Part shown: in pieces, positions 1 to 64,000 of the stretch | Numbering within the stretch: the first letter of the stretch is position 1 | Layout of the letters: every line of letters starts with the position of its first letter | Assembly (NCBI GenBank): GCA_964609655.1 | Contig: CAZSUA010000001.1 | Location: forward strand, 11,839 to 75,838 | Direction: 5' to 3' | DNA: 64,000 bases | From: an uncultured Polyangiaceae bacterium | GTDB lineage: Bacteria > Myxococcota_A > Polyangia > Polyangiales > Polyangiaceae | Notes under the pieces: generated by a model | Told to the model about the DNA's origin: nothing | Database searches by the model: none | The model's input: the letters and a program-made list of their open reading frames with translations, nothing else | Position numbers and translations under genes: made by a program

Positions 1-117
1 AAAGAGATCGAGGAATTGACCGCGGACGGGAAGGTCTTAGAGATAACCTGTGACTATTGTGGGCGCGAATACGGTGTCACGCCGGCGCAGCTGCAAGGCT
101 TGTTGCAGCAGAGCTGA
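1..117 (+). CDS. hslO: Hsp33-family redox chaperone, C-terminal fragment (gene begins upstream of window)
   Basis: Frame 1 reads KEIEELTADGKVLEITCDYCGREYGVTPAQLQGLLQQS*. The CxxC followed by a short tail resembles the second Cys pair of the Hsp33 C-terminal zinc centre. Only 38 codons are visible. Confidence 0.5.
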   Translation, partial: KEIEELTADGKVLEITCDYCGREYGVTPAQLQGLLQQS

Positions 118-308
118 TGCCGTTCACGCCCCGCTTCGGTTTCTCAATCTGGGTCCAAAAGGGTGGCGGGCTCCAGCAGCTGATGGGGCGATTGCGTGCT
201 CTTTCCGCGGCGACTGGATCAGGTGTTCGTGTGATTCTTCCAATCTGAGCCCCGGTGTTCGCCCAATATTCGGCCCAAGCTTGCGCTCAGACGTGTTGCG
301 GGCTAGCG

Positions 309-2147
309 ATGCGCCGGCTTATGGCACTCGTTTCCCGCTCCGACCTTAGAAATATCGCGATCATCGCCCACGTCGATCACGGCAAGACAACTCTTGTTGA
401 CGCACTTCTGCGCCAGACTGGCGTCTTCCGTGTCAACGAGGTGGTGAAGGATCGCATCATGGATAGTGGGGATCTGGAGCGGGAGCGCGGCATCACCATT
501 TTAGCCAAGCACTGCAGCATTATTTATAAGGGAACCACGATCAATATCATCGACACACCCGGCCACGCCGACTTCGGCGGTGAGGTGGAGCGGACGCTGA
601 AAATGGCGGACGGTGCGCTCTTGTTGGTGGACGCCGCGGAAGGCCCGCTGCCCCAAACGCGGTTTGTGTTGCAGAAGGCTTTGGAGCTGAAGCTCCCGAT
701 CATTGTGGTGATCAACAAGATTGATCGCCACGACGCTCGGCCTGAGGATGTCATGACGGAGGTCTTCGATTTGTTTTGTGAGCTCGAAGCTAGCGATGAG
801 CAGGCGGATTTCGCTACGATCTTCGCGATCGGAAAGAACGGCGTGGCTCAACGCACCCTGACCGAGGCGGGCACCGACCTCACACCGCTTTTGGAGACGA
901 TTATCGAGCGAGTGAAGGCACCGACCGCTGATGACGAAGCGCCGTTGCAGGTACTGGTTCACAATGTGGACCACGATGAGTACGTCGGACGTCTCGGGAT
1001 TGGGCGCGTCTACCGCGGGGTCGCGAAGGTAGGCCAAACCGTGAAGCTGCTCGGCGCGGAAGGCGACTCGAGCCAGCGAATTGTCAGCATCTTTAGCTAC
1101 ATCGGCACCAAACGCACCAAAGTGGAGAGCGCACGCGGTGGCGATATCGTGGCTATTTCCGGCATGGACGACGTCCAAATCGGAGACACTCTGGCTGACC
1201 CGCTGAACGCCGTAGCGCTGCCACGCATCGCTGTTGAAGAGCCCACGATGAAGGTGCGCTTCATGGTGAGCACTTCGCCATTCGCCGGAAAAGTGGGCAA
1301 GTGGGTGACCTCCCGCCACTTGCGTGAGCGACTCGAACGCGAGGGGCATCGCAACCTGGCATTGAGGTTCGAACCCACCGATGAGCCCGATACCTTCATC
1401 GTCTACGGGCGCGGCGAGCTGATGTTGGCCGTGCTAGCAGAAACGATCCGCCGAGAGGGCTACGAGTTCTGCTTGGGCATGCCTGAAATTGTCACCAAAA
1501 TGGTGGACGGCAAGATGTGCGAACCGCTTGAGCTCGTGGTGGTCGACGTGCCCGACGAATTCATTGGCGCGGTGACGACTCGGCTTGGCGAACGCAAAGG
1601 GCAAATGACCAAGCTCACCAGCTTGGGCTTTGGTAGAACGCGCGCCGAATTCCGCGTTCGCTCGCGCGGCTTGATCGGGTTTCGCTCAGCCTTTCTGACT
1701 GAGACTCGCGGCACCGGCCTGCTCAACACGATGTTTGAAGGTTGGGAGCCGTATGGCGGCCCGATGCTGCGACGGCCGAACGGTGCGATGGTTTCGGATC
1801 GTGCGGGCGTTGCCACGCCCTACGCACTTTTTCACCTCCAGCCGCGTGGCACGCTGTTTATCACCTCAAGCGTCCCCGTTTACGAAGGCATGATCATTGG
1901 AGAACACAATCGCTCGAATGACCTGGATGTGAACGTGGTCCGCGAGAAGAAGCTCACGAATATTCGAGCTGCCGGCAAAGATGAGAATGTGGTGCTCACC
2001 CCGCCCCGCCCGCTCACCATTGATTTAGCCATGGAATTTATTGATCGGGATGAGCTGATCGAGGTGACGCCAGACGCCGTCCGCCTGCGCAAAATGGTGC
2101 TTCCCTGCAATCGCCGCCCGCGACGCGAGGGCGCTGAGTCCGCCTAG
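309..2147 (+). CDS. typA: translational GTPase TypA/BipA
   Basis: GTPase motifs [15 protein letters not shown] (G1), [14 protein letters not shown] (G3) and NKIDR (G4), in a roughly 600-aa BipA-like architecture. An ATG at 309 (or 321) sits just before the conserved N-terminus, so the ORF-track start at 255 is probably too early. Confidence 0.93.
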
Positions 2148-3016
2148 CGCGAACGGCTGCTTGAAGGCTTCTTCTTGGTAGAGATCTTCGATTCGTAGGT
2201 GCTCACCAGAATTTCCTGGACCACACCTCGGCCGTGCCCTTGGCTGTTGATGGCACGCCGTGCGGGAACCATGCGGCAAGTAAAGCCGGCGTACAACGCC
2301 TGAGTCTCTGGCGTGCACGAATTCGACAGCACGGCTTGCACTCCGCGTTTGGCGAGATGCTGGAAGACCTGGCCAAGCCGCTCGTGCTCAAGCATAGAAA
2401 ATCCGTCGGCTTGGTAGCTCGTAAAATTCGAAGTCTTTGAAACTGGCAGGTACGGTGGGTCGAGGTAGACGGCGTCACCTTTGCGGGCTTTCCCGCACAC
2501 TTCCTCAAAGTCGAGGTGCAAAATCTCGGCTTTCTGGAGTAAGAGCGCCGAAGCCCGCAGATTAGCGGCGTCACAGATTGCAGGATTCTTGTAGCGGCCA
2601 AAAGGAACATTGAAAGCCCCTTTGCTGTTCACGCGGTAGAGGCCGTTGTAACCTGTCTTGTTCAAGTAGATGAAGCGGGCCGCGCGCGCAAAGCGATTGC
2701 GCGGTATTGAAGCGCGAACTTCATAGTAGAACGCTTCGGAGTGGCGCTCCTTCAGTGGCAGTAGCTGAAGAATGAGCTTTTCTACGTCATCTTTGATGGC
2801 GCGATACACGGCGACAAGCTCTTGGTTCTTGTCCGCGAGGACGGCCTTCTCAAAGCGATCTTGTGCGGCCAATTCAAAGAAAACAGCGGCGCCGCCCAAG
2901 AAGGGCTCGTAGTAGGTCTCGACGTGGTCGGGCAACAGCGGAAGGATCTGGCCAAGCAGCTGGGTTTTCCCGCCGGCCCACTTCAGCACGGGTCGTCGCC
3001 TACTCGTCTGCATCAC
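2144..3016 (-). CDS. dam: D12-class (Dam-like) N6-adenine DNA methyltransferase
   Basis: Motifs KWAGGK, YEPFLGGAAVFF (AdoMet motif I), NKTGYNGLYRVN and VYLDPPY (catalytic motif IV), in alpha-group order. Its stop codon shares the palindrome CTAG (2144-2147) with the typA stop. Confidence 0.88.
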   Translation of the reverse strand: MMQTSRRRPVLKWAGGKTQLLGQILPLLPDHVETYYEPFLGGAAVFFELAAQDRFEKAVLADKNQELVAVYRAIKDDVEKLILQLLPLKERHSEAFYYEVRASIPRNRFARAARFIYLNKTGYNGLYRVNSKGAFNVPFGRYKNPAICDAANLRASALLLQKAEILHLDFEEVCGKARKGDAVYLDPPYLPVSKTSNFTSYQADGFSMLEHERLGQVFQHLAKRGVQAVLSNSCTPETQALYAGFTCRMVPARRAINSQGHGRGVVQEILVSTYESKISTKKKPSSSRSR

Positions 3017-3065
3017 AAACGTCAGTGAGTACCTCGTTCTTCAGCGCTGTGTCTAGGCCGCGCCG

Positions 3066-4391
3066 CTATTCGAGACCGACGAGCGTACTCGTTTCTTCGG
3101 GGAACGTGAGCGGTGTTTGGCCATCTCGCAAGAATACCCGCGAGTTATCTTGTGAACCGCGATCCAGTTCAAAAGCGAATGAGCACCCGAGCTCGGTGAG
3201 CGCCTGGGCGAGGGCTAAGTTGCTATCCTGATTCACGTAGGCTAAAAACAACTTTCGCTCCGTTTTTGGTGGGGCGAGGCAGAGGGCTCCTCGTTCGCGC
3301 AGCGCGCCCCGGCTACGCGCATTGGCTGTGAGCTCGCCGAGCTTGAGTAGCATCGGGAGCTGAACGAGTTCTTCGTCAGCGAGAAGATCGAGCCGCTTGC
3401 CCATCGGTAGATACTCGAACGCTTGCCCGGCTCGTGATTTCAAGCTGGCATAGCCTGCTCGGAGCGGAAGCTGCACCGTCCCTCGCGTGGCGAACCCGTA
3501 GCGTGTGCCGTCACTCGTGCTCCCGAGTGTGATCGCAATCATTGCCCGGGTCGCCTCGACGGGCGTGAGCGCGGGGCGTTCGCCTCGGAAGGGTTCGGAT
3601 TTTCCAGGCAGCAATCGCCATGCGAACTTATCCCAAGCAATGGTAACGAGCTGAACCTCAACGGCTCCCACCCGCAGAGAGTGCCGCGATACTGGCTTGG
3701 AGTCGGGTTCGACTGGCCCCACCAGCACATCGGCGGGGTCGGCTGTTGGCAGGCGAACCCTTTTCGCAACGCTCGGTCCAAGCTTGAGCGTGAGCTCGGA
3801 AGCCGAAATGGTAAACGTGAGCGTGCGATGGGTTGGCGAGAACCGGTATCTGTGGACAGTTTCCTGGCGTGGCCAGACAGGCTGCCAGGGGTTGCAGCGA
3901 GCGATGGACGCGGGCAGTTGGAGCAAGGAGATCCAGACTGAGCTCGCTTGCTGACCCAGGAATGCCGCGTGGTCACCAGACGCAATCAAGTGCGAAAGCG
4001 CTTCGCCGCCAATTGGACTGAGCCGCCGTGGCACCCCGAATCCGAGAAGTTTCCCGTCGGGCGTGAGGCGGGCGCAGCTGGCGTAGAGTGCGCGCGGGTG
4101 CTGCGAACCGGGAGCGCCCAAAAAAAACAGTAGCCGTCCGAGAAAATAATCGGCAACGACCCCGGAGGAGCGTGCCCACACCCAATCGGAGGCCTCGACA
4201 CTCCCACCGAGCTGTTCAGCGAGCGCGCGTGCCAGAGCGGGTCGATCCGAAAGCGTACCCAACCCGCGAGCGCCACTTGGCAAGACGCTCAGCACGGCGC
4301 CCAAGGCGAGGATGCACACCCTCCGAACAACAGGAGCCAGCCGACCTGCCATCAACTGCCCTGAAGTAGCTAGGTCCAGAGTGCCTCGCAA
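3066..4391 (-). CDS. secreted hypothetical protein, C-terminus possibly phosphodiester glycosidase (DUF2233)-like
   Basis: 441-aa ORF with an N-terminal hydrophobic signal-like segment (VCILALGAVLSVLPSGA). The C-terminal block LTELGCSFAFELDRGSQ resembles the ..ELGC..ALNLDGGGSS block of that family but is degenerate. It is co-directional with dam, 49 bp upstream of it. Confidence 0.45.
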   Translation of the reverse strand: MRGTLDLATSGQLMAGRLAPVVRRVCILALGAVLSVLPSGARGLGTLSDRPALARALAEQLGGSVEASDWVWARSSGVVADYFLGRLLFFLGAPGSQHPRALYASCARLTPDGKLLGFGVPRRLSPIGGEALSHLIASGDHAAFLGQQASSVWISLLQLPASIARCNPWQPVWPRQETVHRYRFSPTHRTLTFTISASELTLKLGPSVAKRVRLPTADPADVLVGPVEPDSKPVSRHSLRVGAVEVQLVTIAWDKFAWRLLPGKSEPFRGERPALTPVEATRAMIAITLGSTSDGTRYGFATRGTVQLPLRAGYASLKSRAGQAFEYLPMGKRLDLLADEELVQLPMLLKLGELTANARSRGALRERGALCLAPPKTERKLFLAYVNQDSNLALAQALTELGCSFAFELDRGSQDNSRVFLRDGQTPLTFPEETSTLVGLE

Positions 4392-4482
4392 GCCTTGCTC
4401 GCTCCCTCGGCACGTTTAGAGTCTGTTTCAGGGTTTCCAAGGCTTGTGACTCTGGCGGACCGCTGATAACGCTACAGCACTC

Positions 4483-5316
4483 GTGGCGCGCAGTAATCTT
4501 GTGATCCGTTTCGCGACTGCTTTGGCAGCAGTGCCGCTGCTCGTTCTGTTGATTTTTTGGGGCCCAGTCTGGGGTTTTGCACTGTTGCTCTTTCTCGCCA
4601 CGGCGCTCATGGCGAGTGAGTTTTTCGCCATGACACATCCGGACGACCGCGTGGCGCAGGCGATTGCTGTGGCCGTCACCGTCGGGACCGGCGTGGTATT
4701 TTACACGTTCTCAACGGATGCCAGAGTGTTGGTGTTGCTAGCCATCACGGTTCCCATCGTGGGCATGTTGGTCCCACTTTGGCGCCTCGGCGAGGTGCAC
4801 ACAGCCGCCCTGCGCGCTCTCGCGGGCGTGGCGGGTCCGTTCTACATCGGAGTGCTCTTCGCGACCTTAGGGCTGATGCGGCGTGACCTCGGCAGCTTAG
4901 GGCCGGGGCACATTGTGCTCACGCTCACCATCGCGTGGTTCGGAGATACCTGCGGCTATTTTTTCGGGCGCTATTTCGGAAAACGTCAGTTGTATGCGTT
5001 GGTGAGCCCTAACAAGACTCAGGAGGGTTTGGTGGGCGTCATCCTCGGAGCCATCTTGGCAGGGCTGCTGGCGCACTTTTGGTATCTCCCTGAACTCCCG
5101 CTTGGGCACGCACTCGTGCTGGGAGCCATCACGGGCGTTCTGGGCCAATTGGGGGATCTTGTGGAGTCGCTCTTCAAGCGCGCTACCGGCATCAAGGATT
5201 CGGGTCGAATCGTGCCTGGCCACGGGGGGCTCCTGGACCGGATGGATGCGGTGCTTATTGTTGCGCCAATTGTCTATATTTATGCGGTGTGGTTTGGGGT
5301 GACGGCAGGCCCTTAG
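4483..5316 (+). CDS. cdsA: phosphatidate cytidylyltransferase
   Basis: Polytopic membrane protein with the CdsA signature SLFKRATGIKDSGRIVPGHGGLLDRMD. GTG start. Confidence 0.9.
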   Translation: MARSNLVIRFATALAAVPLLVLLIFWGPVWGFALLLFLATALMASEFFAMTHPDDRVAQAIAVAVTVGTGVVFYTFSTDARVLVLLAITVPIVGMLVPLWRLGEVHTAALRALAGVAGPFYIGVLFATLGLMRRDLGSLGPGHIVLTLTIAWFGDTCGYFFGRYFGKRQLYALVSPNKTQEGLVGVILGAILAGLLAHFWYLPELPLGHALVLGAITGVLGQLGDLVESLFKRATGIKDSGRIVPGHGGLLDRMDAVLIVAPIVYIYAVWFGVTAGP

Positions 5317-5347
5317 GAAGGGGACAGAAACGAGCGTAGTTTTTGGC

Positions 5348-6712
5348 ATGTCCGATTCGCGTCGCATTTCAGTCGTGCCGGCTCTGAACCCAGTCGAATC
5401 CAGAGGTCTCGGGGGTCCAGAGCAGGTGATCGGTAGTTCGGTTCCGGCACCATCGGATAACAAGCACGATTTCTTTGGAGTCGTGCAGGGTTATTTGGGC
5501 GCTGCCGCGCGTTTGATTCAACTGCCGTCTCACATCCAAAGCATTCTGAGCCAGCCAAAGAACGAAGTGATCGTCCACTTCCCAGTGCGCATGGATGACG
5601 GGCAGTTTCGCTTGTTCAAGGGCTACCGCATTCAGCACAATAATGTGCTCGGCCCCTACAAGGGAGGCCTACGTTTTCACCACGCAGCATCGCTGGACGA
5701 TTTCAAAGCGCTCGCTGCGCTCATGACCTACAAATGTGCACTCATGAATTTGCCGTTCGGGGGCGGTAAGGGCGGCATCAAGTTTGACCCGAAGCTAGTC
5801 TCTAAGTCCGAGCTCAGCCGGATCACGCGCCGATTTGTCTACGCGCTGGGCTCGAATATTGGGCCCGATTACGACATCCCTGCGCCCGATGTCGGCACCA
5901 ACGCTCAAGTCATGGCCTGGGCTATGGACGCCTACATGAACACCCTAGGCACGTTTAGCAAACAGTCGCAGATTGGCGTCGTAACAGGAAAGCCGGTCAC
6001 TAGCGGTGGTACTCGCGGGAGAGAGCAAGCAACCGGTCAGGGCGTGGTGCATTGCATTCGACTCTGGGCTGAGCAGAATCGCTTTGATCTCAGCGGGAAG
6101 AAGCTGATGGTGCAGGGCTTTGGCAACGTGGGTTCCAATGTGGCAGTGCTGCTGAGCCACTTCGGGGTTTCGTTGGTCGCGGTGGGTGACCACACGGGGT
6201 ATCTCACCAATGCTGAGGGTTTCAACGCTTACCGGTTGAAGGAGTACGTGGAGCAGCACGGCTCGATTTCGGGGTATCCCAATGGCCAGCCCATTTCGCG
6301 AGCGGAGTTCTTCGCGATTTCCGCCGATATCTTTGTCCCGGCGGCGCTTGAAAATCAAATCCATCCTGAAGAAGCGGAGGCTCTCACTGTCAGGCTCGTG
6401 GCTGAAGGCGCCAACGGCCCGTGTCATCCCGCAGGCGAGGCTGTTCTGGCTCGGCGCGGGATCCAGGTGCTTCCAGATATTTTGGTCAACGCCGGGGGCG
6501 TGACCGTGAGTTACTACGAGTGGGTTCAAAATCGAAGGAGTGAGCAGTGGCCGCTGGCGGAGGTAGAGAGTCGTCTGAGTGACGCGATGACTGACGCCTA
6601 TTCTCGCATGCAGGATTTTGCACGCCGCCACGAGTGTAGCTTCAGGCTGGCTTGCTATGGGGTCGCCCTGGAGCGCATCCTGGCCGTCTACAACGAACGC
6701 GAAATTTCCTGA
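5348..6712 (+). CDS. gdhA: Glu/Leu/Phe/Val-family (glutamate) dehydrogenase
   Basis: Active-site block LPFGGGKGGIKFDP and dinucleotide fold MVQGFGNVGS. Confidence 0.88.
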   Translation: MSDSRRISVVPALNPVESRGLGGPEQVIGSSVPAPSDNKHDFFGVVQGYLGAAARLIQLPSHIQSILSQPKNEVIVHFPVRMDDGQFRLFKGYRIQHNNVLGPYKGGLRFHHAASLDDFKALAALMTYKCALMNLPFGGGKGGIKFDPKLVSKSELSRITRRFVYALGSNIGPDYDIPAPDVGTNAQVMAWAMDAYMNTLGTFSKQSQIGVVTGKPVTSGGTRGREQATGQGVVHCIRLWAEQNRFDLSGKKLMVQGFGNVGSNVAVLLSHFGVSLVAVGDHTGYLTNAEGFNAYRLKEYVEQHGSISGYPNGQPISRAEFFAISADIFVPAALENQIHPEEAEALTVRLVAEGANGPCHPAGEAVLARRGIQVLPDILVNAGGVTVSYYEWVQNRRSEQWPLAEVESRLSDAMTDAYSRMQDFARRHECSFRLACYGVALERILAVYNEREIS

Positions 6713-6728
6713 GCTTCGCAAATGCAAA

Positions 6729-6754
6729 ACGGGCTGCCCTGGGGGACGGCCCGT
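6729..6754 (-). terminator. candidate intrinsic terminator between convergent gdh and the sigma-factor gene
   Basis: Stem acgggctg / cggcccgt (8 bp including one G-U) with a 10-nt loop. Read on the minus strand it is followed by TTTGCATTT. Confidence 0.4.
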
Positions 6755-6783
6755 CTGATTGGGAGGATCTTGCTGCAGATGCC

Positions 6784-7608
6784 TTAGGCAGCTTCAGTGA
6801 TAATAGCTTTCAACATCACCATCGCACGCGAGTGCAACTGCGAGATGCGCGGTTCACTCACGCCGAGTTGATCACCCAGCTCCTTGAACTTCACGCCTCG
6901 AAAATAGTGAGCCGAAACAATGTGGCGTTCGCGCTCCGGCAGCTTGTCGACGGCGCGAACCAGGCTCTCCCGAGCAAATTTGGCCTCGCAGGCGCTTTCG
7001 CTGTCGGGGATCGCCGAGCTCAGCAGCGAACGGCTCTGTTCCGCTGGGCTCACGTCATCGAAACGAACCACAGAAGGCGTAGCTCGATTGGCATCTCCAC
7101 CCTTGTTGGCTAACGCTCTAACTCGGCGTGGCAACCAATCCTGTGCGCGAAGCTCATCCAAAATCGCTCCGCGGATCCGCACCCGGACATACCATTCAAA
7201 GCTATCAGCGGGCTTACCTTCGTGACGGCGGATAGCATCCCAGAGGCCACTCATGCCAGCAGCCAGCAGATCCTCACGAAGCACGTTGCTCGGTAGCTTC
7301 CTTTGAAACCCGCCAACAATCTGCCGAACCAGGGGCGTATAAAGTGTGAGAAGGTCATCTGTTCGGCGCACAGCACTCTGCTTGGCGCGCGCGCGGTGAA
7401 CCACCGTGGCAGGCACAGCGGCGTTCGGGCGCTTGTGACGAATTTTGTCACCTGCGACTTGCGTCTGCACTTTTGCCCGACGCGCGGGCTTAGGTGGGAT
7501 CGAGGCACGGGGTATGATCGAAACCCGTGAAGAAACCGCGCGCTCTTTCGAACGCCGTGGAACTGCGGGGGCCTTAAGTACTGATTGTTTCGAGTGTCGC
7601 AAACTCAT
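6784..7608 (-). CDS. sigma-70 family RNA polymerase sigma factor (group 3, FliA/WhiG/SigB-like) with a basic N-terminal extension
   Basis: Region 2-like LYTPLVRQIVGGF and a region 4 HTH FKELGDQLGVSEPRISQLHSRAM. The first ~85 aa are Arg/Lys/Ala/Pro-rich, and the exact start is uncertain. Confidence 0.8.
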   Translation of the reverse strand: MSLRHSKQSVLKAPAVPRRSKERAVSSRVSIIPRASIPPKPARRAKVQTQVAGDKIRHKRPNAAVPATVVHRARAKQSAVRRTDDLLTLYTPLVRQIVGGFQRKLPSNVLREDLLAAGMSGLWDAIRRHEGKPADSFEWYVRVRIRGAILDELRAQDWLPRRVRALANKGGDANRATPSVVRFDDVSPAEQSRSLLSSAIPDSESACEAKFARESLVRAVDKLPERERHIVSAHYFRGVKFKELGDQLGVSEPRISQLHSRAMVMLKAIITEAA

Positions 7609-8016
7609 GGTGAATCCTCCGGAGCCAGGCCAAAGCAGCGTTCATGCCAGGTTGTCCAATTTCGAGAATTGGGCTGTTTCTGTACGAGACGCCACCGAGG
7701 TATGGGTCGTCGAGGACCTTGGAAAAACGCCTTTTCTCTTCCAGTGGAGACGGATGCCTGGGCTTATAATCTAATAAATTCAACAGGTTGAGCTATCGCG
7801 ACCCAAGTTCGTCCGCGGCTGGGGCTCGGGGGACCCCCCCCGTGCGAACTGGTGACGATTCGCGCGGAGCCGCCGCGTTTTGCGGCCAGGTCAAGAACGC
7901 CCCAGCCCTTTTCCGTTTGATTTGCCGCGGAAACGGGGCGTTCGCCGGTTTCTTGGCGGTTTGCCTCCGACAATGCGAGAGTTTGTAGGACCTTCCGACC
8001 CGGTAGCCATAAGATC

Positions 8017-9096
8017 ATGAGAGAAGGAAAGAACCTCGTTGGCCTCGATATAGGCTCAACGGGCATCAAGGTTTGCCAGCTTGAAGAAACGCGCCGTGGC
8101 GTGCGGCTGATTCGCTTCGGGTATGCGCCGTTGGCGCCGCAAGTGGTGGTTGACGGGCAAGTGATGGATGCCGGAGCCGTCACCGCAACCATCGAACAGG
8201 TTTTCGCACAACAGAAAATTCGGGAGCGCTCCTGTGCGCTGAGCGTGTCGGGCCAAAGCGTGATCATTCGAAAGATCACCGTGCCCATGATGACCGATGC
8301 TGAACTTGCGGAGCAGATCACCTGGGAAGCTGAGCAGCACATTCCTTTCGACATCAAGGACGTTGAAGTGGACTACCAGGTCCTGCGGCGCCGTCCTGAA
8401 GCCAGCCAGATGGATCTCTTGTTGGTCGCCGCCAAGCGCGATCAGATCAACGACTACGCTCAGCTGGCGCGCAATGCCGGGCTCAAGCCCGTGATCTGCG
8501 ACATCGATTCCTTCACGGTCCAGAACCTTTTCGAAAGAGCGCGTGGCTTGCCTTCCGGGCAAATTATCGCGCTCATCAACATCGGGGCGAGTCTTTCCTC
8601 GCTGAATGTCGTGGCGAATGGCGTGAGCGCCTTCACACGTGAGATTGCCAATGGTGGCAACTTGATCACCGAGGAAATCCAGAAAGCTCTGGGCATGCCT
8701 CACGAGCAGGCGGAGGCCCTCAAGTGCTCGAGCACCTTGCCCGCCAGCACCGATTCTAGCCATTCGGGTGCTCAGCCTCACAATCTGATGCGGATTATCG
8801 AGGCCGCAACAGACGCGATAGCGGCGGAGATCCAGAGAAGCCTCGATTTTTACTTGGCAACAAGTGGCGAAACCGAGATCTCTCGCATGTATATTACGGG
8901 TGGCAGCTCCAGTTTACCGAGCCTGGCTCAAGCGATCGAACGTCGAGCGCGTGTGCCGGTTGAAGTTTGGTCGCCATTGGAGGGGCTCACCATTGATCCG
9001 AAGTACCTCGACGCCGAGTTGCTCCAAGCTCGTTCCGCTCAGTTGGCCGTAGCTCTTGGCCTTGCGCTCAGAAAGCACAAGGAGTCGCGGGCATGA
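8017..9096 (+). CDS. pilM: type IV pilus assembly protein PilM
   Basis: Actin-like ATPase N-terminus VGLDIGSTGIKV. It is the first gene of a pilMNOPQ array joined by 1-4 nt overlaps. Confidence 0.92.
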   Translation: MREGKNLVGLDIGSTGIKVCQLEETRRGVRLIRFGYAPLAPQVVVDGQVMDAGAVTATIEQVFAQQKIRERSCALSVSGQSVIIRKITVPMMTDAELAEQITWEAEQHIPFDIKDVEVDYQVLRRRPEASQMDLLLVAAKRDQINDYAQLARNAGLKPVICDIDSFTVQNLFERARGLPSGQIIALINIGASLSSLNVVANGVSAFTREIANGGNLITEEIQKALGMPHEQAEALKCSSTLPASTDSSHSGAQPHNLMRIIEAATDAIAAEIQRSLDFYLATSGETEISRMYITGGSSSLPSLAQAIERRARVPVEVWSPLEGLTIDPKYLDAELLQARSAQLAVALGLALRKHKESRA

Positions 9097-9740
9097 TCAA
9101 AATCAATCTGCTGCCAGATAAGGCACGCACTAAGGCTAAAAAGGGACCCCAGGAGAGCCAGGCGTGGCTTATGGTGTTGCTGGTGCTTCTGCTGGCTGAA
9201 GTTGCTGGCCTATTCGTGTTTCACGGATTCAAGGAGCAGGAGCTTTCCCGACAAACCGATAAGAATTCGGAGATCCAGAAACAGATCGACCAAGCCAAGA
9301 TTCAGGTTGCGGATCACGCCAAGGTTAAAGAAAAACTCAAGCAGCTGCGAGCCCGCGAAGATGCCATCGCCGAGCTGCAGAGCGCGCGGACGGGTCCGAC
9401 GGCAATGTTGCTCGAACTGGCACGTATCTTGACGCCTGGCCGCGGCCCCAGCGTTAATCCTGATGAGTTAAATAAACTCCGCCGTGATAATCCGCTCGCT
9501 ATCTACAATCCCTCTTGGGATGGTCGCAGGCTCTGGCTGGCGCTCTTCACGGAAGAATCCCGGAAAATCCAGTTGCGGGGGATCGCTCGCGATGGGGAAG
9601 ATGTGAGCGAGCTAGCGCGCAGGCTGAATCTATCCAGCTACTTTACAGACGTTAAGTTAATGCCGGCAAAAAAGGTTGATCTGCTCAAAGCTGGCCCGCA
9701 AATGATTGAGTTCAATCTGGAAGCGATGGCGAGGTACTGA
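9093..9740 (+). CDS. pilN: type IV pilus assembly protein PilN
   Basis: MIKINLLP N-terminus, a single TM helix and a coiled coil. Its start overlaps the pilM stop (ATGA). Confidence 0.88.
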   Translation: MIKINLLPDKARTKAKKGPQESQAWLMVLLVLLLAEVAGLFVFHGFKEQELSRQTDKNSEIQKQIDQAKIQVADHAKVKEKLKQLRAREDAIAELQSARTGPTAMLLELARILTPGRGPSVNPDELNKLRRDNPLAIYNPSWDGRRLWLALFTEESRKIQLRGIARDGEDVSELARRLNLSSYFTDVKLMPAKKVDLLKAGPQMIEFNLEAMARY

Positions 9741-10351
9741 TGGCAGAATTGACGCTATCCAAGCTGCGGCTGCCAGCGAAAATTGGCGTGGGTGTGGGCA
9801 CGACCGTGCTCTTCGGTGCCGCCTACTTCGCCGTGTTCTATGGCGATGTCGCGAGCAAGATTGAGGCTTCGGTCAGTTCCGAAGGACGCCTCAAGGTTGA
9901 ACTTCAGGATTGGAAGAAGTCCCAGTTCGCCTACAACAAAGACCTCGAGGAATTGACTGAGCGCGAACAACGTCAAACCGAGCTCAACAAGATCCTACCC
10001 TCCTCCACGGAGTACCCGGCATTTCTCAGCTCCGTACAGAGCGTGGCCAACACCACGGGCGTGAGCTTGATAGCTTGGACGCCGGAAGATGAGGTCAAGA
10101 AAGAGTTCTACGCACGCATCCCGATGAAGCTGGAGCTTCGAGGGCGCTACCACCAAATCGCCAGGTTTTTTTATGGGGTAGGGCAGCTGGATCGCATTAT
10201 CAACATGGAGAACATCGCCATCTCCGAGCCGGTCGTGAAGGGCGACGAGGTGGATGTCAGCGTGAAGGTGCTCGCTACAGCCTTTCGCGCGCTGGGTGCA
10301 GAAGCGGGCGTGCCGGCCGACAAACGTGGCGCGGCCTTGAGGAATCCATGA
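9740..10351 (+). CDS. pilO: type IV pilus assembly protein PilO
   Basis: N-terminal TM helix, a coiled coil and a ferredoxin-like C-terminus. Called partly from its position between pilN and pilP. Confidence 0.85.
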   Translation: MAELTLSKLRLPAKIGVGVGTTVLFGAAYFAVFYGDVASKIEASVSSEGRLKVELQDWKKSQFAYNKDLEELTEREQRQTELNKILPSSTEYPAFLSSVQSVANTTGVSLIAWTPEDEVKKEFYARIPMKLELRGRYHQIARFFYGVGQLDRIINMENIAISEPVVKGDEVDVSVKVLATAFRALGAEAGVPADKRGAALRNP

Positions 10352-10929
10352 GGCTGCGCGAGCTCGGGGCGCTCTTGTCGGCGGCGGCTTTCTTTCAGCT
10401 CGGTTGCGAGGAGCCGGTGGCAACCGGAAATTTGGTTCCAACCCCAACCGCCCAGGCTGCTGCGGTCGGAGTTGAGGCAGCGGCCAGACCCGCGCCTCCG
10501 CGGGTGGAATTTCAGGAGTCGGAATTTTCCGAATCGGATCGTAGTCGAGACCCGTTTCGCAGTTTTCAGGATCTCATCCTGGCAGAGGTTCGCGGAAACC
10601 TGCGTTCGCAGCGCAACGTGGTGCTCGAGGAGTACTCGATCGATGAATTGAGGCTGATCGGGCTGGTGACTGGAATTCAACCGGCCAAGGCCATGCTGGT
10701 CGATCCAAAAGGCAAAGGTCATGTCGTCCAGCGGGGCCAATTCATCGGGCGCCCAGAGACAGTTCAGGCGGCGGGTCCCGGCGCCACGAGCTTCGAGATC
10801 AACTGGCGCATCGACAGCATTCGAGACGGTGACATCATTTTGGTTCGGGAAGACCCGAACAATCCCGATGTTCCGAGTTCTACACGTGTGATCGCCATCC
10901 GGCCCGAAGGCGAACAGCCGCCTCAGTGA
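10348..10929 (+). CDS. pilP: type IV pilus lipoprotein PilP
   Basis: Lipobox FFQLGC after a signal-like segment. Its start overlaps the pilO stop, and it sits directly before the secretin gene. Confidence 0.8.
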   Translation: MRLRELGALLSAAAFFQLGCEEPVATGNLVPTPTAQAAAVGVEAAARPAPPRVEFQESEFSESDRSRDPFRSFQDLILAEVRGNLRSQRNVVLEEYSIDELRLIGLVTGIQPAKAMLVDPKGKGHVVQRGQFIGRPETVQAAGPGATSFEINWRIDSIRDGDIILVREDPNNPDVPSSTRVIAIRPEGEQPPQ

Positions 10930-11039
10930 GCATTGGGCCAGGAAGCCTGTTTACATCGAGTCCCTTGGCCTGACACAATCAAACTGAATTGGTCCAAGAG
11001 GAAAATGTGCCCACCCTGCGATCGAGTTGGAGCTAAGCG

Positions 11040-13346
11040 ATGATGCGGAGGAATCAGCACTTCCCGCGGATTTTTGCCCTTTCGGCAGCGTTCGTTGTTT
11101 CCGGGTTATCCGGGAGTGCGTGGTCGGCGACCCCTGCTGGGTCATTGCGACACGCGACCGCGGTCACCGTTGAGCAGAAAGATGCTGACGGCCCCACGGA
11201 AGTTCGCATTCAGTTTGATTCAACGCCGACCTATACGGCCCGCGTTGATCGCGGTGGGCTGCGAGTGATCTTGGATGTTCCCTCCGCAGTCGTGCAAGGC
11301 GCCAAGCCAGCCATTGTGGGCAAGACTGGACTGGTTGCCGGCGTGCTCACGCAGTCATTCGGATCTGGCGAAAGCTCGACGGCCCGGGTTCTCGTCACGC
11401 TCAGCCAGCCCGCGGAGCGCGTGGTTCGCGTCGAGGGCAACGCTCTGGTGCTATCACTCTCGAAAGTAGCCGCGAACGCCACCCCGAAGCGTGAAGGTGT
11501 GGCGGCCGCCACCCACCACCAAGCAGTGAGCGAGAATCGCGTGCTTGAGGTCAAATTTAGCCACCTTTCCGATCAGGATCAGGTTCTAGTCAAACTGGCG
11601 GCGCCGCCGAGCTACGTCTTGGAAAATGGTCAAGCTGGGCGTTCGCGTCTGGTGCTTCGGAATACAATCTTGCCAGGGGCGCTCCAACAAACGCTCGACG
11701 CGACGGCCTTTGGCGGCCAGCTCAAAACAGTTTCTTCGTACACGGATGCTGTAGCACATGGGGTAACCCTGGATGCCGAGCGACAGGTGTTGGCGACCAG
11801 TCAGGTCCGCGTCGAGGGCTCAAGTCTCGTTTGGTCCTTTTTTCGACCGGGCGATGTGAGCTCAGCCGTGACCGGGATAGCGGCCGACGGCAAAGAAGCG
11901 CGTCGGATCCGAACGCTTCATGTGGATTCACCCGCCTCGGATCTTCCGGAGATCCATGCGACGTTTAGTGGCTTAGAGCAGAGCTCTGGTCCTGTTGAAC
12001 AGGCCGGCAGCTTAACGCCGAGTGTGTTGGGGCAAGTGGCAGGTGGTGGGGGGCGCAGGATCGATTTGGATCTGAAAGATGCGGATATCCACAACGTGCT
12101 CCGCTTGCTGGCGGATGTGGGTAGCGTGAACATCGTGACCGCGGACAACGTCACCGGATCGGTCACGATTCGCATGCGCAATGTGCCGTGGAAGCAGGCG
12201 CTTGACGTCGTGCTTCAGGCTAAAGGCTTGGGCATGATTGAGCGCGGCAACATGGTGCGTGTGGCGCCCCTCGCGGATCTTGAGAAGGAGCGCGAGATGG
12301 AGGTGGCACGTCGCGCACAGGAAGTGCGGCTGGCGCCGCTTGAGACGCGGCTTATTCCCGTCAGTTACGCCACCGCTGATGACGTGCAGCAAAGAGTTTC
12401 TCCGCTGCTTTCCGAGCGCGGCAGCGTGGCGGTGGATACCCGAACCAACATGCTCATCGTTCGGGATCTTTCCGGAAATCTGGACCAGATCGAGCAGCTC
12501 ACGCGTGAGCTCGATACCCAAACTCCACAAGTCTTGGTTGAAGCTCGGATCGTTGAGGCCACCAGCCGCTACATCAAGGACGTCGGGATCCAGTGGGGTG
12601 GGGATGCCAGCTTTTCTCCTGCAACCGCCAACCCTACCGGCCTCGTTTTTCCAAATTCGATCGGCATCGCGGGTGGCGCTAGCGACGGCAATACGCCGAC
12701 GGCCGGGCTTAGCCCCTCCCAAGCGTCCGTGACCAATCCGAATTTCGCGGTCAATCTCCCGGCGGCTGTGGGTGCTGGAAGCGGTGGCGCGCTGGGCTTG
12801 ACCTTTGGGTCGATCGACAACACGATCAATCTCGGGTTGCGCCTTTCGGCGGCGGAGACGAGCGGCATGCTGAGGATCCTATCGAGCCCCAGGATCCTAA
12901 CGCTCGATAACAACGAAGCGCGCATTTCCCAAGGAACTCTCATTCCATTCTCCCAGGTGAGTGCGCAGGGCGTGCAAACCACCTTCCAGGAAGCCAAGCT
13001 GCAATTGTTGGTGACACCCCACGTCACGGCAGACGGCAGCGTCAGCATGAAGGTCAAAATCAATCGCGACGAGCCGGACTTTAACCAGACTTCCGCCCGC
13101 GGCGACCCGACCGTCCTCAAGCGTGAGGCGGAGACTGAACTGCTAGTTCCTGATGGGCACACTGCGGTCATCGGCGGCATCTACACCCGGAATTCGGGCC
13201 GCAGCGCCGACCAAGTGCCTTTCTTCGGTGACATCCCGCTGATCGGCCTGTTGTTCCAGCGTCGTCGCGCTACCGATCAGAGGCAAGAATTGGTGATCTT
13301 TCTCACCCCTCGCATCGTGAATCGCGCGCAGGCACTTGGCCGCTGA
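11040..13346 (+). CDS. pilQ: type IV pilus secretin PilQ
   Basis: Signal peptide, AMIN-like N-terminal repeats, and a secretin C-domain with VPDGHTAVIGGI and VPFFGDIPLIGLLF. Confidence 0.93.
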   Translation: MMRRNQHFPRIFALSAAFVVSGLSGSAWSATPAGSLRHATAVTVEQKDADGPTEVRIQFDSTPTYTARVDRGGLRVILDVPSAVVQGAKPAIVGKTGLVAGVLTQSFGSGESSTARVLVTLSQPAERVVRVEGNALVLSLSKVAANATPKREGVAAATHHQAVSENRVLEVKFSHLSDQDQVLVKLAAPPSYVLENGQAGRSRLVLRNTILPGALQQTLDATAFGGQLKTVSSYTDAVAHGVTLDAERQVLATSQVRVEGSSLVWSFFRPGDVSSAVTGIAADGKEARRIRTLHVDSPASDLPEIHATFSGLEQSSGPVEQAGSLTPSVLGQVAGGGGRRIDLDLKDADIHNVLRLLADVGSVNIVTADNVTGSVTIRMRNVPWKQALDVVLQAKGLGMIERGNMVRVAPLADLEKEREMEVARRAQEVRLAPLETRLIPVSYATADDVQQRVSPLLSERGSVAVDTRTNMLIVRDLSGNLDQIEQLTRELDTQTPQVLVEARIVEATSRYIKDVGIQWGGDASFSPATANPTGLVFPNSIGIAGGASDGNTPTAGLSPSQASVTNPNFAVNLPAAVGAGSGGALGLTFGSIDNTINLGLRLSAAETSGMLRILSSPRILTLDNNEARISQGTLIPFSQVSAQGVQTTFQEAKLQLLVTPHVTADGSVSMKVKINRDEPDFNQTSARGDPTVLKREAETELLVPDGHTAVIGGIYTRNSGRSADQVPFFGDIPLIGLLFQRRRATDQRQELVIFLTPRIVNRAQALGR

Positions 13347-13506
13347 GCGCGCCCAGCTGAGCGTACAAGTCACGGGGCCGAAAGCCTTGAAAGGGCTTCC
13401 GCCTCGTGAAAATGCCGTAATTTTTTCAATCCGCTTGCACGCCCGTCGTGGCGACGGCTATAGCGGAATGTCAGATCTTACTCGCTCGATAGAACGGAGG
13501 TCCTGA

Positions 13507-13761
13507 GTGAAGGAACTTGCAGAATATCTTCTCAGCAACTTGTACGTAGACTTCCAGGGCGACATCTCGGTTGAGACGATTCGGGAGTTTCTGCGCGGTG
13601 ACGACAGTCGCGAGGCGCGAGCTTTACTCGCCAAGATCATTGAAGAAAAAGGGATTGATGATTTGCTTATCACCCTGGCTGATTGCCTGCGAGAGCACCT
13701 CCGCAGCGGGATCCGACCCGAAACGGTGCGCGATCAGCTCAACGTCTACACGGACAGTTGA
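13507..13761 (+). CDS. small acidic hypothetical protein (84 aa)
   Basis: GTG start preceded by GGAGG at appropriate spacing (acggaggtcctgaGTG). No recognisable motif. Confidence 0.5.
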   Translation: MKELAEYLLSNLYVDFQGDISVETIREFLRGDDSREARALLAKIIEEKGIDDLLITLADCLREHLRSGIRPETVRDQLNVYTDS

Positions 13762-13782
13762 GCGGAAACGCTCAGCTCCATC

Positions 13783-13832
13783 TGAGCCAGTGCTGGGCCA
13801 TTTGAGCCAGCACGGGCAGGCTGAGCCAGCAC
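13783..13832 (+). repeat. three direct copies of TGAGCCAG(T/C)(G/A)C spaced 20 and 19 bp apart
   Basis: Copies at 13783-13793, 13803-13813 and 13822-13832, about 90 bp upstream of the GTG start of the kinase/EBP gene. Confidence 0.7.
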
Positions 13833-13919
13833 GATCCTAAGGCAACCCTGAAGCCAACTTTGTTGCCGATCCTGGCCAAGTTCTCAGCTAACATATTACG
13901 TGCTGATTGCTAAGGGTAG

Positions 13920-16900
13920 GTGTCAACTTTGTTGACGGTGGGAGGGCGGACCATCCAACTCGACGCTACGATCGGGAGCGGGGCGACCAGCTTTGTCTTT
14001 CGGGCACACGACGTCGCCACAGCGGAACAGTTTGTACTGAAGGCGGGCCGCCGAGCGCAGGATGCTTCAGTATTCCGCAACGAAGCCGAGCGACATGCTT
14101 GGGTTTGCTGTCCGGAGATCATTCCACTCTTGGCCTTTGACCACGCCAACTGCGCGGCTTCACCTGCGAACGGAACGGAAGGGTCGATTGGGGGTGGTGC
14201 ACCACTGCTCTTGTTCCCCTGGTTGGACGGTGCGCCAGTTGGTTCAGAGCCGGTGGCAGGCGCAGCCAGCGCACAGACCCGAGCTGCGCAGACGCTTCAG
14301 GTTGCCTGGGATCTCGGTCGGGCACTCGATGAGCTCCACGAGCTTGGCCTGGCACACGGCGATATCAAGCCGGACAATGTGCTGTTAACCCGTAGTGGAA
14401 GCGCGCGGCTTTTGGATTTGGGTCAGAGCGGCGAGGCTGCTCAGTGGCTGCCGAGTGGGGGCACACCGCGCTATTTTGCTCCTGAAACCTTGGCTGGCGA
14501 AAATCGCGGTGAGGCCAGGGCGCGCGACCTATTCGCCCTTGGTTTGCTGCTCGCCGAGATTGCTGAGCCGGAGCTCGCAAAGAGCCACAATCCTCTAAAA
14601 AAGCTGAATCAAAAGCCACTTGAGGCGGGCCTCGCTTCTCTTGTCGAACCGCTCCTGCGCGAAAGCCCGAGCGCTCGCCCCTCTGCACGTTGGGTTTGGC
14701 AGCGTGCCGGTCAAAGGCTGGGCGTCTTCGAAGCGCCTGAAGCTGTGCGGAGCTGGCGTCTCCGCCGCGCTCGCGCAGCCTACTTGAACGCACGAAGTGC
14801 TGAGTTGCGAAGTGTCTGGGGAAGCAATTTGGAAGCGGACTTATCACCGGTAGAAAATGAGTGGCTCAAGGAGTTTTTGACTATCAGCGGTCAGGTTGGC
14901 GTCCTACCGGCTTTCGCGAAGCCAACGCCGCACGCACTCCGCCCGTTGAGCGCTGCGGGCCTTGAGGCCTTCTTGCTGCACCTGGTTGGGCCCGTCGCCA
15001 GCGATTGGCCAATTGGGCTCCTCGGTGCCGTCCCTGCAGTGCTTGAACGGGTCGTTGCCCTGCTGGAAACCACTGAGCCCTTGGCTCTGACGTTCTCGAT
15101 GTTGCAAGGGACTCGGGCAAGCGCTTCGCTCGCTGGTTCGGAGCTAGCTGCGAACGCTGGCAGCGCCGACGAGATGGTCGAACTCACGCTGGCGCTGGCG
15201 AGCGAAACTCAATCACTTTCCGCGCTCGCACGCGCTGAATTTCTGATTTCAGAAGGCAATGCTCCACCGACGCTGCTTGGGCTGGTGGCGCGCCGCTTGC
15301 GACTGAGCGGACAATTTGGCCACGCGTTAGTACTTCTCCAAGGCTCGAGCGCGCCAGGGCATCCGATCTTCCTTGCTGAAACTTATCGTCGCGCGAGGGA
15401 CTTCCCGAGTGCGCGGGCGAGCCTCTCGCGCCTCCAAGCAGAGGGTAGATCGCGCGCTCCGAGCGAAGAAGCGCAACTTAGGGCAACCTTGGCGCGCATG
15501 CTCCTCGACGAAGCTGAGCCGGAAAATGCCTTGAATTTACTGGTCGATGCTCCTCTGCACTCGGTCGTGTGGGAAACGCGCGCACTGATCGAGGCCGCTC
15601 TGGGCCAGGCTTCGCTCGCTCTTGAGTCTGCGTCGCGTGCCAAGGCAACCGCACGTGACGCCGAAGAACAAGCACGTGCAGAGGCTGTGCTCGGTTTGGT
15701 AGCCCATCAGCTGGGTGATTTTGAGCTCGAGCTCCAGTCCTTTCGTCGCGCGTCCGAGCACGCCGCGCGTGCGGGCGCAGTGATTGAGGAGGCGCACTAT
15801 TTGACCGGGGTGGCTGCGGCCAGTGTTCAAGTGGGTGCCTATGAGGGCGCTCAGAAAAGCGCCATTCGGGCACGTTTGCTGTTTGACTGGGCAGGGCGCG
15901 GGGGCTCCGCCGCTCGGGCTGTGCAAGCTGAAGCGGCAGTTTTTGCAGCCTTAGGAGCGATCGACGAAGCGGAAGGCTGTGCGGCGGATGCCGAGCGGCG
16001 CGCAAAATTGACCGGGGATGCCCAGTGTCGCGCGTACATTCATCTGACGCTTGCAGATATCGCTCGCGTCAGTCGGGGTGGGCGTGAACACGCAGAGCGA
16101 GCCCAACAACTGCTGGGCGCGGCGATCAGCGATGCCGATCAGGTTCGGGTTGCTGCCCGTGCCCTCCGGCATGGGGCACCCCTAGATATCCGGTCCATTG
16201 ACGTTCTGGCTCGGAGTTGTGCGGCCATGGATGCCTCGTTCGAATGGTGGGGGGCACGGGCCGTGCATGCTGAAAAAGCCAAGCACCCCAGCGCCTCCGC
16301 GTCGGTCATTGCGGAACTTTTGGCTCTCTCCACGGTCCGCGCTGCGGCGGGCGTGCGTGGGCCCGCGCTGGCGGCAGGGGCTCAATTGGCATCGGTACTC
16401 GGTGATGGCGAAGCAGCGCGTCGGTTGTTTGCGGCCGCTGGCGAAGCGGCGCGTCAGGTTATCCGCTTGGCGCCAACCTCGCTCGTTGCGAGAGTCGAAG
16501 CGATCCCATGGGTGGCGCGCTGCCAGGCGGTTCGCGAGCAAACACTTCTGCCCGAGCAGCTCTCGGATGTGGAGGGGCTGGTGCGTGCGCTCGGTGGCCG
16601 GGAGGATCTCCGACTCCAGTTTGAACGAATCCTGGATATGTTAGTGTTGTGGACGGGGGTTGAACGAGCGTTGCTGCTGCTGCCGGCACCCAATGGGAAG
16701 TTGATCGTGCGCTCTGCTCGCAACCTGGCGCGTACCGATCTGAATGGTCTGCAGCTTGAGCTGAGTCGCTCGCTGGCGCAGCGTGCACTCGATGAAGGGC
16801 AACCTGTGGTTGCAGTGGACGCTCAGTATGATTTGCCCGAGGCGCACGCCAGTGTGCACGCCCTGAAGTTGCGCAGTGTGCTGGCGGTGCCGCTGATTTC

Positions 16901-18110
16901 GCATGGCCAGAAGCTGGGTGTTGTCTATTTGGATGATCGCATCAAGCGTGGTGCTTTTGGACCTCAAGAGCTCGGCTGGGTGCGTGTGATCGCCAGCCTG
17001 GCAGCGGTGGCGTTGGCAGACACGCGAGCTCAACTCTTGCTCCGCCGCTCGCTGCGCCGTGCCGCGCGCGCCGAAGCGCGTGTGCGTGCGACGCTCGGGC
17101 AACGGGAAGCCGAACTCGATGCAGCACAAAGAGAGCTTGCGCTGGCGCGCAAGGGGCGCAGCACGCGTTACGCCTACGACGCCATTGTCGGCGAGAGTGA
17201 GGCCATTATGAGCATGCTCTCATTGATTGATCGGGTGGCCGGCGCCGACATCCCCGTGCTCATCGTCGGCGAGTCAGGCAGTGGCAAGGAGCTGGTTGCG
17301 CGTGCGTTGCACGTGAATAGCCCTCGAGCGAAGGGTCCTTTCGTTTCCGAAAATTGCTCCGCGATTCCGGAAACCTTGTTAGAATCGGCGTTATTTGGGC
17401 ACGTTCGCGGTGCTTTCACTGGCGCGACAAGCACTCGGGCCGGTCTGTTTGACGCCGCGGATGGCGGAACGCTCTTTCTTGATGAAATTGCGGAAATGAG
17501 CTTGGGCATGCAGACCAAGCTGCTGCGGGTTCTCGAAGATGGTCTCGTAAAGCCCGTTGGTTCCGAGCGTACGCGTAAGGTCAACGTGCGAGTTCTCGGG
17601 GCGACACATCGTGATCTAGAGGAATGGGTCAGCTCGGGGAGGTTCCGCAAAGATCTTTACTATCGATTGAATGTGCTGACGCTCAAGGTTCCAGCCCTCC
17701 GGGAACGCTCAGGTGACGTAATACTTCTGATCAAACACTTCATCAAACAATATTCTACGGATCGCCCTCGCAGGTTATCTCGGGGAGCCGAAGCAGCGCT
17801 CTTGTCGTATTCTTGGCCCGGCAACGTGCGACAACTCCAAAATGAGATCCGGCGTGCGCTCTTGATGGCAGATGACACCATCGAACTAGAACATCTGAGT
17901 CCACCCATCATCGGGGCCGCCCCTGGGGATGCCGCGCGCGCGGATTCGGTCAACCTGAAGGTGCGGGTGGATGCCATGGAGCGCCAGCTCGTTGGGCTTG
18001 CGTTGGAGCGAACCTCAGGCAATCAAACGCGCGCCGCGGAGATGCTGGGTGTTTCGCGCTTCGGGCTGCAGAAAATGCTAAAGCGCCTTGAAATCGACGC
18101 TAAAGGCTAG
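13920..18110 (+). CDS. Ser/Thr protein kinase domain fused to a helical/TPR-like region, a GAF domain, a sigma-54 AAA+ activator domain and a Fis-type HTH
   Basis: Kinase: IGSGATSFVF, FVLK, HGDIKPDNVLL, GTPRYFAPE. About 600 aa of Ala/Leu-rich helical repeats follow. GAF-like region around 16630-16950. AAA+: GESGSGKE (Walker A), GAFTGA, TLFLDEI. C-terminal HTH: GNQTRAAEMLGVSRFGLQKMLKRL. Confidence 0.88.
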   Translation: MSTLLTVGGRTIQLDATIGSGATSFVFRAHDVATAEQFVLKAGRRAQDASVFRNEAERHAWVCCPEIIPLLAFDHANCAASPANGTEGSIGGGAPLLLFPWLDGAPVGSEPVAGAASAQTRAAQTLQVAWDLGRALDELHELGLAHGDIKPDNVLLTRSGSARLLDLGQSGEAAQWLPSGGTPRYFAPETLAGENRGEARARDLFALGLLLAEIAEPELAKSHNPLKKLNQKPLEAGLASLVEPLLRESPSARPSARWVWQRAGQRLGVFEAPEAVRSWRLRRARAAYLNARSAELRSVWGSNLEADLSPVENEWLKEFLTISGQVGVLPAFAKPTPHALRPLSAAGLEAFLLHLVGPVASDWPIGLLGAVPAVLERVVALLETTEPLALTFSMLQGTRASASLAGSELAANAGSADEMVELTLALASETQSLSALARAEFLISEGNAPPTLLGLVARRLRLSGQFGHALVLLQGSSAPGHPIFLAETYRRARDFPSARASLSRLQAEGRSRAPSEEAQLRATLARMLLDEAEPENALNLLVDAPLHSVVWETRALIEAALGQASLALESASRAKATARDAEEQARAEAVLGLVAHQLGDFELELQSFRRASEHAARAGAVIEEAHYLTGVAAASVQVGAYEGAQKSAIRARLLFDWAGRGGSAARAVQAEAAVFAALGAIDEAEGCAADAERRAKLTGDAQCRAYIHLTLADIARVSRGGREHAERAQQLLGAAISDADQVRVAARALRHGAPLDIRSIDVLARSCAAMDASFEWWGARAVHAEKAKHPSASASVIAELLALSTVRAAAGVRGPALAAGAQLASVLGDGEAARRLFAAAGEAARQVIRLAPTSLVARVEAIPWVARCQAVREQTLLPEQLSDVEGLVRALGGREDLRLQFERILDMLVLWTGVERALLLLPAPNGKLIVRSARNLARTDLNGLQLELSRSLAQRALDEGQPVVAVDAQYDLPEAHASVHALKLRSVLAVPLISHGQKLGVVYLDDRIKRGAFGPQELGWVRVIASLAAVALADTRAQLLLRRSLRRAARAEARVRATLGQREAELDAAQRELALARKGRSTRYAYDAIVGESEAIMSMLSLIDRVAGADIPVLIVGESGSGKELVARALHVNSPRAKGPFVSENCSAIPETLLESALFGHVRGAFTGATSTRAGLFDAADGGTLFLDEIAEMSLGMQTKLLRVLEDGLVKPVGSERTRKVNVRVLGATHRDLEEWVSSGRFRKDLYYRLNVLTLKVPALRERSGDVILLIKHFIKQYSTDRPRRLSRGAEAALLSYSWPGNVRQLQNEIRRALLMADDTIELEHLSPPIIGAAPGDAARADSVNLKVRVDAMERQLVGLALERTSGNQTRAAEMLGVSRFGLQKMLKRLEIDAKG

Positions 18111-18210
18111 CTTGATCGCGGAATAGAAGCACCGCCACGACGCGCGAGTGGCGCGGGTAAGGATTCGCGGAAATCCCCAGCGCTGGGCAGGGGTCGTCGC
18201 TGCGATCCGA

Positions 18211-18230
18211 GTAGTAAGTTTGCTTACTAT
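18211..18230. repeat. AT-rich inverted repeat GTAGTAAG-tttg-CTTACTAT, related to the palindrome at 36363-36390
   Basis: Arms TAGTAAG / CTTACTA seen directly. It is immediately followed by the 14-bp perfect GC palindrome tgcctcgcgaggca (18237-18250). Confidence 0.75.
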
Positions 18231-18290
18231 TCTTGGTGCCTCGCGAGGCATGCGGGGAGCGAGTACAGACGGGGGTGAGTGATTGAGGAA

Positions 18291-18362
18291 GAGGCAGCGC
18301 GAGTAGTAATGAGGCAGCGCGAGTTTAGTGAGGCAGCGCGAGTTTAGTGAGGCAGCGCGAGT
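18291..18362. repeat. four tandem copies of GAGGCAGCGCGAGT with a 19-20 bp period
   Basis: Copies at 18291-18304, 18311-18324, 18330-18343 and 18349-18362, separated by agtaat or ttagt. They lie in a gap downstream of both convergent flanking genes. Confidence 0.9.
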
Positions 18363-18427
18363 ACAGATGTGCAGATTGAGAGAGGATAGGGCCAAATGAT
18401 TGAGGGTAATTGAGCAAAGGCAGACAC

Positions 18428-18483
18428 TAAGAATTGGCTAAGCGCCAACGGGAGTTAAGAATTGGTTAAGCGCCAACGGGAGT
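18428..18483. repeat. 28-bp tandem duplication (1 mismatch) that includes the last codons and stop of the minus-strand gene 18466..19053
   Basis: taagaattggCtaagcgccaacgggagt (18428-18455) against taagaattggTtaagcgccaacgggagt (18456-18483). Confidence 0.9.
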
Positions 18484-19053
18484 GAGGAGCCGTTCGATTT
18501 CTTGCCATTCGGTGGGGCTGAGATCAGGAGTGAAGCGAGTGAGGCGTGCTAGGACATCGGCGACGGGCGGGTGCACGTCAGGTGTTTCCTCGGCTGGAGT
18601 GACGTACAGCGAGGCGCACGTCAAATGGATGAACCCAATGGGTTGGAAGCGAGATTCCTCGAGCAGCTGGAGTGCTATTCGCCAGCTGCCCTTTTCCATG
18701 AGCTCCTTGCAATGGCGGCAGTGGGCCCGCCCGCTGGGTGCGCGTTCCAGGCGCGAAATGCGAGACAAACGGGGAAAGCGAACGCCCGCTTGGGCGAGGG
18801 CTTCGAGAACCGCCTTATCGGGAAACTCGCCAGGATAGCCAGCTATAGTTGCTAAGAATTTTTCTGGGCGCATGCAGGCTGCGCATGCGGGATGAAACCA
18901 TAGCCGCGATTCTCCGTCGCCATACGCGTTCGGCACCGTCTCGCCAAAGCGTAGCGAACCCTTTTCGATCGCGAGGCCACAGCCGCGGCACTTGGCACGC
19001 CCGCTCGGGGCGGCTTCGATCACGTCCGTCACTGCTGGGCCTCCAAACGCCAA
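18466..19053 (-). CDS. protein with two PARP-type zinc fingers and no catalytic domain
   Basis: Finger 1: PSGRAKCRGCGLAIEKGSLRFG...WFHPAC, which is CX2C-X28-HX2C. Finger 2: PSGRAHCRHCKELMEKGSWRI...FIHLTC, which is CX2C-X27-HX2C. Both follow the zf-PARP pattern (KSGRAKCKKC..I.KGELRIG...WYH..C). Confidence 0.8.
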   Translation of the reverse strand: MAFGGPAVTDVIEAAPSGRAKCRGCGLAIEKGSLRFGETVPNAYGDGESRLWFHPACAACMRPEKFLATIAGYPGEFPDKAVLEALAQAGVRFPRLSRISRLERAPSGRAHCRHCKELMEKGSWRIALQLLEESRFQPIGFIHLTCASLYVTPAEETPDVHPPVADVLARLTRFTPDLSPTEWQEIERLLTPVGA

Positions 19054-19295
19054 TGCTCACGCCAACCCAACCCGTTGTCGTTGACACTCTTAAAACTCTT
19101 ACAGAACGCGATACAGGGGCTAGTCAAGCTCGGAGCCATGCCGGCACCACACGTTCGATGATTTCGGGCTGTTTCGCCTTGATCCCGGTGACGGTGAACT
19201 GCCATCACCCGGACGTTAGCGAACTTCGCCAACGCTGTCTTGGGTCTCGCGCGAGCTTGGCGCGGGTGAGATCCCGAATTGGTGGTCAGCTGGAG

Positions 19296-21035
19296 TTACG
19301 CTGCCACTTCGGCTTCGCCTTCGAGCTCCCGAAATAGCGGGCCGAGCTCGGGACGTGAGCGGAGTGGCTCGCAAAAGCGCGAGGCGAGCTCGAGCAGCTC
19401 GCTTTCCAAGGAGCCTGCTGTTCGGCCAAGGCTTTCCAGTAGGGTTTGGTACGAATTCTGATCGCGTTCGATGCTCTCTTCTTGGCTCGCCATGGCCTGG
19501 CGCAACTGGAGGATTTGAAACTCCAGATCTTCGACCTCGCTCTTGCTGGCGTTGCAGGCGGCTTCGGCCTGGCCGAAAGCTTCTTTGGCTTGGCACCAAC
19601 TTTTCATCAACTCTGCACTCGCGTGGTAGGCGGCAGCGAGCTCAGTGTACGGTTCGAGGAAGCCAGAGCGGCCTTCCCAGAACATGATTTGCTGGTGTTC
19701 TGTGCGGAATGAAAGCCGCGCCTCGTCGATCGCTGCGCTCAACTGCTTACCGATGGCGAGGGCGTCTTTGAGCTTGTCGCGGGCGCTGCTGGCGTCGAGG
19801 CCGAGCGCGTGAACCGCGTGCCCGATGCGTTGCCGCATTTCGCGGCCGCTGGCGTCCACGTTCTCAAGTTTGCGTTCGTGGGCCATGGCTTCTTCGCGCT
19901 GGCTTGCGATGCGGAGAACTAAGGATTCAATGTTTTGCAAGAGCTCAGCCTGCACGCCGGGTGTTGTTGTTCCGTACGCTCGCTGGAGCATTTGGCCAAA
20001 AAGCTCCACGCGCTTGCCCCACAGATCGATCGCAACTGGTGGAAGACTCTTGGATATGGGGCGGGCACTCTCAGGAGCCTCGGAGAGATCTCGCGGTATG
20101 GGGGCTCCGAGCGATTCGGTGATCGCGACCAAGTCCTTGTACAGCCGATGGGCATCAACAGGACGATCCTTCGGATCCTTCGCCATCAGCTCCAGGATCA
20201 GCCTGTCTAGAGCTTCGGGGAGGTTTGGCTCGAGGCTGCGTACGCTCGGCGCCGGCTCACTCAAATGTTTGATGAAAAGAACCGGGATTTGCTGGGATTC
20301 GAACGGTAGGCGCCCGCACAGCATCTCGAACAAAATGATCCCGACTGCATACAGATCGGCGCTTGGCCCCGCATCGATCGACGTGATGCGCTCGGGCGCC
20401 ATGTATTGAGGAGTCCCGAAAACTTCCCCAGCGCCGGTCAAACGTGCATCCTGCATCGAACGTGCGATGCCGAAATCGAGGAGTTTAACCACTTCGCTGT
20501 CGAGCCCGAGATCCTGCGCCAAGAAAATGTTCTCGGGCTTGAGATCGCGGTGAATCACTTGAAGGTCGTGGGCGCGTGCGAGCGCGCGTGCGATCTGGAT
20601 CCCAATCGCCAACGCGCGTGGCACGGCAACTTTTCCACGCTCAAGCAACTCGGCGAGCGTCTCCCCTTCGAGCAGCTCCATCACGAGGTAGACGCAGCCG
20701 TCGTCTGTTTCGCCTTGGTCGAAGATTTCTATGATGTTCGGATGGGCGAGCTTTTGGGCAGCCTTTGCTTCACGCCGAAAGCGTTCGCGCATCACTTCGT
20801 TCCTGGCGAACGACTCGTTAAGGATCTTGATCGCGCAGAGCCTATCGACCAGGCGATGCCTTGCCGCGTAGACAGTGGCCATTCCGCCCTGGCCCAGCAC
20901 GCTTTCGATCTGATACCGCCCTGCTAATACGGTCCCGATCCGTTCATCTTGGATGGGCTCAAGCGTGGCACCGTCGACGAAGCATGTGCCACGATCATCT
21001 GGATACTTCAGCTTGCAGAGCGGGCAGGCCTTCAT
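19296..21035 (-). CDS. Ser/Thr protein kinase with an N-terminal Cys-rich mini-motif and a long C-terminal coiled-coil region
   Basis: Kinase motifs GQGGMATVY, CAIKIL, HRDLKPENIF, DFGIA and GTPQYMAPE. The N-terminus is MKACPLCKLKYPDDRGTC. The C-terminal ~290 aa are helical and Glu/Leu/Ala-rich. Confidence 0.9.
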   Translation of the reverse strand: MKACPLCKLKYPDDRGTCFVDGATLEPIQDERIGTVLAGRYQIESVLGQGGMATVYAARHRLVDRLCAIKILNESFARNEVMRERFRREAKAAQKLAHPNIIEIFDQGETDDGCVYLVMELLEGETLAELLERGKVAVPRALAIGIQIARALARAHDLQVIHRDLKPENIFLAQDLGLDSEVVKLLDFGIARSMQDARLTGAGEVFGTPQYMAPERITSIDAGPSADLYAVGIILFEMLCGRLPFESQQIPVLFIKHLSEPAPSVRSLEPNLPEALDRLILELMAKDPKDRPVDAHRLYKDLVAITESLGAPIPRDLSEAPESARPISKSLPPVAIDLWGKRVELFGQMLQRAYGTTTPGVQAELLQNIESLVLRIASQREEAMAHERKLENVDASGREMRQRIGHAVHALGLDASSARDKLKDALAIGKQLSAAIDEARLSFRTEHQQIMFWEGRSGFLEPYTELAAAYHASAELMKSWCQAKEAFGQAEAACNASKSEVEDLEFQILQLRQAMASQEESIERDQNSYQTLLESLGRTAGSLESELLELASRFCEPLRSRPELGPLFRELEGEAEVAA

Positions 21036-21152
21036 ACTTTTTCCCTAAGCTTGGATGTTCTCGCGGTGGAGGTAAACTTTCCAGCACAAAGCTGAATGCC
21101 GGAGGTCGAGGCGGTTTTCCATAGTCAATTCTTGTGCTAGGTGCGGTGGGGC

Positions 21153-21998
21153 ATGGCCTCAAAGGACAAGAAGCCCGCGTTCGGTGCTCAGCGGGTTGAG
21201 GTCCACGCGCCTCCCCGGTCTGAAGACCGTGTCCAGCTGGGTCGCTTGGCCATCATTGTTGCCGTGGGCTTTGTGGTGGGAGTTGCCTGGCCACGCTTGG
21301 CTGGGATTCGGTTGGCCCCGGAGCCGCCGGTCGAGCCGAGCGACGAAAAAAAGCCGATCGCACCGAAGGTGGAAGAGCCCGCTCCGGAGCCGCCTGCGAC
21401 TCCGTCTGTTGAGAAGCTGACGCTGGGGGAAGCGCAGATCACGGCCTGCCGCGACGCGAGTGGCAAAGTGCAGAAGGTGTGCGATGCGGTTCCATTCCAG
21501 GATGTTGTCAACCCAAGACTCAAGACTCTGAGTGGCTGCGAAGCTGCGGAAGGAGCCATGGGCACGCTCTCACTTGGTTTTGAGTTCAACTTCGAGAAAA
21601 ATAGCGTGGAGCGTGTGATTTTGGGGAAGAGCACTACCTTGCCGTTGCCCACTGCGAAGGCGCTGGTGGGGTGCATCGAGCGCGAGTTCGAAACGGCTGC
21701 GCTCAGTCAGCTGAAGCATCAGTACGCGAAGTACTCCGCATTTTTCCTGGTTGAGTTTGCTCCACCTGAACCGAAGAAAGGGCAAGAGGATCAGATTCTT
21801 GAAGCTGCCGGGCGCGCCACCGTAAGTTGGGCGTTAGCATTGATTCGCGAAACGCCCAACAACGACGGCGTCGTGAAGGCGCGCGTCCAGAACGGGACGC
21901 GTGTGGTTGTCACCGGAAGAAAAGCGGATTGGTACCGGGTGAAATACGATGGCCAAGGGAATGAGGGTTGGGTGTTTAAGGCGGCTATCGGACTTTGA
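21153..21998 (+). CDS. membrane-anchored SH3 (bacterial SH3b-like) domain protein
   Basis: TM helix LAIIVAVGFVVGVAW, a Pro/Glu-rich linker, and a C-terminal GTRVVVTGRKADWYRVKYDGQGNEGWVF. ATG at 21153 is preferred over GTG at 21141. Confidence 0.65.
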   Translation: MASKDKKPAFGAQRVEVHAPPRSEDRVQLGRLAIIVAVGFVVGVAWPRLAGIRLAPEPPVEPSDEKKPIAPKVEEPAPEPPATPSVEKLTLGEAQITACRDASGKVQKVCDAVPFQDVVNPRLKTLSGCEAAEGAMGTLSLGFEFNFEKNSVERVILGKSTTLPLPTAKALVGCIEREFETAALSQLKHQYAKYSAFFLVEFAPPEPKKGQEDQILEAAGRATVSWALALIRETPNNDGVVKARVQNGTRVVVTGRKADWYRVKYDGQGNEGWVFKAAIGL

Positions 21999-22064
21999 TT
22001 CTGTGGGCGAATTGGGGGGAGAATTGGCAGAGTGGTAGGTGGGCGTGCTAAGGATCGGAGGCGC

Positions 22065-22466
22065 ATGAGCGATTCCGGCAAGAAAGACGATAAGCCTTTG
22101 GCGGTGGCGCCCACACCTCCCCAGTCAGACATCGCTCTAGTGCACGGGGTCACTCCTGATGGCGGCTATCGCATCCTCCGCCGACGTGGTGACAACTTGG
22201 AGCTCGGCTCGGTTCACCCGCTGGTGGAAGGTAAACCGCTCCAAGGTGAAGTGGTCGCGCTTCGGCCGCGGCAAGAATTCCCGCTCTTATGTGACGTTGA
22301 AACGCTCTTCAAGGGGCCAGCACCGAGCCAGGCCGATGTCGCCAGCCCCGTGGCGGCCGCTGAGTCTCGCCACAAGAAAGGGCCAGCACAGGTTTCAAAC
22401 GATAGCTACCGCGAGAATTGGGACGTGATTTGGAGCCATCGCAAGAAGGACGAAGCGGCCAACTAA
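22065..22466 (+). CDS. hypothetical protein (133 aa)
   Basis: ATG at 22065 is preceded by GGAGG 4 nt upstream. No recognisable motif. Confidence 0.5.
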   Translation: MSDSGKKDDKPLAVAPTPPQSDIALVHGVTPDGGYRILRRRGDNLELGSVHPLVEGKPLQGEVVALRPRQEFPLLCDVETLFKGPAPSQADVASPVAAAESRHKKGPAQVSNDSYRENWDVIWSHRKKDEAAN

Positions 22467-22516
22467 AGCCTAATTGTCTCAGCGGCTAACTGAAGTTTAT
22501 TAGGGTGGGCTCGAGG

Positions 22517-24790
22517 CTAGAAATCTGTCGAAAGTGCCTGTGCCTTCGAGCGGGCGATTGCGAATGTGGCATCGGTCCCGGCGCGTCTCATGTAGTAGAT
22601 GCTCGTGTTCCGCCAGCTGTCTCCAGCGCCTATCTGACACTCTATTTTCGCTTCCCCAGCCTCGCGGGCGGTGGCCTCGACGGTCAGCCACGGGGGCGAC
22701 AGCCCCTCCAACCCAAGGGCGGGCCCTGGGTGCAACGCCGCCTCTGCGCGCAGGTTGCCCAGCGCCTCGAGCACTTCTTCCGCTCTTTGCCGCAAATCGT
22801 GACCGAGCTCATCGGTTGCGACCCAAGTGCCGCCGCGTGCATTTAGCGTGAGCTTGTGGCTGCTGCTGCGGATCACGATGTTGGAGGCCCAATCCGGCAG
22901 GATTTGGCAAAGTCCGCGGTCGAAGGCCCAGGCTGTGACTGTTTCGAAGCTCGACGTCGGCAACACAAACACACCGTCAAGCGTATCAACACTGGCGTAG
23001 TAGCCACCAGGCGCGCGCGCGCCGAGGCGCAATGTAATGTCACTTGGCAACGTTGGCTTCGCGCTATCCGGATCCGTTTTGTTGAGAGAGAGCTGAAGCG
23101 TCCAGGCTGCCTGTCCTGAAAGCCCGTGGTGTGCTGCGGGCGTATCTGCCACCCAGCGCGCGGCGTCGAGCGCCGACAGCGTCCCGACGATCGCATCGAT
23201 CACCGAGGCGTCGTGTTGGAAGCCTTTCGGGGATAGAAGCTGGAAGACTCCGAGAGTCCGTTGCTCGAAGGCTTGCTCAAATCCTGGGCCCTTGACGCTG
23301 ACACGGGCAATACGTGCGCGTGGGATATCCAAAACCTTGAGAGGCTTGAGTAGCGTAGCATCCGGGCGGAGCACTGCCGTTTCGCCTTCGGAGAGCGCGA
23401 ATAGCGCACCATCACTCGCGCGTTCCAGCAGGCACGTTCCCTTGGCATCCGGAGCTCCCAAGCGTGCCGATTCAGTGAAATACGGTGCGTCGGAGAATGA
23501 CTGGGATTCAAGCTCAATCAGTGTGATCGGAGCTAGGAGCGGCGCGTGCGCGGGTAACGGTTCCCCGCGTACAGCAAGGATGGCCTCTAGCCGCTGATTG
23601 CCCACTTCGAGCGCGACGGGGCTTCTGGCGGGCTCCTTGAGCACAAAGGCTTTATCGGCACGTTCCAACACCAACGCTTGCGCCCCGGAAACGATCCTAA
23701 GTTGCTCGACCTCATCTGACCGCAACCAGAATGGAGCATTCCCGCGCAGCTCCTCCGGTGTCAGGCGCAAACGATCCAAGAAGCTTCTTTGGATGCAGAG
23801 CGCGAGTGGATCTGGCTCAGACCTCACGGCCAACGAGAGATTCTTGTCAGTTGGGCATTCTCCGCCGAAGCTCAGAACAGCTTTGGGATTTGAGCGGTCT
23901 TTCGGCAGTAGTGTGAGTGTAAAGCGCGCGCTATCAGCGCCTTGGCTTGCCTGCGCGAGTTTCAGGTCGGTTGGCGCCGCATCGTCCATGTCCACGAGTG
24001 CTTCAAAGAGTGCTTGAATGCGTTGGCGTTGGGCGACACTACGACGCCCCGTTGTCACCAACCAGATCCCTTGCTCGCTCCGCTCCAGGCTGAAGTTGGC
24101 CCTTGGTGTGTGGCCTTCCAGACCTCGCACTTCCACAGAGCCATAGGGCAAAAATTGAATACGGCGGAGCGTGTTGAGGTCGAATTGCCAGTCAGCTGTG
24201 AGTTCCTTCCCGACCACGTAGACGTTCGTCTCGGTGGAACCGGTGCGGCTCACTTCGACATAAGCCGAAGCTTCCGCGCCGACGACGTTCGCGCCCAAAC
24301 GGAGTGTGGAAGCTTGCTCATTTTCCACAAAAGAAAGCTCAAACAATGGCGCATTGAGCCCCCAGCGAACGCGATCCGCGGGGGTGAACTCAAGCTTCCT
24401 CTGGACCGTTGCGCGCTCCAAGCCACGCAACAGGTTCTCAACCAGCGCCGCGTCGGCGTCCCCTTCGACAGGAGCTGTGATTCGCCAATTTTCGCTATCA
24501 GCGGCGCGATCCCGCTTGAGCACGAAGCGTTGCGTAGGTCGGCGCAAACTGATTTCAGTGACGTCGGTTGGGTGAATATTCGGGAAAAGATGATGAGCAC
24601 GAAGTTGCTGCTCATCGCTGGTGGCAGTGAGCGTGGTTGCCACTACAAACAGAAGTGACGTGAACGCCAGGCCAAGCGCGCAAAACGTGATCCACAGGCG
24701 GCGCGCGGCCTCCGTCACGCTCCCCCGCTTTCCTTGCGCGAGCGCTCTTCGTCTCTTTTGCGTCGCAGCAGAACCCACGCGCCCATGCAC
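22517..24790 (-). CDS. large DUF4340-like periplasmic protein, last gene of the ABC/GldG-like operon
   Basis: N-terminal TM anchor (LWITFCALGLAFTSLLFVV) followed by about 700 aa of repetitive beta-rich sequence. The family call rests mainly on the conserved context directly after a GldG-like gene. The start is uncertain because it overlaps the upstream gene by 76 nt. Confidence 0.6.
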   Translation of the reverse strand: MHGRVGSAATQKRRRALAQGKRGSVTEAARRLWITFCALGLAFTSLLFVVATTLTATSDEQQLRAHHLFPNIHPTDVTEISLRRPTQRFVLKRDRAADSENWRITAPVEGDADAALVENLLRGLERATVQRKLEFTPADRVRWGLNAPLFELSFVENEQASTLRLGANVVGAEASAYVEVSRTGSTETNVYVVGKELTADWQFDLNTLRRIQFLPYGSVEVRGLEGHTPRANFSLERSEQGIWLVTTGRRSVAQRQRIQALFEALVDMDDAAPTDLKLAQASQGADSARFTLTLLPKDRSNPKAVLSFGGECPTDKNLSLAVRSEPDPLALCIQRSFLDRLRLTPEELRGNAPFWLRSDEVEQLRIVSGAQALVLERADKAFVLKEPARSPVALEVGNQRLEAILAVRGEPLPAHAPLLAPITLIELESQSFSDAPYFTESARLGAPDAKGTCLLERASDGALFALSEGETAVLRPDATLLKPLKVLDIPRARIARVSVKGPGFEQAFEQRTLGVFQLLSPKGFQHDASVIDAIVGTLSALDAARWVADTPAAHHGLSGQAAWTLQLSLNKTDPDSAKPTLPSDITLRLGARAPGGYYASVDTLDGVFVLPTSSFETVTAWAFDRGLCQILPDWASNIVIRSSSHKLTLNARGGTWVATDELGHDLRQRAEEVLEALGNLRAEAALHPGPALGLEGLSPPWLTVEATAREAGEAKIECQIGAGDSWRNTSIYYMRRAGTDATFAIARSKAQALSTDF

Positions 24791-26274
24791 AGTATGGAGA
24801 GCGGCATGTAGATCAGGACGTAGCGAAAAAGCTCGGCCAGCGAAGCTTCAGACAAGGCAAGGCCCGCTGGATGAGTCGGTTTTTCAGGTACATTGACCAA
24901 CGAAGGGCGCGCGAGCAGCCAAGAGATGGCGCTTTCGACAAACAGCTTATCGCCCATCCAGGTTGGATCTTGAAACGTCCGAGACCAAGCAAGATTCCCT
25001 GCGCCCACCAGTACGACGCGGCTAGCCTTGTTGGCTTGCTGAGTCTTGCGCTCGAAGGCGAAGGCCAAGGTGAGCGGGCCTCGGCGTTTGGCGTCGCTCA
25101 GCGTGGGTTGTCGCTCGGCATCGGCGAAGAGCCCAGGCGTACTAAGGCTAAAGGAAGCGTCTGAAGTTTCCAGAAGTGGTGTCAAGGTTGCCGGATTGGT
25201 CGTTCCGAGGAGCGAGAAAGATTGCGCTGAGCTGACGAGTAGTCGGTACTGAACCTTGCTCCCAGGGCGCGCCAGCGCTTGAGTCACCGCGTGGGGCTTT
25301 GAGTCAACAAAGAAGGTTTCCCCGATCCCAGAGGGCAGGCGTAGCTCGGGATCGCCTTCAATCACGACGTCGCGTCCAGCTTGAACACCGAGCTCGCTCA
25401 GCCAGGACTCTAGCCCCGTCAGTGCAACTTCAGAAGTTGCCAAATTAGGCGGCAAAAACGCCAAAATTCTGCCCCCCGCTTGGGTGTAGGCGATCAGGCT
25501 GGCGGTAGCTTCTGCGGACCAACGGCGCTCGGGAGCCGCAATGAGTACAGCATCACAGTCATTCAACGCGTCGGCTCGCAGGGGAGTACTGAGATCGGTA
25601 GCAGTGACCCCGTAGTTGCTCTTGGTGAGCTCCGCCACCCAAGCGCTCAAGCCTTGTGGGCCTGCGTTCTCCCGCGACAACTCTTCATGCCCGGTGGTGA
25701 TGCAGATGCGCGAGGGTTTGGCGGCTTGTAGGTTGCGGAGGCCCTCGGTGAGTGCCTGCTCTAGCTTGGGCTGGTTGTTGCCAGTGTCTTCGTCGTGGCG
25801 CACGATATTCTCGAGCGTGATGAACCAGCGCTTCTGGTCCTGAGCCAATACGATGACCGCGTCTGTCAGCACCCGACCATCCTCAGTCTTGCCGGCGACG
25901 ATGCCGTACTTCGCGCGGAGCGCTGCGAAGGCGGTGGGATCGCGATCAGGATCGACAAAGCGAGGCCGAAGGAGCGTCGTTTTGGCTCCGTACGCGGCCA
26001 GAAGCTGCCGCACATTACTGCTCAGTGGATCGGCTCGCGCGAGGAAAACTGTGACTTCCACCGGTTCACGAAGTGAGCTGAGCGAATCCTCGGTTGCTGG
26101 CGATAGCGTGTAGAGCTGGGCGCTCGTGAAATCCCAACGCGCATAGAAGCGATGCACCAGAATGTTGACGCACACAGTGGTGATCGCCATGGCGGCGACC
26201 GCCACAGCCGACAGGAGCCCAACGGCGCGCATGAATTTCCTCAAAAGCTGTTGAGGTTTCAGCTCCAACGCCAT
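24715..26274 (-). CDS. GldG-like ABC-transporter auxiliary component
   Basis: TM helices at both ends (AVGLLSAVAVAAMAITTV and YVLIYMPLSILCMGAWVLL) flank a large periplasmic domain. It follows an ABC-2 permease. ATG at 26274 (MALELKP) is preferred over the ORF-track start at 26403. Confidence 0.7.
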   Translation of the reverse strand: MALELKPQQLLRKFMRAVGLLSAVAVAAMAITTVCVNILVHRFYARWDFTSAQLYTLSPATEDSLSSLREPVEVTVFLARADPLSSNVRQLLAAYGAKTTLLRPRFVDPDRDPTAFAALRAKYGIVAGKTEDGRVLTDAVIVLAQDQKRWFITLENIVRHDEDTGNNQPKLEQALTEGLRNLQAAKPSRICITTGHEELSRENAGPQGLSAWVAELTKSNYGVTATDLSTPLRADALNDCDAVLIAAPERRWSAEATASLIAYTQAGGRILAFLPPNLATSEVALTGLESWLSELGVQAGRDVVIEGDPELRLPSGIGETFFVDSKPHAVTQALARPGSKVQYRLLVSSAQSFSLLGTTNPATLTPLLETSDASFSLSTPGLFADAERQPTLSDAKRRGPLTLAFAFERKTQQANKASRVVLVGAGNLAWSRTFQDPTWMGDKLFVESAISWLLARPSLVNVPEKPTHPAGLALSEASLAELFRYVLIYMPLSILCMGAWVLLRRKRDEERSRKESGGA

Positions 26275-27008
26275 GAATCCACCACCTCCGTTGTCACGAA
26301 GAGTGCCAAAATTACCAAGCTCAGGTCGAAGACGATGCGTCGCAGATCGACGATGCCTTTGCTGAATTCCTCCATGTGGCTCAGCATCGAGACGTGCGAA
26401 CAAAGGGCGTGCAAGGGGCCTGGCTCGAAGATGTACTCCCCGACACCCAACACAAAAATGCCAAACTGCAAAAGGACACTGAGCATGAGTGCAGCAAGCT
26501 GGCTCTTGGTGAGCGCGCTCATCAGCGTCCCGATTGCCAGATAAGCCGCGCCCAGCAGCGCAAGCCCGAGGTAGCTGCTAGCGACAACCCACGGATCGAC
26601 CACGCCCGTTCCCCTGAGAATTACTGGATAAAGGAGCGTGGGGCTCCACATGAGCAGGTACGTAGTGAACGTTGCTAGGTACTTGCCGAGTACAATGGCA
26701 GAAGCTCGTACCGGTGCGGTGAGCAGGGGTTCAATGGTGCCACTTCGTTGCTCTTCAGCGAAGGAACGCATGCTCAGGGCGGGGCACATGAGGAGCAGGG
26801 TCATCAGCAAGAAGATGGAGCCTTGCCCGAAGTAGGATTCGATGGGGCCGTTGTCGAAACTAAGCTCGGTGGCGCCCGAGAAATGCAATACGATCGAGTA
26901 GAAGACTCCGCCCTGAAGCAACAGAAACGTTGTGAGCAGGATCCAGGCAACCGGCGTGACCCAAAGCGCCCAAAGCTCGCGCCGATAGATCGCCCAAAAA
27001 CCCGTCAT
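26259..27008 (-). CDS. ABC-2 type transporter permease (GldF-like)
   Basis: 249-aa polytopic membrane protein whose start overlaps the ATPase stop (ATGA). Confidence 0.8.
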   Translation of the reverse strand: MTGFWAIYRRELWALWVTPVAWILLTTFLLLQGGVFYSIVLHFSGATELSFDNGPIESYFGQGSIFLLMTLLLMCPALSMRSFAEEQRSGTIEPLLTAPVRASAIVLGKYLATFTTYLLMWSPTLLYPVILRGTGVVDPWVVASSYLGLALLGAAYLAIGTLMSALTKSQLAALMLSVLLQFGIFVLGVGEYIFEPGPLHALCSHVSMLSHMEEFSKGIVDLRRIVFDLSLVILALFVTTEVVDSWRWS

Positions 27009-27997
27009 GAGCGGAGCTCCTCACGCTGGGCAGCGGGCCTGTCTGGGAGGGGTGTTGGTTGAGCTTCGGTGAGGGCAGAGAAGACTTCCTCCAGTTTCGC
27101 GCGTGCCGTCTCCACGCGTCGGACGCCGACCTGGTGCTCGACCAGCTGAGTCACTGCTTTTTCCAGTTGAAGCTCAACATCGCTGACGTCAGGCGTCCAC
27201 TCTGTTTCTAAGGTGAGAATCTGTGAGTGAGACGCTTCTACCTGCGAGAGGGTCTTGGCACCCAGGCTTTCGAGCAAGCTTTTTGCCATACCCGGGGCAT
27301 CGCGCAGCTCCCAGTACACCCGTCGCGATTGGCGGTGCCGCAGCAGCTCCCCGATCGGCCCTTCCGCCACCAACTGGCCCTGATGCAGCACTAAGGCGCG
27401 TTCACAGATCGCCTCCACTTCAGACAGGATATGGGTCGAGAGCAGCACGGTGTGCTCCCGCGCCAAACTATGAATCAGTTCGCGCACTTCTCGGATTTGG
27501 TTCGGATCGAGGCCGGCTGTCGGTTCATCCAAGATCAAAAGCGGCGGATTAGACACCAACGCATCGGCCAGCCCCACGCGTTGTCGATAGCCTTTGGAGA
27601 GGTGGCCAATCACGGTGTTGCGCATGTCTGCGACGCGCGAAAGGTCCATCGCGCGTTGGACAGCAAGCTTCCGTTCTCGGCGCGGTACGAGCTTCAACGC
27701 CGCACGAAAAGCGAGGTATTCAGCCACGCGCATTTCAGGATACAGCGGCGCGGCCTCGGGCATGTAGCCGATGGCCCGGCGCGCTCGCATGGGCTCTTCG
27801 GAGACATCGTGGCCGAGAACTCGGACCGTACCTCGGCTAGGCCCCAAGAAGCCTGCAAGCATGCGGAGCGTGGTGGTCTTCCCGGCGCCATTCGGACCCA
27901 AGAACCCAACCACCTGGCCTGCGCTGACTGAGAACGAAAGGTCGCGGACCGCGCTGAACGCTCCATACTCTTTGCTCAAGTTCAAAGCCTCGATCAT
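27005..27997 (-). CDS. ABC transporter ATP-binding protein (GldA-like)
   Basis: GPNGAGKTT (Walker A), LSKGYRQRVGLA (signature) and LLILDEPTAGLD (Walker B). ATG at 27997 (MIEALNL) is preferred over 28021. Confidence 0.9.
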   Translation of the reverse strand: MIEALNLSKEYGAFSAVRDLSFSVSAGQVVGFLGPNGAGKTTTLRMLAGFLGPSRGTVRVLGHDVSEEPMRARRAIGYMPEAAPLYPEMRVAEYLAFRAALKLVPRRERKLAVQRAMDLSRVADMRNTVIGHLSKGYRQRVGLADALVSNPPLLILDEPTAGLDPNQIREVRELIHSLAREHTVLLSTHILSEVEAICERALVLHQGQLVAEGPIGELLRHRQSRRVYWELRDAPGMAKSLLESLGAKTLSQVEASHSQILTLETEWTPDVSDVELQLEKAVTQLVEHQVGVRRVETARAKLEEVFSALTEAQPTPLPDRPAAQREELRS

Positions 27998-28035
27998 GGG
28001 GACCGGGCGGAGGCATAGCATGCGTCAGGGGAAAG

Positions 28036-30549
28036 CTAGAACCTGGGCATTCCCGCGCCTTCCACTTGCCAAATTTCCCGCGCATACGCGTCGATCACCC
28101 GGTCGCTCGAGAAGATGCCCATATTGGTTGAGTTCAAGATGGATTGGCGCAGCCAGTGTTCCTCGTTGCGGTAGGCTTCGCCGACACTGTGCTGGCAGAT
28201 GCGGTAGCTGCGAAAATCGGCGCACACGAAATACGGGTCGTGATAGCGCAGGCCGTCGAGCAAGGGCTTGAACTTGTCGCGATTGCCGTGAGAAAAAGTA
28301 CCTCGTTCAATGCTGTCGAGCACCGCTTTGAGTTCTGGATCGGTTTCCCAGATCGCCTGAGGGCGGTATCCCTGCGCGCGCCGGTGTTCGACTTCATCTG
28401 AAGTGAGGCCGAAAACAAAGATATTCTCTCTACCTACAGCCTCCATGATCTCAACGTTCGCGCCGTCGAGCGTTCCGATCGTGAGCGCACCATTGAGTGC
28501 GAATTTCATGTTGCTCGTGCCGGAGGCTTCAGTGCCAGCCAACGAGATCTGTTCGGACACCTCTGCCGCAACCACCAGCTTTTCAGCCAGGGAAACGTTG
28601 TAATCCGGTACGAACACGACGCGGAGCTGAGCACTCACTTGCGGATCAACCTCCAGAACCCGCGCGACGCCAGTGATGAGCTCAATGATCGACTTAGCGG
28701 CTACATACCCGGGAGCCGCCTTACCTCCGAACAGGTAGGTGCGTGCAGGCCCCGTTGGCTTGCCGCTTAAAATGTCGTGATACTGTGCGATGATTTGCAA
28801 GATATTGAGGAGCTGCCGTTTGTATTCATGTAGGCGCTTGACCTGCACGTCGTACACAGACGCTGGATCCACAGCGAATCCGAAAGTTTTGCGTAAGTAC
28901 GCGCTCAAGTACCGCTTGTTTTGGCGCTTCACCAGCTGCCACGCACGACGAAATTCAGCATTCTCCGCCAAGGGTGAGAGCCTGTGCAGTTCGTCAAGGT
29001 GGGTGACCCAGGCGTCGCCAATGTGCGAGGTAATCAGCCGAGAAAGCCCAGGATTGGCCGCAAGCAGCCAGCGGCGCGGCGTGATACCGTTGGTCTTGTT
29101 GTTGAATTTTTGGGGCGTCCATTCGGCAAAGTCACGAAACAGACGCTCCTTAATAATGTTGGTGTGGAGCTTCGAGACACCATTCACCGCGCGGCTTCCT
29201 ACGATGGCCAAGTGAGCCATGCGCACGCGCCGGCTGCCGTTCTCATCGATCAATGACATACGGCGGAGCCGCTCAGTGTCCCCCGGATACGCTTTTCGGA
29301 CGTCTTCCAAGAAGCGCCGGTTGATCTCATAGATGAGCTGGAGGTGCCGTGGCAGCAAACGCTCCATCAGGGCCACTTCCCAATGCTCCAGCGCTTCGGG
29401 CATGACGGTGTGGTTGGTGTAGGCAAAGGCTTGCGTTACCGAATTCCAAGCGACCTCCCAGGGCAGATCGTGCTCATCGAGGAGGATGCGTAAGAGCTCG
29501 GCGATCGCGATCACGGGGTGCGTATCATTGAGCTGAAAAATAGCCTTCTCGTGGAGATTTTCCAAGGTTGGGAACGCCACAAGATGGCGAGCGATCACGT
29601 CTTGCAACGTGGCAGAGACAAAGAAATACTCCTGCTTGAAGCGAAGCTCACGCCCTTGGTCCACCATGTCGTTGGGGTAGAGAACGCGCGAGATATTCTC
29701 CGTGGCATTTTTATCATAGAGCGATTGCAGGTAATCGCCGCGATTGAAATCCGCGAAGCTGAATTCACGAGCCGCCTTGGCAGACCAAAGGCGTAGCGTG
29801 TTGACTATCCCGTTCCCGTAACCTGGGATCAAGATGTCATGTGCCATTGCCATGACCACATCTGCACCTTCCCAGTGAAAATGGTCCTTGCCGCCACTCG
29901 ACGTGGCTCTATGCACCCGACCTCCAAATCGCACGGGAAAAATGCGCGCAGGCTTCTCGACTTCCCAGGGGTTGCCGTAGCGCAACCAGTTATCGGCACG
30001 CTCCAGCTGCGCACCATTGGCTATTTCTTGCCGAAAAATGCCGTATTCGTAGCGGATCCCATAGCCGACGGCTGGCAGCCCAGCGGTGGCCATCGAATCT
30101 AAGAAGCAGGCGGCGAGGCGCCCGAGGCCTCCGTTTCCGAGCCCCGCGTCTTGTTCTTCAGCCAACAGGTCCTGAATGTCGTAGCCGAGCTCGGCCAGGG
30201 CTTCCCGAACCGGTTCGTACAGCCCAACATTCAAGAGATTCGTTTCAAGCAAACGCCCGAGCAAAAACTCGAGCGACAGGTAATATACGCGCCGGGCAGT
30301 TGGGGCGTGTGCTGAGTGTTGTGTCTTGTTCCAGCGATCGACCATGCGATCCCGGACCGAGCGGGCTACTGCCCAGTAAAAATCGAGTGGGGTGGCGCTC
30401 GACTCATCGGTCACGCGCGTATATTCGATGTGGTTCGCGATGGACCGCTTGATCGAATCCTTGTCTAGGCCAAGATCAGACGACGTGAGGTAGCTTTCAT
30501 CGGCCTTCTGCATGCGGACAAAGTACACTGAGTTCCAGCTATTGCCCAA
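28036..30549 (-). CDS. glgP: glycogen/alpha-glucan phosphorylase
   Basis: About 830 aa with the PLP-lysine block EASGTSNMKFALNGALTIGTLDGANVE. An alternative start is MQKADES at 30513. Confidence 0.93.
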   Translation of the reverse strand: MGNSWNSVYFVRMQKADESYLTSSDLGLDKDSIKRSIANHIEYTRVTDESSATPLDFYWAVARSVRDRMVDRWNKTQHSAHAPTARRVYYLSLEFLLGRLLETNLLNVGLYEPVREALAELGYDIQDLLAEEQDAGLGNGGLGRLAACFLDSMATAGLPAVGYGIRYEYGIFRQEIANGAQLERADNWLRYGNPWEVEKPARIFPVRFGGRVHRATSSGGKDHFHWEGADVVMAMAHDILIPGYGNGIVNTLRLWSAKAAREFSFADFNRGDYLQSLYDKNATENISRVLYPNDMVDQGRELRFKQEYFFVSATLQDVIARHLVAFPTLENLHEKAIFQLNDTHPVIAIAELLRILLDEHDLPWEVAWNSVTQAFAYTNHTVMPEALEHWEVALMERLLPRHLQLIYEINRRFLEDVRKAYPGDTERLRRMSLIDENGSRRVRMAHLAIVGSRAVNGVSKLHTNIIKERLFRDFAEWTPQKFNNKTNGITPRRWLLAANPGLSRLITSHIGDAWVTHLDELHRLSPLAENAEFRRAWQLVKRQNKRYLSAYLRKTFGFAVDPASVYDVQVKRLHEYKRQLLNILQIIAQYHDILSGKPTGPARTYLFGGKAAPGYVAAKSIIELITGVARVLEVDPQVSAQLRVVFVPDYNVSLAEKLVVAAEVSEQISLAGTEASGTSNMKFALNGALTIGTLDGANVEIMEAVGRENIFVFGLTSDEVEHRRAQGYRPQAIWETDPELKAVLDSIERGTFSHGNRDKFKPLLDGLRYHDPYFVCADFRSYRICQHSVGEAYRNEEHWLRQSILNSTNMGIFSSDRVIDAYAREIWQVEGAGMPRF

Positions 30550-30600
30550 TTAGACACTTGCGGTGCAGCTCACCGGCGAACCGAGCGTCTGAGACCAATG

Positions 30601-31572
30601 CTACAAATTCACAGCGTTGCGTGGAGTGCCCGCTAAAAATGCGCGAACATTCTCTACGGTCGCTTGCATCAAGCGTTGCCGAGCCTCGAACGATGCCCAA
30701 GCAATATGGGGAGTGATGACACAGTGGGGCGCCGCCAACAGCGGATTGGCAGCGCTAGGCGGCTCTGTGGAGAGAACATCCAAGCCTGCGCCAGCCAGGG
30801 CGCCACGCTGCAAGGCCAGCGCGAGCGCGGCTTCATCGATCAGAGGACCGCGGGAGGTGTTAAGGAGCAGGGCGCTTGGCTTCATGAGTGCCAGCCTATC
30901 GGCGTTAATTAGCTTTTCCGTCTCGCGGGTGAGCGGGCAATGCAGGCTGACTACATCGGCGGCACTGAGCAGCTCTTCCAGGGGTTTGAATTCGAAGTGC
31001 GCGTAGGGCGGAGCAGCAGCCGAACGCGACGGGGTAGCCCAAACGCGCATGCCGAGCGCGTGCGCAAGTTCAGCAAAACGGCGTCCAATCGTACCGAAAC
31101 CAACGATTCCGCACAGCTTTCCGGAGAGCTCCAGAAGCGGGGCCTTTTGGAAGGAGAAATCTAAGGAGCATACCCAATCCCCTTGCTGCACCGCAGCTGC
31201 ATGCACACCGACGCGACTCGCGAGCTCCAGTAAAAGTGCCAACGTGACTTGGGCGACGCTTTCCGTGGCGTAGCTGGGCACATTGCAGACTGGGATCTGT
31301 CGTTCTTTGGCGCAGGCAACGTCGACAATATTGAAGCCCGTGGCCAGCACACACACGGCCTTCAATTCTGGGAGCTGTTCGAACGTGGCGCGCGTGATCT
31401 GCGTCTTGTTGGTGAGAATCAGATCCTGGTTGAGCGCCCGGGCCACGACTTCGGACGGGGGCGTTCGGTCGTGGACAGTCAATGTGCCAAGCTCGGCAAG
31501 CGCGCTCCAGGAAAGATCGCCCGGATTGAGGGTGAAGCCATCCAGAACAACGATGCGAGCGTTCGGGTTCAC
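30601..31572 (-). CDS. D-isomer-specific 2-hydroxyacid dehydrogenase (glycerate dehydrogenase-like)
   Basis: NAD fold GIVGFGTIGRRFA and the family C-terminal block ITPHIAWAS. Confidence 0.85.
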   Translation of the reverse strand: MNPNARIVVLDGFTLNPGDLSWSALAELGTLTVHDRTPPSEVVARALNQDLILTNKTQITRATFEQLPELKAVCVLATGFNIVDVACAKERQIPVCNVPSYATESVAQVTLALLLELASRVGVHAAAVQQGDWVCSLDFSFQKAPLLELSGKLCGIVGFGTIGRRFAELAHALGMRVWATPSRSAAAPPYAHFEFKPLEELLSAADVVSLHCPLTRETEKLINADRLALMKPSALLLNTSRGPLIDEAALALALQRGALAGAGLDVLSTEPPSAANPLLAAPHCVITPHIAWASFEARQRLMQATVENVRAFLAGTPRNAVNL

Positions 31573-31596
31573 GTGTGCAGGCTCGCTCAGGGGTGC

Positions 31597-34683
<3,087 letters not shown>

Positions 34684-34875
34684 GCGATAGTCTCGTGTTT
34701 AGACGGTGTGCTTAGAACGGAATGGAGGAGGCCCGCTTTTGGCTTTGAGAGCGGGCAAGCGGCTCGGAAGCTAATCCCTCAGAACCGCGTGTGCCAGACC
34801 TCAGGAGCGATTTTCCCGCCCACGGGTGGTGCTTGGGGGCCAAAACTGGAGGTTTTGGGGTAGCGTACAGCCGCC

Positions 34876-35727
34876 ATGCGAGATCCCGAGCACCAGCTGT
34901 ACCGCGAGTTGAAGCGGACCTGTCAGAAATACGCTTTGGTTGCCGAAGGGGATCGGATCTTGGTGGCGGTGAGTGGAGGCAAGGATAGCTACACCTTGCT
35001 TCAGCTTTTACAGCGTTTGAAGCGAGAGCTGCCGTTTGCATTTGAGCTTATCGCGGTGCACTTGGATCAGCAACAGCCTGGCTACGACGGGACGACTCTC
35101 GAAAAGTGGCTCACGGACAAAGCGTACAACTTCGAGATCCTTTCCGAAGACACCTACTCCGTTGTGACATCTCATCTGGACAGTAAATCAACCTATTGCT
35201 CGCTCTGTTCGCGGCTGCGGCGCGGGATCCTCTACTCTGCAGCTGAGCGCCTCGGTTGCAACAAGATCGCCCTTGGCCATCATCGAGACGACGCGATCCA
35301 GACCTTTCTCTTGAACATGCTGTATTCTGGAAAGCTTCAGGCCATGCCAGCTTCCTACCGCACGGATGATGGCAAGTTCGAAGTGATTCGCCCGCTCATC
35401 GGTTGCTCAGAGTCTTCGATTCGGGAGTTTGCGAAGGAGCAGGCGTTTCCGATTCTGCCCTGTAATCTGTGCGGCTCCCAAGAGGGGCTCAAACGACAGC
35501 GCATGGCGGAGCTCCTATCGGAGCTGGAGCAGGAGATCCCCAACGTTCGCAGCACACTCAGCGCGGCACTCGCCAATGTGGTCCCGACGCACTTGCTGGA
35601 TACGGATTTACTGGCGGCTTGGGCCGAGCGGCCCGCCCATGTGCGCCCGAGGGAAATTGTGAACCGCAGAGAATCGCACCACCCCGCGCTCCCCCGGGTT
35701 GCAGCACGGAGGCTACCGATTGCGTGA
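34876..35727 (+). CDS. ttcA: tRNA 2-thiocytidine(32) synthetase TtcA
   Basis: PP-loop VAVSGGKDS and the Fe-S cysteines CSLCSRLRRG and CNLCGSQ. Confidence 0.88.
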   Translation: MRDPEHQLYRELKRTCQKYALVAEGDRILVAVSGGKDSYTLLQLLQRLKRELPFAFELIAVHLDQQQPGYDGTTLEKWLTDKAYNFEILSEDTYSVVTSHLDSKSTYCSLCSRLRRGILYSAAERLGCNKIALGHHRDDAIQTFLLNMLYSGKLQAMPASYRTDDGKFEVIRPLIGCSESSIREFAKEQAFPILPCNLCGSQEGLKRQRMAELLSELEQEIPNVRSTLSAALANVVPTHLLDTDLLAAWAERPAHVRPREIVNRRESHHPALPRVAARRLPIA

Positions 35728-36245
35728 TTGGTGAGACCGACAAAGCTGAGTTGCTGGCAGTCCTCAAGCGACAGTTGGAGGCAGAGCTGGCCGTGATGGA
35801 GCATGCGCATCAGCAGTCTCGGGAAGGCGCGACGCACGAGGAAGCGCGTTCCGAGGGCGATAAAGACATGCGATCGACGGAAGTGAGCTATTTGGCGCGT
35901 GGCCAAGCTCTCCGTGTTGTTGAACTCGTCGAGGGGCTCAACAAGCTGTCGATGCTGCGAGCTCGAAAGTTTTCGGAGGAGGATCCGCTTGCCATGGGTG
36001 CGCTCGTACGCTTGGAAGATCAGGACTCAGGAGATGAATCGTGCTTTCTTTTGGCACCTGCTGGAGCAGGTGCGCGTCTCTCAGCCTGTGAGGCGGGCTC
36101 GGGCAAGGCTCAAGCGTTGGAGGTGGTCGTGCTCACCGCAGGCTCTCCGCTCGGAAGAGCGCTCTTAGGCCAACGATTAGGGGATGAAGTGGAGCTGATC
36201 GTCCCCGCAAAAAAGCGTTCTTACGTGATCGTTGAGGTGGCGTGA
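35724..36245 (+). CDS. GreA/GreB-family transcription elongation factor-like protein
   Basis: C-terminal block SPLGRALLGQRLGDEVELIVPAKKRSYVIVEV matches the Gre C-domain pattern, and the N-terminal half is coiled-coil. The in-frame GTG at 35724 overlaps the ttcA stop (GTGA). The upstream part of the ORF (35469-35723) lies inside ttcA. Confidence 0.7.
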   Translation: MIGETDKAELLAVLKRQLEAELAVMEHAHQQSREGATHEEARSEGDKDMRSTEVSYLARGQALRVVELVEGLNKLSMLRARKFSEEDPLAMGALVRLEDQDSGDESCFLLAPAGAGARLSACEAGSGKAQALEVVVLTAGSPLGRALLGQRLGDEVELIVPAKKRSYVIVEVA

Positions 36246-36362
36246 AATCCGCGCCTAAGCTTGAGCCGCGTGGAGTGGACACCAAGTTGGTGGTGATGCA
36301 CAACCGGGAGAGGGTTTGCGGGCCGCGTCGCACGCCAGGCGAGCAGCCCTTTTTGTTGCTTG

Positions 36363-36390
36363 AAAGATAGTAAGCATATGCTTACTATCT
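36363..36390. repeat. perfect 28-bp AT-rich palindrome AAGATAGTAAGCATATGCTTACTATCTT
   Basis: Read directly from the sequence and centred on CAT|ATG. It lies in the gap between two convergent genes, in otherwise GC-rich DNA. Confidence 0.95.
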
Positions 36391-36460
36391 TGTGTTCGAG
36401 TTTGAGATAGAGGTCACGGACAAGTTTGGGAGCACTTGGGGATGCTCAACCTCTCAAGAC

Positions 36461-37312
36461 TCAGAAGTCGTAGCGGATGCCAAATTCGGCTGAGTTGCCC
36501 GCACTGAGCTCGCGGATGAAATAGGGCTCGAACGAGAACGTTCTGTCGTTACCCCAAATTGGCAAGCGTTGAGGCGGAAAGTTCGTCTCCGCTAGCACTT
36601 GCCCAAGCTTTGGGTGCCGCTGAAGCATCCGCAGGGGCTCAGTTGCTGGCTCAAATTCGAGGGCAAGGTAATAGCCACGCGCCCAATCGCTTTGAGTTTT
36701 TTGTTCGATGAATCCAGCCTGGTTCAGCGCATATCCCGCATTTTCTGGGACTCTTACGGCGAGCGAGGGCTTGCAACAAGTGCCGCCATCGGTCAGCGGG
36801 AAGAACGGATGGGCAAACCACTCGATGGGCAAAGGCCGAGCCCCCGTGTTTTCAATCTGGGTCTCCGAGGAGAGTGAGCGTTCGTTGAGTGAGACCGTGC
36901 GCTTCAGGCGATAAGCTTGATCTTCAAATGTGTCTTCGCTGGTTAACGTGAACGACGTGGGCGTACTCTCAACCAGCCAGGGTAGGAAGCGCAATACCTC
37001 GGGGTTGTTATGCGCAAACGAGGGCTTCAGCTGGCCCGTGCGCCTGACTCGCCCGACGCCAATCACAGCGACCTCTTCTCCCAGCTCGGCGTTTTCATTG
37101 AGCACGCGTACAAATTGTTCGGGTGCCCCTTGGCCGTGAAAGACATCGGGATTTGTCGCCGGAAACTGCGGCCCAGCCAAGAGCGGCCCCAAGGCTTGGT
37201 CGGTCACTTGATAGATGTAGCCGCCGACGCAATAGCGCGAGCCCAAGCGAGCGAGATCCAGAGCAGGATCCAGAATTTCCACGTTGAGTTGTGCGTTTTT
37301 TAGGTGAAACAT
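36461..37312 (-). CDS. hypothetical protein, possibly aldose-1-epimerase (mutarotase)-fold
   Basis: The ATG at 37312 (MFHLKNAQLNVEILDP) lies 1 nt after the recQ stop. WFAHPFFPL resembles the mutarotase HPYFN block. The longer ORF-track version overlaps recQ. Confidence 0.55.
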   Translation of the reverse strand: MFHLKNAQLNVEILDPALDLARLGSRYCVGGYIYQVTDQALGPLLAGPQFPATNPDVFHGQGAPEQFVRVLNENAELGEEVAVIGVGRVRRTGQLKPSFAHNNPEVLRFLPWLVESTPTSFTLTSEDTFEDQAYRLKRTVSLNERSLSSETQIENTGARPLPIEWFAHPFFPLTDGGTCCKPSLAVRVPENAGYALNQAGFIEQKTQSDWARGYYLALEFEPATEPLRMLQRHPKLGQVLAETNFPPQRLPIWGNDRTFSFEPYFIRELSAGNSAEFGIRYDF

Positions 37313-37313
37313 G

Positions 37314-39368
37314 TCATTCCTGTGGGTTCGCTTGCACCACTTGCAGAAATCCCTGCCCATAGGCAGCAGCTTTGGCGGGGCCGATCCCATGAACGAGTAG
37401 GAGTGCCGCTTCTGTCTTGGGACGGAGCGTTGCAATGTCCCGAAGCGTGCGATCACTCGCGACCACGTACGCAGGCACGCCTTGGGTTTGGGCCACCTCC
37501 AAGCGATGGCCCCGCAAAGCTTCGAAGAGAGCATGCGACGCGGGATCGATGGCTTCGTCGGCGCGCGTGCCCGCACGTGCTCCCGCGGAGTTGGCCAAGG
37601 GCGCGGGCGAACGGTCGCGTGGGGGTAGGCGCAGACGAATCGGGCGCAGCCCCTTCATCGCTTCTCGGCCTTCTAGTGTGAGGCGGATGAGCGGACGCTC
37701 ATCTTTGGTGAAGCCCAGCCAGCCGGCGGTCATGCAGCGTCGCAAGAGCTTAGTGAGCCACTCTTCGGAATAGGCCTTGAGCACACCGAATGTCGGTGAA
37801 TCCTCGAGCGCCATCCTCTCCAAACGCGGATCTTTTTGGCCCCGTGCGAGCTTCACTGCGGCCGTCAAGCCAAGCTGCGCGTGCACGCGCGCGACGGCGC
37901 TCAGAGCTTTTCTGACGATGAGCGCCGTCTCTTGCTCGTCCGCGTCGTCGTCTGTTGCAAGGCCCAAGCATACGTCACAGCGCCCGCAACCCTGCAGTGT
38001 TTCGGCTTCATCCTCGAAGTAGCGCAGAATCGCGTCGTGGCGGCAGCTGCCCCCCTCCACCCAGCGCATGAGCTCAAGGAAGAGGTTCCACTTGTGCTCG
38101 ACCACGTTCGCATCGGGCGCGCGCCCGTCCACTTCCTTCTGCAAGAGCTGGCGGCGGAGTGCCAGATCTTGGGGTCGTGCTAGCAGTAAACCTATCGCCG
38201 GTTCACCGTCTCGACCGGCACGCCCGACTTCTTGATAGTAAGCTTCGATCGAGCCGGGCGGCCCCAGATGCACCACGGCGCGCACATCACCGCGATCGAT
38301 GCCCATGCCAAACGCATTGGTGGCCACCACGATGGTTGCCTCACCGTGAATAAAGCTGGCTTGCGCCCGCTCGCGCTCTTTCGAAGGCAAGCCGGCATGA
38401 TACGCCGCCGTATGCCACCCCAGTGCCGCCAAGCGCGCAGCTTCCTTCTCCGCGCCTTTACGCGTGGGAGAATAGACGATCGCCGTTCCCAGCGGCTTCT
38501 TGGGCTTCCCGAGCGCCTCTTCCAGCGTCGCATCCACGTGTTTTTCTCGTTCACGCAGTGATGAAATTTCCCGCGCTCGCAGGATCAAATTGGGGCGCGC
38601 AAAACCGCGCAGCACTTGCGGCGTGTCAGAGCCGAGCCCTAGGCGTTGCAAGATCTCATCCCGCACGATGGGGGTCGCTGTCGCAGTACAGGCTAAGATC
38701 TTGACGCCCACCATCTGGCGCACAAAGTCCCCAATCCCCAAATAATCAGGGCGAAAATCATGGCCCCATTCGCTGATGCAATGCGCTTCATCGATCGCGA
38801 TGAGCGGGCAGGAGAGTGCGCGCACAGTCGCGCGGAAACCTGGATAGGCCAGTCGCTCAGGGGCAACGTACAGGAGCTGATAGTCGCCCCGGGCCAGCTT
38901 CGCCAGACGCTTCTTGGTCTCTTCGGGTGGTAGCGTGGCGGCTAAATAGGTCGCAGAAATGCCGCGTGCCGTGAGCGCCGAAACCTGATCGTGCATGAGC
39001 GCGATCAACGGGGAGATCACCACCGTGGTTCCCGAAAGCAGCGAACCCGGAAGCTGATAGCACAGACTCTTACCGCCTCCGGTTGGCGCCACCAGAAGCA
39101 ACTTGCCATGTTCGAGCAATGCCAGAATGGACTCGCGCTGACCCGGTCGGAACTCCGAATATCCAAGCCTTTGAAGCCCAGCATCGAGGTCGAGCACTCC
39201 GGGAGCTGCCGCCGTCACAGCTTGGGTGTATGCGCGAGCCCGCAGCTGAGAACAAGTGATAAGGCCGGGCCTTGCCTTCCCGACGCCTATCATCGACACT
39301 CCCGCCCGTGAAGTTGTGGATAGCGTGTGGATTAGTGTTCGTTGCCGTCGGGGCTTGTGCGGGTCCAA
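37314..39368 (-). CDS. recQ: ATP-dependent DNA helicase RecQ
   Basis: APTGGGKSLCYQLP (motif I), DEAHCISEWGHDFRPDY, the zinc-binding cluster CRHD...CGRCDVC, and a C-terminal HRDC-like region. The start is ambiguous: ATG 39368, ATG 39293 or GTG 39218. Confidence 0.92.
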   Translation of the reverse strand: MDPHKPRRQRTLIHTLSTTSRAGVSMIGVGKARPGLITCSQLRARAYTQAVTAAAPGVLDLDAGLQRLGYSEFRPGQRESILALLEHGKLLLVAPTGGGKSLCYQLPGSLLSGTTVVISPLIALMHDQVSALTARGISATYLAATLPPEETKKRLAKLARGDYQLLYVAPERLAYPGFRATVRALSCPLIAIDEAHCISEWGHDFRPDYLGIGDFVRQMVGVKILACTATATPIVRDEILQRLGLGSDTPQVLRGFARPNLILRAREISSLREREKHVDATLEEALGKPKKPLGTAIVYSPTRKGAEKEAARLAALGWHTAAYHAGLPSKERERAQASFIHGEATIVVATNAFGMGIDRGDVRAVVHLGPPGSIEAYYQEVGRAGRDGEPAIGLLLARPQDLALRRQLLQKEVDGRAPDANVVEHKWNLFLELMRWVEGGSCRHDAILRYFEDEAETLQGCGRCDVCLGLATDDDADEQETALIVRKALSAVARVHAQLGLTAAVKLARGQKDPRLERMALEDSPTFGVLKAYSEEWLTKLLRRCMTAGWLGFTKDERPLIRLTLEGREAMKGLRPIRLRLPPRDRSPAPLANSAGARAGTRADEAIDPASHALFEALRGHRLEVAQTQGVPAYVVASDRTLRDIATLRPKTEAALLLVHGIGPAKAAAYGQGFLQVVQANPQE

Positions 39369-40111
39369 CGACAGCGCCGTGTACCCCGCAAACTTGGAAG
39401 GGCATGTGCGTCGCGCGCTCGATCGTGAAGACGAAGGAGCTGGAATTTCCCGTGCCGATGTCGGTCTTCGAGGTCATTTTTTCACCCCAACCCAATACCG
39501 AAACACCCAATTTGACACCACCGGAAGTCCGTTTGGAGTACCGCGTGCGTGGCATTTACGAAGAGGCCTTGCGTGCGTATCTGAAGACCTACGAAACGGT
39601 GCCGTGTAGCGCTACGCCGCCAGCACCCGACTCCTGCGTTCCGGGTCCGGTTCAAGTGGATGCTCCAGCGTTCGATCCGGCGACCGTGGAGGCCGCTGCA
39701 CCCGCTGGCCCTTCTGGTTGTGGAAAGATTGACGCCGGGGAGGTGCAAGCCGAGGGCGTGCCGCTCAACGCTCCTCCTAGCCTGCAAGAGTCGCTGTTGT
39801 TCGAGCAAAACCTGGCGACGCCAGCCGCCGAGAGCGTAAAGCTTCTAGACAAGATGGCAGAAGATCTGAAGGCGGCGCCGAGCATCGATTGTGTGTCCGT
39901 GGTCGGTTCAGTGACGCTCGGTGAGCCTCAGGTTTTGGCCAGCCAACGTGCCCAAGCCGTTCGAGCGGCGTTAGTGGAACGCGGTGTCGAGGCAGGGCGG
40001 CTCAATACCCTGAGCGCAAGTGTGGCGATCGCGAACAACGGCCAGCGCGCGGAAGTGCCTTCCGAGCGCCGAGTGATCTTGCGCGTGGTCTTGCAGTCCG
40101 CCGGAGAGTAG
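39272..40111 (+). CDS. OmpA-family (peptidoglycan-associated) lipoprotein
   Basis: Signal sequence plus lipobox VAVGAC. C-terminal OmpA-like block LASQRAQAVRAALVERGVEAGRL...SERRVIL. An alternative GTG start is at 39308. Confidence 0.6.
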   Translation: MPSRRLSSTLPPVKLWIACGLVFVAVGACAGPTTAPCTPQTWKGMCVARSIVKTKELEFPVPMSVFEVIFSPQPNTETPNLTPPEVRLEYRVRGIYEEALRAYLKTYETVPCSATPPAPDSCVPGPVQVDAPAFDPATVEAAAPAGPSGCGKIDAGEVQAEGVPLNAPPSLQESLLFEQNLATPAAESVKLLDKMAEDLKAAPSIDCVSVVGSVTLGEPQVLASQRAQAVRAALVERGVEAGRLNTLSASVAIANNGQRAEVPSERRVILRVVLQSAGE

Positions 40112-40113
40112 GC

Positions 40114-41049
40114 GTGGGGGGCCTGTGCGCCATCTCGGTCGATCTGGATGAGATCGCCTGTTATTACGCGATTCACGGGTTATCTGGGGCCAAAAGCGCC
40201 CCCAGAGCAGTCTACGACATCGCGCTTGAACGCCTGGCAAGCTGGGCACGGGAGCTCGGGATCCCTTTGACCCTGTTCGTGGTGGGTCGTGATCTTGAGA
40301 ACGATCGCAACCAACGCAGGTTATCCGTGTTGCACGCAGTTGGCTTCGAACTTGCGAATCATTCGCTCGATCATCGTTACGACTTGACACGCCTTTCCCA
40401 CGCGAAGATGCGCGAGCAGGTCAAAGGGGGGATGGAGCGGCTTCAGGAAATACTCGGCCCCATTAACGTTGGGTTTCGGGCCCCAGGTTACCTCGTGAAC
40501 GATGCGCTCCTGCAAGTCGTCCACGAGTCAGGCGCGCTCTATGATTCCTCGGTTTTTCCCTGCCCTGCTTATTATGTTGCCAAGGCGCTCGTGATCGGCG
40601 TTCAGCGCTTGCAGGGCCGCCACTCCTTTTCGCTCGTGGATTCTCCGCGGGTGCTGACAGCGCTCACACGTCCGTATCGAATCGGGTTTCCGTATTTTCA
40701 GCGCGGGGAGGGGCTTTGGGAAGTACCGATTCAGGTGACACCTGGTCTGCGCTTGCCTTTCATTGGGACCGCGCTCACGACGCTGGGCGAGCATGGCGCT
40801 CGCCTGTACACACGGCTCTTGAGGCAGGAAGCGTGGGTGAACCTCGAGCTGCACGGTATTGATTTTCTCGATGAAACCGACGATTTGCAGGCGCTGGCTG
40901 TACACCAGCCCGACCTGCGCGTGGCTTGGCTGAAGAAGCGTGCTCGGCTCACGGCGGTGGTGAACGAGTTGAAAAAATCGGGGCGCAACTTCGTCTGCCT
41001 TAAAGAGGCTGTTCTCCGTTTTGGGAGCGCGCCGAGTTTGCTAGGGTGA
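40114..41049 (+). CDS. polysaccharide deacetylase (NodB-like) family protein
   Basis: ISVDLDE near the N-terminus and ELANHSLDH, both typical of the family. Confidence 0.7.
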   Translation: MGGLCAISVDLDEIACYYAIHGLSGAKSAPRAVYDIALERLASWARELGIPLTLFVVGRDLENDRNQRRLSVLHAVGFELANHSLDHRYDLTRLSHAKMREQVKGGMERLQEILGPINVGFRAPGYLVNDALLQVVHESGALYDSSVFPCPAYYVAKALVIGVQRLQGRHSFSLVDSPRVLTALTRPYRIGFPYFQRGEGLWEVPIQVTPGLRLPFIGTALTTLGEHGARLYTRLLRQEAWVNLELHGIDFLDETDDLQALAVHQPDLRVAWLKKRARLTAVVNELKKSGRNFVCLKEAVLRFGSAPSLLG

Positions 41050-41053
41050 AGCA

Positions 41054-42124
41054 GTGACGCCAAATGCAATTCGAACCATCTGCGTAACGGGCGCGTCAGG
41101 TTATATTGGCTCACATGTCGTTAGCCGGCTTTTGGGTGAGGGGCAGCGTGTGATCGGAGCCGTTCGTGAGCCCGAAAATTCGGCTAAGATGGCACATCTC
41201 CGTGCGCTGCCTGGCGCGGAACGCCTCACGCTGCTGAAGGCCGATGTGCTGGACGAAACGGTGTGGGATACCGTGCTCGCTGAGGTAGACAGTGTGATCC
41301 ACTGCGTGGCGGTGGTAAGCTTTGCCGCTCGAAATCCCCAGAAAGAGATTGTCGATGTTGCGGTGAAGGGGACCGAGAACGTCCTCAGTGCAGCAGCCCG
41401 TTCGTTCCGGACCCAGAGCGTTGTGCACCTCTCCTCGATTGCGGCCATGGTGAGCTATCAAGCCGACCAGGATTATCAGTTTTCCTCCAAAGACTGGTGC
41501 AACGATGCCACGCTTGCTACGAATCCTTACGGTCTCGCAAAAACTCTTTCAGAGCAGGTGGCGCACGAAATTCAGGCGAAAAGCGGCTCAGATCCGACGC
41601 TTTCTCCGTTCCAATTGGCGGTGGTAGCACCGGGCTATGTGCTCGGGCCGTTGCTCGCGAAGGAACATGCGGGTTCGAGTCCCGCGATTGTCCGTGACAT
41701 GTTGAATCGGGCTTATCCCGGTTGCCCGGATCTCAACTTCAATGTGGTGGATGTGCGGGATGTGGCGCGGGCGTGTGTGCGCTTGTCCGAAACACCTGTG
41801 AACGGACAGCGGCTGGTCATGGTGAACGGACGGCTGTGGTGGCGCGAGATGGCTGCGACGCTGGCTCGGCTATTCCCAGCGGCGAAGGTGGTGACACGTG
41901 GCCTACCGCGCTGGCTTCTTTACGCGAATGCCTTGTTCCAAAAGCGCGTGAGCCTAACATTCCTCAAGCAAAATCTCGGGCGCGAGCTGCTGATCCTGGA
42001 GAGCGCGCAACAAGCACTGGGCCTTCGGTATATTCCGCTTGAGGAAACACTGCAGGCTACCGCCAATAGCTTGTTTGAGGTGGGAGTGCTGGGTAAGGCG
42101 GCCGCTATTCTGAAAAAGGCATGA
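41054..42124 (+). CDS. NAD-dependent epimerase/dehydratase (extended SDR, dihydroflavonol-reductase-like)
   Basis: VTGASGYIGSHVV (GxxGxxG) and the catalytic YxxxK in NPYGLAKTL. Confidence 0.85.
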   Translation: MTPNAIRTICVTGASGYIGSHVVSRLLGEGQRVIGAVREPENSAKMAHLRALPGAERLTLLKADVLDETVWDTVLAEVDSVIHCVAVVSFAARNPQKEIVDVAVKGTENVLSAAARSFRTQSVVHLSSIAAMVSYQADQDYQFSSKDWCNDATLATNPYGLAKTLSEQVAHEIQAKSGSDPTLSPFQLAVVAPGYVLGPLLAKEHAGSSPAIVRDMLNRAYPGCPDLNFNVVDVRDVARACVRLSETPVNGQRLVMVNGRLWWREMAATLARLFPAAKVVTRGLPRWLLYANALFQKRVSLTFLKQNLGRELLILESAQQALGLRYIPLEETLQATANSLFEVGVLGKAAAILKKA

Positions 42125-42557
42125 CAGGGCCTGACACACACCACGCCTCGTTCCTCCGAACTGAGCGCTTCAAAGGCTTGGATGGTTTGCGCTGCCTGGC
42201 AATTTTGCCGGTGATCGCTCACCACGCTACGCCGCGGCCGCAGCCTGGGATCTTGGGAAAGGGTGCCGTGGGCGTGACGTGAGGCGCGCGTTGCGTATCT
42301 TCCCGCTCTATTACGGAGTGCTCGGCGCCTACTTGGGCCGCCCGATTTACCTGAAGGCGTACGATCGAAAGACCCTCCTTGCTGTCATTCGTTTCTACGA
42401 CACCGAAGAAGGAAAGAATGTGATCGCAGGGCTACCCCATGTCATGTCGGAAGCCATGGCGGTGGGCCAAAAATGGGGCAGAGAGCTTGCGGATAAGTCG
42501 CTTGCTGCCAGCCGGCCCCCCGAGAATCCTGCAGCTCCCCCGAGTGCCCAACCTTAA
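42121..42557 (+). pseudogene. chimeric gene remnant: two acyltransferase-3 fragments fused to a DUF2059-like C-terminal fragment
   Basis: 42121-42282 reads ...FKGLDGLRCLAILPVIAHH...GAVGVT*. A frame change follows, then RRALRIFPLYYGVLGAYL (42279 onward), then YDRKTLLAVIRFYDTEEGKNVIAGLPHVMSEAMAVGQKWG. Confidence 0.65.
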
Positions 42558-42590
42558 CGCCCTTCGCCGTCCTCTTTGCGACGGCCGTGC
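42547..42590. repeat. left copy of an imperfect direct repeat (29-bp perfect core) shared with 44855-44898
   Basis: cccaaccttaacgcccttcgccgtcctct is identical at 42547-42575 and 44855-44883, and the next 15 nt match 10/15. Confidence 0.9.
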
Positions 42591-42671
42591 CCGCTTAAGA
42601 CCGGCCCAGTTTGGGCAAGCATTTTCGCCACGCCCGTGGCTTTGGGGCTCACTTGAGTTGGGCTGACGCGA

Positions 42672-43409
42672 TCAAGTGCTTGGGCCAAAAGCTGCGACCG
42701 CACCGAGCCCCTGTTGGTTGTCCAAACGCGGAATTGCACGGCGTGAAGGATCTTCCCAACAAGCGGCGACGAGGCCAGGCCAGTGCCTGAGCAAGAGTGC
42801 CAGTCGCGTTTCGTGGTTGCCCCCCGTGAGCGCTGCGCGATGCGGTGAGACCATGCGAAACCAAAGCCGCAAAAACGGATCCTCGATGCGATACAGACTG
42901 CGTTTGGAATTTCGAGGAGCCTCACCAAACGGTGTTTCGCGAAGCACGAGGCCGAGCCGACCCAGGCGATCGAAGGCGCGACCCAAGGAAGTCGCAGGCT
43001 TGCCAATGCGTCCCGCGATTTCGGAAACTCGGTGCGCGCCCATGCCAATGGCATCGAGAATAGGCTTGAGCTCTGCCGCAGGCGGTTGTTCCTCTAAGAG
43101 GAGTCGCGTGGGCTCCGAGTGGAGCGGGCCTTGTGGAGCGAGCACCAGCTCCACCAGGTTTTCTCGGGTGTTTCGACCGAGCGCTTCGGCGAGTTCCCAA
43201 TAGCGCGGAATACCTCCCCACGCCGTGAAGAACTCGACTGCCCGCACCGGATCTTCGATGCCCAGGAGTCGTACTGCTTCGAACGGGAGTGGGGCGCGCG
43301 TTGACTGCGAGAACAAGCCGTCTGCATAATGTTCGCGTCCCCAGGGGACCGCTTCGAATTGCACGACGAATTGAGTGGCACGCAGTATGCTTCCACTAAG
43401 CGAATATGC
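42672..43409 (-). pseudogene. 5'-truncated archaeal-ATPase/DUF234-family ATP-binding protein fragment
   Basis: Only the post-Walker part is present (LSGS..PWGRE..PLPFEAV..GGIPRYWE..YRIEDPFLRLWFRMV). There is no P-loop, and recognisable similarity stops where the plus-strand esterase gene begins. Confidence 0.6.
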
Positions 43410-44191
43410 TTGTTTTACCCGTGCTTCGCCTCGTCCTTGCCCTGTGCGCAGTGGCTTTTTGTGGTTGCTCGTCGCTGACACCCGCCGAAGGGGCGCGGGA
43501 CTTTCCGGGCCCATCCACGGAAACGGGTTTTCCTCCGGCGTTTTCAGCTCTCGAGGTACCTGGATTTGCGCCGGCAGTATTCTATTCGCCCCGAGGAACG
43601 GGCGTGCATCCGCTGGTGGTTGCGAGTCACGGAGCGGGAGGAAATCCGGAAGGCGAATGCGAGTACTGGAGGAAGTTAACTGGTGGGCGCGCATTTCTGC
43701 TCTGCTTGCGCGGCACTCCCCTTGATGTGCGCTATCCGTCTGCGTACTACTACCGAGATCATTTCGCACTGGGGCGAGAGCTTAAGGCGGCAATCAGTGC
43801 TGTGCGACGACAGCACGGTGCGCGCTTTGCCAAAGGAGCCGGCCTTTATGCTGGATTTTCTCAAGGTGCCATCATGGCTGTGGGGATGATCCCCGAGTTC
43901 GGTGCCGAGCTGCCGCATTTGGTCCTCATCGAGGGCGGGTATGAGTACTGGAGCGTGCCCCATGCCCGCAAGTACGCGAAGGCGGGCGGCAAACGCGTGC
44001 TCATCGCCTGTGGGACGGACGGGTGCGCTCGGAAAGCTCGGAAGGCGGCGGAGTGGCTGCGCCAAGCAGGCCTCGAAGCTCACGTCGCCTACGCGCCCGG
44101 GGCAGGGCACACTCCGGGGGGAGCCGTGATGGGCGAAGTTTCGGCAGCGCTGCCGTGGGTATTGGCTGATAGCGACGCGTGGAGGCGGTAG
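43406..44191 (+). CDS. alpha/beta-hydrolase (esterase-type) probable lipoprotein
   Basis: Signal sequence with AFCGC, an HGAGGN block, and the nucleophile elbow GFSQGA. Confidence 0.7.
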   Translation: MLVLPVLRLVLALCAVAFCGCSSLTPAEGARDFPGPSTETGFPPAFSALEVPGFAPAVFYSPRGTGVHPLVVASHGAGGNPEGECEYWRKLTGGRAFLLCLRGTPLDVRYPSAYYYRDHFALGRELKAAISAVRRQHGARFAKGAGLYAGFSQGAIMAVGMIPEFGAELPHLVLIEGGYEYWSVPHARKYAKAGGKRVLIACGTDGCARKARKAAEWLRQAGLEAHVAYAPGAGHTPGGAVMGEVSAALPWVLADSDAWRR

Positions 44192-44241
44192 GGCGCGATC
44201 GCTCCGGCCGCTGCTGTCGGATGTGCGGTGAATTTCGTCAC

Positions 44242-44805
44242 TCATTCCGAGAGCCAAAGCGCGGAAAGCTCCAGCTCCACTTCGGCAAACGGTTCGGCGC
44301 GCACGAACGCGTCATTACCGTAGCTCTGAAGCAACACCCAGTTACCCTCTCCTCGACGATAGACCTCAAGAGTGCGAGCCCTTGGATCGACTAGCCATAC
44401 ATGGTTCACGCCTTCGCGCAGGTAAATTGGCATCTTCTGGACTCGGTCCACCCGTGCAGTCGAAGGCGAAAGCACTTCGCAGATCCAATCGGGGGCAAGA
44501 TCAAAACCGCTCGCATCCGGCACTTCCGGCATGCGCTCTCGTCTCCAACCCGCGAGGTCCGGAACCAAGACGTCGGGCCGCAGGTGAAGCTCGGGTTCGT
44601 AGAGGATGACCCAACCTCCGGGGCCGCCGCGCCCGCGTTGAAATGGCGAGCCCAAATCCATTCCGAGCACTGATGCGGCCTTGGCGTGTGGCCCGGCCGG
44701 ACGCGGACTAACGACGAGCGAACCTTGGATCAACTCTCCGACCACGTTGTCCGGGAGGGCTCGAACATCCTCGTAAGTGGCGACTTTCGGCGCTGCGGAG
44801 ACCAT
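44242..44805 (-). CDS. Uma2-family (DUF820) putative endonuclease
   Basis: PDWICEVLSPSTARVDRVQKMPIYLREGVNHVWLVDP matches the Uma2 core pattern. ATG at 44805 is preferred over 44859. Confidence 0.85.
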   Translation of the reverse strand: MVSAAPKVATYEDVRALPDNVVGELIQGSLVVSPRPAGPHAKAASVLGMDLGSPFQRGRGGPGGWVILYEPELHLRPDVLVPDLAGWRRERMPEVPDASGFDLAPDWICEVLSPSTARVDRVQKMPIYLREGVNHVWLVDPRARTLEVYRRGEGNWVLLQSYGNDAFVRAEPFAEVELELSALWLSE

Positions 44806-44854
44806 GGGCTCAATATACCGCCAATTGGTGCGCGGAGCACCTTTCCCCCAACTT

Positions 44855-44898
44855 CCCAACCTTAACGCCCTTCGCCGTCCTCTCCACGACGGCCACGC
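44855..44898. repeat. right copy of the imperfect direct repeat shared with 42547-42590
   Basis: See the left copy. This copy covers the true 3' end (..GRRGEDGEGR*) of the Spy-like gene. Confidence 0.9.
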
Positions 44899-45326
44899 TG
44901 CTCGCCCCAGCCCCGAGCCAATAGCACTTTAGCAAGCTCATTCGGCTTCAGGATCTTGGCGACGACGTTGAGCTCTTTCTCGTGCATGCCTGCAAGGCTG
45001 CGTTCCAGATTTCTGAGATCGGTGATGAGCGGAGAATAGGCAGCGTCATCTTTGCTTCCAGCCGCCATGAGCTTGCGCAACGCCTGGCGTTTTTCCATGA
45101 GCTTGCCCTGAAGCTTGATGCGTTCCTTATCGAGCGGTCGGGTAGCATCTAGAACGTGCTTCGCACGGTCCCCCGTGATGCCGGCTTCCTCGAGTGCGTG
45201 CCCGCGCCGTTCCTGAATGCGAGTGAGGCGTTCAGCGCCGTTGCCACCCTCCTTGTCCTTCTTTTTGTCCTTGTCTTCCTTCTTCCCCTCGGCCGCGATG
45301 CCTTGGCCTGCTCCAGGCTTGGCCAC
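44862..45326 (-). CDS. Spy/CpxP-family (LTXXQ) periplasmic chaperone-like protein, 5' end probably frameshifted
   Basis: LTRIQ motif and a helical, Lys/Glu-rich sequence. A signal-peptide h-region (LTVLLLGSASLITPEA) is in frame upstream of the GTG at 45326 but has no start codon. An ATG at 45400 lies in another frame. Confidence 0.5.
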   Translation of the reverse strand: MAKPGAGQGIAAEGKKEDKDKKKDKEGGNGAERLTRIQERRGHALEEAGITGDRAKHVLDATRPLDKERIKLQGKLMEKRQALRKLMAAGSKDDAAYSPLITDLRNLERSLAGMHEKELNVVAKILKPNELAKVLLARGWGEQRGRRGEDGEGR

Positions 45327-45458
45327 TGCTTCAGGGGTGATCAGGCTGGCGCTGCCCAGAAGGAGGACGGTCAGTTGGTTTGGAGCCTATTCTCCGACAT
45401 GACGGCGCGCTCAAATCATCCCCTGGCGGGCCTGAGTATACCGGTTCTACTCAGCAGA

Positions 45459-45719
45459 ATGAAGACGGCAATCTCGCTTCCGGATGATCTTTTTCTCGCG
45501 GTGGATGCCAAGGCCCGAGCTCTCAAGATGTCACGCAGTGGTCTCTTGGCCCTGGCTGCCCGCGAGTTCATCGAGAGGCAAGAATCTGCAAGCGACGCGA
45601 CGGAAGCTTGGAATCGCGTGATCGCTCGTTCTGGACAGCCAGGAGAGGAACCCGCGGCGGTCGCATTTCGAGCGAAGACCAAACGCGTCGTCAGGGAATC
45701 GTGGCACAGACGTCGCTGA
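45459..45719 (+). CDS. ribbon-helix-helix type II antitoxin
   Basis: MKTAISLPDDLFLAVDAKARALKMSRSGLLALAAREFIER is a typical RHH N-terminus, and the gene sits directly upstream of a MazF-type toxin. Confidence 0.8.
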   Translation: MKTAISLPDDLFLAVDAKARALKMSRSGLLALAAREFIERQESASDATEAWNRVIARSGQPGEEPAAVAFRAKTKRVVRESWHRRR

Positions 45720-46063
45720 TCAAGCGAGGTCAAGTCTGGTGGGTTGATTTCGGGGAGCCGCGCGGCTCTGAATCGGCCGACCGCCACCCGGCGCTTGTAA
45801 TGCAGCGCGACGAGATCAATCGCAGCAATCTTGCTACCGTTGTTGTCTGCGTGCTCACGAGCAACCAGGCGCTCGCAAGAGCGCCTGGCAATACGCTCCT
45901 TCCCAAGCGTGAGACGGGCCTGCCCCAGGATTCGGTTGCCAATGCTTCCCAGATAGCAACGGTCAACAAGGCAGATTTGGTCGAACTCGCAGGCACGGTG
46001 CCTGTGGGTTTGATGCGCACCATCAGCGACGGATTACGGTGGTTTTTGGCAATCTCGGAGTGA
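45701..46063 (+). CDS. mazF: PemK/MazF-family type II toxin (endoribonuclease)
   Basis: KRGQVWWVDFGEPRGSESADRHPALVM....VVVCVLTS matches the family pattern. GTG start at 45701 overlaps the antitoxin 3' end. Confidence 0.85.
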   Translation: MAQTSLIKRGQVWWVDFGEPRGSESADRHPALVMQRDEINRSNLATVVVCVLTSNQALARAPGNTLLPKRETGLPQDSVANASQIATVNKADLVELAGTVPVGLMRTISDGLRWFLAISE

Positions 46064-46135
46064 GCGGTGCCCATCGGCGCATGAACCTGATGATTTGATT
46101 GCATTGGCTCAGCGGCAGCTTCGCCGAAGCCAGCA

Positions 46136-47377
46136 TTACTCCCAGAGTGTCCGAAGGGGCACGGCATGCAAACGGTCCCCAAAGCTCGCGCTCGTCTCGC
46201 CATCATAGAGCACGACCCCACGCACAAAACGCTGACCTACCGCTTCCCTGAGTTTGCGAAGACCACGGAAGTCTGCTGCCGTCACGGTGGCGGACGCTTT
46301 GACTTCCACGCCTGAAAGCTCGCGCGCTCCCTTTTCAATGACGACATCCACCTCAGCGCCGTCCTTATCACGGTAGTGAGAGAACGTTAGCTGGTCGTCA
46401 TGCCAACTTCCCTGTCGCCTCAATTCCTGAAACACGAAGGTTTTAAGTAATTGTCCGAGCAGCGGCCGATCGCGAGCCAGCGCTTCCGCATCCACGCCAA
46501 GCTCCGCGCACGCGAGCCCGGTGTCGGCGACGTGGATCTTTGGAGTTTTAATGAGCCGACTCAGTCGATTGCTGTGCCAGGGCGGCACGGTCTCGATGAC
46601 GAACACCCGCTCAAGCAAAGTGACATAATCTCGAAGCGTTGGGCGGCTTAGCTGAAGCGGCGAAGCGAGATCGGTCACGTTCAAGAGCCGAGCCGTTTGA
46701 GCGGCAACCAGCGCTAAGAGGCGGGGAAGCCTATCGAGCGAGCTGATGCGCGCCAGATCCCGTACATCGCGCTGAACCAATGCTTCCAGATAATCCCGGT
46801 ACCAGGCTACCCGGCGCCGACCTTTGGGCCTGGCGAGCGCTGCAGGATAACCCCCAGCCACGATCCGCTCATAAAGCTGTCGGCCGAGGCGCTCGACTTG
46901 GTGCGTTCTAAAACCGCCCCCAAACAGGTTGTCGAGAAACCTGGGTGGGCGCTCTGCCAGTTCACACTGGGCCAGTGGATGCAGTCGCAGGATTTGCATG
47001 CGGCCTGCCAAGGAATCCGCAAGCTTCGGTACGAGCAGTACGTTCGCCGAGCCCGTGAGAATGAAGCGTCCGGGATCGCGCTTGCGATCGATCGCCGTCT
47101 TGAGAGCCGTGAACAGCCGCGGTACGCGCTGCACTTCATCCAAGATCACGCGATCCGACAGATCGGATACGAAGCCCACAGGATCAGCCTCTGCAGCTTC
47201 TCTCGCCACGTCGTCGTCAAAGGTGACGTAGGTGTACGCCATCTGCTCGCCCACCAGTCGGGCAAGCGTGGTCTTGCCGCACTGGCGCGGTCCGTGGATC
47301 AGCACCACGGGCGAGTCGAGCAACGCTTCCCTCAGGCGTGGCTCAGCGAAGCGGGGATAGAGAGCGGCCTCGGGCAC
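46136..47377 (-). CDS. AAA-type ATPase with a DUF4143 domain and a C-terminal PD-(D/E)xK-like segment
   Basis: Walker A HGPRQCGKTT and Walker B VILDEVQ. The C-terminal DGAEVDVVIE...SGVEVK resembles a D...ExK nuclease motif. Confidence 0.85.
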   Translation of the reverse strand: MPEAALYPRFAEPRLREALLDSPVVLIHGPRQCGKTTLARLVGEQMAYTYVTFDDDVAREAAEADPVGFVSDLSDRVILDEVQRVPRLFTALKTAIDRKRDPGRFILTGSANVLLVPKLADSLAGRMQILRLHPLAQCELAERPPRFLDNLFGGGFRTHQVERLGRQLYERIVAGGYPAALARPKGRRRVAWYRDYLEALVQRDVRDLARISSLDRLPRLLALVAAQTARLLNVTDLASPLQLSRPTLRDYVTLLERVFVIETVPPWHSNRLSRLIKTPKIHVADTGLACAELGVDAEALARDRPLLGQLLKTFVFQELRRQGSWHDDQLTFSHYRDKDGAEVDVVIEKGARELSGVEVKASATVTAADFRGLRKLREAVGQRFVRGVVLYDGETSASFGDRLHAVPLRTLWE

Positions 47378-47398
47378 CGTCCAATCGTAACCCTACGC

Positions 47399-47444
47399 CT
47401 CGTCTGATCGCAATGTTATGGCTCGTCTGATCGCAATGTTATGG
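47399..47444. repeat. 23-bp perfect tandem direct repeat (ctcgtctgatcgcaatgttatgg x2) plus a partial third copy
   Basis: Copies at 47399-47421 and 47422-47444, followed by tccggtcgatcgcaagg. The repeat begins 22 bp upstream of the ATPase start codon (47377, minus strand). Confidence 0.95.
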
Positions 47445-47681
47445 TCCGGTCGATCGCAAGGGTGAGCGAGAAAGTTCAGATGTATCCTATATTTACCAAC
47501 GTCACACCGAGCAGCCAAGAGTCCGGCCCGCTCATTCCTAAGCCTGCGGCCGATGCCGAAGCCAAGGTGAAGCGCCAAAGGCTTGCGAGGCCAGTGATTG
47601 GTGTAATATCCGCGCACCCATCTCCCCCACCTGGCCTTCCCCGCACGCTCCTCCGCGGGAGCCCTCCCCACAAGGCTCGCA

Positions 47682-49670
47682 ATGAAACAACCAGGCTCCG
47701 CTCGCGCGCTCCAAACCATTCTTACGGCGCTTGCAGTCGCACTCCTCACCCTCGGCGTTATCCAACTGAACGCCATCGAAAAACGCGTTTCCACGCAGGA
47801 GCAACAGATCCGCGCACTCGGCGAATCCTCGGAGCGGATGGTGGGGGCGCTCGGACGGATGAAGGGTGGGGTCTCTTCATCCGGAGAGTCCAAAACCACT
47901 GCGCGAGCGCAATCTGGCTGCGAGATTCAGACGATTCGGCATCCAGAGCTCAAGGATTTTCTAGGGGCCCAGGACATACATTGGCCGCCTGAAGGGGCCA
48001 ACACCGAAGGAGTTCTGACCAAAGGTTGGTCGACTGGCGATCCGAAAGGCTTCAACGCTTTCCTGGAGAACGGTGCTGACATTGGCGAGGACATCGTCAA
48101 CTACACCGACCTAGGTCTGGCGTCCCGCAACAAATGGACGAACCCAGATACCTGGTACGGCGACCTCGCCTGCCGAGTTGAGATCACAGACGATTATAAA
48201 GAGTACACCATCTACCTTCGGCGCGGGGTCATGTGGCACGTGCCGGCCGCTGTCGACGTCAAGACTCCCAAATACGCTTGGCTTGACAAGCCGCACGAAT
48301 TTACCGCCGACGATTTGATTTTTGGTTTAGATATCTTGATGAATCCGCAAGTCGAGAACGGTTCAACCAAGAATTATTACCAAGAACTCGAGAGCTGGAA
48401 GGCGCTCGATCCCTACACCGTCCAAATTCGTTGGAAAAAGAAGGTGTACCTGGGGCTTGGGGCCACACTGGGAATGGCGCCCCTCCCCAAGTTTCTGTTT
48501 GGATATGACGAGCAGGGCAAGGCGTTTCCCAAGGAGACGATTGGTCTTCGCTTCAATCAGCACTGGTACAACGGCAAAGGCTACGTTGGAACAGGCCCGT
48601 ACCGCCTTTCCGAGTACGTTCCCGGCGTCCGCATCGTGCTGGAGCGCAATGACGACTTCTTTGGCGAGAAGCCAGCGATTAAACGCATCGTGTACCCCAT
48701 CTACACTGATCCAACCACCACCGTTCTGAAGATGAAGGCGGGAGAGCTGCAAATGGTTCCGAGCCGCGGCCTCAGTCCCGGTCAGTACCGTGAGGAAGTT
48801 CTCCGATATTTGGATAAACCGAAGGACACTTGGCCTAAGAATAGCCCCTTTCTGGACGGTACCATTAAGTGCAATGTCGTCGGATCGGGTGGGTTTAGAT
48901 ACCTCGGATGGAACATGAGCCATCCGTTGTTTCGCGATGCTAAAGTGAGAACGGCGATGACGTTAGCTCTTAACCGCAAACAGATCATCGCCAATGTCTT
49001 CGCGGGCCTTGGGGAGATCGCAATGGGCCCGTTCTTGCCGGCCACGGGTTATCTCGATCCGACTGTGGACCCTCTGGACTTTGATCTCGGACGCGCCAGT
49101 CGCCTCTTATCCGAAGCTGGGTGGGTTGATTCCGACAAAGACGGGCTCCTCGATAAGGTGATCGATGGCAAGAAGATGCCCTTTGAGTTCACTCTGCTCG
49201 TCTACGGCAATCGGCCTGAATACAAAGGATTGGCCAGTATCTTCAAAGAGGATCTGCTAAAAATTGGTATCAAGCTGAACATCGCGGCCCCTGAGTGGAG
49301 CCTCATGCAGAAGCGGATGGAGGAAAAGAATTTCGAGGCCTACACCGGAGGCTGGGGGCTTGCCTGGGAAACGGATCCTTACCAAATCTGGCATTCATCT
49401 CAGGCGGACATTCCGAAGGGTTCCAATGTTGTAAGTTTCCGAAGTAAGGAAGCAGACTCACTCATGGAGCGCCTGCGGGAAACCTTTGATCCCAAGGAGC
49501 GCCAGACGATGCTGCGTCGAATTCATCGTTTGATCTACGACGAGCAGCCTTACACATTTTTCATGACGGACAAGACTGTGGTGTGTACGCACAAAGACGT
49601 GCAAAATGTCAGCTTTGCCAAGGTGCGCCCCATCGCCGATCTCTTCCCTTGGTGGGTTGCCGCTAACTGA
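47682..49670 (+). CDS. ABC transporter substrate-binding protein, family 5 (OppA/DppA type), with an N-terminal TM anchor and coiled coil
   Basis: N-terminus ILTALAVALLTLGVIQL followed by heptad-like EKRVSTQEQQIRALGES. The rest is a family-5 SBP-like sequence of ~580 aa. First gene of a five-gene operon. Confidence 0.85.
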   Translation: MKQPGSARALQTILTALAVALLTLGVIQLNAIEKRVSTQEQQIRALGESSERMVGALGRMKGGVSSSGESKTTARAQSGCEIQTIRHPELKDFLGAQDIHWPPEGANTEGVLTKGWSTGDPKGFNAFLENGADIGEDIVNYTDLGLASRNKWTNPDTWYGDLACRVEITDDYKEYTIYLRRGVMWHVPAAVDVKTPKYAWLDKPHEFTADDLIFGLDILMNPQVENGSTKNYYQELESWKALDPYTVQIRWKKKVYLGLGATLGMAPLPKFLFGYDEQGKAFPKETIGLRFNQHWYNGKGYVGTGPYRLSEYVPGVRIVLERNDDFFGEKPAIKRIVYPIYTDPTTTVLKMKAGELQMVPSRGLSPGQYREEVLRYLDKPKDTWPKNSPFLDGTIKCNVVGSGGFRYLGWNMSHPLFRDAKVRTAMTLALNRKQIIANVFAGLGEIAMGPFLPATGYLDPTVDPLDFDLGRASRLLSEAGWVDSDKDGLLDKVIDGKKMPFEFTLLVYGNRPEYKGLASIFKEDLLKIGIKLNIAAPEWSLMQKRMEEKNFEAYTGGWGLAWETDPYQIWHSSQADIPKGSNVVSFRSKEADSLMERLRETFDPKERQTMLRRIHRLIYDEQPYTFFMTDKTVVCTHKDVQNVSFAKVRPIADLFPWWVAAN

Positions 49671-49685
49671 AGGCGGCCAAGGCGC

Positions 49686-51137
49686 ATGACGACGTATATC
49701 CTTCGGCGCCTCCTGATCATGATTCCGACTTTCCTCGGAATTTCTGTGATCCTTTTCCTCGTCTTGAACCTAGCTCCCGGACGACCCGGCAAACCCCAAG
49801 GCGATACGGCCTCGGAACTCAAAGGGCAAACAACCCAGGAATCCTATCGAATCTTTCGCGAGCAGTTCAATCTGGGCAAGCCAACGCTGCTGAATACCTA
49901 CTTTGCACTGTCCACCGCCGAAGTGGAAACCCGCCTCCGGATATTCGCGCAGATAGTCTCAGTATCCGTTTCAGAACGAATCAAAGCACAGGATGAGCTA
50001 GAGGATTATGGCAGTTATGCCGTGCCTCATTTGGTTGAGGTTCTGCAGTCAGCAACGACACACCACGATGCTAAGCTCCGTGATGTCGCCGTGTACTTTC
50101 TCAGCGTTACCGCTCAACGCCCACTCGTCGACCCGTACAATTCCGCGCCATCAGCCGAACTGACGAAACGCAACCACGCCATAGACTCCGAAAATTCCAA
50201 ACTTCGACTCCTTCGCTACCCGCTAGACGCGCCCGAATCCCAAAAGATCGAAATCGTGCGCGCGTGGCAAACTTGGTTCACGCAGAATCGCGACCGTTTC
50301 TCGTATTCCTTCACTGAGAAAGTCTCGATTTTTTTCACAGACACGCGCTTCGCGAAGTATTGGGCCAATTTGGTGCGGCTCGACTTCGGGATCTCGTTGG
50401 TTAGCAAGGAACCTGTATTTGAGACGCTGTTACGAAAGCTTCGTTACTCGTTGGGCCTATCCGTCGGCTCGCTCATCTTGGCCTATCTGATTGCCATTCC
50501 GCTTGGTGTGTTTTCCGCCGTAAGACGCGACACCACAGCTGATCGTTCGCTCACGGTTGGCCTGTTCATGCTGTATTCATTGCCTAGCTTTTTCGTGGCT
50601 ACGCTGCTTCTCTACTTTCTTTCGCAGGGCTCACCGTTTGAGAGCCTGCGGCTTTTTCCAACGGGTGGTTGGCAGTCCCAGAATGCGGCCCAAATGACCT
50701 GGTTTGAACAGATGGAGGACATTGCGTGGCATTTGGTGCTGCCGATGTTTTGCATGACTTATGGCTCGCTCGCGGCTCTTAGCCGCTACATGCGCTCGGG
50801 CCTGCTTGAGGTCATTCAATCGGATTATATTCGAACGGCGCGCGCCAAGGGCCTTCCGGAGATGAGCGTGATTGGTAAGCACGCCATGCGGAATGGGCTA
50901 TTGCCGATTCTGACTCTGCTTGCGGGGCTGTTGCCTGCGGTGCTCGGGGGCAGCGTGATCATCGAATACATCTTTGGCATCCCTGGGATGGGGCTCTGGG
51001 CCGTGGATGCTATCTACCAGCGTGATTACAATGTGATCATGGCGATTGAGCTCTTGTCGACGGTGCTCGTGCTCTTTGGCATCTTGCTCACCGATTTGAG
51101 TTACGCACTGGTAGATCCGAGGATTCGCTACTCATGA
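49686..51137 (+). CDS. ABC transporter permease (OppB/DppB type) with a ~150-aa extracytoplasmic insertion
   Basis: MTTYILRRLLIMIPTFLGISVILF N-terminus and the EAA-region block DYIRTARAKGLPE. The insertion lies between TM1 and the LDFGISL block. Confidence 0.88.
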   Translation: MTTYILRRLLIMIPTFLGISVILFLVLNLAPGRPGKPQGDTASELKGQTTQESYRIFREQFNLGKPTLLNTYFALSTAEVETRLRIFAQIVSVSVSERIKAQDELEDYGSYAVPHLVEVLQSATTHHDAKLRDVAVYFLSVTAQRPLVDPYNSAPSAELTKRNHAIDSENSKLRLLRYPLDAPESQKIEIVRAWQTWFTQNRDRFSYSFTEKVSIFFTDTRFAKYWANLVRLDFGISLVSKEPVFETLLRKLRYSLGLSVGSLILAYLIAIPLGVFSAVRRDTTADRSLTVGLFMLYSLPSFFVATLLLYFLSQGSPFESLRLFPTGGWQSQNAAQMTWFEQMEDIAWHLVLPMFCMTYGSLAALSRYMRSGLLEVIQSDYIRTARAKGLPEMSVIGKHAMRNGLLPILTLLAGLLPAVLGGSVIIEYIFGIPGMGLWAVDAIYQRDYNVIMAIELLSTVLVLFGILLTDLSYALVDPRIRYS

Positions 51138-52381
51138 CGCCGAACCAAGAGCAGGCTGAGATCGACTGGCAGAGGCTGTCTTACCTGAGCATGGTTTGGG
51201 GTCAGTTTAAAAAGAATCGGCTGGCTTTGGTCGGGCTCTATGCCGTGTTGGTATTGCTGCTGCTCGCGATCTACGCGCCATTTATTTCGAGTAACCAGCC
51301 ATTTTATCTGTCGGTTCGTGGGGATACGTCGTTTCCGTTTTGGCGTGGCCTGTTCAATCGGCTGCTCTACGAGAATGCGGTCGATATTCTATTCAACCTG
51401 GCGCTCGTGCTCTCGCCGCTCTACCTGGTCGCATTCGTATTGTTGAAGCGGGGCCTGGGCGCGCGGTTCTTTCGGCTCAGGGTGCGCGTCCTCGGTATGT
51501 TGGTCGGGTCGTTTTTTGCGCTCTACCTGCTGATGCTGCCCGAGAGCTTTCTAGCCTTTGATAACCCGTTGCATCGGAAGGAGAAGGTGACGAACTTCAC
51601 GCACGTGGTCCAAGAATTGGACGCGAAGCACGAGGCGTACGCTGCTTGGTTCCCTCCGCTTCGCTACGGATACCGAGACACTGATCCGGCGCGCAACGTT
51701 GAACCACCCACCCAAGCACATTGGCTTGGCACGGATACCGAGGGCAGGGATGTCTTCACCCGTATGCTGTTTGGCACGCGCATTTCGCTCACGATCGGTG
51801 TGGTTGCTGTATCGATCTATGTCGGCATTGGGCTCATTCTGGGAGCATTGGCTGGCTACTTTGCCGGCTGGGTGGACATGCTCATCAGCCGCTTGATCGA
51901 AGTCATGATTTGCTTTCCAAGCTTCTTTTTGATCCTCACGATTGCGGCTCTCATCGAACAACGCTCCATCTTCCATGTGATGCTGATCATTGGCGTCACC
52001 AGTTGGACTGGCGTTGCACGCCTCATCCGTGCTGAGTTCTTGAAACACCGCTCGCTCGAATATGCCCAAGCAGCGCTAGCCCTCGGGATCCCGCGTTTTC
52101 GCATCATGTTTCGACACATTTTGCCAAACGCGATCGCGCCGGTGCTGGTGAGCGCTACGTTCGGTGTGGCCTCCGCCATCCTGATTGAATCGAGCCTCGC
52201 CTTCCTCGGAATTGGAGATCTCACCGTGGCGAGCTGGGGTGAAACGCTCAACGCGGGGCGCCTGGAACAGAAGCTGTGGCTGATTCTTGCGCCTGGCTTT
52301 GCCATCTTCTTCGTGGTCAGCGTTTTTAACCTGGTGGGTGAAGGGTTGCGCGACGCACTCGACCCCAAGCTGAAGACATGA
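51134..52381 (+). CDS. ABC transporter permease (OppC/DppC type) with an extended N-terminal region
   Basis: HWLGTDTEGRDVFTRMLFG and EYAQAALALGIPRFRIMFRHILPN. Its start overlaps the upstream stop (ATGA). Confidence 0.88.
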   Translation: MTPNQEQAEIDWQRLSYLSMVWGQFKKNRLALVGLYAVLVLLLLAIYAPFISSNQPFYLSVRGDTSFPFWRGLFNRLLYENAVDILFNLALVLSPLYLVAFVLLKRGLGARFFRLRVRVLGMLVGSFFALYLLMLPESFLAFDNPLHRKEKVTNFTHVVQELDAKHEAYAAWFPPLRYGYRDTDPARNVEPPTQAHWLGTDTEGRDVFTRMLFGTRISLTIGVVAVSIYVGIGLILGALAGYFAGWVDMLISRLIEVMICFPSFFLILTIAALIEQRSIFHVMLIIGVTSWTGVARLIRAEFLKHRSLEYAQAALALGIPRFRIMFRHILPNAIAPVLVSATFGVASAILIESSLAFLGIGDLTVASWGETLNAGRLEQKLWLILAPGFAIFFVVSVFNLVGEGLRDALDPKLKT

Positions 52382-53415
52382 CGAACCTGCTTGAGCTGAC
52401 TGATCTTAAGGTGCAGTTTCGTACGGGTGCTGGCATCGTGCGTGCGGTGGATGGTGTCAGTTACACGATCGCGCCCGGAAAGACGCTCGCGGTGGTCGGT
52501 GAATCCGGCTGCGGCAAGAGTGTCACGGCCATGACCATCCTGCGGTTGATTGAAAAGCAGCGTGGCGAGGTCACGGCTGGAAGCGTGAAGTTCGAGGGGA
52601 GAGAGCTGCTGCTTTTGGACGACGAAGCGATGCGGGCCGTGCGCGGCAATGACATTGCCATGATCTTTCAAGAGCCGATGACGAGCCTCAATCCGGTCTA
52701 CACCATCGGTGATCAAATCGGAGAGGTGCTGGAGTTGCACCGCGGCATGCGGGGGGAAGAGCAACACGCGGAGATCCTACGCTTTCTGACGCTGGTGGGC
52801 ATTCCCTCGCCAGAACAGCGGCTTCACGAGTACCCACACCAACTTTCGGGCGGAATGCGCCAACGCGTCATGATCGCGATGGCCCTCTCGTGTCATCCGA
52901 AGCTCCTGATTGCCGACGAACCCACCACGGCGCTCGACGTCACCATCCAAGCGCAGATACTTACACTTCTTCGGGAGCTTCAGGCTGAGTTTGGCATGTC
53001 GATCCTGCTCATCACTCACGATCTTGGAGTGGTTGCATCCATGGCTCAGGATGTCGCGGTCATGTATGCCGGACGCATCGTGGAACACGGGACGGTGTTT
53101 GATATCTATGAGCGCCCCAAACACCCGTATACAGCGGGCCTCCTGCGTTCTTTGCCAACCTACGATGCAAGCGGAAGGCACCTTGAGCCAATTTTTGGCA
53201 GCGTGCCAGACGCGCTGAACCTGCCCAACGGCTGTCGTTTTCATCCCCGCTGCGGGTTCCGTGTAGAGAAATGCCTAACTATAGCTCCGCCTCTCGTTTC
53301 ACACGGTGGTGAACATGCAGCCGCCTGTTTCGTGACAGCGGAAGATCCCGCACTGGATCTCATGCAAAATAGCGGCGCTCCGTCACGGGGCGCGGGGGAT
53401 CCCAACCATGAGTGA
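52378..53415 (+). CDS. ABC transporter ATP-binding protein (OppD/DppD type)
   Basis: [35 protein letters not shown], and a C-terminal HPYT...GCRFHPRC tail. Confidence 0.92.
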
Positions 53416-55078
53416 GCCACTCCTGCGCGTGCGCGGCCTCACCAAGCATTTCCCGGTCACTCGAGGCGTTTTTGGTCGCGTGGTGGGCCAAGTGCGAGCG
53501 GTGGATGATGTCTCTTTTGATCTAGCGCCCGGCGAAACACTGGCATTGGTTGGTGAATCTGGCTGCGGGAAAACAACCGTCGGCCGGCTCTTGCTTCGCC
53601 TGATCGAAGCCACCGCAGGCGGGATTGACTTCGAGGGCCGAGACATTCGCAGCCTGAGTCCGAACGCGCTTCGGCCGTTGCGTCGCGACATGCAGATCAT
53701 TTTTCAGGACCCATACAGCTCGCTCAACCCCCGCATGCGAGTGCTGGATATCGTGGGAGAAGCGCTGGCTGTCCACGGTATTGCGAAAGGCAAGGAGATG
53801 GAGGAGCGCGTGCAGAAGCTCCTCGAAAAAGTGGGCGTGGCTGCATCGTGGATGCACCGCTATCCGCACGAATTTTCAGGCGGGCAACGGCAACGCATCG
53901 GGATCGCGCGCGCCTTGGCCCTCAACCCGAAGCTCATCGTGTGCGACGAAGCCGTTTCCGCGCTCGACGTCTCGATACGCGCTCAGGTGATCAACCTTTT
54001 GATCGAGCTCCAACGAGAACTCAATCTTGCGTACCTCTTCATCTCACACGATCTATCGATCGTGAAGTTCATTTCACAACGCGTGGCGGTGATGTACCTC
54101 GGTCAGATCGTGGAGCTCGCGCCGACGGATGCGCTGTTTTCCCGCCCCTCACATCCTTATACTCGTGCGCTTTTGTCGGCCGTGCCGTGGCCGGACCCAA
54201 GGCGCCCTGTGCATAGCGTTGCCTTACACGGAGACGTACCGAGCGCATTGCGTCCCCCCTCGGGCTGTCGCTTTCACACGCGCTGCCCCGCCAGAATGGA
54301 GCGCTGCACAACCGAGGAGCCGCCAACCTTCGAACTTGAGCCTGGACACCAAACACACTGCTGGCATGCGGAAGGTCTAGAATCCCAGGCGGATTGGTGG
54401 GTTCAGCTGGAACGGCGATTTGCCGACGCAGAGAAGCAACTTGCAGCCCGCTCTTCAACTCCGAACACCGCATCTGAACGTTCGTCAACTCCTTCGACCA
54501 GGGCTCAAGCGAGTGCAAGCCCCACAACTAAGCCCATGCCTGCGAGTTCAGGCGTCACGAGTGACGCCGCCTTAGACGCGGACACTGATCTCGATCGTTG
54601 GGTGGCTCGCGTCATCTATGTTGCACTATTGCTGGCGGGAGCCACAGCGACGCTTCTCGGACACCCATTTTGGGGGTTTCCGATAGGACTGTGCGGCTTC
54701 GTAGCGCTGCTCGCGCCCGGTCAACGCTTTCGGCTCAGCGCGTATCGACGCTTCGGGTTAGGATTATTGGCTGTGATCTTGATCTCATTCGGGGTGAGGC
54801 AGCTTGAGCGACGCCGCACCGCGATCACACAGTTAGAATCCCTACAACGTGAGCTCATGGCCTACGTGGCGAAGACAGGTGAACCGCCCGTCCGACTTTC
54901 GGAGTTGGGTTTTCGACTCTACGCCATCTTTCCCGATGGAAATGCCACCGATCCCTGGGGGAATTCCTGGAAATATCGACCAGGAGTGAACCCGAAGCAG
55001 CGTTTCCAGCTCGGCAGCTTCGGCCCAGACAAGAAGCAGGGTACAGACGATATTGGAACCCCGCCGACAGCCCCCTAG
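53408..55078 (+). CDS. ABC transporter ATP-binding protein (OppF/DppF type) fused to a linker, three TM segments and a GspG-like pseudopilin domain
   Basis: The NBD motifs [24 protein letters not shown] and [12 protein letters not shown] run to about aa 325. After that comes an S/T/P/A-rich linker, three hydrophobic segments, and ...[12 protein letters not shown]...[18 protein letters not shown]. Confidence 0.85.
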
Positions 55079-55084
55079 CTTCCC

Positions 55085-57100
55085 ATGTATCGCACCCTCA
55101 TCAGTGTTCTCTTGGCATTCGCTTTCACGCTGCTGCTGGTCGGTCTCACGTTCTCGGCTTCGCTGGATGCCGCGCCTGATTATCGCTTCATCAATGGCAC
55201 CGAGCCGAAAACACTCGACCCTCATCTAGCCACGGGCGAGCCGGAAAATCGTATCATCTCCGCTCTCTTTGAGGGGCTGACGCGCTACGACCCCAAAACC
55301 CTAGAAGCGGCGCCGGGAGTCGCTGAGCGCTGGACACTCTCTTCTGATCTCAAGACCTACACCTTCCACTTAAGGAAGAATGCAGTGTGGTCCAATGGGC
55401 GCCCAATCACGGCGGCAGACTTTATTTATTCTTGGAAGCGAGTGTTGGATCCGGCGTTAGGCGGTGAGTACGCCTACATTTTATTTCCGGTCCAATTCGC
55501 CGAAGCCTACAACGCCTACAAGTCCTACGCGGAGGCTATCCGAGGCCCCCTCAAGGCTAAGCTGGCTGCCCTCATCGAGAAGAACGATTCTATCGATGCT
55601 GCGCGATGGCAAAAGTTCTTGGCTGAAGCCGACGCGCACGGGCCCCTGAAGGCCACCGAGCAGAAGGTTCTGCGAGATCTTCTGACCTTCAAACAGGGCA
55701 GCTTGAATCGAGAACAACTGAACGCTTTTTCGCAAGGCCTGGATCTCGAAGCGAAGCTCCTCTTGGAGAAGAATGCAGAGGCACGACAGAAGCTGGGGAA
55801 AACAGCCGGGTTCATGGCGCCCGACGAGCACACGTTCGTTGTTGAACTCAAGGCACCGACTCCCTATTTTCTTGAAATCACCTCCTTTTATCCCAGTATG
55901 CCGGTTCCGCGTTTCGTGATCGAACAGCCGGGCAATGATAGCGACTGGTTCACACCAAAAAAGATTGTCAGCAATGGCCCCTTCCTGCTCAAAACCTGGA
56001 ACGTCAACGAACGGATCCGGCTCAATAAGAACTCAACTTATTGGGGCCACGCCGAGGTGCGCACCAACGCGCTGGATGTCTTGCCAACCGAGCAGCTGAC
56101 CACCTCTCTCAACATGTATCTCACCGGCGAAGCGGATTGGCTAACCAACAACCTCTATCCCAGTGATCTGGTGCAAGATCTCCGACGCCGAGCCGACTTC
56201 CACAGTGGGCCCGCCCTGACCGTCTATTACTATCGCTTCAACAATAAGAAGAAGCCCTTCAACGACGTTCGTGTTCGCCACGCGCTGAATTTAGCCGTCG
56301 ATCGGAAGCTGATCGTTGAACGAGTCCTTGGTCTCGGACAGTTGCCCGCGGTCAGCTTCGTGCCCCCCGGCATGCTGGGTTACGATTCGCCCCCGAGCAA
56401 GATTGGCCTAGATCTAGCGCTCGCGCGCGAGCTTTTGGCGCAGGCCGGATTCCCCGGCGGGCAGGGATTCCCTGAAGTGGGGATTCTTTACAACACGAAC
56501 GAGACGCATAAGAAGATTGCCGAAGTCATCGCCGATCAACTGAAGCGAAACCTCGGCGTTGCAGCCAAAGCCTACAACCAGGAATGGCAATCCTATATAT
56601 CGACCGTTCGGGGCCAAGGCTATGATATCGCGCGTGCGGCCTGGGTTGGAGACTACAGTGACCCTAACACGTTCCTGGACATGTGGGTAACCAACGGCGG
56701 CAACAACCAAACTGGCTTCAGCTCACCCATCTACGATCAGCTCATTGCGTACGCGGGAAACTTGGAGCCCTTTTTAGCCAATCCCGAAGGTCTGTTGGCT
56801 CACCTCAAGGAGCCGGCAATGATTCGCCAGGAGCTTGAAGGTGCACGCGCTGGTTCTGTGGCCCAGAAATCCGCGGCCTGGGGGAAAATCCGCATGCAAC
56901 TCATGCGAGAGGCCGAAAGCATCCTTGTCCAGGATGAGTTCCCAATCATGCCAATCTACTTCTACGTGAACTCAGATCTGGTGAATCCCAGGCTGCGCGG
57001 CTTCTACTCTGAGCTCGAGTTTCGAGACGGAAAGCGGGCACCGAACTTTAAGGGTATTCACCCGCTCCGAGATATCTGGGTAGAGAAGGGCCAACCATGA
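55085..57100 (+). CDS. ABC transporter substrate-binding protein, family 5 (second operon)
   Basis: Signal/TM segment LISVLLAFAFTLLLVGL followed by family-5 SBP-like sequence (NGTEPKTLDPH...). Confidence 0.88.
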   Translation: MYRTLISVLLAFAFTLLLVGLTFSASLDAAPDYRFINGTEPKTLDPHLATGEPENRIISALFEGLTRYDPKTLEAAPGVAERWTLSSDLKTYTFHLRKNAVWSNGRPITAADFIYSWKRVLDPALGGEYAYILFPVQFAEAYNAYKSYAEAIRGPLKAKLAALIEKNDSIDAARWQKFLAEADAHGPLKATEQKVLRDLLTFKQGSLNREQLNAFSQGLDLEAKLLLEKNAEARQKLGKTAGFMAPDEHTFVVELKAPTPYFLEITSFYPSMPVPRFVIEQPGNDSDWFTPKKIVSNGPFLLKTWNVNERIRLNKNSTYWGHAEVRTNALDVLPTEQLTTSLNMYLTGEADWLTNNLYPSDLVQDLRRRADFHSGPALTVYYYRFNNKKKPFNDVRVRHALNLAVDRKLIVERVLGLGQLPAVSFVPPGMLGYDSPPSKIGLDLALARELLAQAGFPGGQGFPEVGILYNTNETHKKIAEVIADQLKRNLGVAAKAYNQEWQSYISTVRGQGYDIARAAWVGDYSDPNTFLDMWVTNGGNNQTGFSSPIYDQLIAYAGNLEPFLANPEGLLAHLKEPAMIRQELEGARAGSVAQKSAAWGKIRMQLMREAESILVQDEFPIMPIYFYVNSDLVNPRLRGFYSELEFRDGKRAPNFKGIHPLRDIWVEKGQP

Positions 57101-58212
57101 TCGAGGCCATCACGATCCTGGTTGGCTTTGTCATCATCGCGAGCACGGCGTGGTTGGGCCCGAAATCCGCGAGGATCGCAGCTCCGCTATTGCTGGCCGG
57201 CATGCTCTACATTGGAGGGCGAGCCGGCTGGGGGCAGCTCACGGGAGTTATCTTGGCAGTGGGCGGCGGCGCGCTCGCCTATTTCTTTGCTCCCTTGCGT
57301 GTGTTGCGGCGCGTTGCCTTCCTCGTGCCCTCCCTGGTTCTCCTCATCTATACGACGACGCTGCTCATGTATCGCGCTCCCGGGAATCCATTTGCGGGAG
57401 AAAAGGTCGCGGATCCGCAAGTTGAGATGGCCTTGCGAGCTCACTACGGTGTTCCGAAAGACGCCACTCAATTCTTCTTTGTGTACATGCACCGGCTCGT
57501 CGTCGAAGGAACACTCGGGCCGTCGATCAAGGTTGCAGGTCGATCCGTGGAAGAGCTGATAGGCCCAGCGCTGCCAGTCAGTATTTCGATTGGCCTTTTG
57601 GCCTTGGCGCTGGCATGCGCCATTGGCTTAACACTTGGAGTGTGTGCGGGGCTCCGTCCTAACTCGCTTGCAGATTACGGCAGCATGACACTCGTTCTGT
57701 TCGGAATTTCACTGCCGAATTTCGTGATTGGAGCGCTTTTTATCATCATTTTTGCACTCAAGCTCGGTTGGCTTCCCGTGGCAGGCTGGGGTGGTTACCG
57801 GCACTTGATCATGCCTGCCTTTACGCTGGCCCTGCCGTACGCGGCCTATGTCGCTCGGCTCGCGCGCAGCGGTACCTTGGAAGTGATGCAACAAGATTTC
57901 ATTCGGACCGCTCGTGCCAAGGGCCTCCCAAGAAACATCATCGTCCTCAAGCATGCACTTAAGGGTTCGCTTCTCCCAGTCGTTTCCTTTCTCGGCCCAG
58001 CCGCCGCAGGTATCATGACGGGGTCTTTCGTCGTGGAAACGCTGTTTGGCGTGCCCGGCATCGGCCAATGGTTCGTGAAGGGTGCCATCAACCGAGATTA
58101 TTCGGTCGTGCTCGGGACAGCTATCATTTATTCCGGCCTCATCACGTCCTTCAATCTCGTCGTCGACCTGGCCTATGCATGGCTCGATCCCCGTGTGCGA
58201 GGGACCCTATGA
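57097..58212 (+). CDS. ABC transporter permease (OppB/DppB type) with extra N-terminal hydrophobic segments
   Basis: Contains the DFIRTARAKGLPRN block. Roughly 60 additional N-terminal residues carry hydrophobic helices. Confidence 0.88.
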   Translation: MIEAITILVGFVIIASTAWLGPKSARIAAPLLLAGMLYIGGRAGWGQLTGVILAVGGGALAYFFAPLRVLRRVAFLVPSLVLLIYTTTLLMYRAPGNPFAGEKVADPQVEMALRAHYGVPKDATQFFFVYMHRLVVEGTLGPSIKVAGRSVEELIGPALPVSISIGLLALALACAIGLTLGVCAGLRPNSLADYGSMTLVLFGISLPNFVIGALFIIIFALKLGWLPVAGWGGYRHLIMPAFTLALPYAAYVARLARSGTLEVMQQDFIRTARAKGLPRNIIVLKHALKGSLLPVVSFLGPAAAGIMTGSFVVETLFGVPGIGQWFVKGAINRDYSVVLGTAIIYSGLITSFNLVVDLAYAWLDPRVRGTL

Positions 58213-59117
58213 GGAACGCCCCGAGCAATTCTCACGCCGTAGATGTGCCGGCCGAAGCTGGCCGAAGCTTGAGGCAAGACGCTCTTTGCCGGCTCAAAGA
58301 GAATCGCATGGCTTTGGTGGGTGCAGCGCTCATTGTTCTCATACTTTTGGCGTGTTTTGCAGTCCCGACGCTGCTCCATCTCGATCCGGTGACCACGGAT
58401 CCCCAAAACCAGAAGTTGCCACCGTCCGCGCGCTATTGGTTCGGAACGGATAACCTGGGAAGAGACTATTTCGCTCGCGTTCTAGTGGGTGGGCAAACAT
58501 CACTCTTGGTCGGTTTCGCCGCGACGGCGGCTTCTGTATTCGTCGGCGTCTTCTATGGCGCGGTGGCTGGCTACTACGGCGGCAAGGTCGACGATGTCAT
58601 GATGCGCTTAGTCGATTTTCTTTATGGCATTCCGTACATGTTCTTGGTGATCATCATCATGCTGATGTTTTCCGAAACGGCGCGAGGCGAGGCGCTGCCA
58701 GTGTTCCTGGCGCTCGGCTTGGTCCAGTGGCTGGACATGGCCCGCGTGATTCGTGGCCAAGTGCTGACACTGAGGCGCCGTGAATTCGTGTTGGCCGCTA
58801 GGCTCTTGGGTGCGAGTGGCCCACGAATTATCCTGACCCACATCCTGCCCAACGCCCTCGGAGTCATTCTCGTCTATGCAACGCTCACGGTTCCCGCCGT
58901 GATCATCCTCGAGTCCTTTCTCTCTTTTTTGGGGCTCGGAGTCACGCTTTCGTGGGGAGAATTGGTGGCCGAAGCGGTTGGCGTGGTCAATCCGATTCGC
59001 TCGTATTGGTGGCTACTTCTGTGGCCAAGTCTCTTTTTGGGTCTGACTCTTTTTAGCCTCAATTTTCTGGGAGATGGGCTCAGAGACGCAACGGATCCCC
59101 GGTCGAGGAAGCTATGA
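58209..59117 (+). CDS. ABC transporter permease (OppC/DppC type)
   Basis: YWFGTDNLGRDYFARVLVG and EFVLAARLLGASGPRIILTHILPN. The ATG at 58209 overlaps the upstream stop (ATGA), and the ORF-track start at 58068 lies inside the previous gene. Confidence 0.88.
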   Translation: MRNAPSNSHAVDVPAEAGRSLRQDALCRLKENRMALVGAALIVLILLACFAVPTLLHLDPVTTDPQNQKLPPSARYWFGTDNLGRDYFARVLVGGQTSLLVGFAATAASVFVGVFYGAVAGYYGGKVDDVMMRLVDFLYGIPYMFLVIIIMLMFSETARGEALPVFLALGLVQWLDMARVIRGQVLTLRRREFVLAARLLGASGPRIILTHILPNALGVILVYATLTVPAVIILESFLSFLGLGVTLSWGELVAEAVGVVNPIRSYWWLLLWPSLFLGLTLFSLNFLGDGLRDATDPRSRKL

Positions 59118-60115
59118 CCCCGGCGATTCCGAGCGCTCCGCTCCTTTCAGTTTCTGAGCTCGTGACAGATTTTCACGCAAAAAGCGGGACGGTGCGTGCC
59201 GTCGACCACGTCAGCTTCGACCTTAGCGCCGGTGAAGTGTTAGGTATCGTGGGCGAGTCTGGCTGTGGCAAGAGTGCGACTTGCCTGAGCATTCTGCGCC
59301 TTTTGCCCGAGCCCTATGGCCGCGTCACGAGTGGGAAGATCCTCTTTCAAGGCCAGGAGCTGACGACCGCATCCGAGCGTGAGCTGCAAAAGATCCGTGG
59401 GCGCAAGATTTCAATGATCTTCCAGGACCCAATGACAAGCCTCAATCCGTATCTCACGCTTGAGGAGCAGCTGACGGAGGTGCCTGTTCTGCACTTGGGC
59501 CTTTCGCGAGGCCTTGCCAAGAAGAAAGCCGTCGAGCTCTTAGACCGCGTGCGCATCGCGGATGCCAAGAGTCGAATCAAATCCTACCCCCATGAGCTCA
59601 GTGGCGGGATGAGGCAGCGTGTCATGATCGCCATGGCGTTGCTCTGCGATCCAGATTTGCTGATCGCCGATGAACCCACCACGGCACTCGATGTCACGAT
59701 TCAGGCCCAGATCCTGGATATCTTATTGGAACTCAAGGCCGAGAGAGGCCTTGCCATTATCCTGATCACTCACGATCTCGGAGTGATTGCGGGGATGGCC
59801 GATCAGGTACTCGTCATGTACGCGGGCAGAGTTGTGGAGCAGGCCAAGGCTCACGAGTTGTTCGCAACGCCGCTTCACCCTTACACGAGAGCGCTTCTAC
59901 AAAGCGCTCCCGGCATTGATCGCCATGGCACAGAGCGCCTTCAAAGTATTGAGGGTATGCCCCCGAGGCTTGATGGCGGTCCGTTCCGAAAGTGCTCGTT
60001 TCTCCCGCGCTGTCGCTTTGCGAAGCCTGCTTGCGCGGAGGGTGAGCCAGCACTTAAACTCATGGTCGACGCACATCGAAGCCGTTGCATATTAAATTCT
60101 GAGGAGCTGTTTTGA
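59114..60115 (+). CDS. ABC transporter ATP-binding protein (OppD/DppD type)
   Basis: [23 protein letters not shown] and [12 protein letters not shown]. Confidence 0.92.
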
Positions 60116-61071
60116 TACTTGTGGCGCCGGCGCTCTTGAGTGCCCACGATCTTAGGGTGCACTTCCCAAGCACAGAAGGGCTCATCCGCGCCGTAGACGG
60201 CGTCACGCTCGACATCCAAGCTGGGGAAACGTTGGCCCTGGTGGGAGAATCTGGTTGTGGAAAGTCAACCGTAGCGCGGACCTTGCTGGGCTTGGAGCAC
60301 CCGACTTCGGGAACGATTCTTTTCGACGGAAAGCCCATGCAGCCCCTGGGAACACCCCAACGGAATGCTCTGTGCCGAGATCTCCAGATGATCTTTCAAG
60401 ACCCCGATGCGAGTCTGAATCCCAGATTAACTCTGGGGGCGTCGATTGGAGAGCCGGTGCTTTTGCATGAGAAGCTCCGCTCAAGCGAACGCGAGCGTCG
60501 CGTCTGCGAACTCATGAATCAGGTTGGGCTGGATCCCAGCATGCGTAATCGCTACCCACACGAGCTTTCGGGGGGCCAAAGGCAGCGCGTCTGTATTGCT
60601 CGCGCGCTCGCGGTGCGCCCACGCTTGATCGTCTGCGATGAAGCCGTGTCCGCGCTGGACGTATCGATTCAGGCGCAAATCCTGAACCTCCTGAAAGATC
60701 TCCAGAAAGAGTTCGGCCTTACCTATTTGTTCATCACTCACGATCTTGGCGTGGTCCGCTACATGGCCGATCGAATCTTTGTGATGTACCTCGGCCTCAT
60801 CGTAGAGAGCGGTTCGGCCTCCGACGTGCTGGATCGGCCGCGGCACCCCTATACGGAGTCCTTGATCGCTGCAATCCCGAACACGCAAGCTGGTCTCAGA
60901 CAAAGAGCCCGTCCCCTTGTGGGCGATGTTCCGTCGCCCACAAGGCCTCCACCGGGCTGCCGCTTTCACACCCGTTGCCCTCAAGTGATGGCCCGCTGCA
61001 GTACCGATATTCCTGGGCTTTTCGGTGAACCGCACAGCAGCCGGTGTTTCTTAAATCTGGAAGCAAAGTGA
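60112..61071 (+). CDS. ABC transporter ATP-binding protein (OppF/DppF type), normal length
   Basis: [36 protein letters not shown] and a GCRFHTRCP tail. Confidence 0.92.
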
Positions 61072-61117
61072 GGCGAACGTCATGCACTGAGCAACTAAGC
61101 TCGTGCAATCGGTGCCT

Positions 61118-62503
61118 TCAGCCAGCATAAACACTGAGTCGCGAGATCACCGGGCACGCCTGGCTGGCGAGAATGCGCAAGCGCAGTTGTCCGGTGCGGC
61201 TAGGTGGCAGCGCGATGATGCGTTGTGCGCCGATGGTGGTGCCGCGATGAACTTCCAGCCAGTGTCCGTGCCAGACATCAATGGCGAAGGATTCAACGCG
61301 TTGTCCGAGGGTGATGAGCTCTTCCACGCGAACGCCAGCGATACGTTCTTCTGCCCTGAAATCGACGATGGCGGCTGCCGTTGTGCGACCGTCTGTCGGT
61401 GCCCACGCGGTATTCGCATTGCCATCGACGAGGTGTGAACCCGGATGCTCGGCACGGGCGTCATCGGTGGTCACTGCTTTTCCGTGCGCAACGTCGACCG
61501 CGGTGAAGGCCGCGACGCGTGCCTGGAAATCCGCGAGCGCGGCCACGTCTTCATTGGGGATCAGGCCACGCCGATCAGGCGCGAGATTCAGCAGGAAGGT
61601 GGCGCCACGGCCATACGACGACAGCCACAGGCCAAACAGTTCGGCTCCTGATTTCGGCTGCTCGGTGTGATGCCAGAACCAGCCCGGACGGATGCTGACA
61701 TCGACCTCGACACCCCGCCAGATGGTGCCATCGGCGTCGCCATGCGCGAGGCGTTCCATGTCGTCGACTAAGCCAGGCGCGAAACCTTCGGGACGTACTT
61801 TCGCCCAGTTGGTGCTGCCGGTGACGCCGCGTTCGTTGCCACACCAGCGGATGTCCGGGCCAGCGTCTGAAAACAGCACCGCATTGGGTTGCAGGTGACG
61901 ACATTCGGCCCATAGCTCGGGGAAGCGATAATAAGTGTGATTGTCGATTTTGCGGGTTTCCTTCGCGCCCCCATACCAGCCGTCGCCGCCATTGGCGCCA
62001 TCAAACCAGAATTCGAACAGATCGCCATATCCGGTTAACAATTCGCGCACCTGGGCGTGGTAGACATCGACATACGCCGGTGTGCCATAGGCAGGATGGT
62101 TGCGATCCCAGGGTGAGCAATACAACCCGACTTCGAGACCACCAGCGCGGCACGCTCGGGCGAATTCAGCAACGACATCACCCTGCCCGCCGCGAAACGG
62201 CGAGGCGCCGATGTGATGCGTGGTGGTGGCCGAGGGCCATAGGCAAAAGCCATCGTGGTGCTTGGCGGTTAGGATCAGTCCCTTCAGTCCGCCAGCCTTG
62301 GCAGCTGCGACCCATTGGTGCGCATCAAGGGCGGTGGGATTGAACGCAGCCGGATCTTCGTCGCCGAACCCCCATTCACGATCGGTGAAGGTGTTGGTGG
62401 TGAAATGCACGAAGCCATACAGCCCACGCTGATGCGCCGCACATTGGCGAGAACTGGGGACAGGTCCGTAGGCAGCTGGTTGATTGGCTAGGGATTGCGA
62501 CAT
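61118..62503 (-). CDS. alpha-L-fucosidase (GH29) with a C-terminal discoidin/F5-8 type C-like domain
   Basis: GH29 blocks FVHFTTNTFTDREWG and LTAKHHDGFCLWPS. No obvious signal peptide. Confidence 0.85.
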   Translation of the reverse strand: MSQSLANQPAAYGPVPSSRQCAAHQRGLYGFVHFTTNTFTDREWGFGDEDPAAFNPTALDAHQWVAAAKAGGLKGLILTAKHHDGFCLWPSATTTHHIGASPFRGGQGDVVAEFARACRAGGLEVGLYCSPWDRNHPAYGTPAYVDVYHAQVRELLTGYGDLFEFWFDGANGGDGWYGGAKETRKIDNHTYYRFPELWAECRHLQPNAVLFSDAGPDIRWCGNERGVTGSTNWAKVRPEGFAPGLVDDMERLAHGDADGTIWRGVEVDVSIRPGWFWHHTEQPKSGAELFGLWLSSYGRGATFLLNLAPDRRGLIPNEDVAALADFQARVAAFTAVDVAHGKAVTTDDARAEHPGSHLVDGNANTAWAPTDGRTTAAAIVDFRAEERIAGVRVEELITLGQRVESFAIDVWHGHWLEVHRGTTIGAQRIIALPPSRTGQLRLRILASQACPVISRLSVYAG

Positions 62504-62506
62504 GGC

Positions 62507-63235
62507 TTAAGAGAGAGCGACTGCGGGCCAGACCACGACGTCCAACTGTTTCGAAAAATGGAGCAACGGCAGGCCAGGAACAGCTAGGCCGTGAAAGTCG
62601 AACAGCGTGTTCGTGTCAATCGTAGCCTGAGCGCCCTGAAGCGGCCATTGAGCGTGGTGAACGTCATTGCGCAATATCGTTCCATTGGGGGACTGCGCGT
62701 AGAGGCAGTAGCGTTCGGTCAGCCAGTGTTCGAGAGAGCCCAGCTCAGAATTATAAACCGGTGTGGTGGGACGATAACTGGCGATTAATTGGGCACCCTC
62801 GCGAGTCGAGCGATAGTCGAATGAGTCGCCACGCGATGTGATCGACATCTGGGCTAGAAAATAGGGTAGATGGAAGAGCTTTTGCGCAGCCCAGACTGCT
62901 ATCGGGTTGCTCGCATCTAGGCTCAAGAACCAAACTCCAGGCTTGCCATCGCGTTCCACGTAAGTGCGCACATTGAGCTCGGGGAACGCAGAGAGCCAGG
63001 GCAGGTCCGGAAGTGGTCGCCGCATCACGCCGGTCATTCTGAAAGGCACCAAAGCGATCCAAGCGGTTCCGTCAAATTCTTGAAGCACAAGTTCGTGTGG
63101 CACCAACGGCCGGAGCACTGCTGCCGGAATCGGCCAATGAGCGAACAGGAGATCACACCACGACTGACGCCATTGCCACGGACCCTTCGGCAGCGGCCAA
63201 GGTCGATGTGCTGTCTCTGCGAGGGCGGGGTGCAT
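62507..63235 (-). CDS. DUF2071 (YqjF-like) family protein
   Basis: The N-terminal block W.Q.W.DLLFAHWP and the overall size resemble the family as I recall it. Confidence 0.6.
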   Translation of the reverse strand: MHPALAETAHRPWPLPKGPWQWRQSWCDLLFAHWPIPAAVLRPLVPHELVLQEFDGTAWIALVPFRMTGVMRRPLPDLPWLSAFPELNVRTYVERDGKPGVWFLSLDASNPIAVWAAQKLFHLPYFLAQMSITSRGDSFDYRSTREGAQLIASYRPTTPVYNSELGSLEHWLTERYCLYAQSPNGTILRNDVHHAQWPLQGAQATIDTNTLFDFHGLAVPGLPLLHFSKQLDVVVWPAVALS

Positions 63236-63323
63236 CGTTAGAAATCCAATTTACCAGTGAACAGCTCGGCCAACGGGGCTCTTCTACCACGCTCCGGATC
63301 CTTGGGCTATCAAGTCACCCACA

Positions 63324-64000
63324 ATGAACAGTCCTTGTTCCACTCTTTGCCTTGAGGCACCGGCCGAACGCTGGCTCGACGCGTTCCCGCTTGGAAATGG
63401 CCGTCTCGGAGCGATGGTGTTCGGCGGCACCACGCTCGAACGGATCGCCCTCAACCACGAAAACCTGTGGCGCGGAAAGCTCAAGTATCCGGAAATCCCT
63501 GAGGCGTATCCGCATCTGCCAGAAATCCGCGCGGCGTTTCTTGCGGGAGATATTTCGCGTGGGACGGAGCTTGCCAATCGCTATTTAGGTGGGCCGCCCT
63601 ATTCCGAAAGTGAGCTCACTCACGTCCAGCCTTTTCAGCCGTTTGGCGATATGGTGCTCACTTTGGATCTCCCGGATTCAGTTGGGGAATATCGTCGGAA
63701 GCTCGACCTCGACGCTGCCCTTGCCACCACAGAGTTCTGCTGTGGCTCGGCCCGCATCGTGCGTCGCGTGTTCGTGAGCGTGCCGGATCAAGTGTTGGTT
63801 TTGGAAATGGTGAGTAGCGAGCCGATTTCTGGAACCGTGGAGCTGTGCCGTACGCCCGATCCCGAGGCAACTCTAGGTCTTTGGAGTGCGGGTGATCTGT
63901 TTGGATTTGATGCCGAGTTTGTGGAAGGTATTCGGTTCTCTGCCTGCGCGGAGCTCAGCGTTGAGCAGGGGGAGCCAAGCCCGTTAAAGCCCGGAAGCCT
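63324..64000 (+). CDS. GH95-type glycoside hydrolase (alpha-L-fucosidase family), N-terminal part; continues beyond the window
   Basis: ATG at 63324. The translation ...WLDAFPLGNGRLGAMVFGGTTLERIALNHENLW matches the GH95 N-terminal hallmark. This ORF is absent from the ORF track because it runs off the window end. Confidence 0.75.
   Translation, partial: MNSPCSTLCLEAPAERWLDAFPLGNGRLGAMVFGGTTLERIALNHENLWRGKLKYPEIPEAYPHLPEIRAAFLAGDISRGTELANRYLGGPPYSESELTHVQPFQPFGDMVLTLDLPDSVGEYRRKLDLDAALATTEFCCGSARIVRRVFVSVPDQVLVLEMVSSEPISGTVELCRTPDPEATLGLWSAGDLFGFDAEFVEGIRFSACAELSVEQGEPSPLKPGS

Follow-up and report, generated by a model that had tools for sequence, protein, structure and literature searches.

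In the 64,000-nt stretch of DNA analysed here (the window), a genuine open reading frame on the reverse strand (18466..19053) codes for a protein with two consecutive PARP-type zinc fingers (zf-PARP), which is 195 aa long when counted from its TTG codon. The features of the locus are as follows.

18466..19053, reverse strand: open reading frame of the double zf-PARP protein; TTG at 19053, stop codon at 18466-18468.
18466..19032, reverse strand: likeliest coding sequence (188 aa), from GTG 19032-19030, judged by start context, homologues and the database copy P0002.
19040..19044, reverse strand: Shine-Dalgarno-like GGAGG with a 7-nt spacer to the GTG; a match to the consensus only.
18778..19038, reverse strand: first zf-PARP fold, residues ~6-92 (Pfam stretch 13-62; 3od8_F, Z 9.0).
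18883-18990, reverse strand: zinc ligands of finger 1 (C22, C25, H54, C57).
18481..18777, reverse strand: second zf-PARP fold, residues ~93-191 (3ode_A, Z 8.5), taking in a supposed C-terminal tail.
18616-18720, reverse strand: zinc ligands of finger 2 (C112, C115, H143, C146).
18428..18483, no strand assigned: 28-nt tandem duplication in two copies, covering the final codons and the stop codon.
19296-21035, same strand as the zf-PARP gene (reverse): flanking Pkinase gene.
13920-18110, convergent to the zf-PARP gene: flanking Pkinase-GAF-sigma54-activator gene.

The true start codon of the zf-PARP gene is probably GTG 19032, with a product of 188 aa, since GGAGG lies upstream, the N-termini of homologues align at this position, and P0002, a database copy with 99% identity to the window protein, is itself 188 aa long. 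A promoter scan found no sigma-70-like promoter near the gene of this ~20-kDa protein, and the three terminator-like sites returned by a terminator scan are within shuffled expectation. The 28-nt tandem duplication leaves the protein unchanged; it is also present, with a degenerate second copy, at the related locus L039.

The original prediction of two PARP-type fingers was borne out by a profile-HMM search: the Pfam family PF00645 (zf-PARP) matches the protein in two stretches with 70.7 bits (E=1.8e-19), far above chance and above the curated gathering cutoff of 39.3 bits. All zinc ligands are present. Read from the translation, they are C22-X2-C25-X28-H54-X2-C57 in finger 1 and C112-X2-C115-X27-H143-X2-C146 in finger 2, exactly the spacings that had been proposed (CX2C-X28-HX2C and CX2C-X27-HX2C). 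None of the eight ligands varies among the 22 sequences of one alignment or the 41 of another; in an alignment of 73 sequences, seven of them are invariant and H54 is conserved in at least 90%. No other family was significant in Pfam and NCBIfam profile searches and, therefore, the protein has no catalytic domain, as had been foreseen.

An AlphaFold model of the protein alone (pLDDT 93, pTM 0.87) has the finger fold of PARP1 and LIG3: in a Foldseek search, each of the 26 matches at E<=0.001 was a finger of PARP1 or LIG3, and the two highest-ranking ones were structures of PARP1 bound to a nick or single-strand break. With VIA-align, the predicted model scored Z 6.1-9.2 for the 19 PARP1/LIG3 entries, and no unrelated fold exceeded Z 4.4. 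Among proteins of known structure, the closest in sequence is PARP1 F1F2 (E ~2e-10); finger 2, taken separately, matches PARP1 with E=2.7e-6. PARP1 Zn1 (3od8_F) aligns with model residues 6-92 (Z 9.0) and Zn2 (3ode_A, residues 110-200) with model residues 90-191 (Z 8.5 over 87 residues). The latter alignment includes what had been taken for a C-terminal tail of ~35 aa; this segment belongs to the second finger fold, whose end it forms, and is confidently helical over residues 161-190 (block pLDDT 88-96). According to the model, both fingers pack into one compact, rigid unit; an NHEJ-linked homologue (L095; pLDDT 94.7, pTM 0.89) is predicted to fold in the same way. The fingers of PARP1 are flexibly linked, and the finger arrangement of the window model fits DNA-bound PARP1 F1F2 loosely upon whole-model superposition (rmsd 6.1-8.0 over 163-167 residues).

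Some residues of PARP1 that handle DNA have counterparts in the bacterial protein. R35 and R125 align with R34 of PARP1, which we take to be a DNA-contact residue. R19 and R109 align with R18 and R122, the residues by which PARP1 grips the phosphate backbone (PMC8150716, in part). Three of these arginines (R19, R35 and R125) are invariant in the alignment of 73 sequences. The base-stacking F44 of PARP1 is aligned with G45 of finger 1, adjoined by the aromatic Y44. In finger 2, the stacking loop did not align.

In animal cells, the PARP-type finger detects broken DNA, and it is counted among the break sensors of eukaryotes. The bacterial family is widespread and uncharacterised, with 339 relatives in species-representative genomes of many phyla (taxon labels are the titles of MAG records, and mis-binning is possible), and our literature searches found no published description of it. 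Its members are currently annotated as “hypothetical” or “PARP-type zinc finger-containing protein”. In the window's own genome, PF00645 matches only the two fingers of the window protein, and it matches none of 14 control genomes. Elsewhere in the window's taxonomic order, zf-PARP is fused to Pkinase plus AAA_16 (L031), DUF4132, ankyrin, HEAT and LRR, and one MarR-zf fusion came from a search for longer forms, in which a blank is weak evidence. Given these fusions to signalling and scaffold domains and to MarR, the zf-PARP module is not tied solely to repair. Among the best 150 representatives, there is no fusion to a ligase or a polymerase; the long matches found there are LRR, 5-FTHF cyclo-ligase and HEAT proteins and multi-finger arrays. 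A C-terminal “PGLAKT”-plus-acidic tail was considered as a partner-binding motif and rejected: it is confined to a Polyangiaceae subfamily (L087 and L105 were left out of this analysis), and it cannot be the link to NHEJ, because neither the window copy nor any NHEJ-linked copy has it.

Neighbourhoods of 8 kb were compared for 81 loci, i.e., the window and 80 relatives. The window has no match to Ku or LigD and no repair neighbour. A conserved operon partner was sought there and rejected, the neighbours being the two kinase genes, a gene for an SH3 protein, an ORF without a family match and a gene for a DUF4340 protein. All-against-all clustering of the neighbour ORFs yielded no universal neighbour; the GC3 filter and the ORF heuristics behind these ORFs may miss genes: of the zf genes themselves, only 55 out of 81 passed the filter.

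At 12 of the 81 loci, an ATP-dependent ligase (LigD or a three-domain ligase) lies within 8 kb of the zf gene, often together with Ku, where ~0.6 loci would be expected by chance (Poisson estimate; binomial p ~1e-12). The ligase gene is directly upstream on the same strand in seven of these 12. The gene orders are:

Gene order A: Ku <-> LigD-zf.
Gene order B: Ku-LigD <-> RecB-like nuclease/SF1 helicase-zf.
Gene order C: LigD <-> Ku-DUF72-zf.
Gene order D: three-domain ligase-zf.

At the complete loci of order A, the stop codon of LigD and the start codon of the zf gene touch or overlap. On the family tree, which comprises 75 of the 81 rows (L055, L061, L068 and L073, at contig ends, and L087 and L105 were excluded), the linked state changes six times, at least five of these changes being forced by supported branches. 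The Myxococcota half of the tree, in which the window copy is found, has two linked rows out of 40, both from one MAG. Outside Myxococcota, ligases and Ku are the sole recurrent functional neighbours. Near-identical copies at L108 and L118, which carry different phylum labels, suggest that whole clusters move horizontally. The other 69 loci are unlinked, and no DNA-repair family was detected at E<=1e-5 among the 128 nearest ORFs at the loci of 68 unlinked relatives.

The association with Ku extends to whole genomes. In a 71-genome sample of the family to which L095 belongs, all seven zf-positive genomes have Ku, as against one of the 64 others (Fisher p=6e-9; such co-occurrence p-values overstate the case, given that related genomes do not count as independent and that NHEJ varies with genome size and GC content). 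In six of the seven, Ku is on the same contig, at 2.5-8 kb from the zf gene. These zf-positive genomes measure 3.3-5.0 Mb, and many that are both zf-negative and Ku-negative are as large, up to 5.9 Mb. In the window's taxonomic family, Ku occurs in 11/11 zf-positive genomes versus 5/13 others, and in a third family of seven genomes in 2/2 versus 0/5. Where the zf gene is unlinked, Ku is found elsewhere in the genome in 14 cases out of 15. NHEJ has been reported in 22% of bacterial genomes, its presence tracking genome size and GC content (PMC7719229, in part). Across the window's order, four of the 24 genomes with a strong zf match (E<=1e-15) are without a Ku match (G053, G074, G116 and G124), as are 12 of the 35 zf-matching genomes in all; conversely, 55 of the 78 Ku-positive genomes have no zf match. 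In the window's own genome (G000), Ku and LigD Prim-Pol each gave two matches, located on C294 and C346: this genome has two Ku-LigD loci, on contigs other than the one that carries the zf gene.

These data bear on the earlier suggestion that the protein is a sensor or adaptor whose partner is encoded next door or elsewhere. Next door in the window there are kinases and no repair partner. The 12 of 81 loci at which relatives adjoin LigD, Ku or a ligase, the co-occurrence with Ku and the Ku/LigD genes on other contigs of the same genome lend the suggestion support from comparative genomics.

Judging from sequence, predicted fold and gene context, we favour, at a probability of roughly 55%, the reading that the window protein is a catalytically inert sensor of DNA nicks or ends that serves Ku/LigD repair, similar to the finger of LIG3 but separately encoded. 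Each finger would grip a strand discontinuity (a nick, a gap or a duplex end) irrespective of sequence, by means of the conserved arginine “grip” and a hydrophobic/aromatic loop, by analogy with PARP1 Zn1/Zn2 and the LIG3 finger. In this way, the break would be marked or held in place for end joining by Ku/LigD or for another ATP-dependent ligase, and the machinery served in the window's own genome would be the one encoded on the other contigs. The protein would amount to the nick-sensing finger of LIG3, supplied in trans instead of in cis. Binding to DNA breaks, contact with LigD or Ku and an effect on ligation are what we infer here. That a two-finger protein is conserved, repeatedly lies behind LigD or another ligase and co-occurs with Ku suggests that, in some bacteria, end joining is supplemented with a dedicated module for the sensing of breaks. 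More tentatively, and at somewhat less than even odds, the zf proteins could be an unrecognised third component of end joining in many soil and sediment lineages, a sensor acting in trans that recruits or stimulates LigD or the three-domain ligase.

Other explanations have to be set against this sensor role. The protein could be a general DNA binder, structure-specific or non-specific, such as a nucleoid-associated or regulatory protein, that is not specially connected with NHEJ; in that case, a shared ecology, large GC-rich genomes and passive carriage on mobile repair islands would account for its association with Ku. This is compatible with the 69 unlinked loci, the existence of a MarR-zf fusion, the near identity of L108 and L118 under different phylum labels, and the published correlation of genome size and GC content with the presence of NHEJ (PMC7719229, in part). 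We nevertheless consider it unlikely in view of the Ku distribution in the family of L095 (7/7 versus 1/64), where zf-positive genomes are no larger than many negatives, of linkage in four gene orders at no fewer than five positions in the tree, of a zf start that overlaps the LigD stop codon, and of Ku in 14 of the 15 unlinked genomes. A rather improbable alternative is that the fingers sense DNA or its damage on behalf of signalling by Ser/Thr kinases or STAND proteins rather than for repair, in which case the two flanking kinases would be the partners in the window. The position of the gene between these kinases, the fusion to Pkinase and AAA_16 in L031, the kinases directly adjacent in L039 and L048 and the fusions to DUF4132, ankyrin, HEAT and LRR scaffolds all fit. 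However, kinases occur within 8 kb at 15 of 81 loci (19%), against ~21% expected by chance (86 Pkinase matches in the window's 5.9-Mb genome), and no functional neighbours other than ligases and Ku recur outside Myxococcota. Moreover, L039 is no independent observation, as it is 92% identical to the window copy, while the kinases of L048 have 35-38% identity with those that flank the window gene, a match at the level of domains between differing architectures, and their presence is therefore not conserved synteny.

Very improbable, in our estimation, is a role away from DNA altogether, with the fingers binding protein, RNA or a nucleotide polymer or acting as a structural zinc scaffold. It would be in keeping with the glycine at the PARP1 F44 position in finger 1, with the rigid coupling of the fingers in the predicted models (pTM 0.87 for the window protein, 0.89 for the L095 homologue) and with the poor superposition on DNA-bound PARP1 F1F2; but the grip arginines are kept in both fingers (R109 occupying the position of PARP1 R18), an aromatic residue stands beside the F44 position, and the recurrent neighbours (LigD, Ku, three-domain ligase and nuclease-helicase) all act on DNA ends.

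Of the known systems, the Zn1-Zn2 pair of human PARP1 (PDB 2n8a, 4av1, 9mi8, 3od8, 3ode) is the best match to the window protein in both sequence and structure: it is likewise a tandem CCHC pair of family PF00645, and equivalents of its R18/R122 exist in both bacterial fingers. In contrast to PARP1, the window protein lacks Zn3, WGR and the catalytic domain (PF00644), and is thus incapable of ADP-ribosylation signalling. WGR had no match in the window's own genome either, in a search whose control worked; nor had PF00644, a weak result since its control also matched nowhere.

The finger of eukaryotic DNA ligase III (LIG3; PDB 1uw0) has the same fold as the window protein (Z 6.1; sequence E=5e-4); homologous to those of PARP1, it forms a nick-sensing module together with the DNA-binding domain of the ligase (PMC4333375, in part). 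A LIG3-like situation is seen at L110 and L067, where the zf gene is directly downstream of a separate gene for an ATP-dependent ligase, with N, M and C domains in L110 and only the C-terminal domain visible in L067. Taken together, the ligase and zf genes of these loci presumably amount to the domain content of LIG3. Whereas LIG3 has a single finger in cis with its ligase, the bacterial protein has two, on a separate polypeptide, and the usual neighbour of its family is LigD; as to a LIG3-type zf-DBD-nucleotidyltransferase-OB fusion, the window protein has no ligase domain.

Bacterial NHEJ is described as a minimal two-component system, consisting of Ku and LigD alone. The ligase module of LigD is not known to have an N-terminal DNA-binding domain. 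Ku and LigD are the genomic partners of the zf relatives, and loci of both types, zf and Ku-LigD, exist in the window's own genome; many Ku-positive genomes are without the zf protein, which can therefore be at most an accessory of NHEJ. LigD is a feeble sealer of nicks on all-DNA substrates, according to a review (PMC8656161) in which the words “zinc”, “PARP” and “accessory” do not occur; “PARP” and “zinc” are likewise absent from a comparative study (PMC7719229). The idea of a break-sensing module bears on how LigD finds its substrate and on the origin of the PARP1/LIG3 finger, and it offers a working hypothesis for a family now labelled “hypothetical”. If the role as a third component is true, bacterial end joining would resemble the PARP1/LIG3 break-sensing pathway of eukaryotes more closely than has been assumed, and the bacterial family would be a candidate for the evolutionary source, or an early recipient, of the finger.

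The plant DNA 3′-phosphatase ZDP and other multi-finger proteins combine zf-PARP with an end-processing enzyme. In these, the enzyme domain is present in cis, unlike in the window protein, which has none. One representative of 1376 aa carries 11 zf-PARP fingers and a PNK3P fragment.

The zinc-finger (zf) gene and the genes on either side of it are laid out in the window as follows:

13920-18110, + strand (convergent, downstream of the zf gene): Pkinase-GAF-sigma54 activator-HTH_8 protein, 1396 aa, family match
18466..19053, - strand: zf-PARP protein ORF, 195 codons, TTG start
19296-21035, - strand (same strand as the zf gene, upstream): Ser/Thr kinase, 579 aa, family match

The zf protein matched PF00645 (zf-PARP) in two stretches (E=1.8e-19, 70.7 bits; curated cutoff 39.3), which bears out the original prediction of two PARP-type fingers. 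The predicted spacings of X28 and X27 agree exactly with the zinc ligands read from the translation: C22-X2-C25-X28-H54-X2-C57 in finger 1 and C112-X2-C115-X27-H143-X2-C146 in finger 2. Beyond PF00645, no Pfam or NCBIfam family was significant in the protein, as expected from the claim that it lacks an enzymatic domain; NCBIfam has no model for this family. The closest solved-structure sequences are the PARP1 F1F2 constructs 4av1 and 2n8a (about 2e-10), followed by single PARP1 fingers and the DNA ligase III finger (1uw0, 5e-4), and finger 2 as a lone query matched PARP1 at 2.7e-6. The window's genome carries a single zf-PARP copy. Translation more likely starts at the GTG at 19032 than at the TTG, given the GGAGG preceding it (7-nt spacer), the aligned start of homologues across many phyla and the length (188 aa) of a database protein with 99% identity. 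Two tandem repeats lie at the 3′ end: a 19-nt unit (x 3.7; 18291-18362) in the intergenic region, and a 28-nt unit (x 2; 18428-18483) covering the final codons and the stop codon. In L039, the locus of the closest relative, the second 28-mer copy is degenerate and the 19-mer array is absent.

The AlphaFold model of the window protein (input alignment of 73 sequences) is confident along the whole length (pLDDT 93, pTM 0.87). Zn1 of PARP1 (3od8_F) superposes on model residues 6-92 (Z 9.0) and Zn2 (3ode_A) on residues 90-191 (Z 8.5, 87 residues, rmsd 3.5), so that the presumed C-terminal tail of ~35 aa in fact belongs to the finger 2 fold; the top unrelated fold reached Z 4.4. Of the Foldseek matches at E<=0.001, 26 in all, every one is a PARP1 or LIG3 finger, led by two entries of PARP1 bound to a single-strand break or nick. 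By this model, the protein therefore consists entirely of two full zf-PARP folds. The homologue encoded at L095 in another genome (50% identity) gave pLDDT 94.7 and pTM 0.89, and the high pTM in both models suggests that the two fingers are fixed together as a single unit. None of the eight zinc ligands varies in alignments of 22 and 41 sequences; with 73 sequences aligned, seven remain invariant and H54 is conserved at 90% or more, and R19, R35 and R125 are likewise invariant. R19 and R109 align with R18 and R122 of PARP1, termed a “phosphate backbone grip” in a passage of PMC8150716. The base-stacking F44 of PARP1 is aligned with G45, adjacent to the aromatic Y44: this feature is kept only loosely.

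A word-indexed protein search returned 1474 candidates of 107-342 aa, of which 626 were called relatives (E<=0.001); PF00645 is present in all 120 listed among them, annotated, where named, as “hypothetical” or “PARP-type zinc finger-containing protein” of Polyangiaceae MAGs. Among 1.84 billion 50%-identity representatives, a profile search found 129 matches at E<=1e-30 and 489 at E<=1e-10. The survey of phyletic distribution placed relatives in many phyla, in 339 stretches (one genome per species). By record title, i.e., depositors' MAG labels, the best 80 of the 339 include Polyangiaceae/Myxococcota, Woeseiaceae, Steroidobacteraceae, Arenicellales, Lysobacterales, Burkholderiales, Acidobacteriota, Eisenbacteria, Krumholzibacteriota, Methylomirabilota, Verrucomicrobiia and Rhodothermales; their identity to the window protein is mostly 44-61%, with 86-91% for L039 and L055. 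We found no description of bacterial zf-PARP proteins, or of a tie to NHEJ, in full-text literature whose coverage mostly excludes subscription journals, which does not prove the family absent from print. In part of Perina et al. 2014 (PMC4245714), bacterial PARPs are mostly WGR plus PARP domains and the finger is mentioned in a figure legend only; the words “zinc” and “PARP” are absent from the NHEJ papers PMC7719229 and PMC8656161. The family represents a genuine zf-PARP module, yet one that is free-standing, doubled, rigid by prediction, bacterial and associated with Ku and LigD.

This association emerged when the candidate ORFs of 80 relatives' loci and the window were clustered to find common neighbours. 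There was no universal neighbour gene among the clusters of the 81 loci; one cluster proved to be LigD (phosphoesterase, ligase and Prim-Pol domains) and another Ku. A tblastn search free of the ORF filter placed LigD, Ku or both within 8 kb at 11 of the 81 loci. At L067, a contig-edge fragment, of which the C-terminal domain of an ATP-dependent ligase alone is visible, ends 6 nt before the zf gene, bringing the linked loci to 12 of 81, against ~0.6 expected by chance under a simple Poisson estimate (binomial p about 1e-12).

Gene orders at the 12 linked loci
A: MerR-TPR and Ku, divergent from LigD and zf (L095, L098, L081; edge fragments L089, L063)
B: Ku and LigD, divergent from a TM0106-type RecB-like nuclease/SF1 helicase fusion and zf (L086, L108, L118)
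C: LigD, divergent from Ku, DUF72 and zf (L059, L114, one MAG)
D: ATP-dependent ligase and zf (L110, L067)

The ligase is the immediate upstream gene on the same strand in seven of the 12, and in complete order-A loci the LigD stop and zf start codons touch or overlap. The L110 ligase has N, M and C domains and scores as an NCBIfam NF002868 equivalog (757 bits vs 641). Mapped onto a maximum-likelihood phylogeny of 75 family members, linkage requires six changes, at least five of them forced by supported branches (bootstrap range 5-7); it is therefore not one chance event passed on by descent. The mixed-phylum half of the tree contains ten of the 12 linked rows; the window copy belongs to the Myxococcota half, where the two linked rows come from one MAG. 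No repair family was found at E<=1e-5 in the nearest ORFs on either side of the zf gene at the 68 other loci (128 ORFs).

The near-identical zf proteins of L108:5813-6340 and L118:8007-8528 (tree branches 0.05 and 0.07), from MAGs titled Acidobacteriota and Verrucomicrobiia, share order B, a sign of recent horizontal transfer of the entire cluster or else of mis-binning. Two LigD/Ku-DUF72-zf loci occur in one MAG, L059 and L114:6924-8500; in the latter, the zf frame diverges toward its end and DUF72 is broken into two ORFs, suggesting a decaying duplicate or an assembly error. Between LigD and zf, L086:4221-7907, L118:3631-8007 and L108:1485-5813 encode a protein of 1229-1459 aa (stop-to-stop frames) uniting a TM0106-family RecB-like nuclease (TIGR03491, RNase_H_2) with an SF1 helicase, possibly another end-processing partner of NHEJ in these bacterial lineages.

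Ku and the zf gene also co-occur across genomes. In a 71-genome sample of the L095 family (zf-positive: E<=1e-10), Ku was found above the cutoff in 7/7 zf-positive genomes vs 1/64 others (Fisher p=6e-9); in six of the seven, a single contig carries Ku and the zf gene 2.5-8 kb apart. The figures are 11/11 vs 5/13 in the window's taxonomic family (p=0.002), 2/2 vs 0/5 in a third family (7 genomes) and, in the window's order, 20/24 strong-match genomes (E<=1e-15) vs 58/127 others (p=7e-4), with 10/10 at orthologue grade (E<=1e-30). Ku lies elsewhere in 14 of 15 non-myxobacterial genomes with an unlinked zf gene, the exception being a 2.9-Mb genome lacking a completeness figure; the binomial p is 7e-9 at a background of 22%, the share of about 6000 complete genomes with NHEJ stated in one part of PMC7719229, and 8e-4 at 52%, the rate in the window's order. 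These p-values overstate the case, since the relatives are not independent; the counts include the unpublished-flagged genomes G123, G181 and G231. PF00645 was found in 0/14 control genomes. The reverse direction fails: the zf query was unmatched in 55 of 78 Ku-positive genomes of the window's order, so the protein would be an accessory rather than a core part. Matches to Ku and to LigD Prim-Pol, two of each, lie on contigs C294 and C346 of the window's genome (95% complete, 530 contigs), which has no WGR match; a PARP catalytic domain was not matched there either, in a search whose control likewise matched nowhere.

We give a probability of roughly 55% to the reading of the window protein as a putative break sensor or end holder serving Ku/LigD or a three-domain ligase, and somewhat more to the narrower reading of it as a binder of DNA discontinuities. 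The two-finger unit would bind nicks, gaps or duplex ends irrespective of sequence and, once bound, would sense the break or hold the ends for these enzymes. In function, the nearest precedent is offered by the finger of DNA ligase III, which is homologous to PARP1's and works with the ligase DNA-binding domain as a nick-sensing module (PMC4333375); order D has the same domain content, divided between two genes. The LigD ligase domain seals all-DNA nicks poorly (a section of PMC8656161), which makes an added sensor plausible.

Three rival explanations are retained in view of the counter-evidence: 69 of 81 loci are unlinked (the window copy and 68 others), four strong zf-positive genomes of the window's order have no Ku match, the finger is promiscuous in that order, with many fusion partners, and no zf-PARP/ligase fusion occurs among the best 150 representatives. 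The window itself, where no repair gene was seen among the neighbours (the more distant being an SH3_3 protein, an ORF without family match and a DUF4340 protein) and LigD and Ku queries had no tblastn match, could suggest a signalling input to kinases, as the zf gene lies between two kinase genes and the finger is fused to Pkinase and AAA_16 in the window's order. From the 86 Pkinase matches in the window's 5.9-Mb genome, however, a kinase is predicted within 8 kb of ~21% of genes, vs 15/81 family loci observed, so that the adjacency looks like chance; at L048, the flanks resemble the window's, but kinase identity (35-38%) is confined to the domain cores and the architectures differ. We regard the kinase explanation as distinctly improbable. 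A general DNA-binding protein with a merely ecological Ku association, consistent with the unlinked loci and the one MarR-zf fusion found, is unlikely too, though less so: in the L095 family, many zf-negative genomes are at least as large as the zf-positive ones (3.3-5.0 Mb), yet the two groups differ sharply in Ku. A ligand other than DNA seems the most remote of the three.

The downstream window protein at 13920-18110 consists of an N-terminal Ser/Thr kinase, a long middle without family match, GAF, a sigma-54 activator AAA+ domain and a Fis-type HTH. Fusions of the finger in the window's order join it to DUF4132 (L030, L035), HEAT (L035), ankyrin repeats (L028), LRR-type regions (L026, L027), Pkinase and AAA_16 (L031), or a ~900-aa region without Pfam match (L023, L024, L036, with L025 alike by sequence). 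In E. coli, MolR joins DUF4132 to a WGR domain; the DUF4132 fusions would, if this holds, parallel the PARP1 domain set. In the protein-representative library, P0144 (1376 aa) combines 11 zf-PARP stretches with a polynucleotide kinase 3′-phosphatase fragment.

Follow-up and report, generated by a model that had tools for sequence, protein, structure and literature searches.

The ATPase subunits of binding-protein-dependent ABC importers are soluble, peripheral proteins. In the window analyzed here, a stretch of 64,000 nucleotides from an uncultured Polyangiaceae bacterium, one such ATPase of the OppF/DppF type continues through a family-specific helix, a linker, a hairpin and a transmembrane (TM) helix into a head with the fold of GspG, the major pseudopilin of type II secretion systems (T2SS). 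Is this 556-residue protein the product of a genuine gene and, if so, what would a pseudopilin-like head do at the end of an importer ATPase? Its parts are the following.

53408-55078, + strand: whole fusion gene (OppF1, linker, anchor and GspG-like head), 556 aa plus stop; the same ORF is present in the assembly L087.
53504-53956, + strand: ABC_tran nucleotide-binding core, aa 33-183 (Pfam, E 3e-32; motif columns invariant in the family).
54110-54361, + strand: oligo_HPY C-terminal domain, aa 235-300 (Pfam, E 2e-20), with C287, C293, C300 and C318, invariant across the fusion family (alignment).
54395-54454, + strand: family-specific helix, aa 330-349, motif DWxxxLExR (AlphaFold, block pLDDT about 90; family alignment).
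54458-54586, + strand: disordered S/T/P/A-rich linker, aa 351-393 (pLDDT <50; variable in the family; high GC2, low GC3).
54599-54721, + strand: uncharged hydrophobic hairpin, aa 398-438, with GHPFWG linking its two helices (model; optional in the family).
54722-54745, + strand: short basic loop (10 protein letters), predicted cytoplasmic (family count of K/R versus D/E).
54746-54805, + strand: obligatory TM helix, aa 447-466, at the position of the pilin alpha-1N (model), without the G-1/F+1/E+5 prepilin motif.
54806-55075, + strand: GspG-fold head, predicted periplasmic, aa 467-556, comprising alpha-1C, the LxxLG(W/F)RL motif, DPWG and a small beta-sheet (Pfam, hhalign, model, Foldseek).
54950-54961, + strand: DPWG within the head (sequence).
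55019-55057, + strand: putative Ca2+-binding loop (near-invariant D positions; ligand match suggested by the alignment).

The ORF opens with ATG and closes with TAG, and all the peptide strings quoted in the sequence-only reading were found in it (aa 402-418, 424-437, 449-463, 471-494, 515-526 and 533-550). Through the tail, GC3 is 0.60-0.68 and lies above GC2, which fits coding in the frame of 53408-55078. No internal Shine-Dalgarno-like site from which the tail could be expressed separately was seen by eye in 54500-54610, which is a weak negative. Scans of the window against Rfam and for tRNAs gave no matches.

The sequence-only reading had left room for two genes read as one, or for a fusion confined to a single assembly, and neither is what we observed. 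L087, an independent assembly of this species, aligns at 98.7% identity and free of indels over 13.4 kb, and its ORF, also of 556 aa, differs by 22 substitutions. Of the changes that separate the two assemblies in the head, 9 are synonymous and 3 non-synonymous. Looking up the exact sequence of the window's protein returned no match, and neither did a word-indexed homologue search with the single tail; the same type of search with the family profile returned mostly canonical GspG among the up to 8000 candidates that it considers. When genome contigs were scanned with the full-length protein, we found relatives of the nucleotide-binding domain (NBD) alone, with the tail in 0 of 80 loci. The nearest named NBDs are those of Bradymonadales, where a tail of acidic character takes its place. 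A metagenome scan with a narrower alignment gave 9 loci, L087 among them, and an exhaustive search of 1.84 billion representatives gave 73 matches with E no higher than 0.001. OppF sequence precedes the tail in at least 20 sequence clusters (<50% identity), in which the fusion gene always closes the same Opp operon. The full-length fused proteins among the matches measure 504-589 aa. Names, where present, point to Polyangia (Myxococcota) as the carriers.

One might still suspect a frameshift from sequencing or assembly, or a missed stop joining two genes, given that the NBD and the tail are separate ORFs in one short MAG contig (L096) and that some tail fragments are annotated as "GspG" at NCBI. 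However, the L087 ORF is uninterrupted, different samples and assemblers yielded another six fused proteins of full length, and the split in L096 falls where an inverted-repeat-rich stretch breaks up the conserved helix. For practical purposes this explanation is refuted, and we confirmed the fusion as a genuine, conserved gene of uncultured Polyangia. L096 was also considered as an ancestral split gene and rejected, since it is apparently a secondary disruption. Two short matches that looked like stand-alone tails, L097 and L098, were rejected as well: both are contig-truncated fusions, open to the contig edge. The family does include exceptions, with a truncated head in P0029 and, in P0059, a degenerate Ca loop accompanied by the absence of the downstream Opp2.

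The assignment of the first part to an OppF-type NBD was upheld by the Pfam matches listed above and by the motifs. Residues 1-325 align end to end with OppF/DppF-type ATPases (E about 1e-117). Walker A (GESGCGKT), the Q-loop (Q100), the SGGQ signature, Walker B (D180-E181) and the H-loop (H214) are invariant in the family, and as far as sequence can tell the NBD has all its catalytic motifs intact. All NCBIfam matches fell under their curated cut-offs (e.g., 391 vs 408 for the DppF type and 374 vs 540 for OppF), and the protein does not reach equivalog-level identity to OppF, DppF, GsiA or NikE. The gene is the final one of a complete SBP5-OppB-OppC-OppD-OppF operon, with a family-5 SBP, two BPD_transp_1 permeases and a second ATPase, and is followed by another operon of the same type.

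47682-53415, + strand: rest of the Opp1 operon (SBP1, OppB1, OppC1, OppD1), order and sizes as in L082, L084, L085, L086 and L087.
47682-49670, + strand: SBP1, with an N-terminal hydrophobic anchor.
49686-51137, + strand: OppB1, with a periplasmic insert of about 225 aa.
51134-52381, + strand: OppC1, with two extra hydrophobic helices.
52378-53415, + strand: OppD1.
55085-61071, + strand: second, conventional Opp operon (SBP2, two permeases, OppD2, OppF2), beginning 6 nt past the fusion gene.

This arrangement is stable. The Opp1 operon is kept in L081-L086 and L088 (synteny), an SBP2 orthologue lies directly 3' of the fusion gene in L081, L082, L083, L085, L087 and L097, and in 7 of the 9 informative loci the gap between the fusion gene and SBP2 is 0-6 nt. 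SBP2 carries a Sec-type signal peptide, and OppF2, at 319 aa, has no tail. The neighbours of the fusion gene are always Opp genes: in about 10 loci, no gsp gene was found within 10 kb of it and no gsp or pil gene was linked to it. The window itself contains pilMNOPQ, 40 kb away. The OppB1 periplasmic insert, the SBP1 N-terminus, the OppC1 loop and the linker plus anchor gave no significant GspL/M-like, PilO-like or other domain. The head is lacking in the Bradymonadales relatives, whose anchored SBP and long permeases are of the same kind. Hence, the head is dispensable for this type of transporter.

The proposal that the tail ends in a GspG-like head held both by sequence profile and by structure. 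The Pfam T2SSG score is 24.8 bits when the whole protein is searched and 29.7 bits for the isolated tail, for a cut-off of 21, and the family profile matches solved GspG structures with E 4e-10 in a PDB profile search. By hhalign, 85 columns align to canonical GspG with a probability of 99.5% (E 2.5e-22). Modelled by AlphaFold, aa 390-556 reach a pLDDT of 91.9, and the top Foldseek matches of this model in the PDB are EpsG structures (4lw9 and 3gn9; probability 1.0, TM-score (target) 0.50-0.56). The resemblance to GspG is far beyond chance. Within the family, P494, L497, L500, R503, D515, P516 and Y523 are invariant, and the motif L497-x2-L500-G-(W/F)-R503-L504 is kept. This short family motif replaces the alpha3-beta1 loop of GspG, a long loop implicated in T2SS specificity (PMC13081927). 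The residues D541, T546, D547 and D548 are at least 90% conserved and align with the Ca2+ ligands of PulG/OutG, namely D117, S/T122 and D124/D125, in a site that is structural in GspG (PMC13081927). Most members of the family have a loop shorter by one residue.

The way in which the head is anchored differs in part from what had been proposed. An anchor of three TM helices had been read from the sequence; the anchor is there, but a more accurate description is one true TM helix preceded by an uncharged hairpin of about 38 residues. In the model, the hairpin helices span residues 388-416 and 420-435. The second is only about 15 residues long, and the hairpin may not span the membrane twice but be re-entrant, with the same crossing parity either way. 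At least 7 family members lack the hairpin and have the single TM helix alone. The two variants of the anchor are thus a single TM helix or the hairpin plus this helix, and a version with an even number of crossings was never seen in the family. The TM helix is continuous with the pilin-type alpha-1C, as a single helix at aa 443-490 (residues 53-101 of the tail model) whose first 20 or so residues are hydrophobic. The loop that precedes it is strongly basic, with a family mean of 4.0 K/R vs 0.6 D/E. Since the NBD has to lie in the cytoplasm and the chain crosses the membrane an odd number of times, we infer from parity and charge bias that the head lies in the periplasm, with the N-in/C-out topology of an unprocessed pseudopilin, in line with the placement first suggested.

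The absence of a prepilin-peptidase site, also noted at first sight, is borne out by the alignments. In the canonical GspG set the G is near-invariant and the F, L and E are invariant, whereas the anchor of the fusion family has no conserved G, F or E. Nor does the protein have a class III signal peptide: the "leader" position is occupied by a 446-residue ATPase plus linker and hairpin. With the cleavage site, Phe+1 and Glu+5 absent, the head would not be a processed pilus subunit, could not be released and should not polymerize. With these residues missing and the head permanently tethered, its assembly into a pseudopilus is unlikely.

Between the ATPase and the anchor, the full-length AlphaFold model shows two elements of opposite character, set between a folded NBD and a folded head. 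The helix at aa 330-349 is conserved in the fusion family, confidently modelled, and missing from OppF2 and from the Bradymonadales relatives. The S/T/P/A-rich linker that had been recognized after the NBD is indeed present at aa 351-393; its approximately 45 residues are predicted to be disordered, and among family members it varies both in length and in sequence. The idea of a mechanical coupling of ATP hydrolysis to a periplasmic scaffold found no support here. A disordered, variable linker suits tethering rather than force transmission, and the modelled disorder argues against mechanical coupling.

How does this protein compare with known systems? With GspG/PulG/EpsG, the major pseudopilin or endopilin of T2SS, it shares a homologous alpha-1C and head, DPWG...Y, the acidic residues of the putative Ca loop, a long continuous N-terminal helix with a hydrophobic first half and the N-in/C-out topology. 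It differs in that a leader peptide, the G-1/F+1/E+5 motif and a surrounding gsp operon are all lacking; its N-terminus is a 390-residue ATPase plus linker, LxxLG(W/F)RL stands in for the alpha3-beta1 loop and the Ca loop is mostly shorter, and cleavage, methylation and pilin polymerization would not be possible. With OppF/DppF-type importers (E. coli DppF/OppF, GsiA) it has in common the catalytic motifs, the C-terminal Cys cluster and the position at the end of the operon. The known members end shortly past oligo_HPY, whereas the fusion runs 230 residues further and is predicted to cross the membrane and end in the periplasm.

The tail alone resembles uncharacterized, stand-alone non-pilin T2SSG proteins, in which a DUF4190 hairpin or a TM helix precedes T2SSG. 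They share the minimal head and the hairpin and/or uncleaved anchor, but no ABC ATPase is fused to them, and they are a plausible donor of the tail. Other uncharacterized proteins combine Lnb_N, a TM helix and T2SSG, or carry tandem T2SSG repeats. This adds to the indications that the GspG head is a general periplasmic module outside pili: it follows an ATPase, Lnb_N or DUF4190 hairpins, and also occurs in tandem arrays.

Links between ABC transporters and membrane-spanning or pilin-derived elements exist elsewhere, in other forms. In the archaeal "bindosome", the sugar-binding proteins of ABC importers bear class III (pilin-type) signal peptides. There too a pilin-derived element sits on a component of a binding-protein-dependent importer, but the signal is cleavable and belongs to the binding protein, which is believed to assemble at the surface, whereas the fusion has an uncleavable anchor and a pilin head on its ATPase. 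In MacB, LolCDE and FtsEX, an ABC ATPase is joined, in the same polypeptide or complex, to TM helices that bear a periplasmic domain. These systems rely on rigid stalk helices for mechanotransmission and have another TMD fold; the fusion has a disordered linker and belongs to a type I importer, which has permeases of its own. Among myxobacteria, M. xanthus requires the PilGHI ABC transporter for its type IV pili (Wu et al. 1998, quoted in PMC3546991). An ABC transporter is here tied to the pilin-family machinery, but PilGHI is an ABC-2-type exporter encoded with pilA, with no fusion and no Opp-type NBD. We searched the literature for a pseudopilin or GspG-like domain (PF08334) joined to an oligopeptide ABC ATPase and found no description, in agreement with the initial impression that no such NBD subunit has been characterized.

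We favor, at a probability of about 0.5, the reading that the ATPase of Opp1, an ABC importer of the peptide type, captured a membrane-anchored, non-pilin GspG-fold module at its C-terminus, and that the head is a tethered periplasmic protein-docking module. The whole ATPase would take the place of the leader peptide. The head would stay monomeric, probably stabilized by Ca2+, beside the transporter at 1:1 stoichiometry. There it could keep a partner from the same 10-gene unit near the transporter; the candidates are the stalk of the membrane-anchored SBP1, the periplasmic insert of OppB1 and the secreted SBP2. The invariant LxxLG(W/F)RL surface is a candidate contact site, and the flexible linker would give co-localization, not mechanical transmission of ATP hydrolysis.

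The same conserved residues could be read differently. The head might be a cis-acting periplasmic sensor of Ca2+, a ligand or a protein, whose anchor packs on OppB/OppC and modulates the transporter, as an extracytoplasmic counterpart of the cytoplasmic regulatory domains of MalK or MetN. Regulatory domains at the C-terminus of importer NBDs have precedents, the Ca-loop residues are conserved, and so is the confidently modelled helix that immediately follows the NBD. We consider this unlikely nevertheless, as the disordered, variable linker offers no obvious allosteric path to the NBD, no ligand pocket is evident in the available data and the calcium site of GspG is structural (PMC13081927). 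The head, together with its alpha-1 helix, could also be a bridge that docks the importer onto inner-membrane platform proteins of a T2SS or type IV pilus (T4P), or onto pools of true (pseudo)pilins in the membrane, and so places it beside the apparatus of a predatory myxobacterium. Its homology to the major pseudopilin, a topology equal to that of an unprocessed pilin, the pilMNOPQ genes of the window and the M. xanthus precedent for PilGHI, as quoted in PMC3546991, agree with such a role. Against it, the T2SS-specificity loop (PMC13081927) is replaced by the short family motif, and the gene neighbourhoods in about 10 loci contain no linked gsp or pil genes, the pil cluster of the window being 40 kb off. 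In addition, Phe+1 and Glu+5, which mediate subunit packing and are invariant in canonical GspG, are both missing, and we regard the bridge as quite unlikely. A bolder form, in which the head plugs the Opp importer into the T2SS/T4P platform or the endopilin pool as a "secrete-and-import" supercomplex, with the ATPase marking the base of the assembly as an uncleavable, permanent "leader", is a long shot. If true, such a supercomplex would, in predatory myxobacteria, couple the release of lytic enzymes or pilus dynamics to the import of the peptides that result.

The tail could instead be evolutionary baggage, a downstream membrane-protein gene joined to oppF by the loss of a stop codon and with little or no function. 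Close relatives in Bradymonadales do without it, the heads of P0029 and P0059 are truncated or degenerate, and L096 is split. Yet the fusion persists with invariant head residues in at least 20 clusters of <50% identity, changes in the head are mostly synonymous (9 vs 3) and crossing parity is held in both variants of the anchor, which makes a tail of no use improbable.

The architecture implies a need to station something across the membrane at 1:1 stoichiometry with the motor. It also breaks the textbook rule, as the importer ATPase would here be a bitopic or polytopic membrane protein with a periplasmic end. Peptide uptake is central to the predatory, amino-acid-based nutrition of myxobacteria, and the partner of the head, if found, could show how they organize it. 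Current labels are misleading on both sides of the fusion: the protein is called an "oligopeptide/dipeptide ABC transporter ATP-binding protein", and some tail fragments are named separately in NCBI annotation as "type II secretion system protein GspG".

The gene at 53408-55078 (+) encodes a protein of 556 aa and ends in TAG; its ATG start and the stop of the upstream gene share 8 nt. The sequence-only reading had described it as an ABC ATPase fused to three transmembrane (TM) helices and a GspG-like pseudopilin domain, and all the peptide strings that it quoted were located where it had placed them. Pfam searches matched the three expected families: ABC_tran at aa 33-183 (E 3e-32), oligo_HPY at aa 235-300 (E 2e-20), and T2SSG (curated cut-off of 21 bits), which scored 24.8 bits with the full-length protein and 29.7 with the tail by itself, the latter match spanning profile positions 13-100. 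Residues 1-325 align end to end with the NCBIfam models of GsiA, DppF, and OppF (E ~1e-117). By domains, motifs, and operon, the fusion belongs to the OppF/DppF type, but its nucleotide-binding domain (NBD) does not reach equivalog-level identity: all NCBIfam scores are under the equivalog cut-offs, and its substrate is therefore not assignable. Judging from the sequence, the NBD is an importer ATPase with intact catalytic motifs. In the tail, GC at the third codon position is 0.60-0.68 and exceeds that at the second (GC2), which fits translation in the fusion frame, and the linker has the high GC2 expected for Ser/Thr/Pro/Ala codons. Alignments of full-length family members and a full-length structure model gave the following anatomy.

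Anatomy of the fusion protein
NBD: catalytic motifs all invariant in the family alignment
oligo_HPY: four invariant Cys (C287, C293, C300, C318)
aa 330-349: family-specific helix with the motif DWxxxLExR (block pLDDT ~90)
aa 351-393: linker (pLDDT <50), variable in length and sequence across the family
helical hairpin: 30-41 uncharged residues; about two thirds of the members have it, the others lack it
short basic loop before the last TM helix: family mean of 4.0 K/R versus 0.6 D/E
TM helix: single, obligatory, continuous with alpha-1C
head: invariant P494, L497, L500, R503, D515, P516, and Y523

Such a Cys motif binds an Fe-S cluster in some Opp/Dpp ATPases. The DWxxxLExR helix is missing in OppF2, the ATPase of the next operon, and in Bradymonadales relatives.

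The same uninterrupted 556-aa ORF occurs in an independent metagenome contig from a second assembly of the species (L087, Ga0209490_10000823), which matches the window over 13,390 bp with 98.7% identity and zero indels and has ten ORFs of the same length, the fusion included. The two copies of the fusion gene differ by 22 substitutions, with 5 synonymous and 0 non-synonymous changes in the NBD, and 9 synonymous and 3 non-synonymous ones in the head. NCBI holds a third assembly of the species (GCA_038246305.1; BipA 99% identical). When 1.84 billion representatives were searched exhaustively with aa 395-556 (E up to 0.001), 73 proteins matched, 18 of them at E up to 1e-10. At least 20 of the 73 have OppF sequence upstream of the tail, recognized by Walker A and/or the GCRFHTRCP motif or the post-HPY helix, so the fusion recurs in related genomes. 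Among those of full length are P0006 (549 aa), P0017 (550), P0019 (589), P0029 (513), P0053 (555), and P0059 (504). The remaining family-like matches are mostly contig-truncated fragments, and in loci L097 and L098 the ORF runs into the end of the contig. The sole split case is L096, a 1.6-kb MAG contig (GCA_002068195.1, MVYZ01001049.1; break region 800-940), where the NBD ORF ends within the post-HPY helix that the family conserves. Many GGAGCGCT-type inverted repeats lie at the break, and the tail resumes in a different frame. This split looks like a secondary disruption, perhaps a small insertion or, in a contig of low quality, a frameshift. Given the indel-free second contig, the fused relatives, the truncated fragments, and the secondary look of this split, we rejected the view that the ORF is an artefact, which we consider extremely improbable. 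Purifying selection has kept the arrangement conserved.

Four independent lines of evidence (profile, hhalign, AlphaFold2 model, and Foldseek) agree that the tail is GspG-like, as the sequence-only reading had proposed. A profile of 22 family tails (A1) matched solved GspG/PulG/XcpT/EpsG chains (E 4e-10 to 2e-5) and, with hhalign, an alignment (A5) of 12 canonical GspG proteins, all prepilin-bearing, at 99.5% probability (E 2.5e-22, 85 columns); the hhalign match begins where alpha-1C does and reaches the C-terminal Ca loop. The AlphaFold2 model of aa 390-556, computed with A1, has a pLDDT of 91.9 and comprises helices 2-27, 31-45, and 53-101 (tail numbering), then two short helices and a small beta-sheet. 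Hence, the last hydrophobic segment passes without a break into a long alpha-1C, as in pilins. Its best PDB matches in Foldseek are EpsG of V. cholerae and V. vulnificus (4lw9, 3gn9; probability 1.0, TM-score 0.50-0.56 on target), with type IV pilins ranked next. The Ca2+ ligands of PulG/OutG (D117, S/T122, D125, possibly D124; PMC13081927) correspond, by alignment, to D541, T546, and D547/D548, at least 90% conserved in the family. In most members, the putative Ca loop is shorter by one residue; as in GspG, it would serve to stabilise the structure. The motif L497-x2-L500-G-(W/F)-R503-L504 stands where canonical GspG has the long alpha3-beta1 loop, which has been linked to secretion specificity (PMC13081927).

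The head is nevertheless not a pilin. In canonical GspG (A5), G-1 is near-invariant and F+1, L+3, and E+5 are invariant, whereas the family anchor has no conserved G, F, or E, in line with the lack of a prepilin-peptidase site noticed earlier. N-terminal to this anchor is no short leader but 446 residues of ATPase, linker, and hairpin. Cleavage, N-methylation, and incorporation in a helical fibre are therefore very unlikely, and the protein is like a pseudopilin arrested in the membrane before assembly. The tail is homologous to GspG, yet lacks the class III signal and gsp context that define pilins of this kind. Rather than as a pseudopilin, it should be classified under the accurate term "GspG-fold domain".

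The last of the three proposed TM helices was borne out; the first two form a single hairpin, whose second arm has ~15 residues in the model. Members have one of two anchor types.

Anchor types among family members
single TM: P0008, P0011, P0014, P0032, P0037, P0044, P0059, P0064
hairpin and TM: window, L088, P0001, P0003, P0006, P0012, P0017, P0019, P0023, P0029, P0031, P0035, P0042, P0053

Since a hairpin contributes zero or two crossings, their total is odd in every member, as the earlier argument for a periplasmic head required. The NBD must be cytoplasmic, and odd crossings with a basic loop before the last TM helix place the head in the periplasm, the compartment of all T2SSG domains known to us.

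The fusion gene closes an operon (Opp1) that is atypical even apart from the fusion.

Genes of the two Opp operons
47682-52381 (+): first three genes of Opp1, in the order SBP1 (662 aa), OppB1 (483), and OppC1 (415)
52378-53415 (+): OppD1 (345 aa), fourth in Opp1
53408-55078 (+): fusion gene, fifth in Opp1
6 nt past the fusion gene: start of Opp2, a conventional Opp operon; its OppF2 (319 aa) lacks the tail

SBP1 starts with a 21-residue hydrophobic anchor and a conserved helix in place of a normal signal peptide, OppC1 has two additional hydrophobic helices, and OppB1 carries a ~225-aa periplasmic insert between TM1 and TM2, for which we found no recognisable family. Opp1 operons with genes of the same sizes, the fusion gene last, occur in L082, L084, L085, L086, L087, and L088. 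An SBP2 orthologue directly follows the fusion gene in the window/L087, L081, L082, L083, L085, and L097, and not in L086 and L098. The nearest named relatives of the NBD (65-67% identity) are from Bradymonadales MAGs (L001, L002), which share the anchored SBP and long permeases; L002, tail-less, has the peculiarities of SBP1, OppB1, and OppC1. Hence, the head is a lineage-specific addition to a pre-existing transporter type. The Bradymonadales OppF have an acidic low-complexity C-terminal extension of ~100 aa, without TM or head (L001 6897-8183; L002 ~11180-12327), so the C-terminal appendages of this OppF lineage vary. The fusion is restricted to uncultured Polyangia. Its named members are from Polyangiaceae and Myxococcota MAGs, and the window's BipA is 73-76% identical to Polyangiaceae/Sorangiineae MAG proteins.

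The protein covalently joins an importer ATPase to a periplasmic GspG-fold head via a flexible linker and a pilin-type anchor, and we regard this architecture and topology as nearly certain. The suggestion that the protein could couple ATP hydrolysis to a periplasmic scaffold was not supported in a mechanical sense, because the linker, predicted to be disordered and variable in length and sequence, would be unable to transmit the NBD power stroke. The fusion would guarantee stoichiometry and proximity; we therefore favour, tentatively, a tethered periplasmic docking module, which would hold an Opp1 or Opp2 partner beside the transporter. The invariant LxxLG(W/F)RL face is a candidate contact surface, and the anchored SBP1 stalk, the OppB1 insert, and the secreted SBP2 are candidate partners. 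For architecture, topology, and docking role combined, we estimate a probability of about 0.5. We find it unlikely that the head is a cis-acting periplasmic sensor, for which the disordered linker leaves no evident signal route to the NBD. That it links the importer to T2SS or T4P platforms, or to pools of pilins, has the GspG fold on its side and the missing class III signal and gsp context against it, and appears slightly less likely still. That the tail is a largely functionless fusion remnant is compatible with tail-less relatives and sits poorly with the invariant head residues; we hold it improbable. The initial observation stands, its interpretation in part only.

In architecture, the tail comes closest to uncharacterised T2SSG proteins that are not pilins, in which T2SSG follows a DUF4190 hairpin, a TM helix, or Lnb_N and a TM helix, or forms tandem arrays. 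Among the tail-search matches, these are P0026, P0038, P0040, P0052, P0055, P0056, P0057, P0061, and P0067; the arrays have three to four repeats, and one kind has a weak, below-cut-off TraB/PrgY-like N-terminal region before several repeats. Their several architectures suggest that the T2SSG head is a general periplasmic module. Archaeal binding proteins with pilin-type signals and MacB-type ABC proteins with periplasmic domains are conceptual precedents. Another is the M. xanthus PilGHI ABC transporter, needed for pili as quoted in PMC3546991. The sequence-only reading was aware of no characterised ABC subunit of this kind, and our full-text literature searches likewise turned up no account of a pseudopilin domain on the ATPase of an ABC importer. 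Public annotation calls full-length proteins "oligopeptide/dipeptide ABC transporter ATP-binding protein" and fragments "GspG". The fusion is real, conserved, and topologically coherent, and joins two known protein kinds; it would surprise specialists of ABC transporters and of T2SS, and is directly testable.

Elsewhere, the window carries ordinary chromosomal genes (bipA, gdh, pilMNOPQ, secA, recQ, glgP, and others). Scans of 1-64000 gave neither tRNA genes nor, at gathering threshold, any Rfam family.

Other features of the window
2144-4391 (-): D12-class N6-adenine DNA methyltransferase adjoining a 441-aa ORF without Pfam match
8017-13346 (+): complete cluster pilM-pilN-pilO-pilP-pilQ (secretin) for type IV pilus alignment and the secretin; the fusion gene is 40 kb downstream
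13920-18110 (+): 1396-aa fusion of Ser/Thr protein kinase, GAF, sigma-54 activator AAA+, and Fis-type HTH
19296-21035 (-): second Ser/Thr kinase, stand-alone
22517-28021 (-): ABC ATPase, ABC-2 permease, ABC_transp_aux/DUF7088 protein, and DUF4340 protein

The last cluster presumably resembles the GldA/F/G-type gliding-associated ABC systems. Mechanical ORF calls overlap by 145 nt (58068-59117 and 57097-58212, +) and by 263 nt (37314-39368 and 36461-37576, -), and translation of OppC2 and of the RecQ-like helicase probably begins further downstream than their first in-frame start codons. The methyltransferase and the 441-aa ORF may be a restriction-modification pair; this methyltransferase is conserved beside bipA in GCA_038246305.1 (L099).
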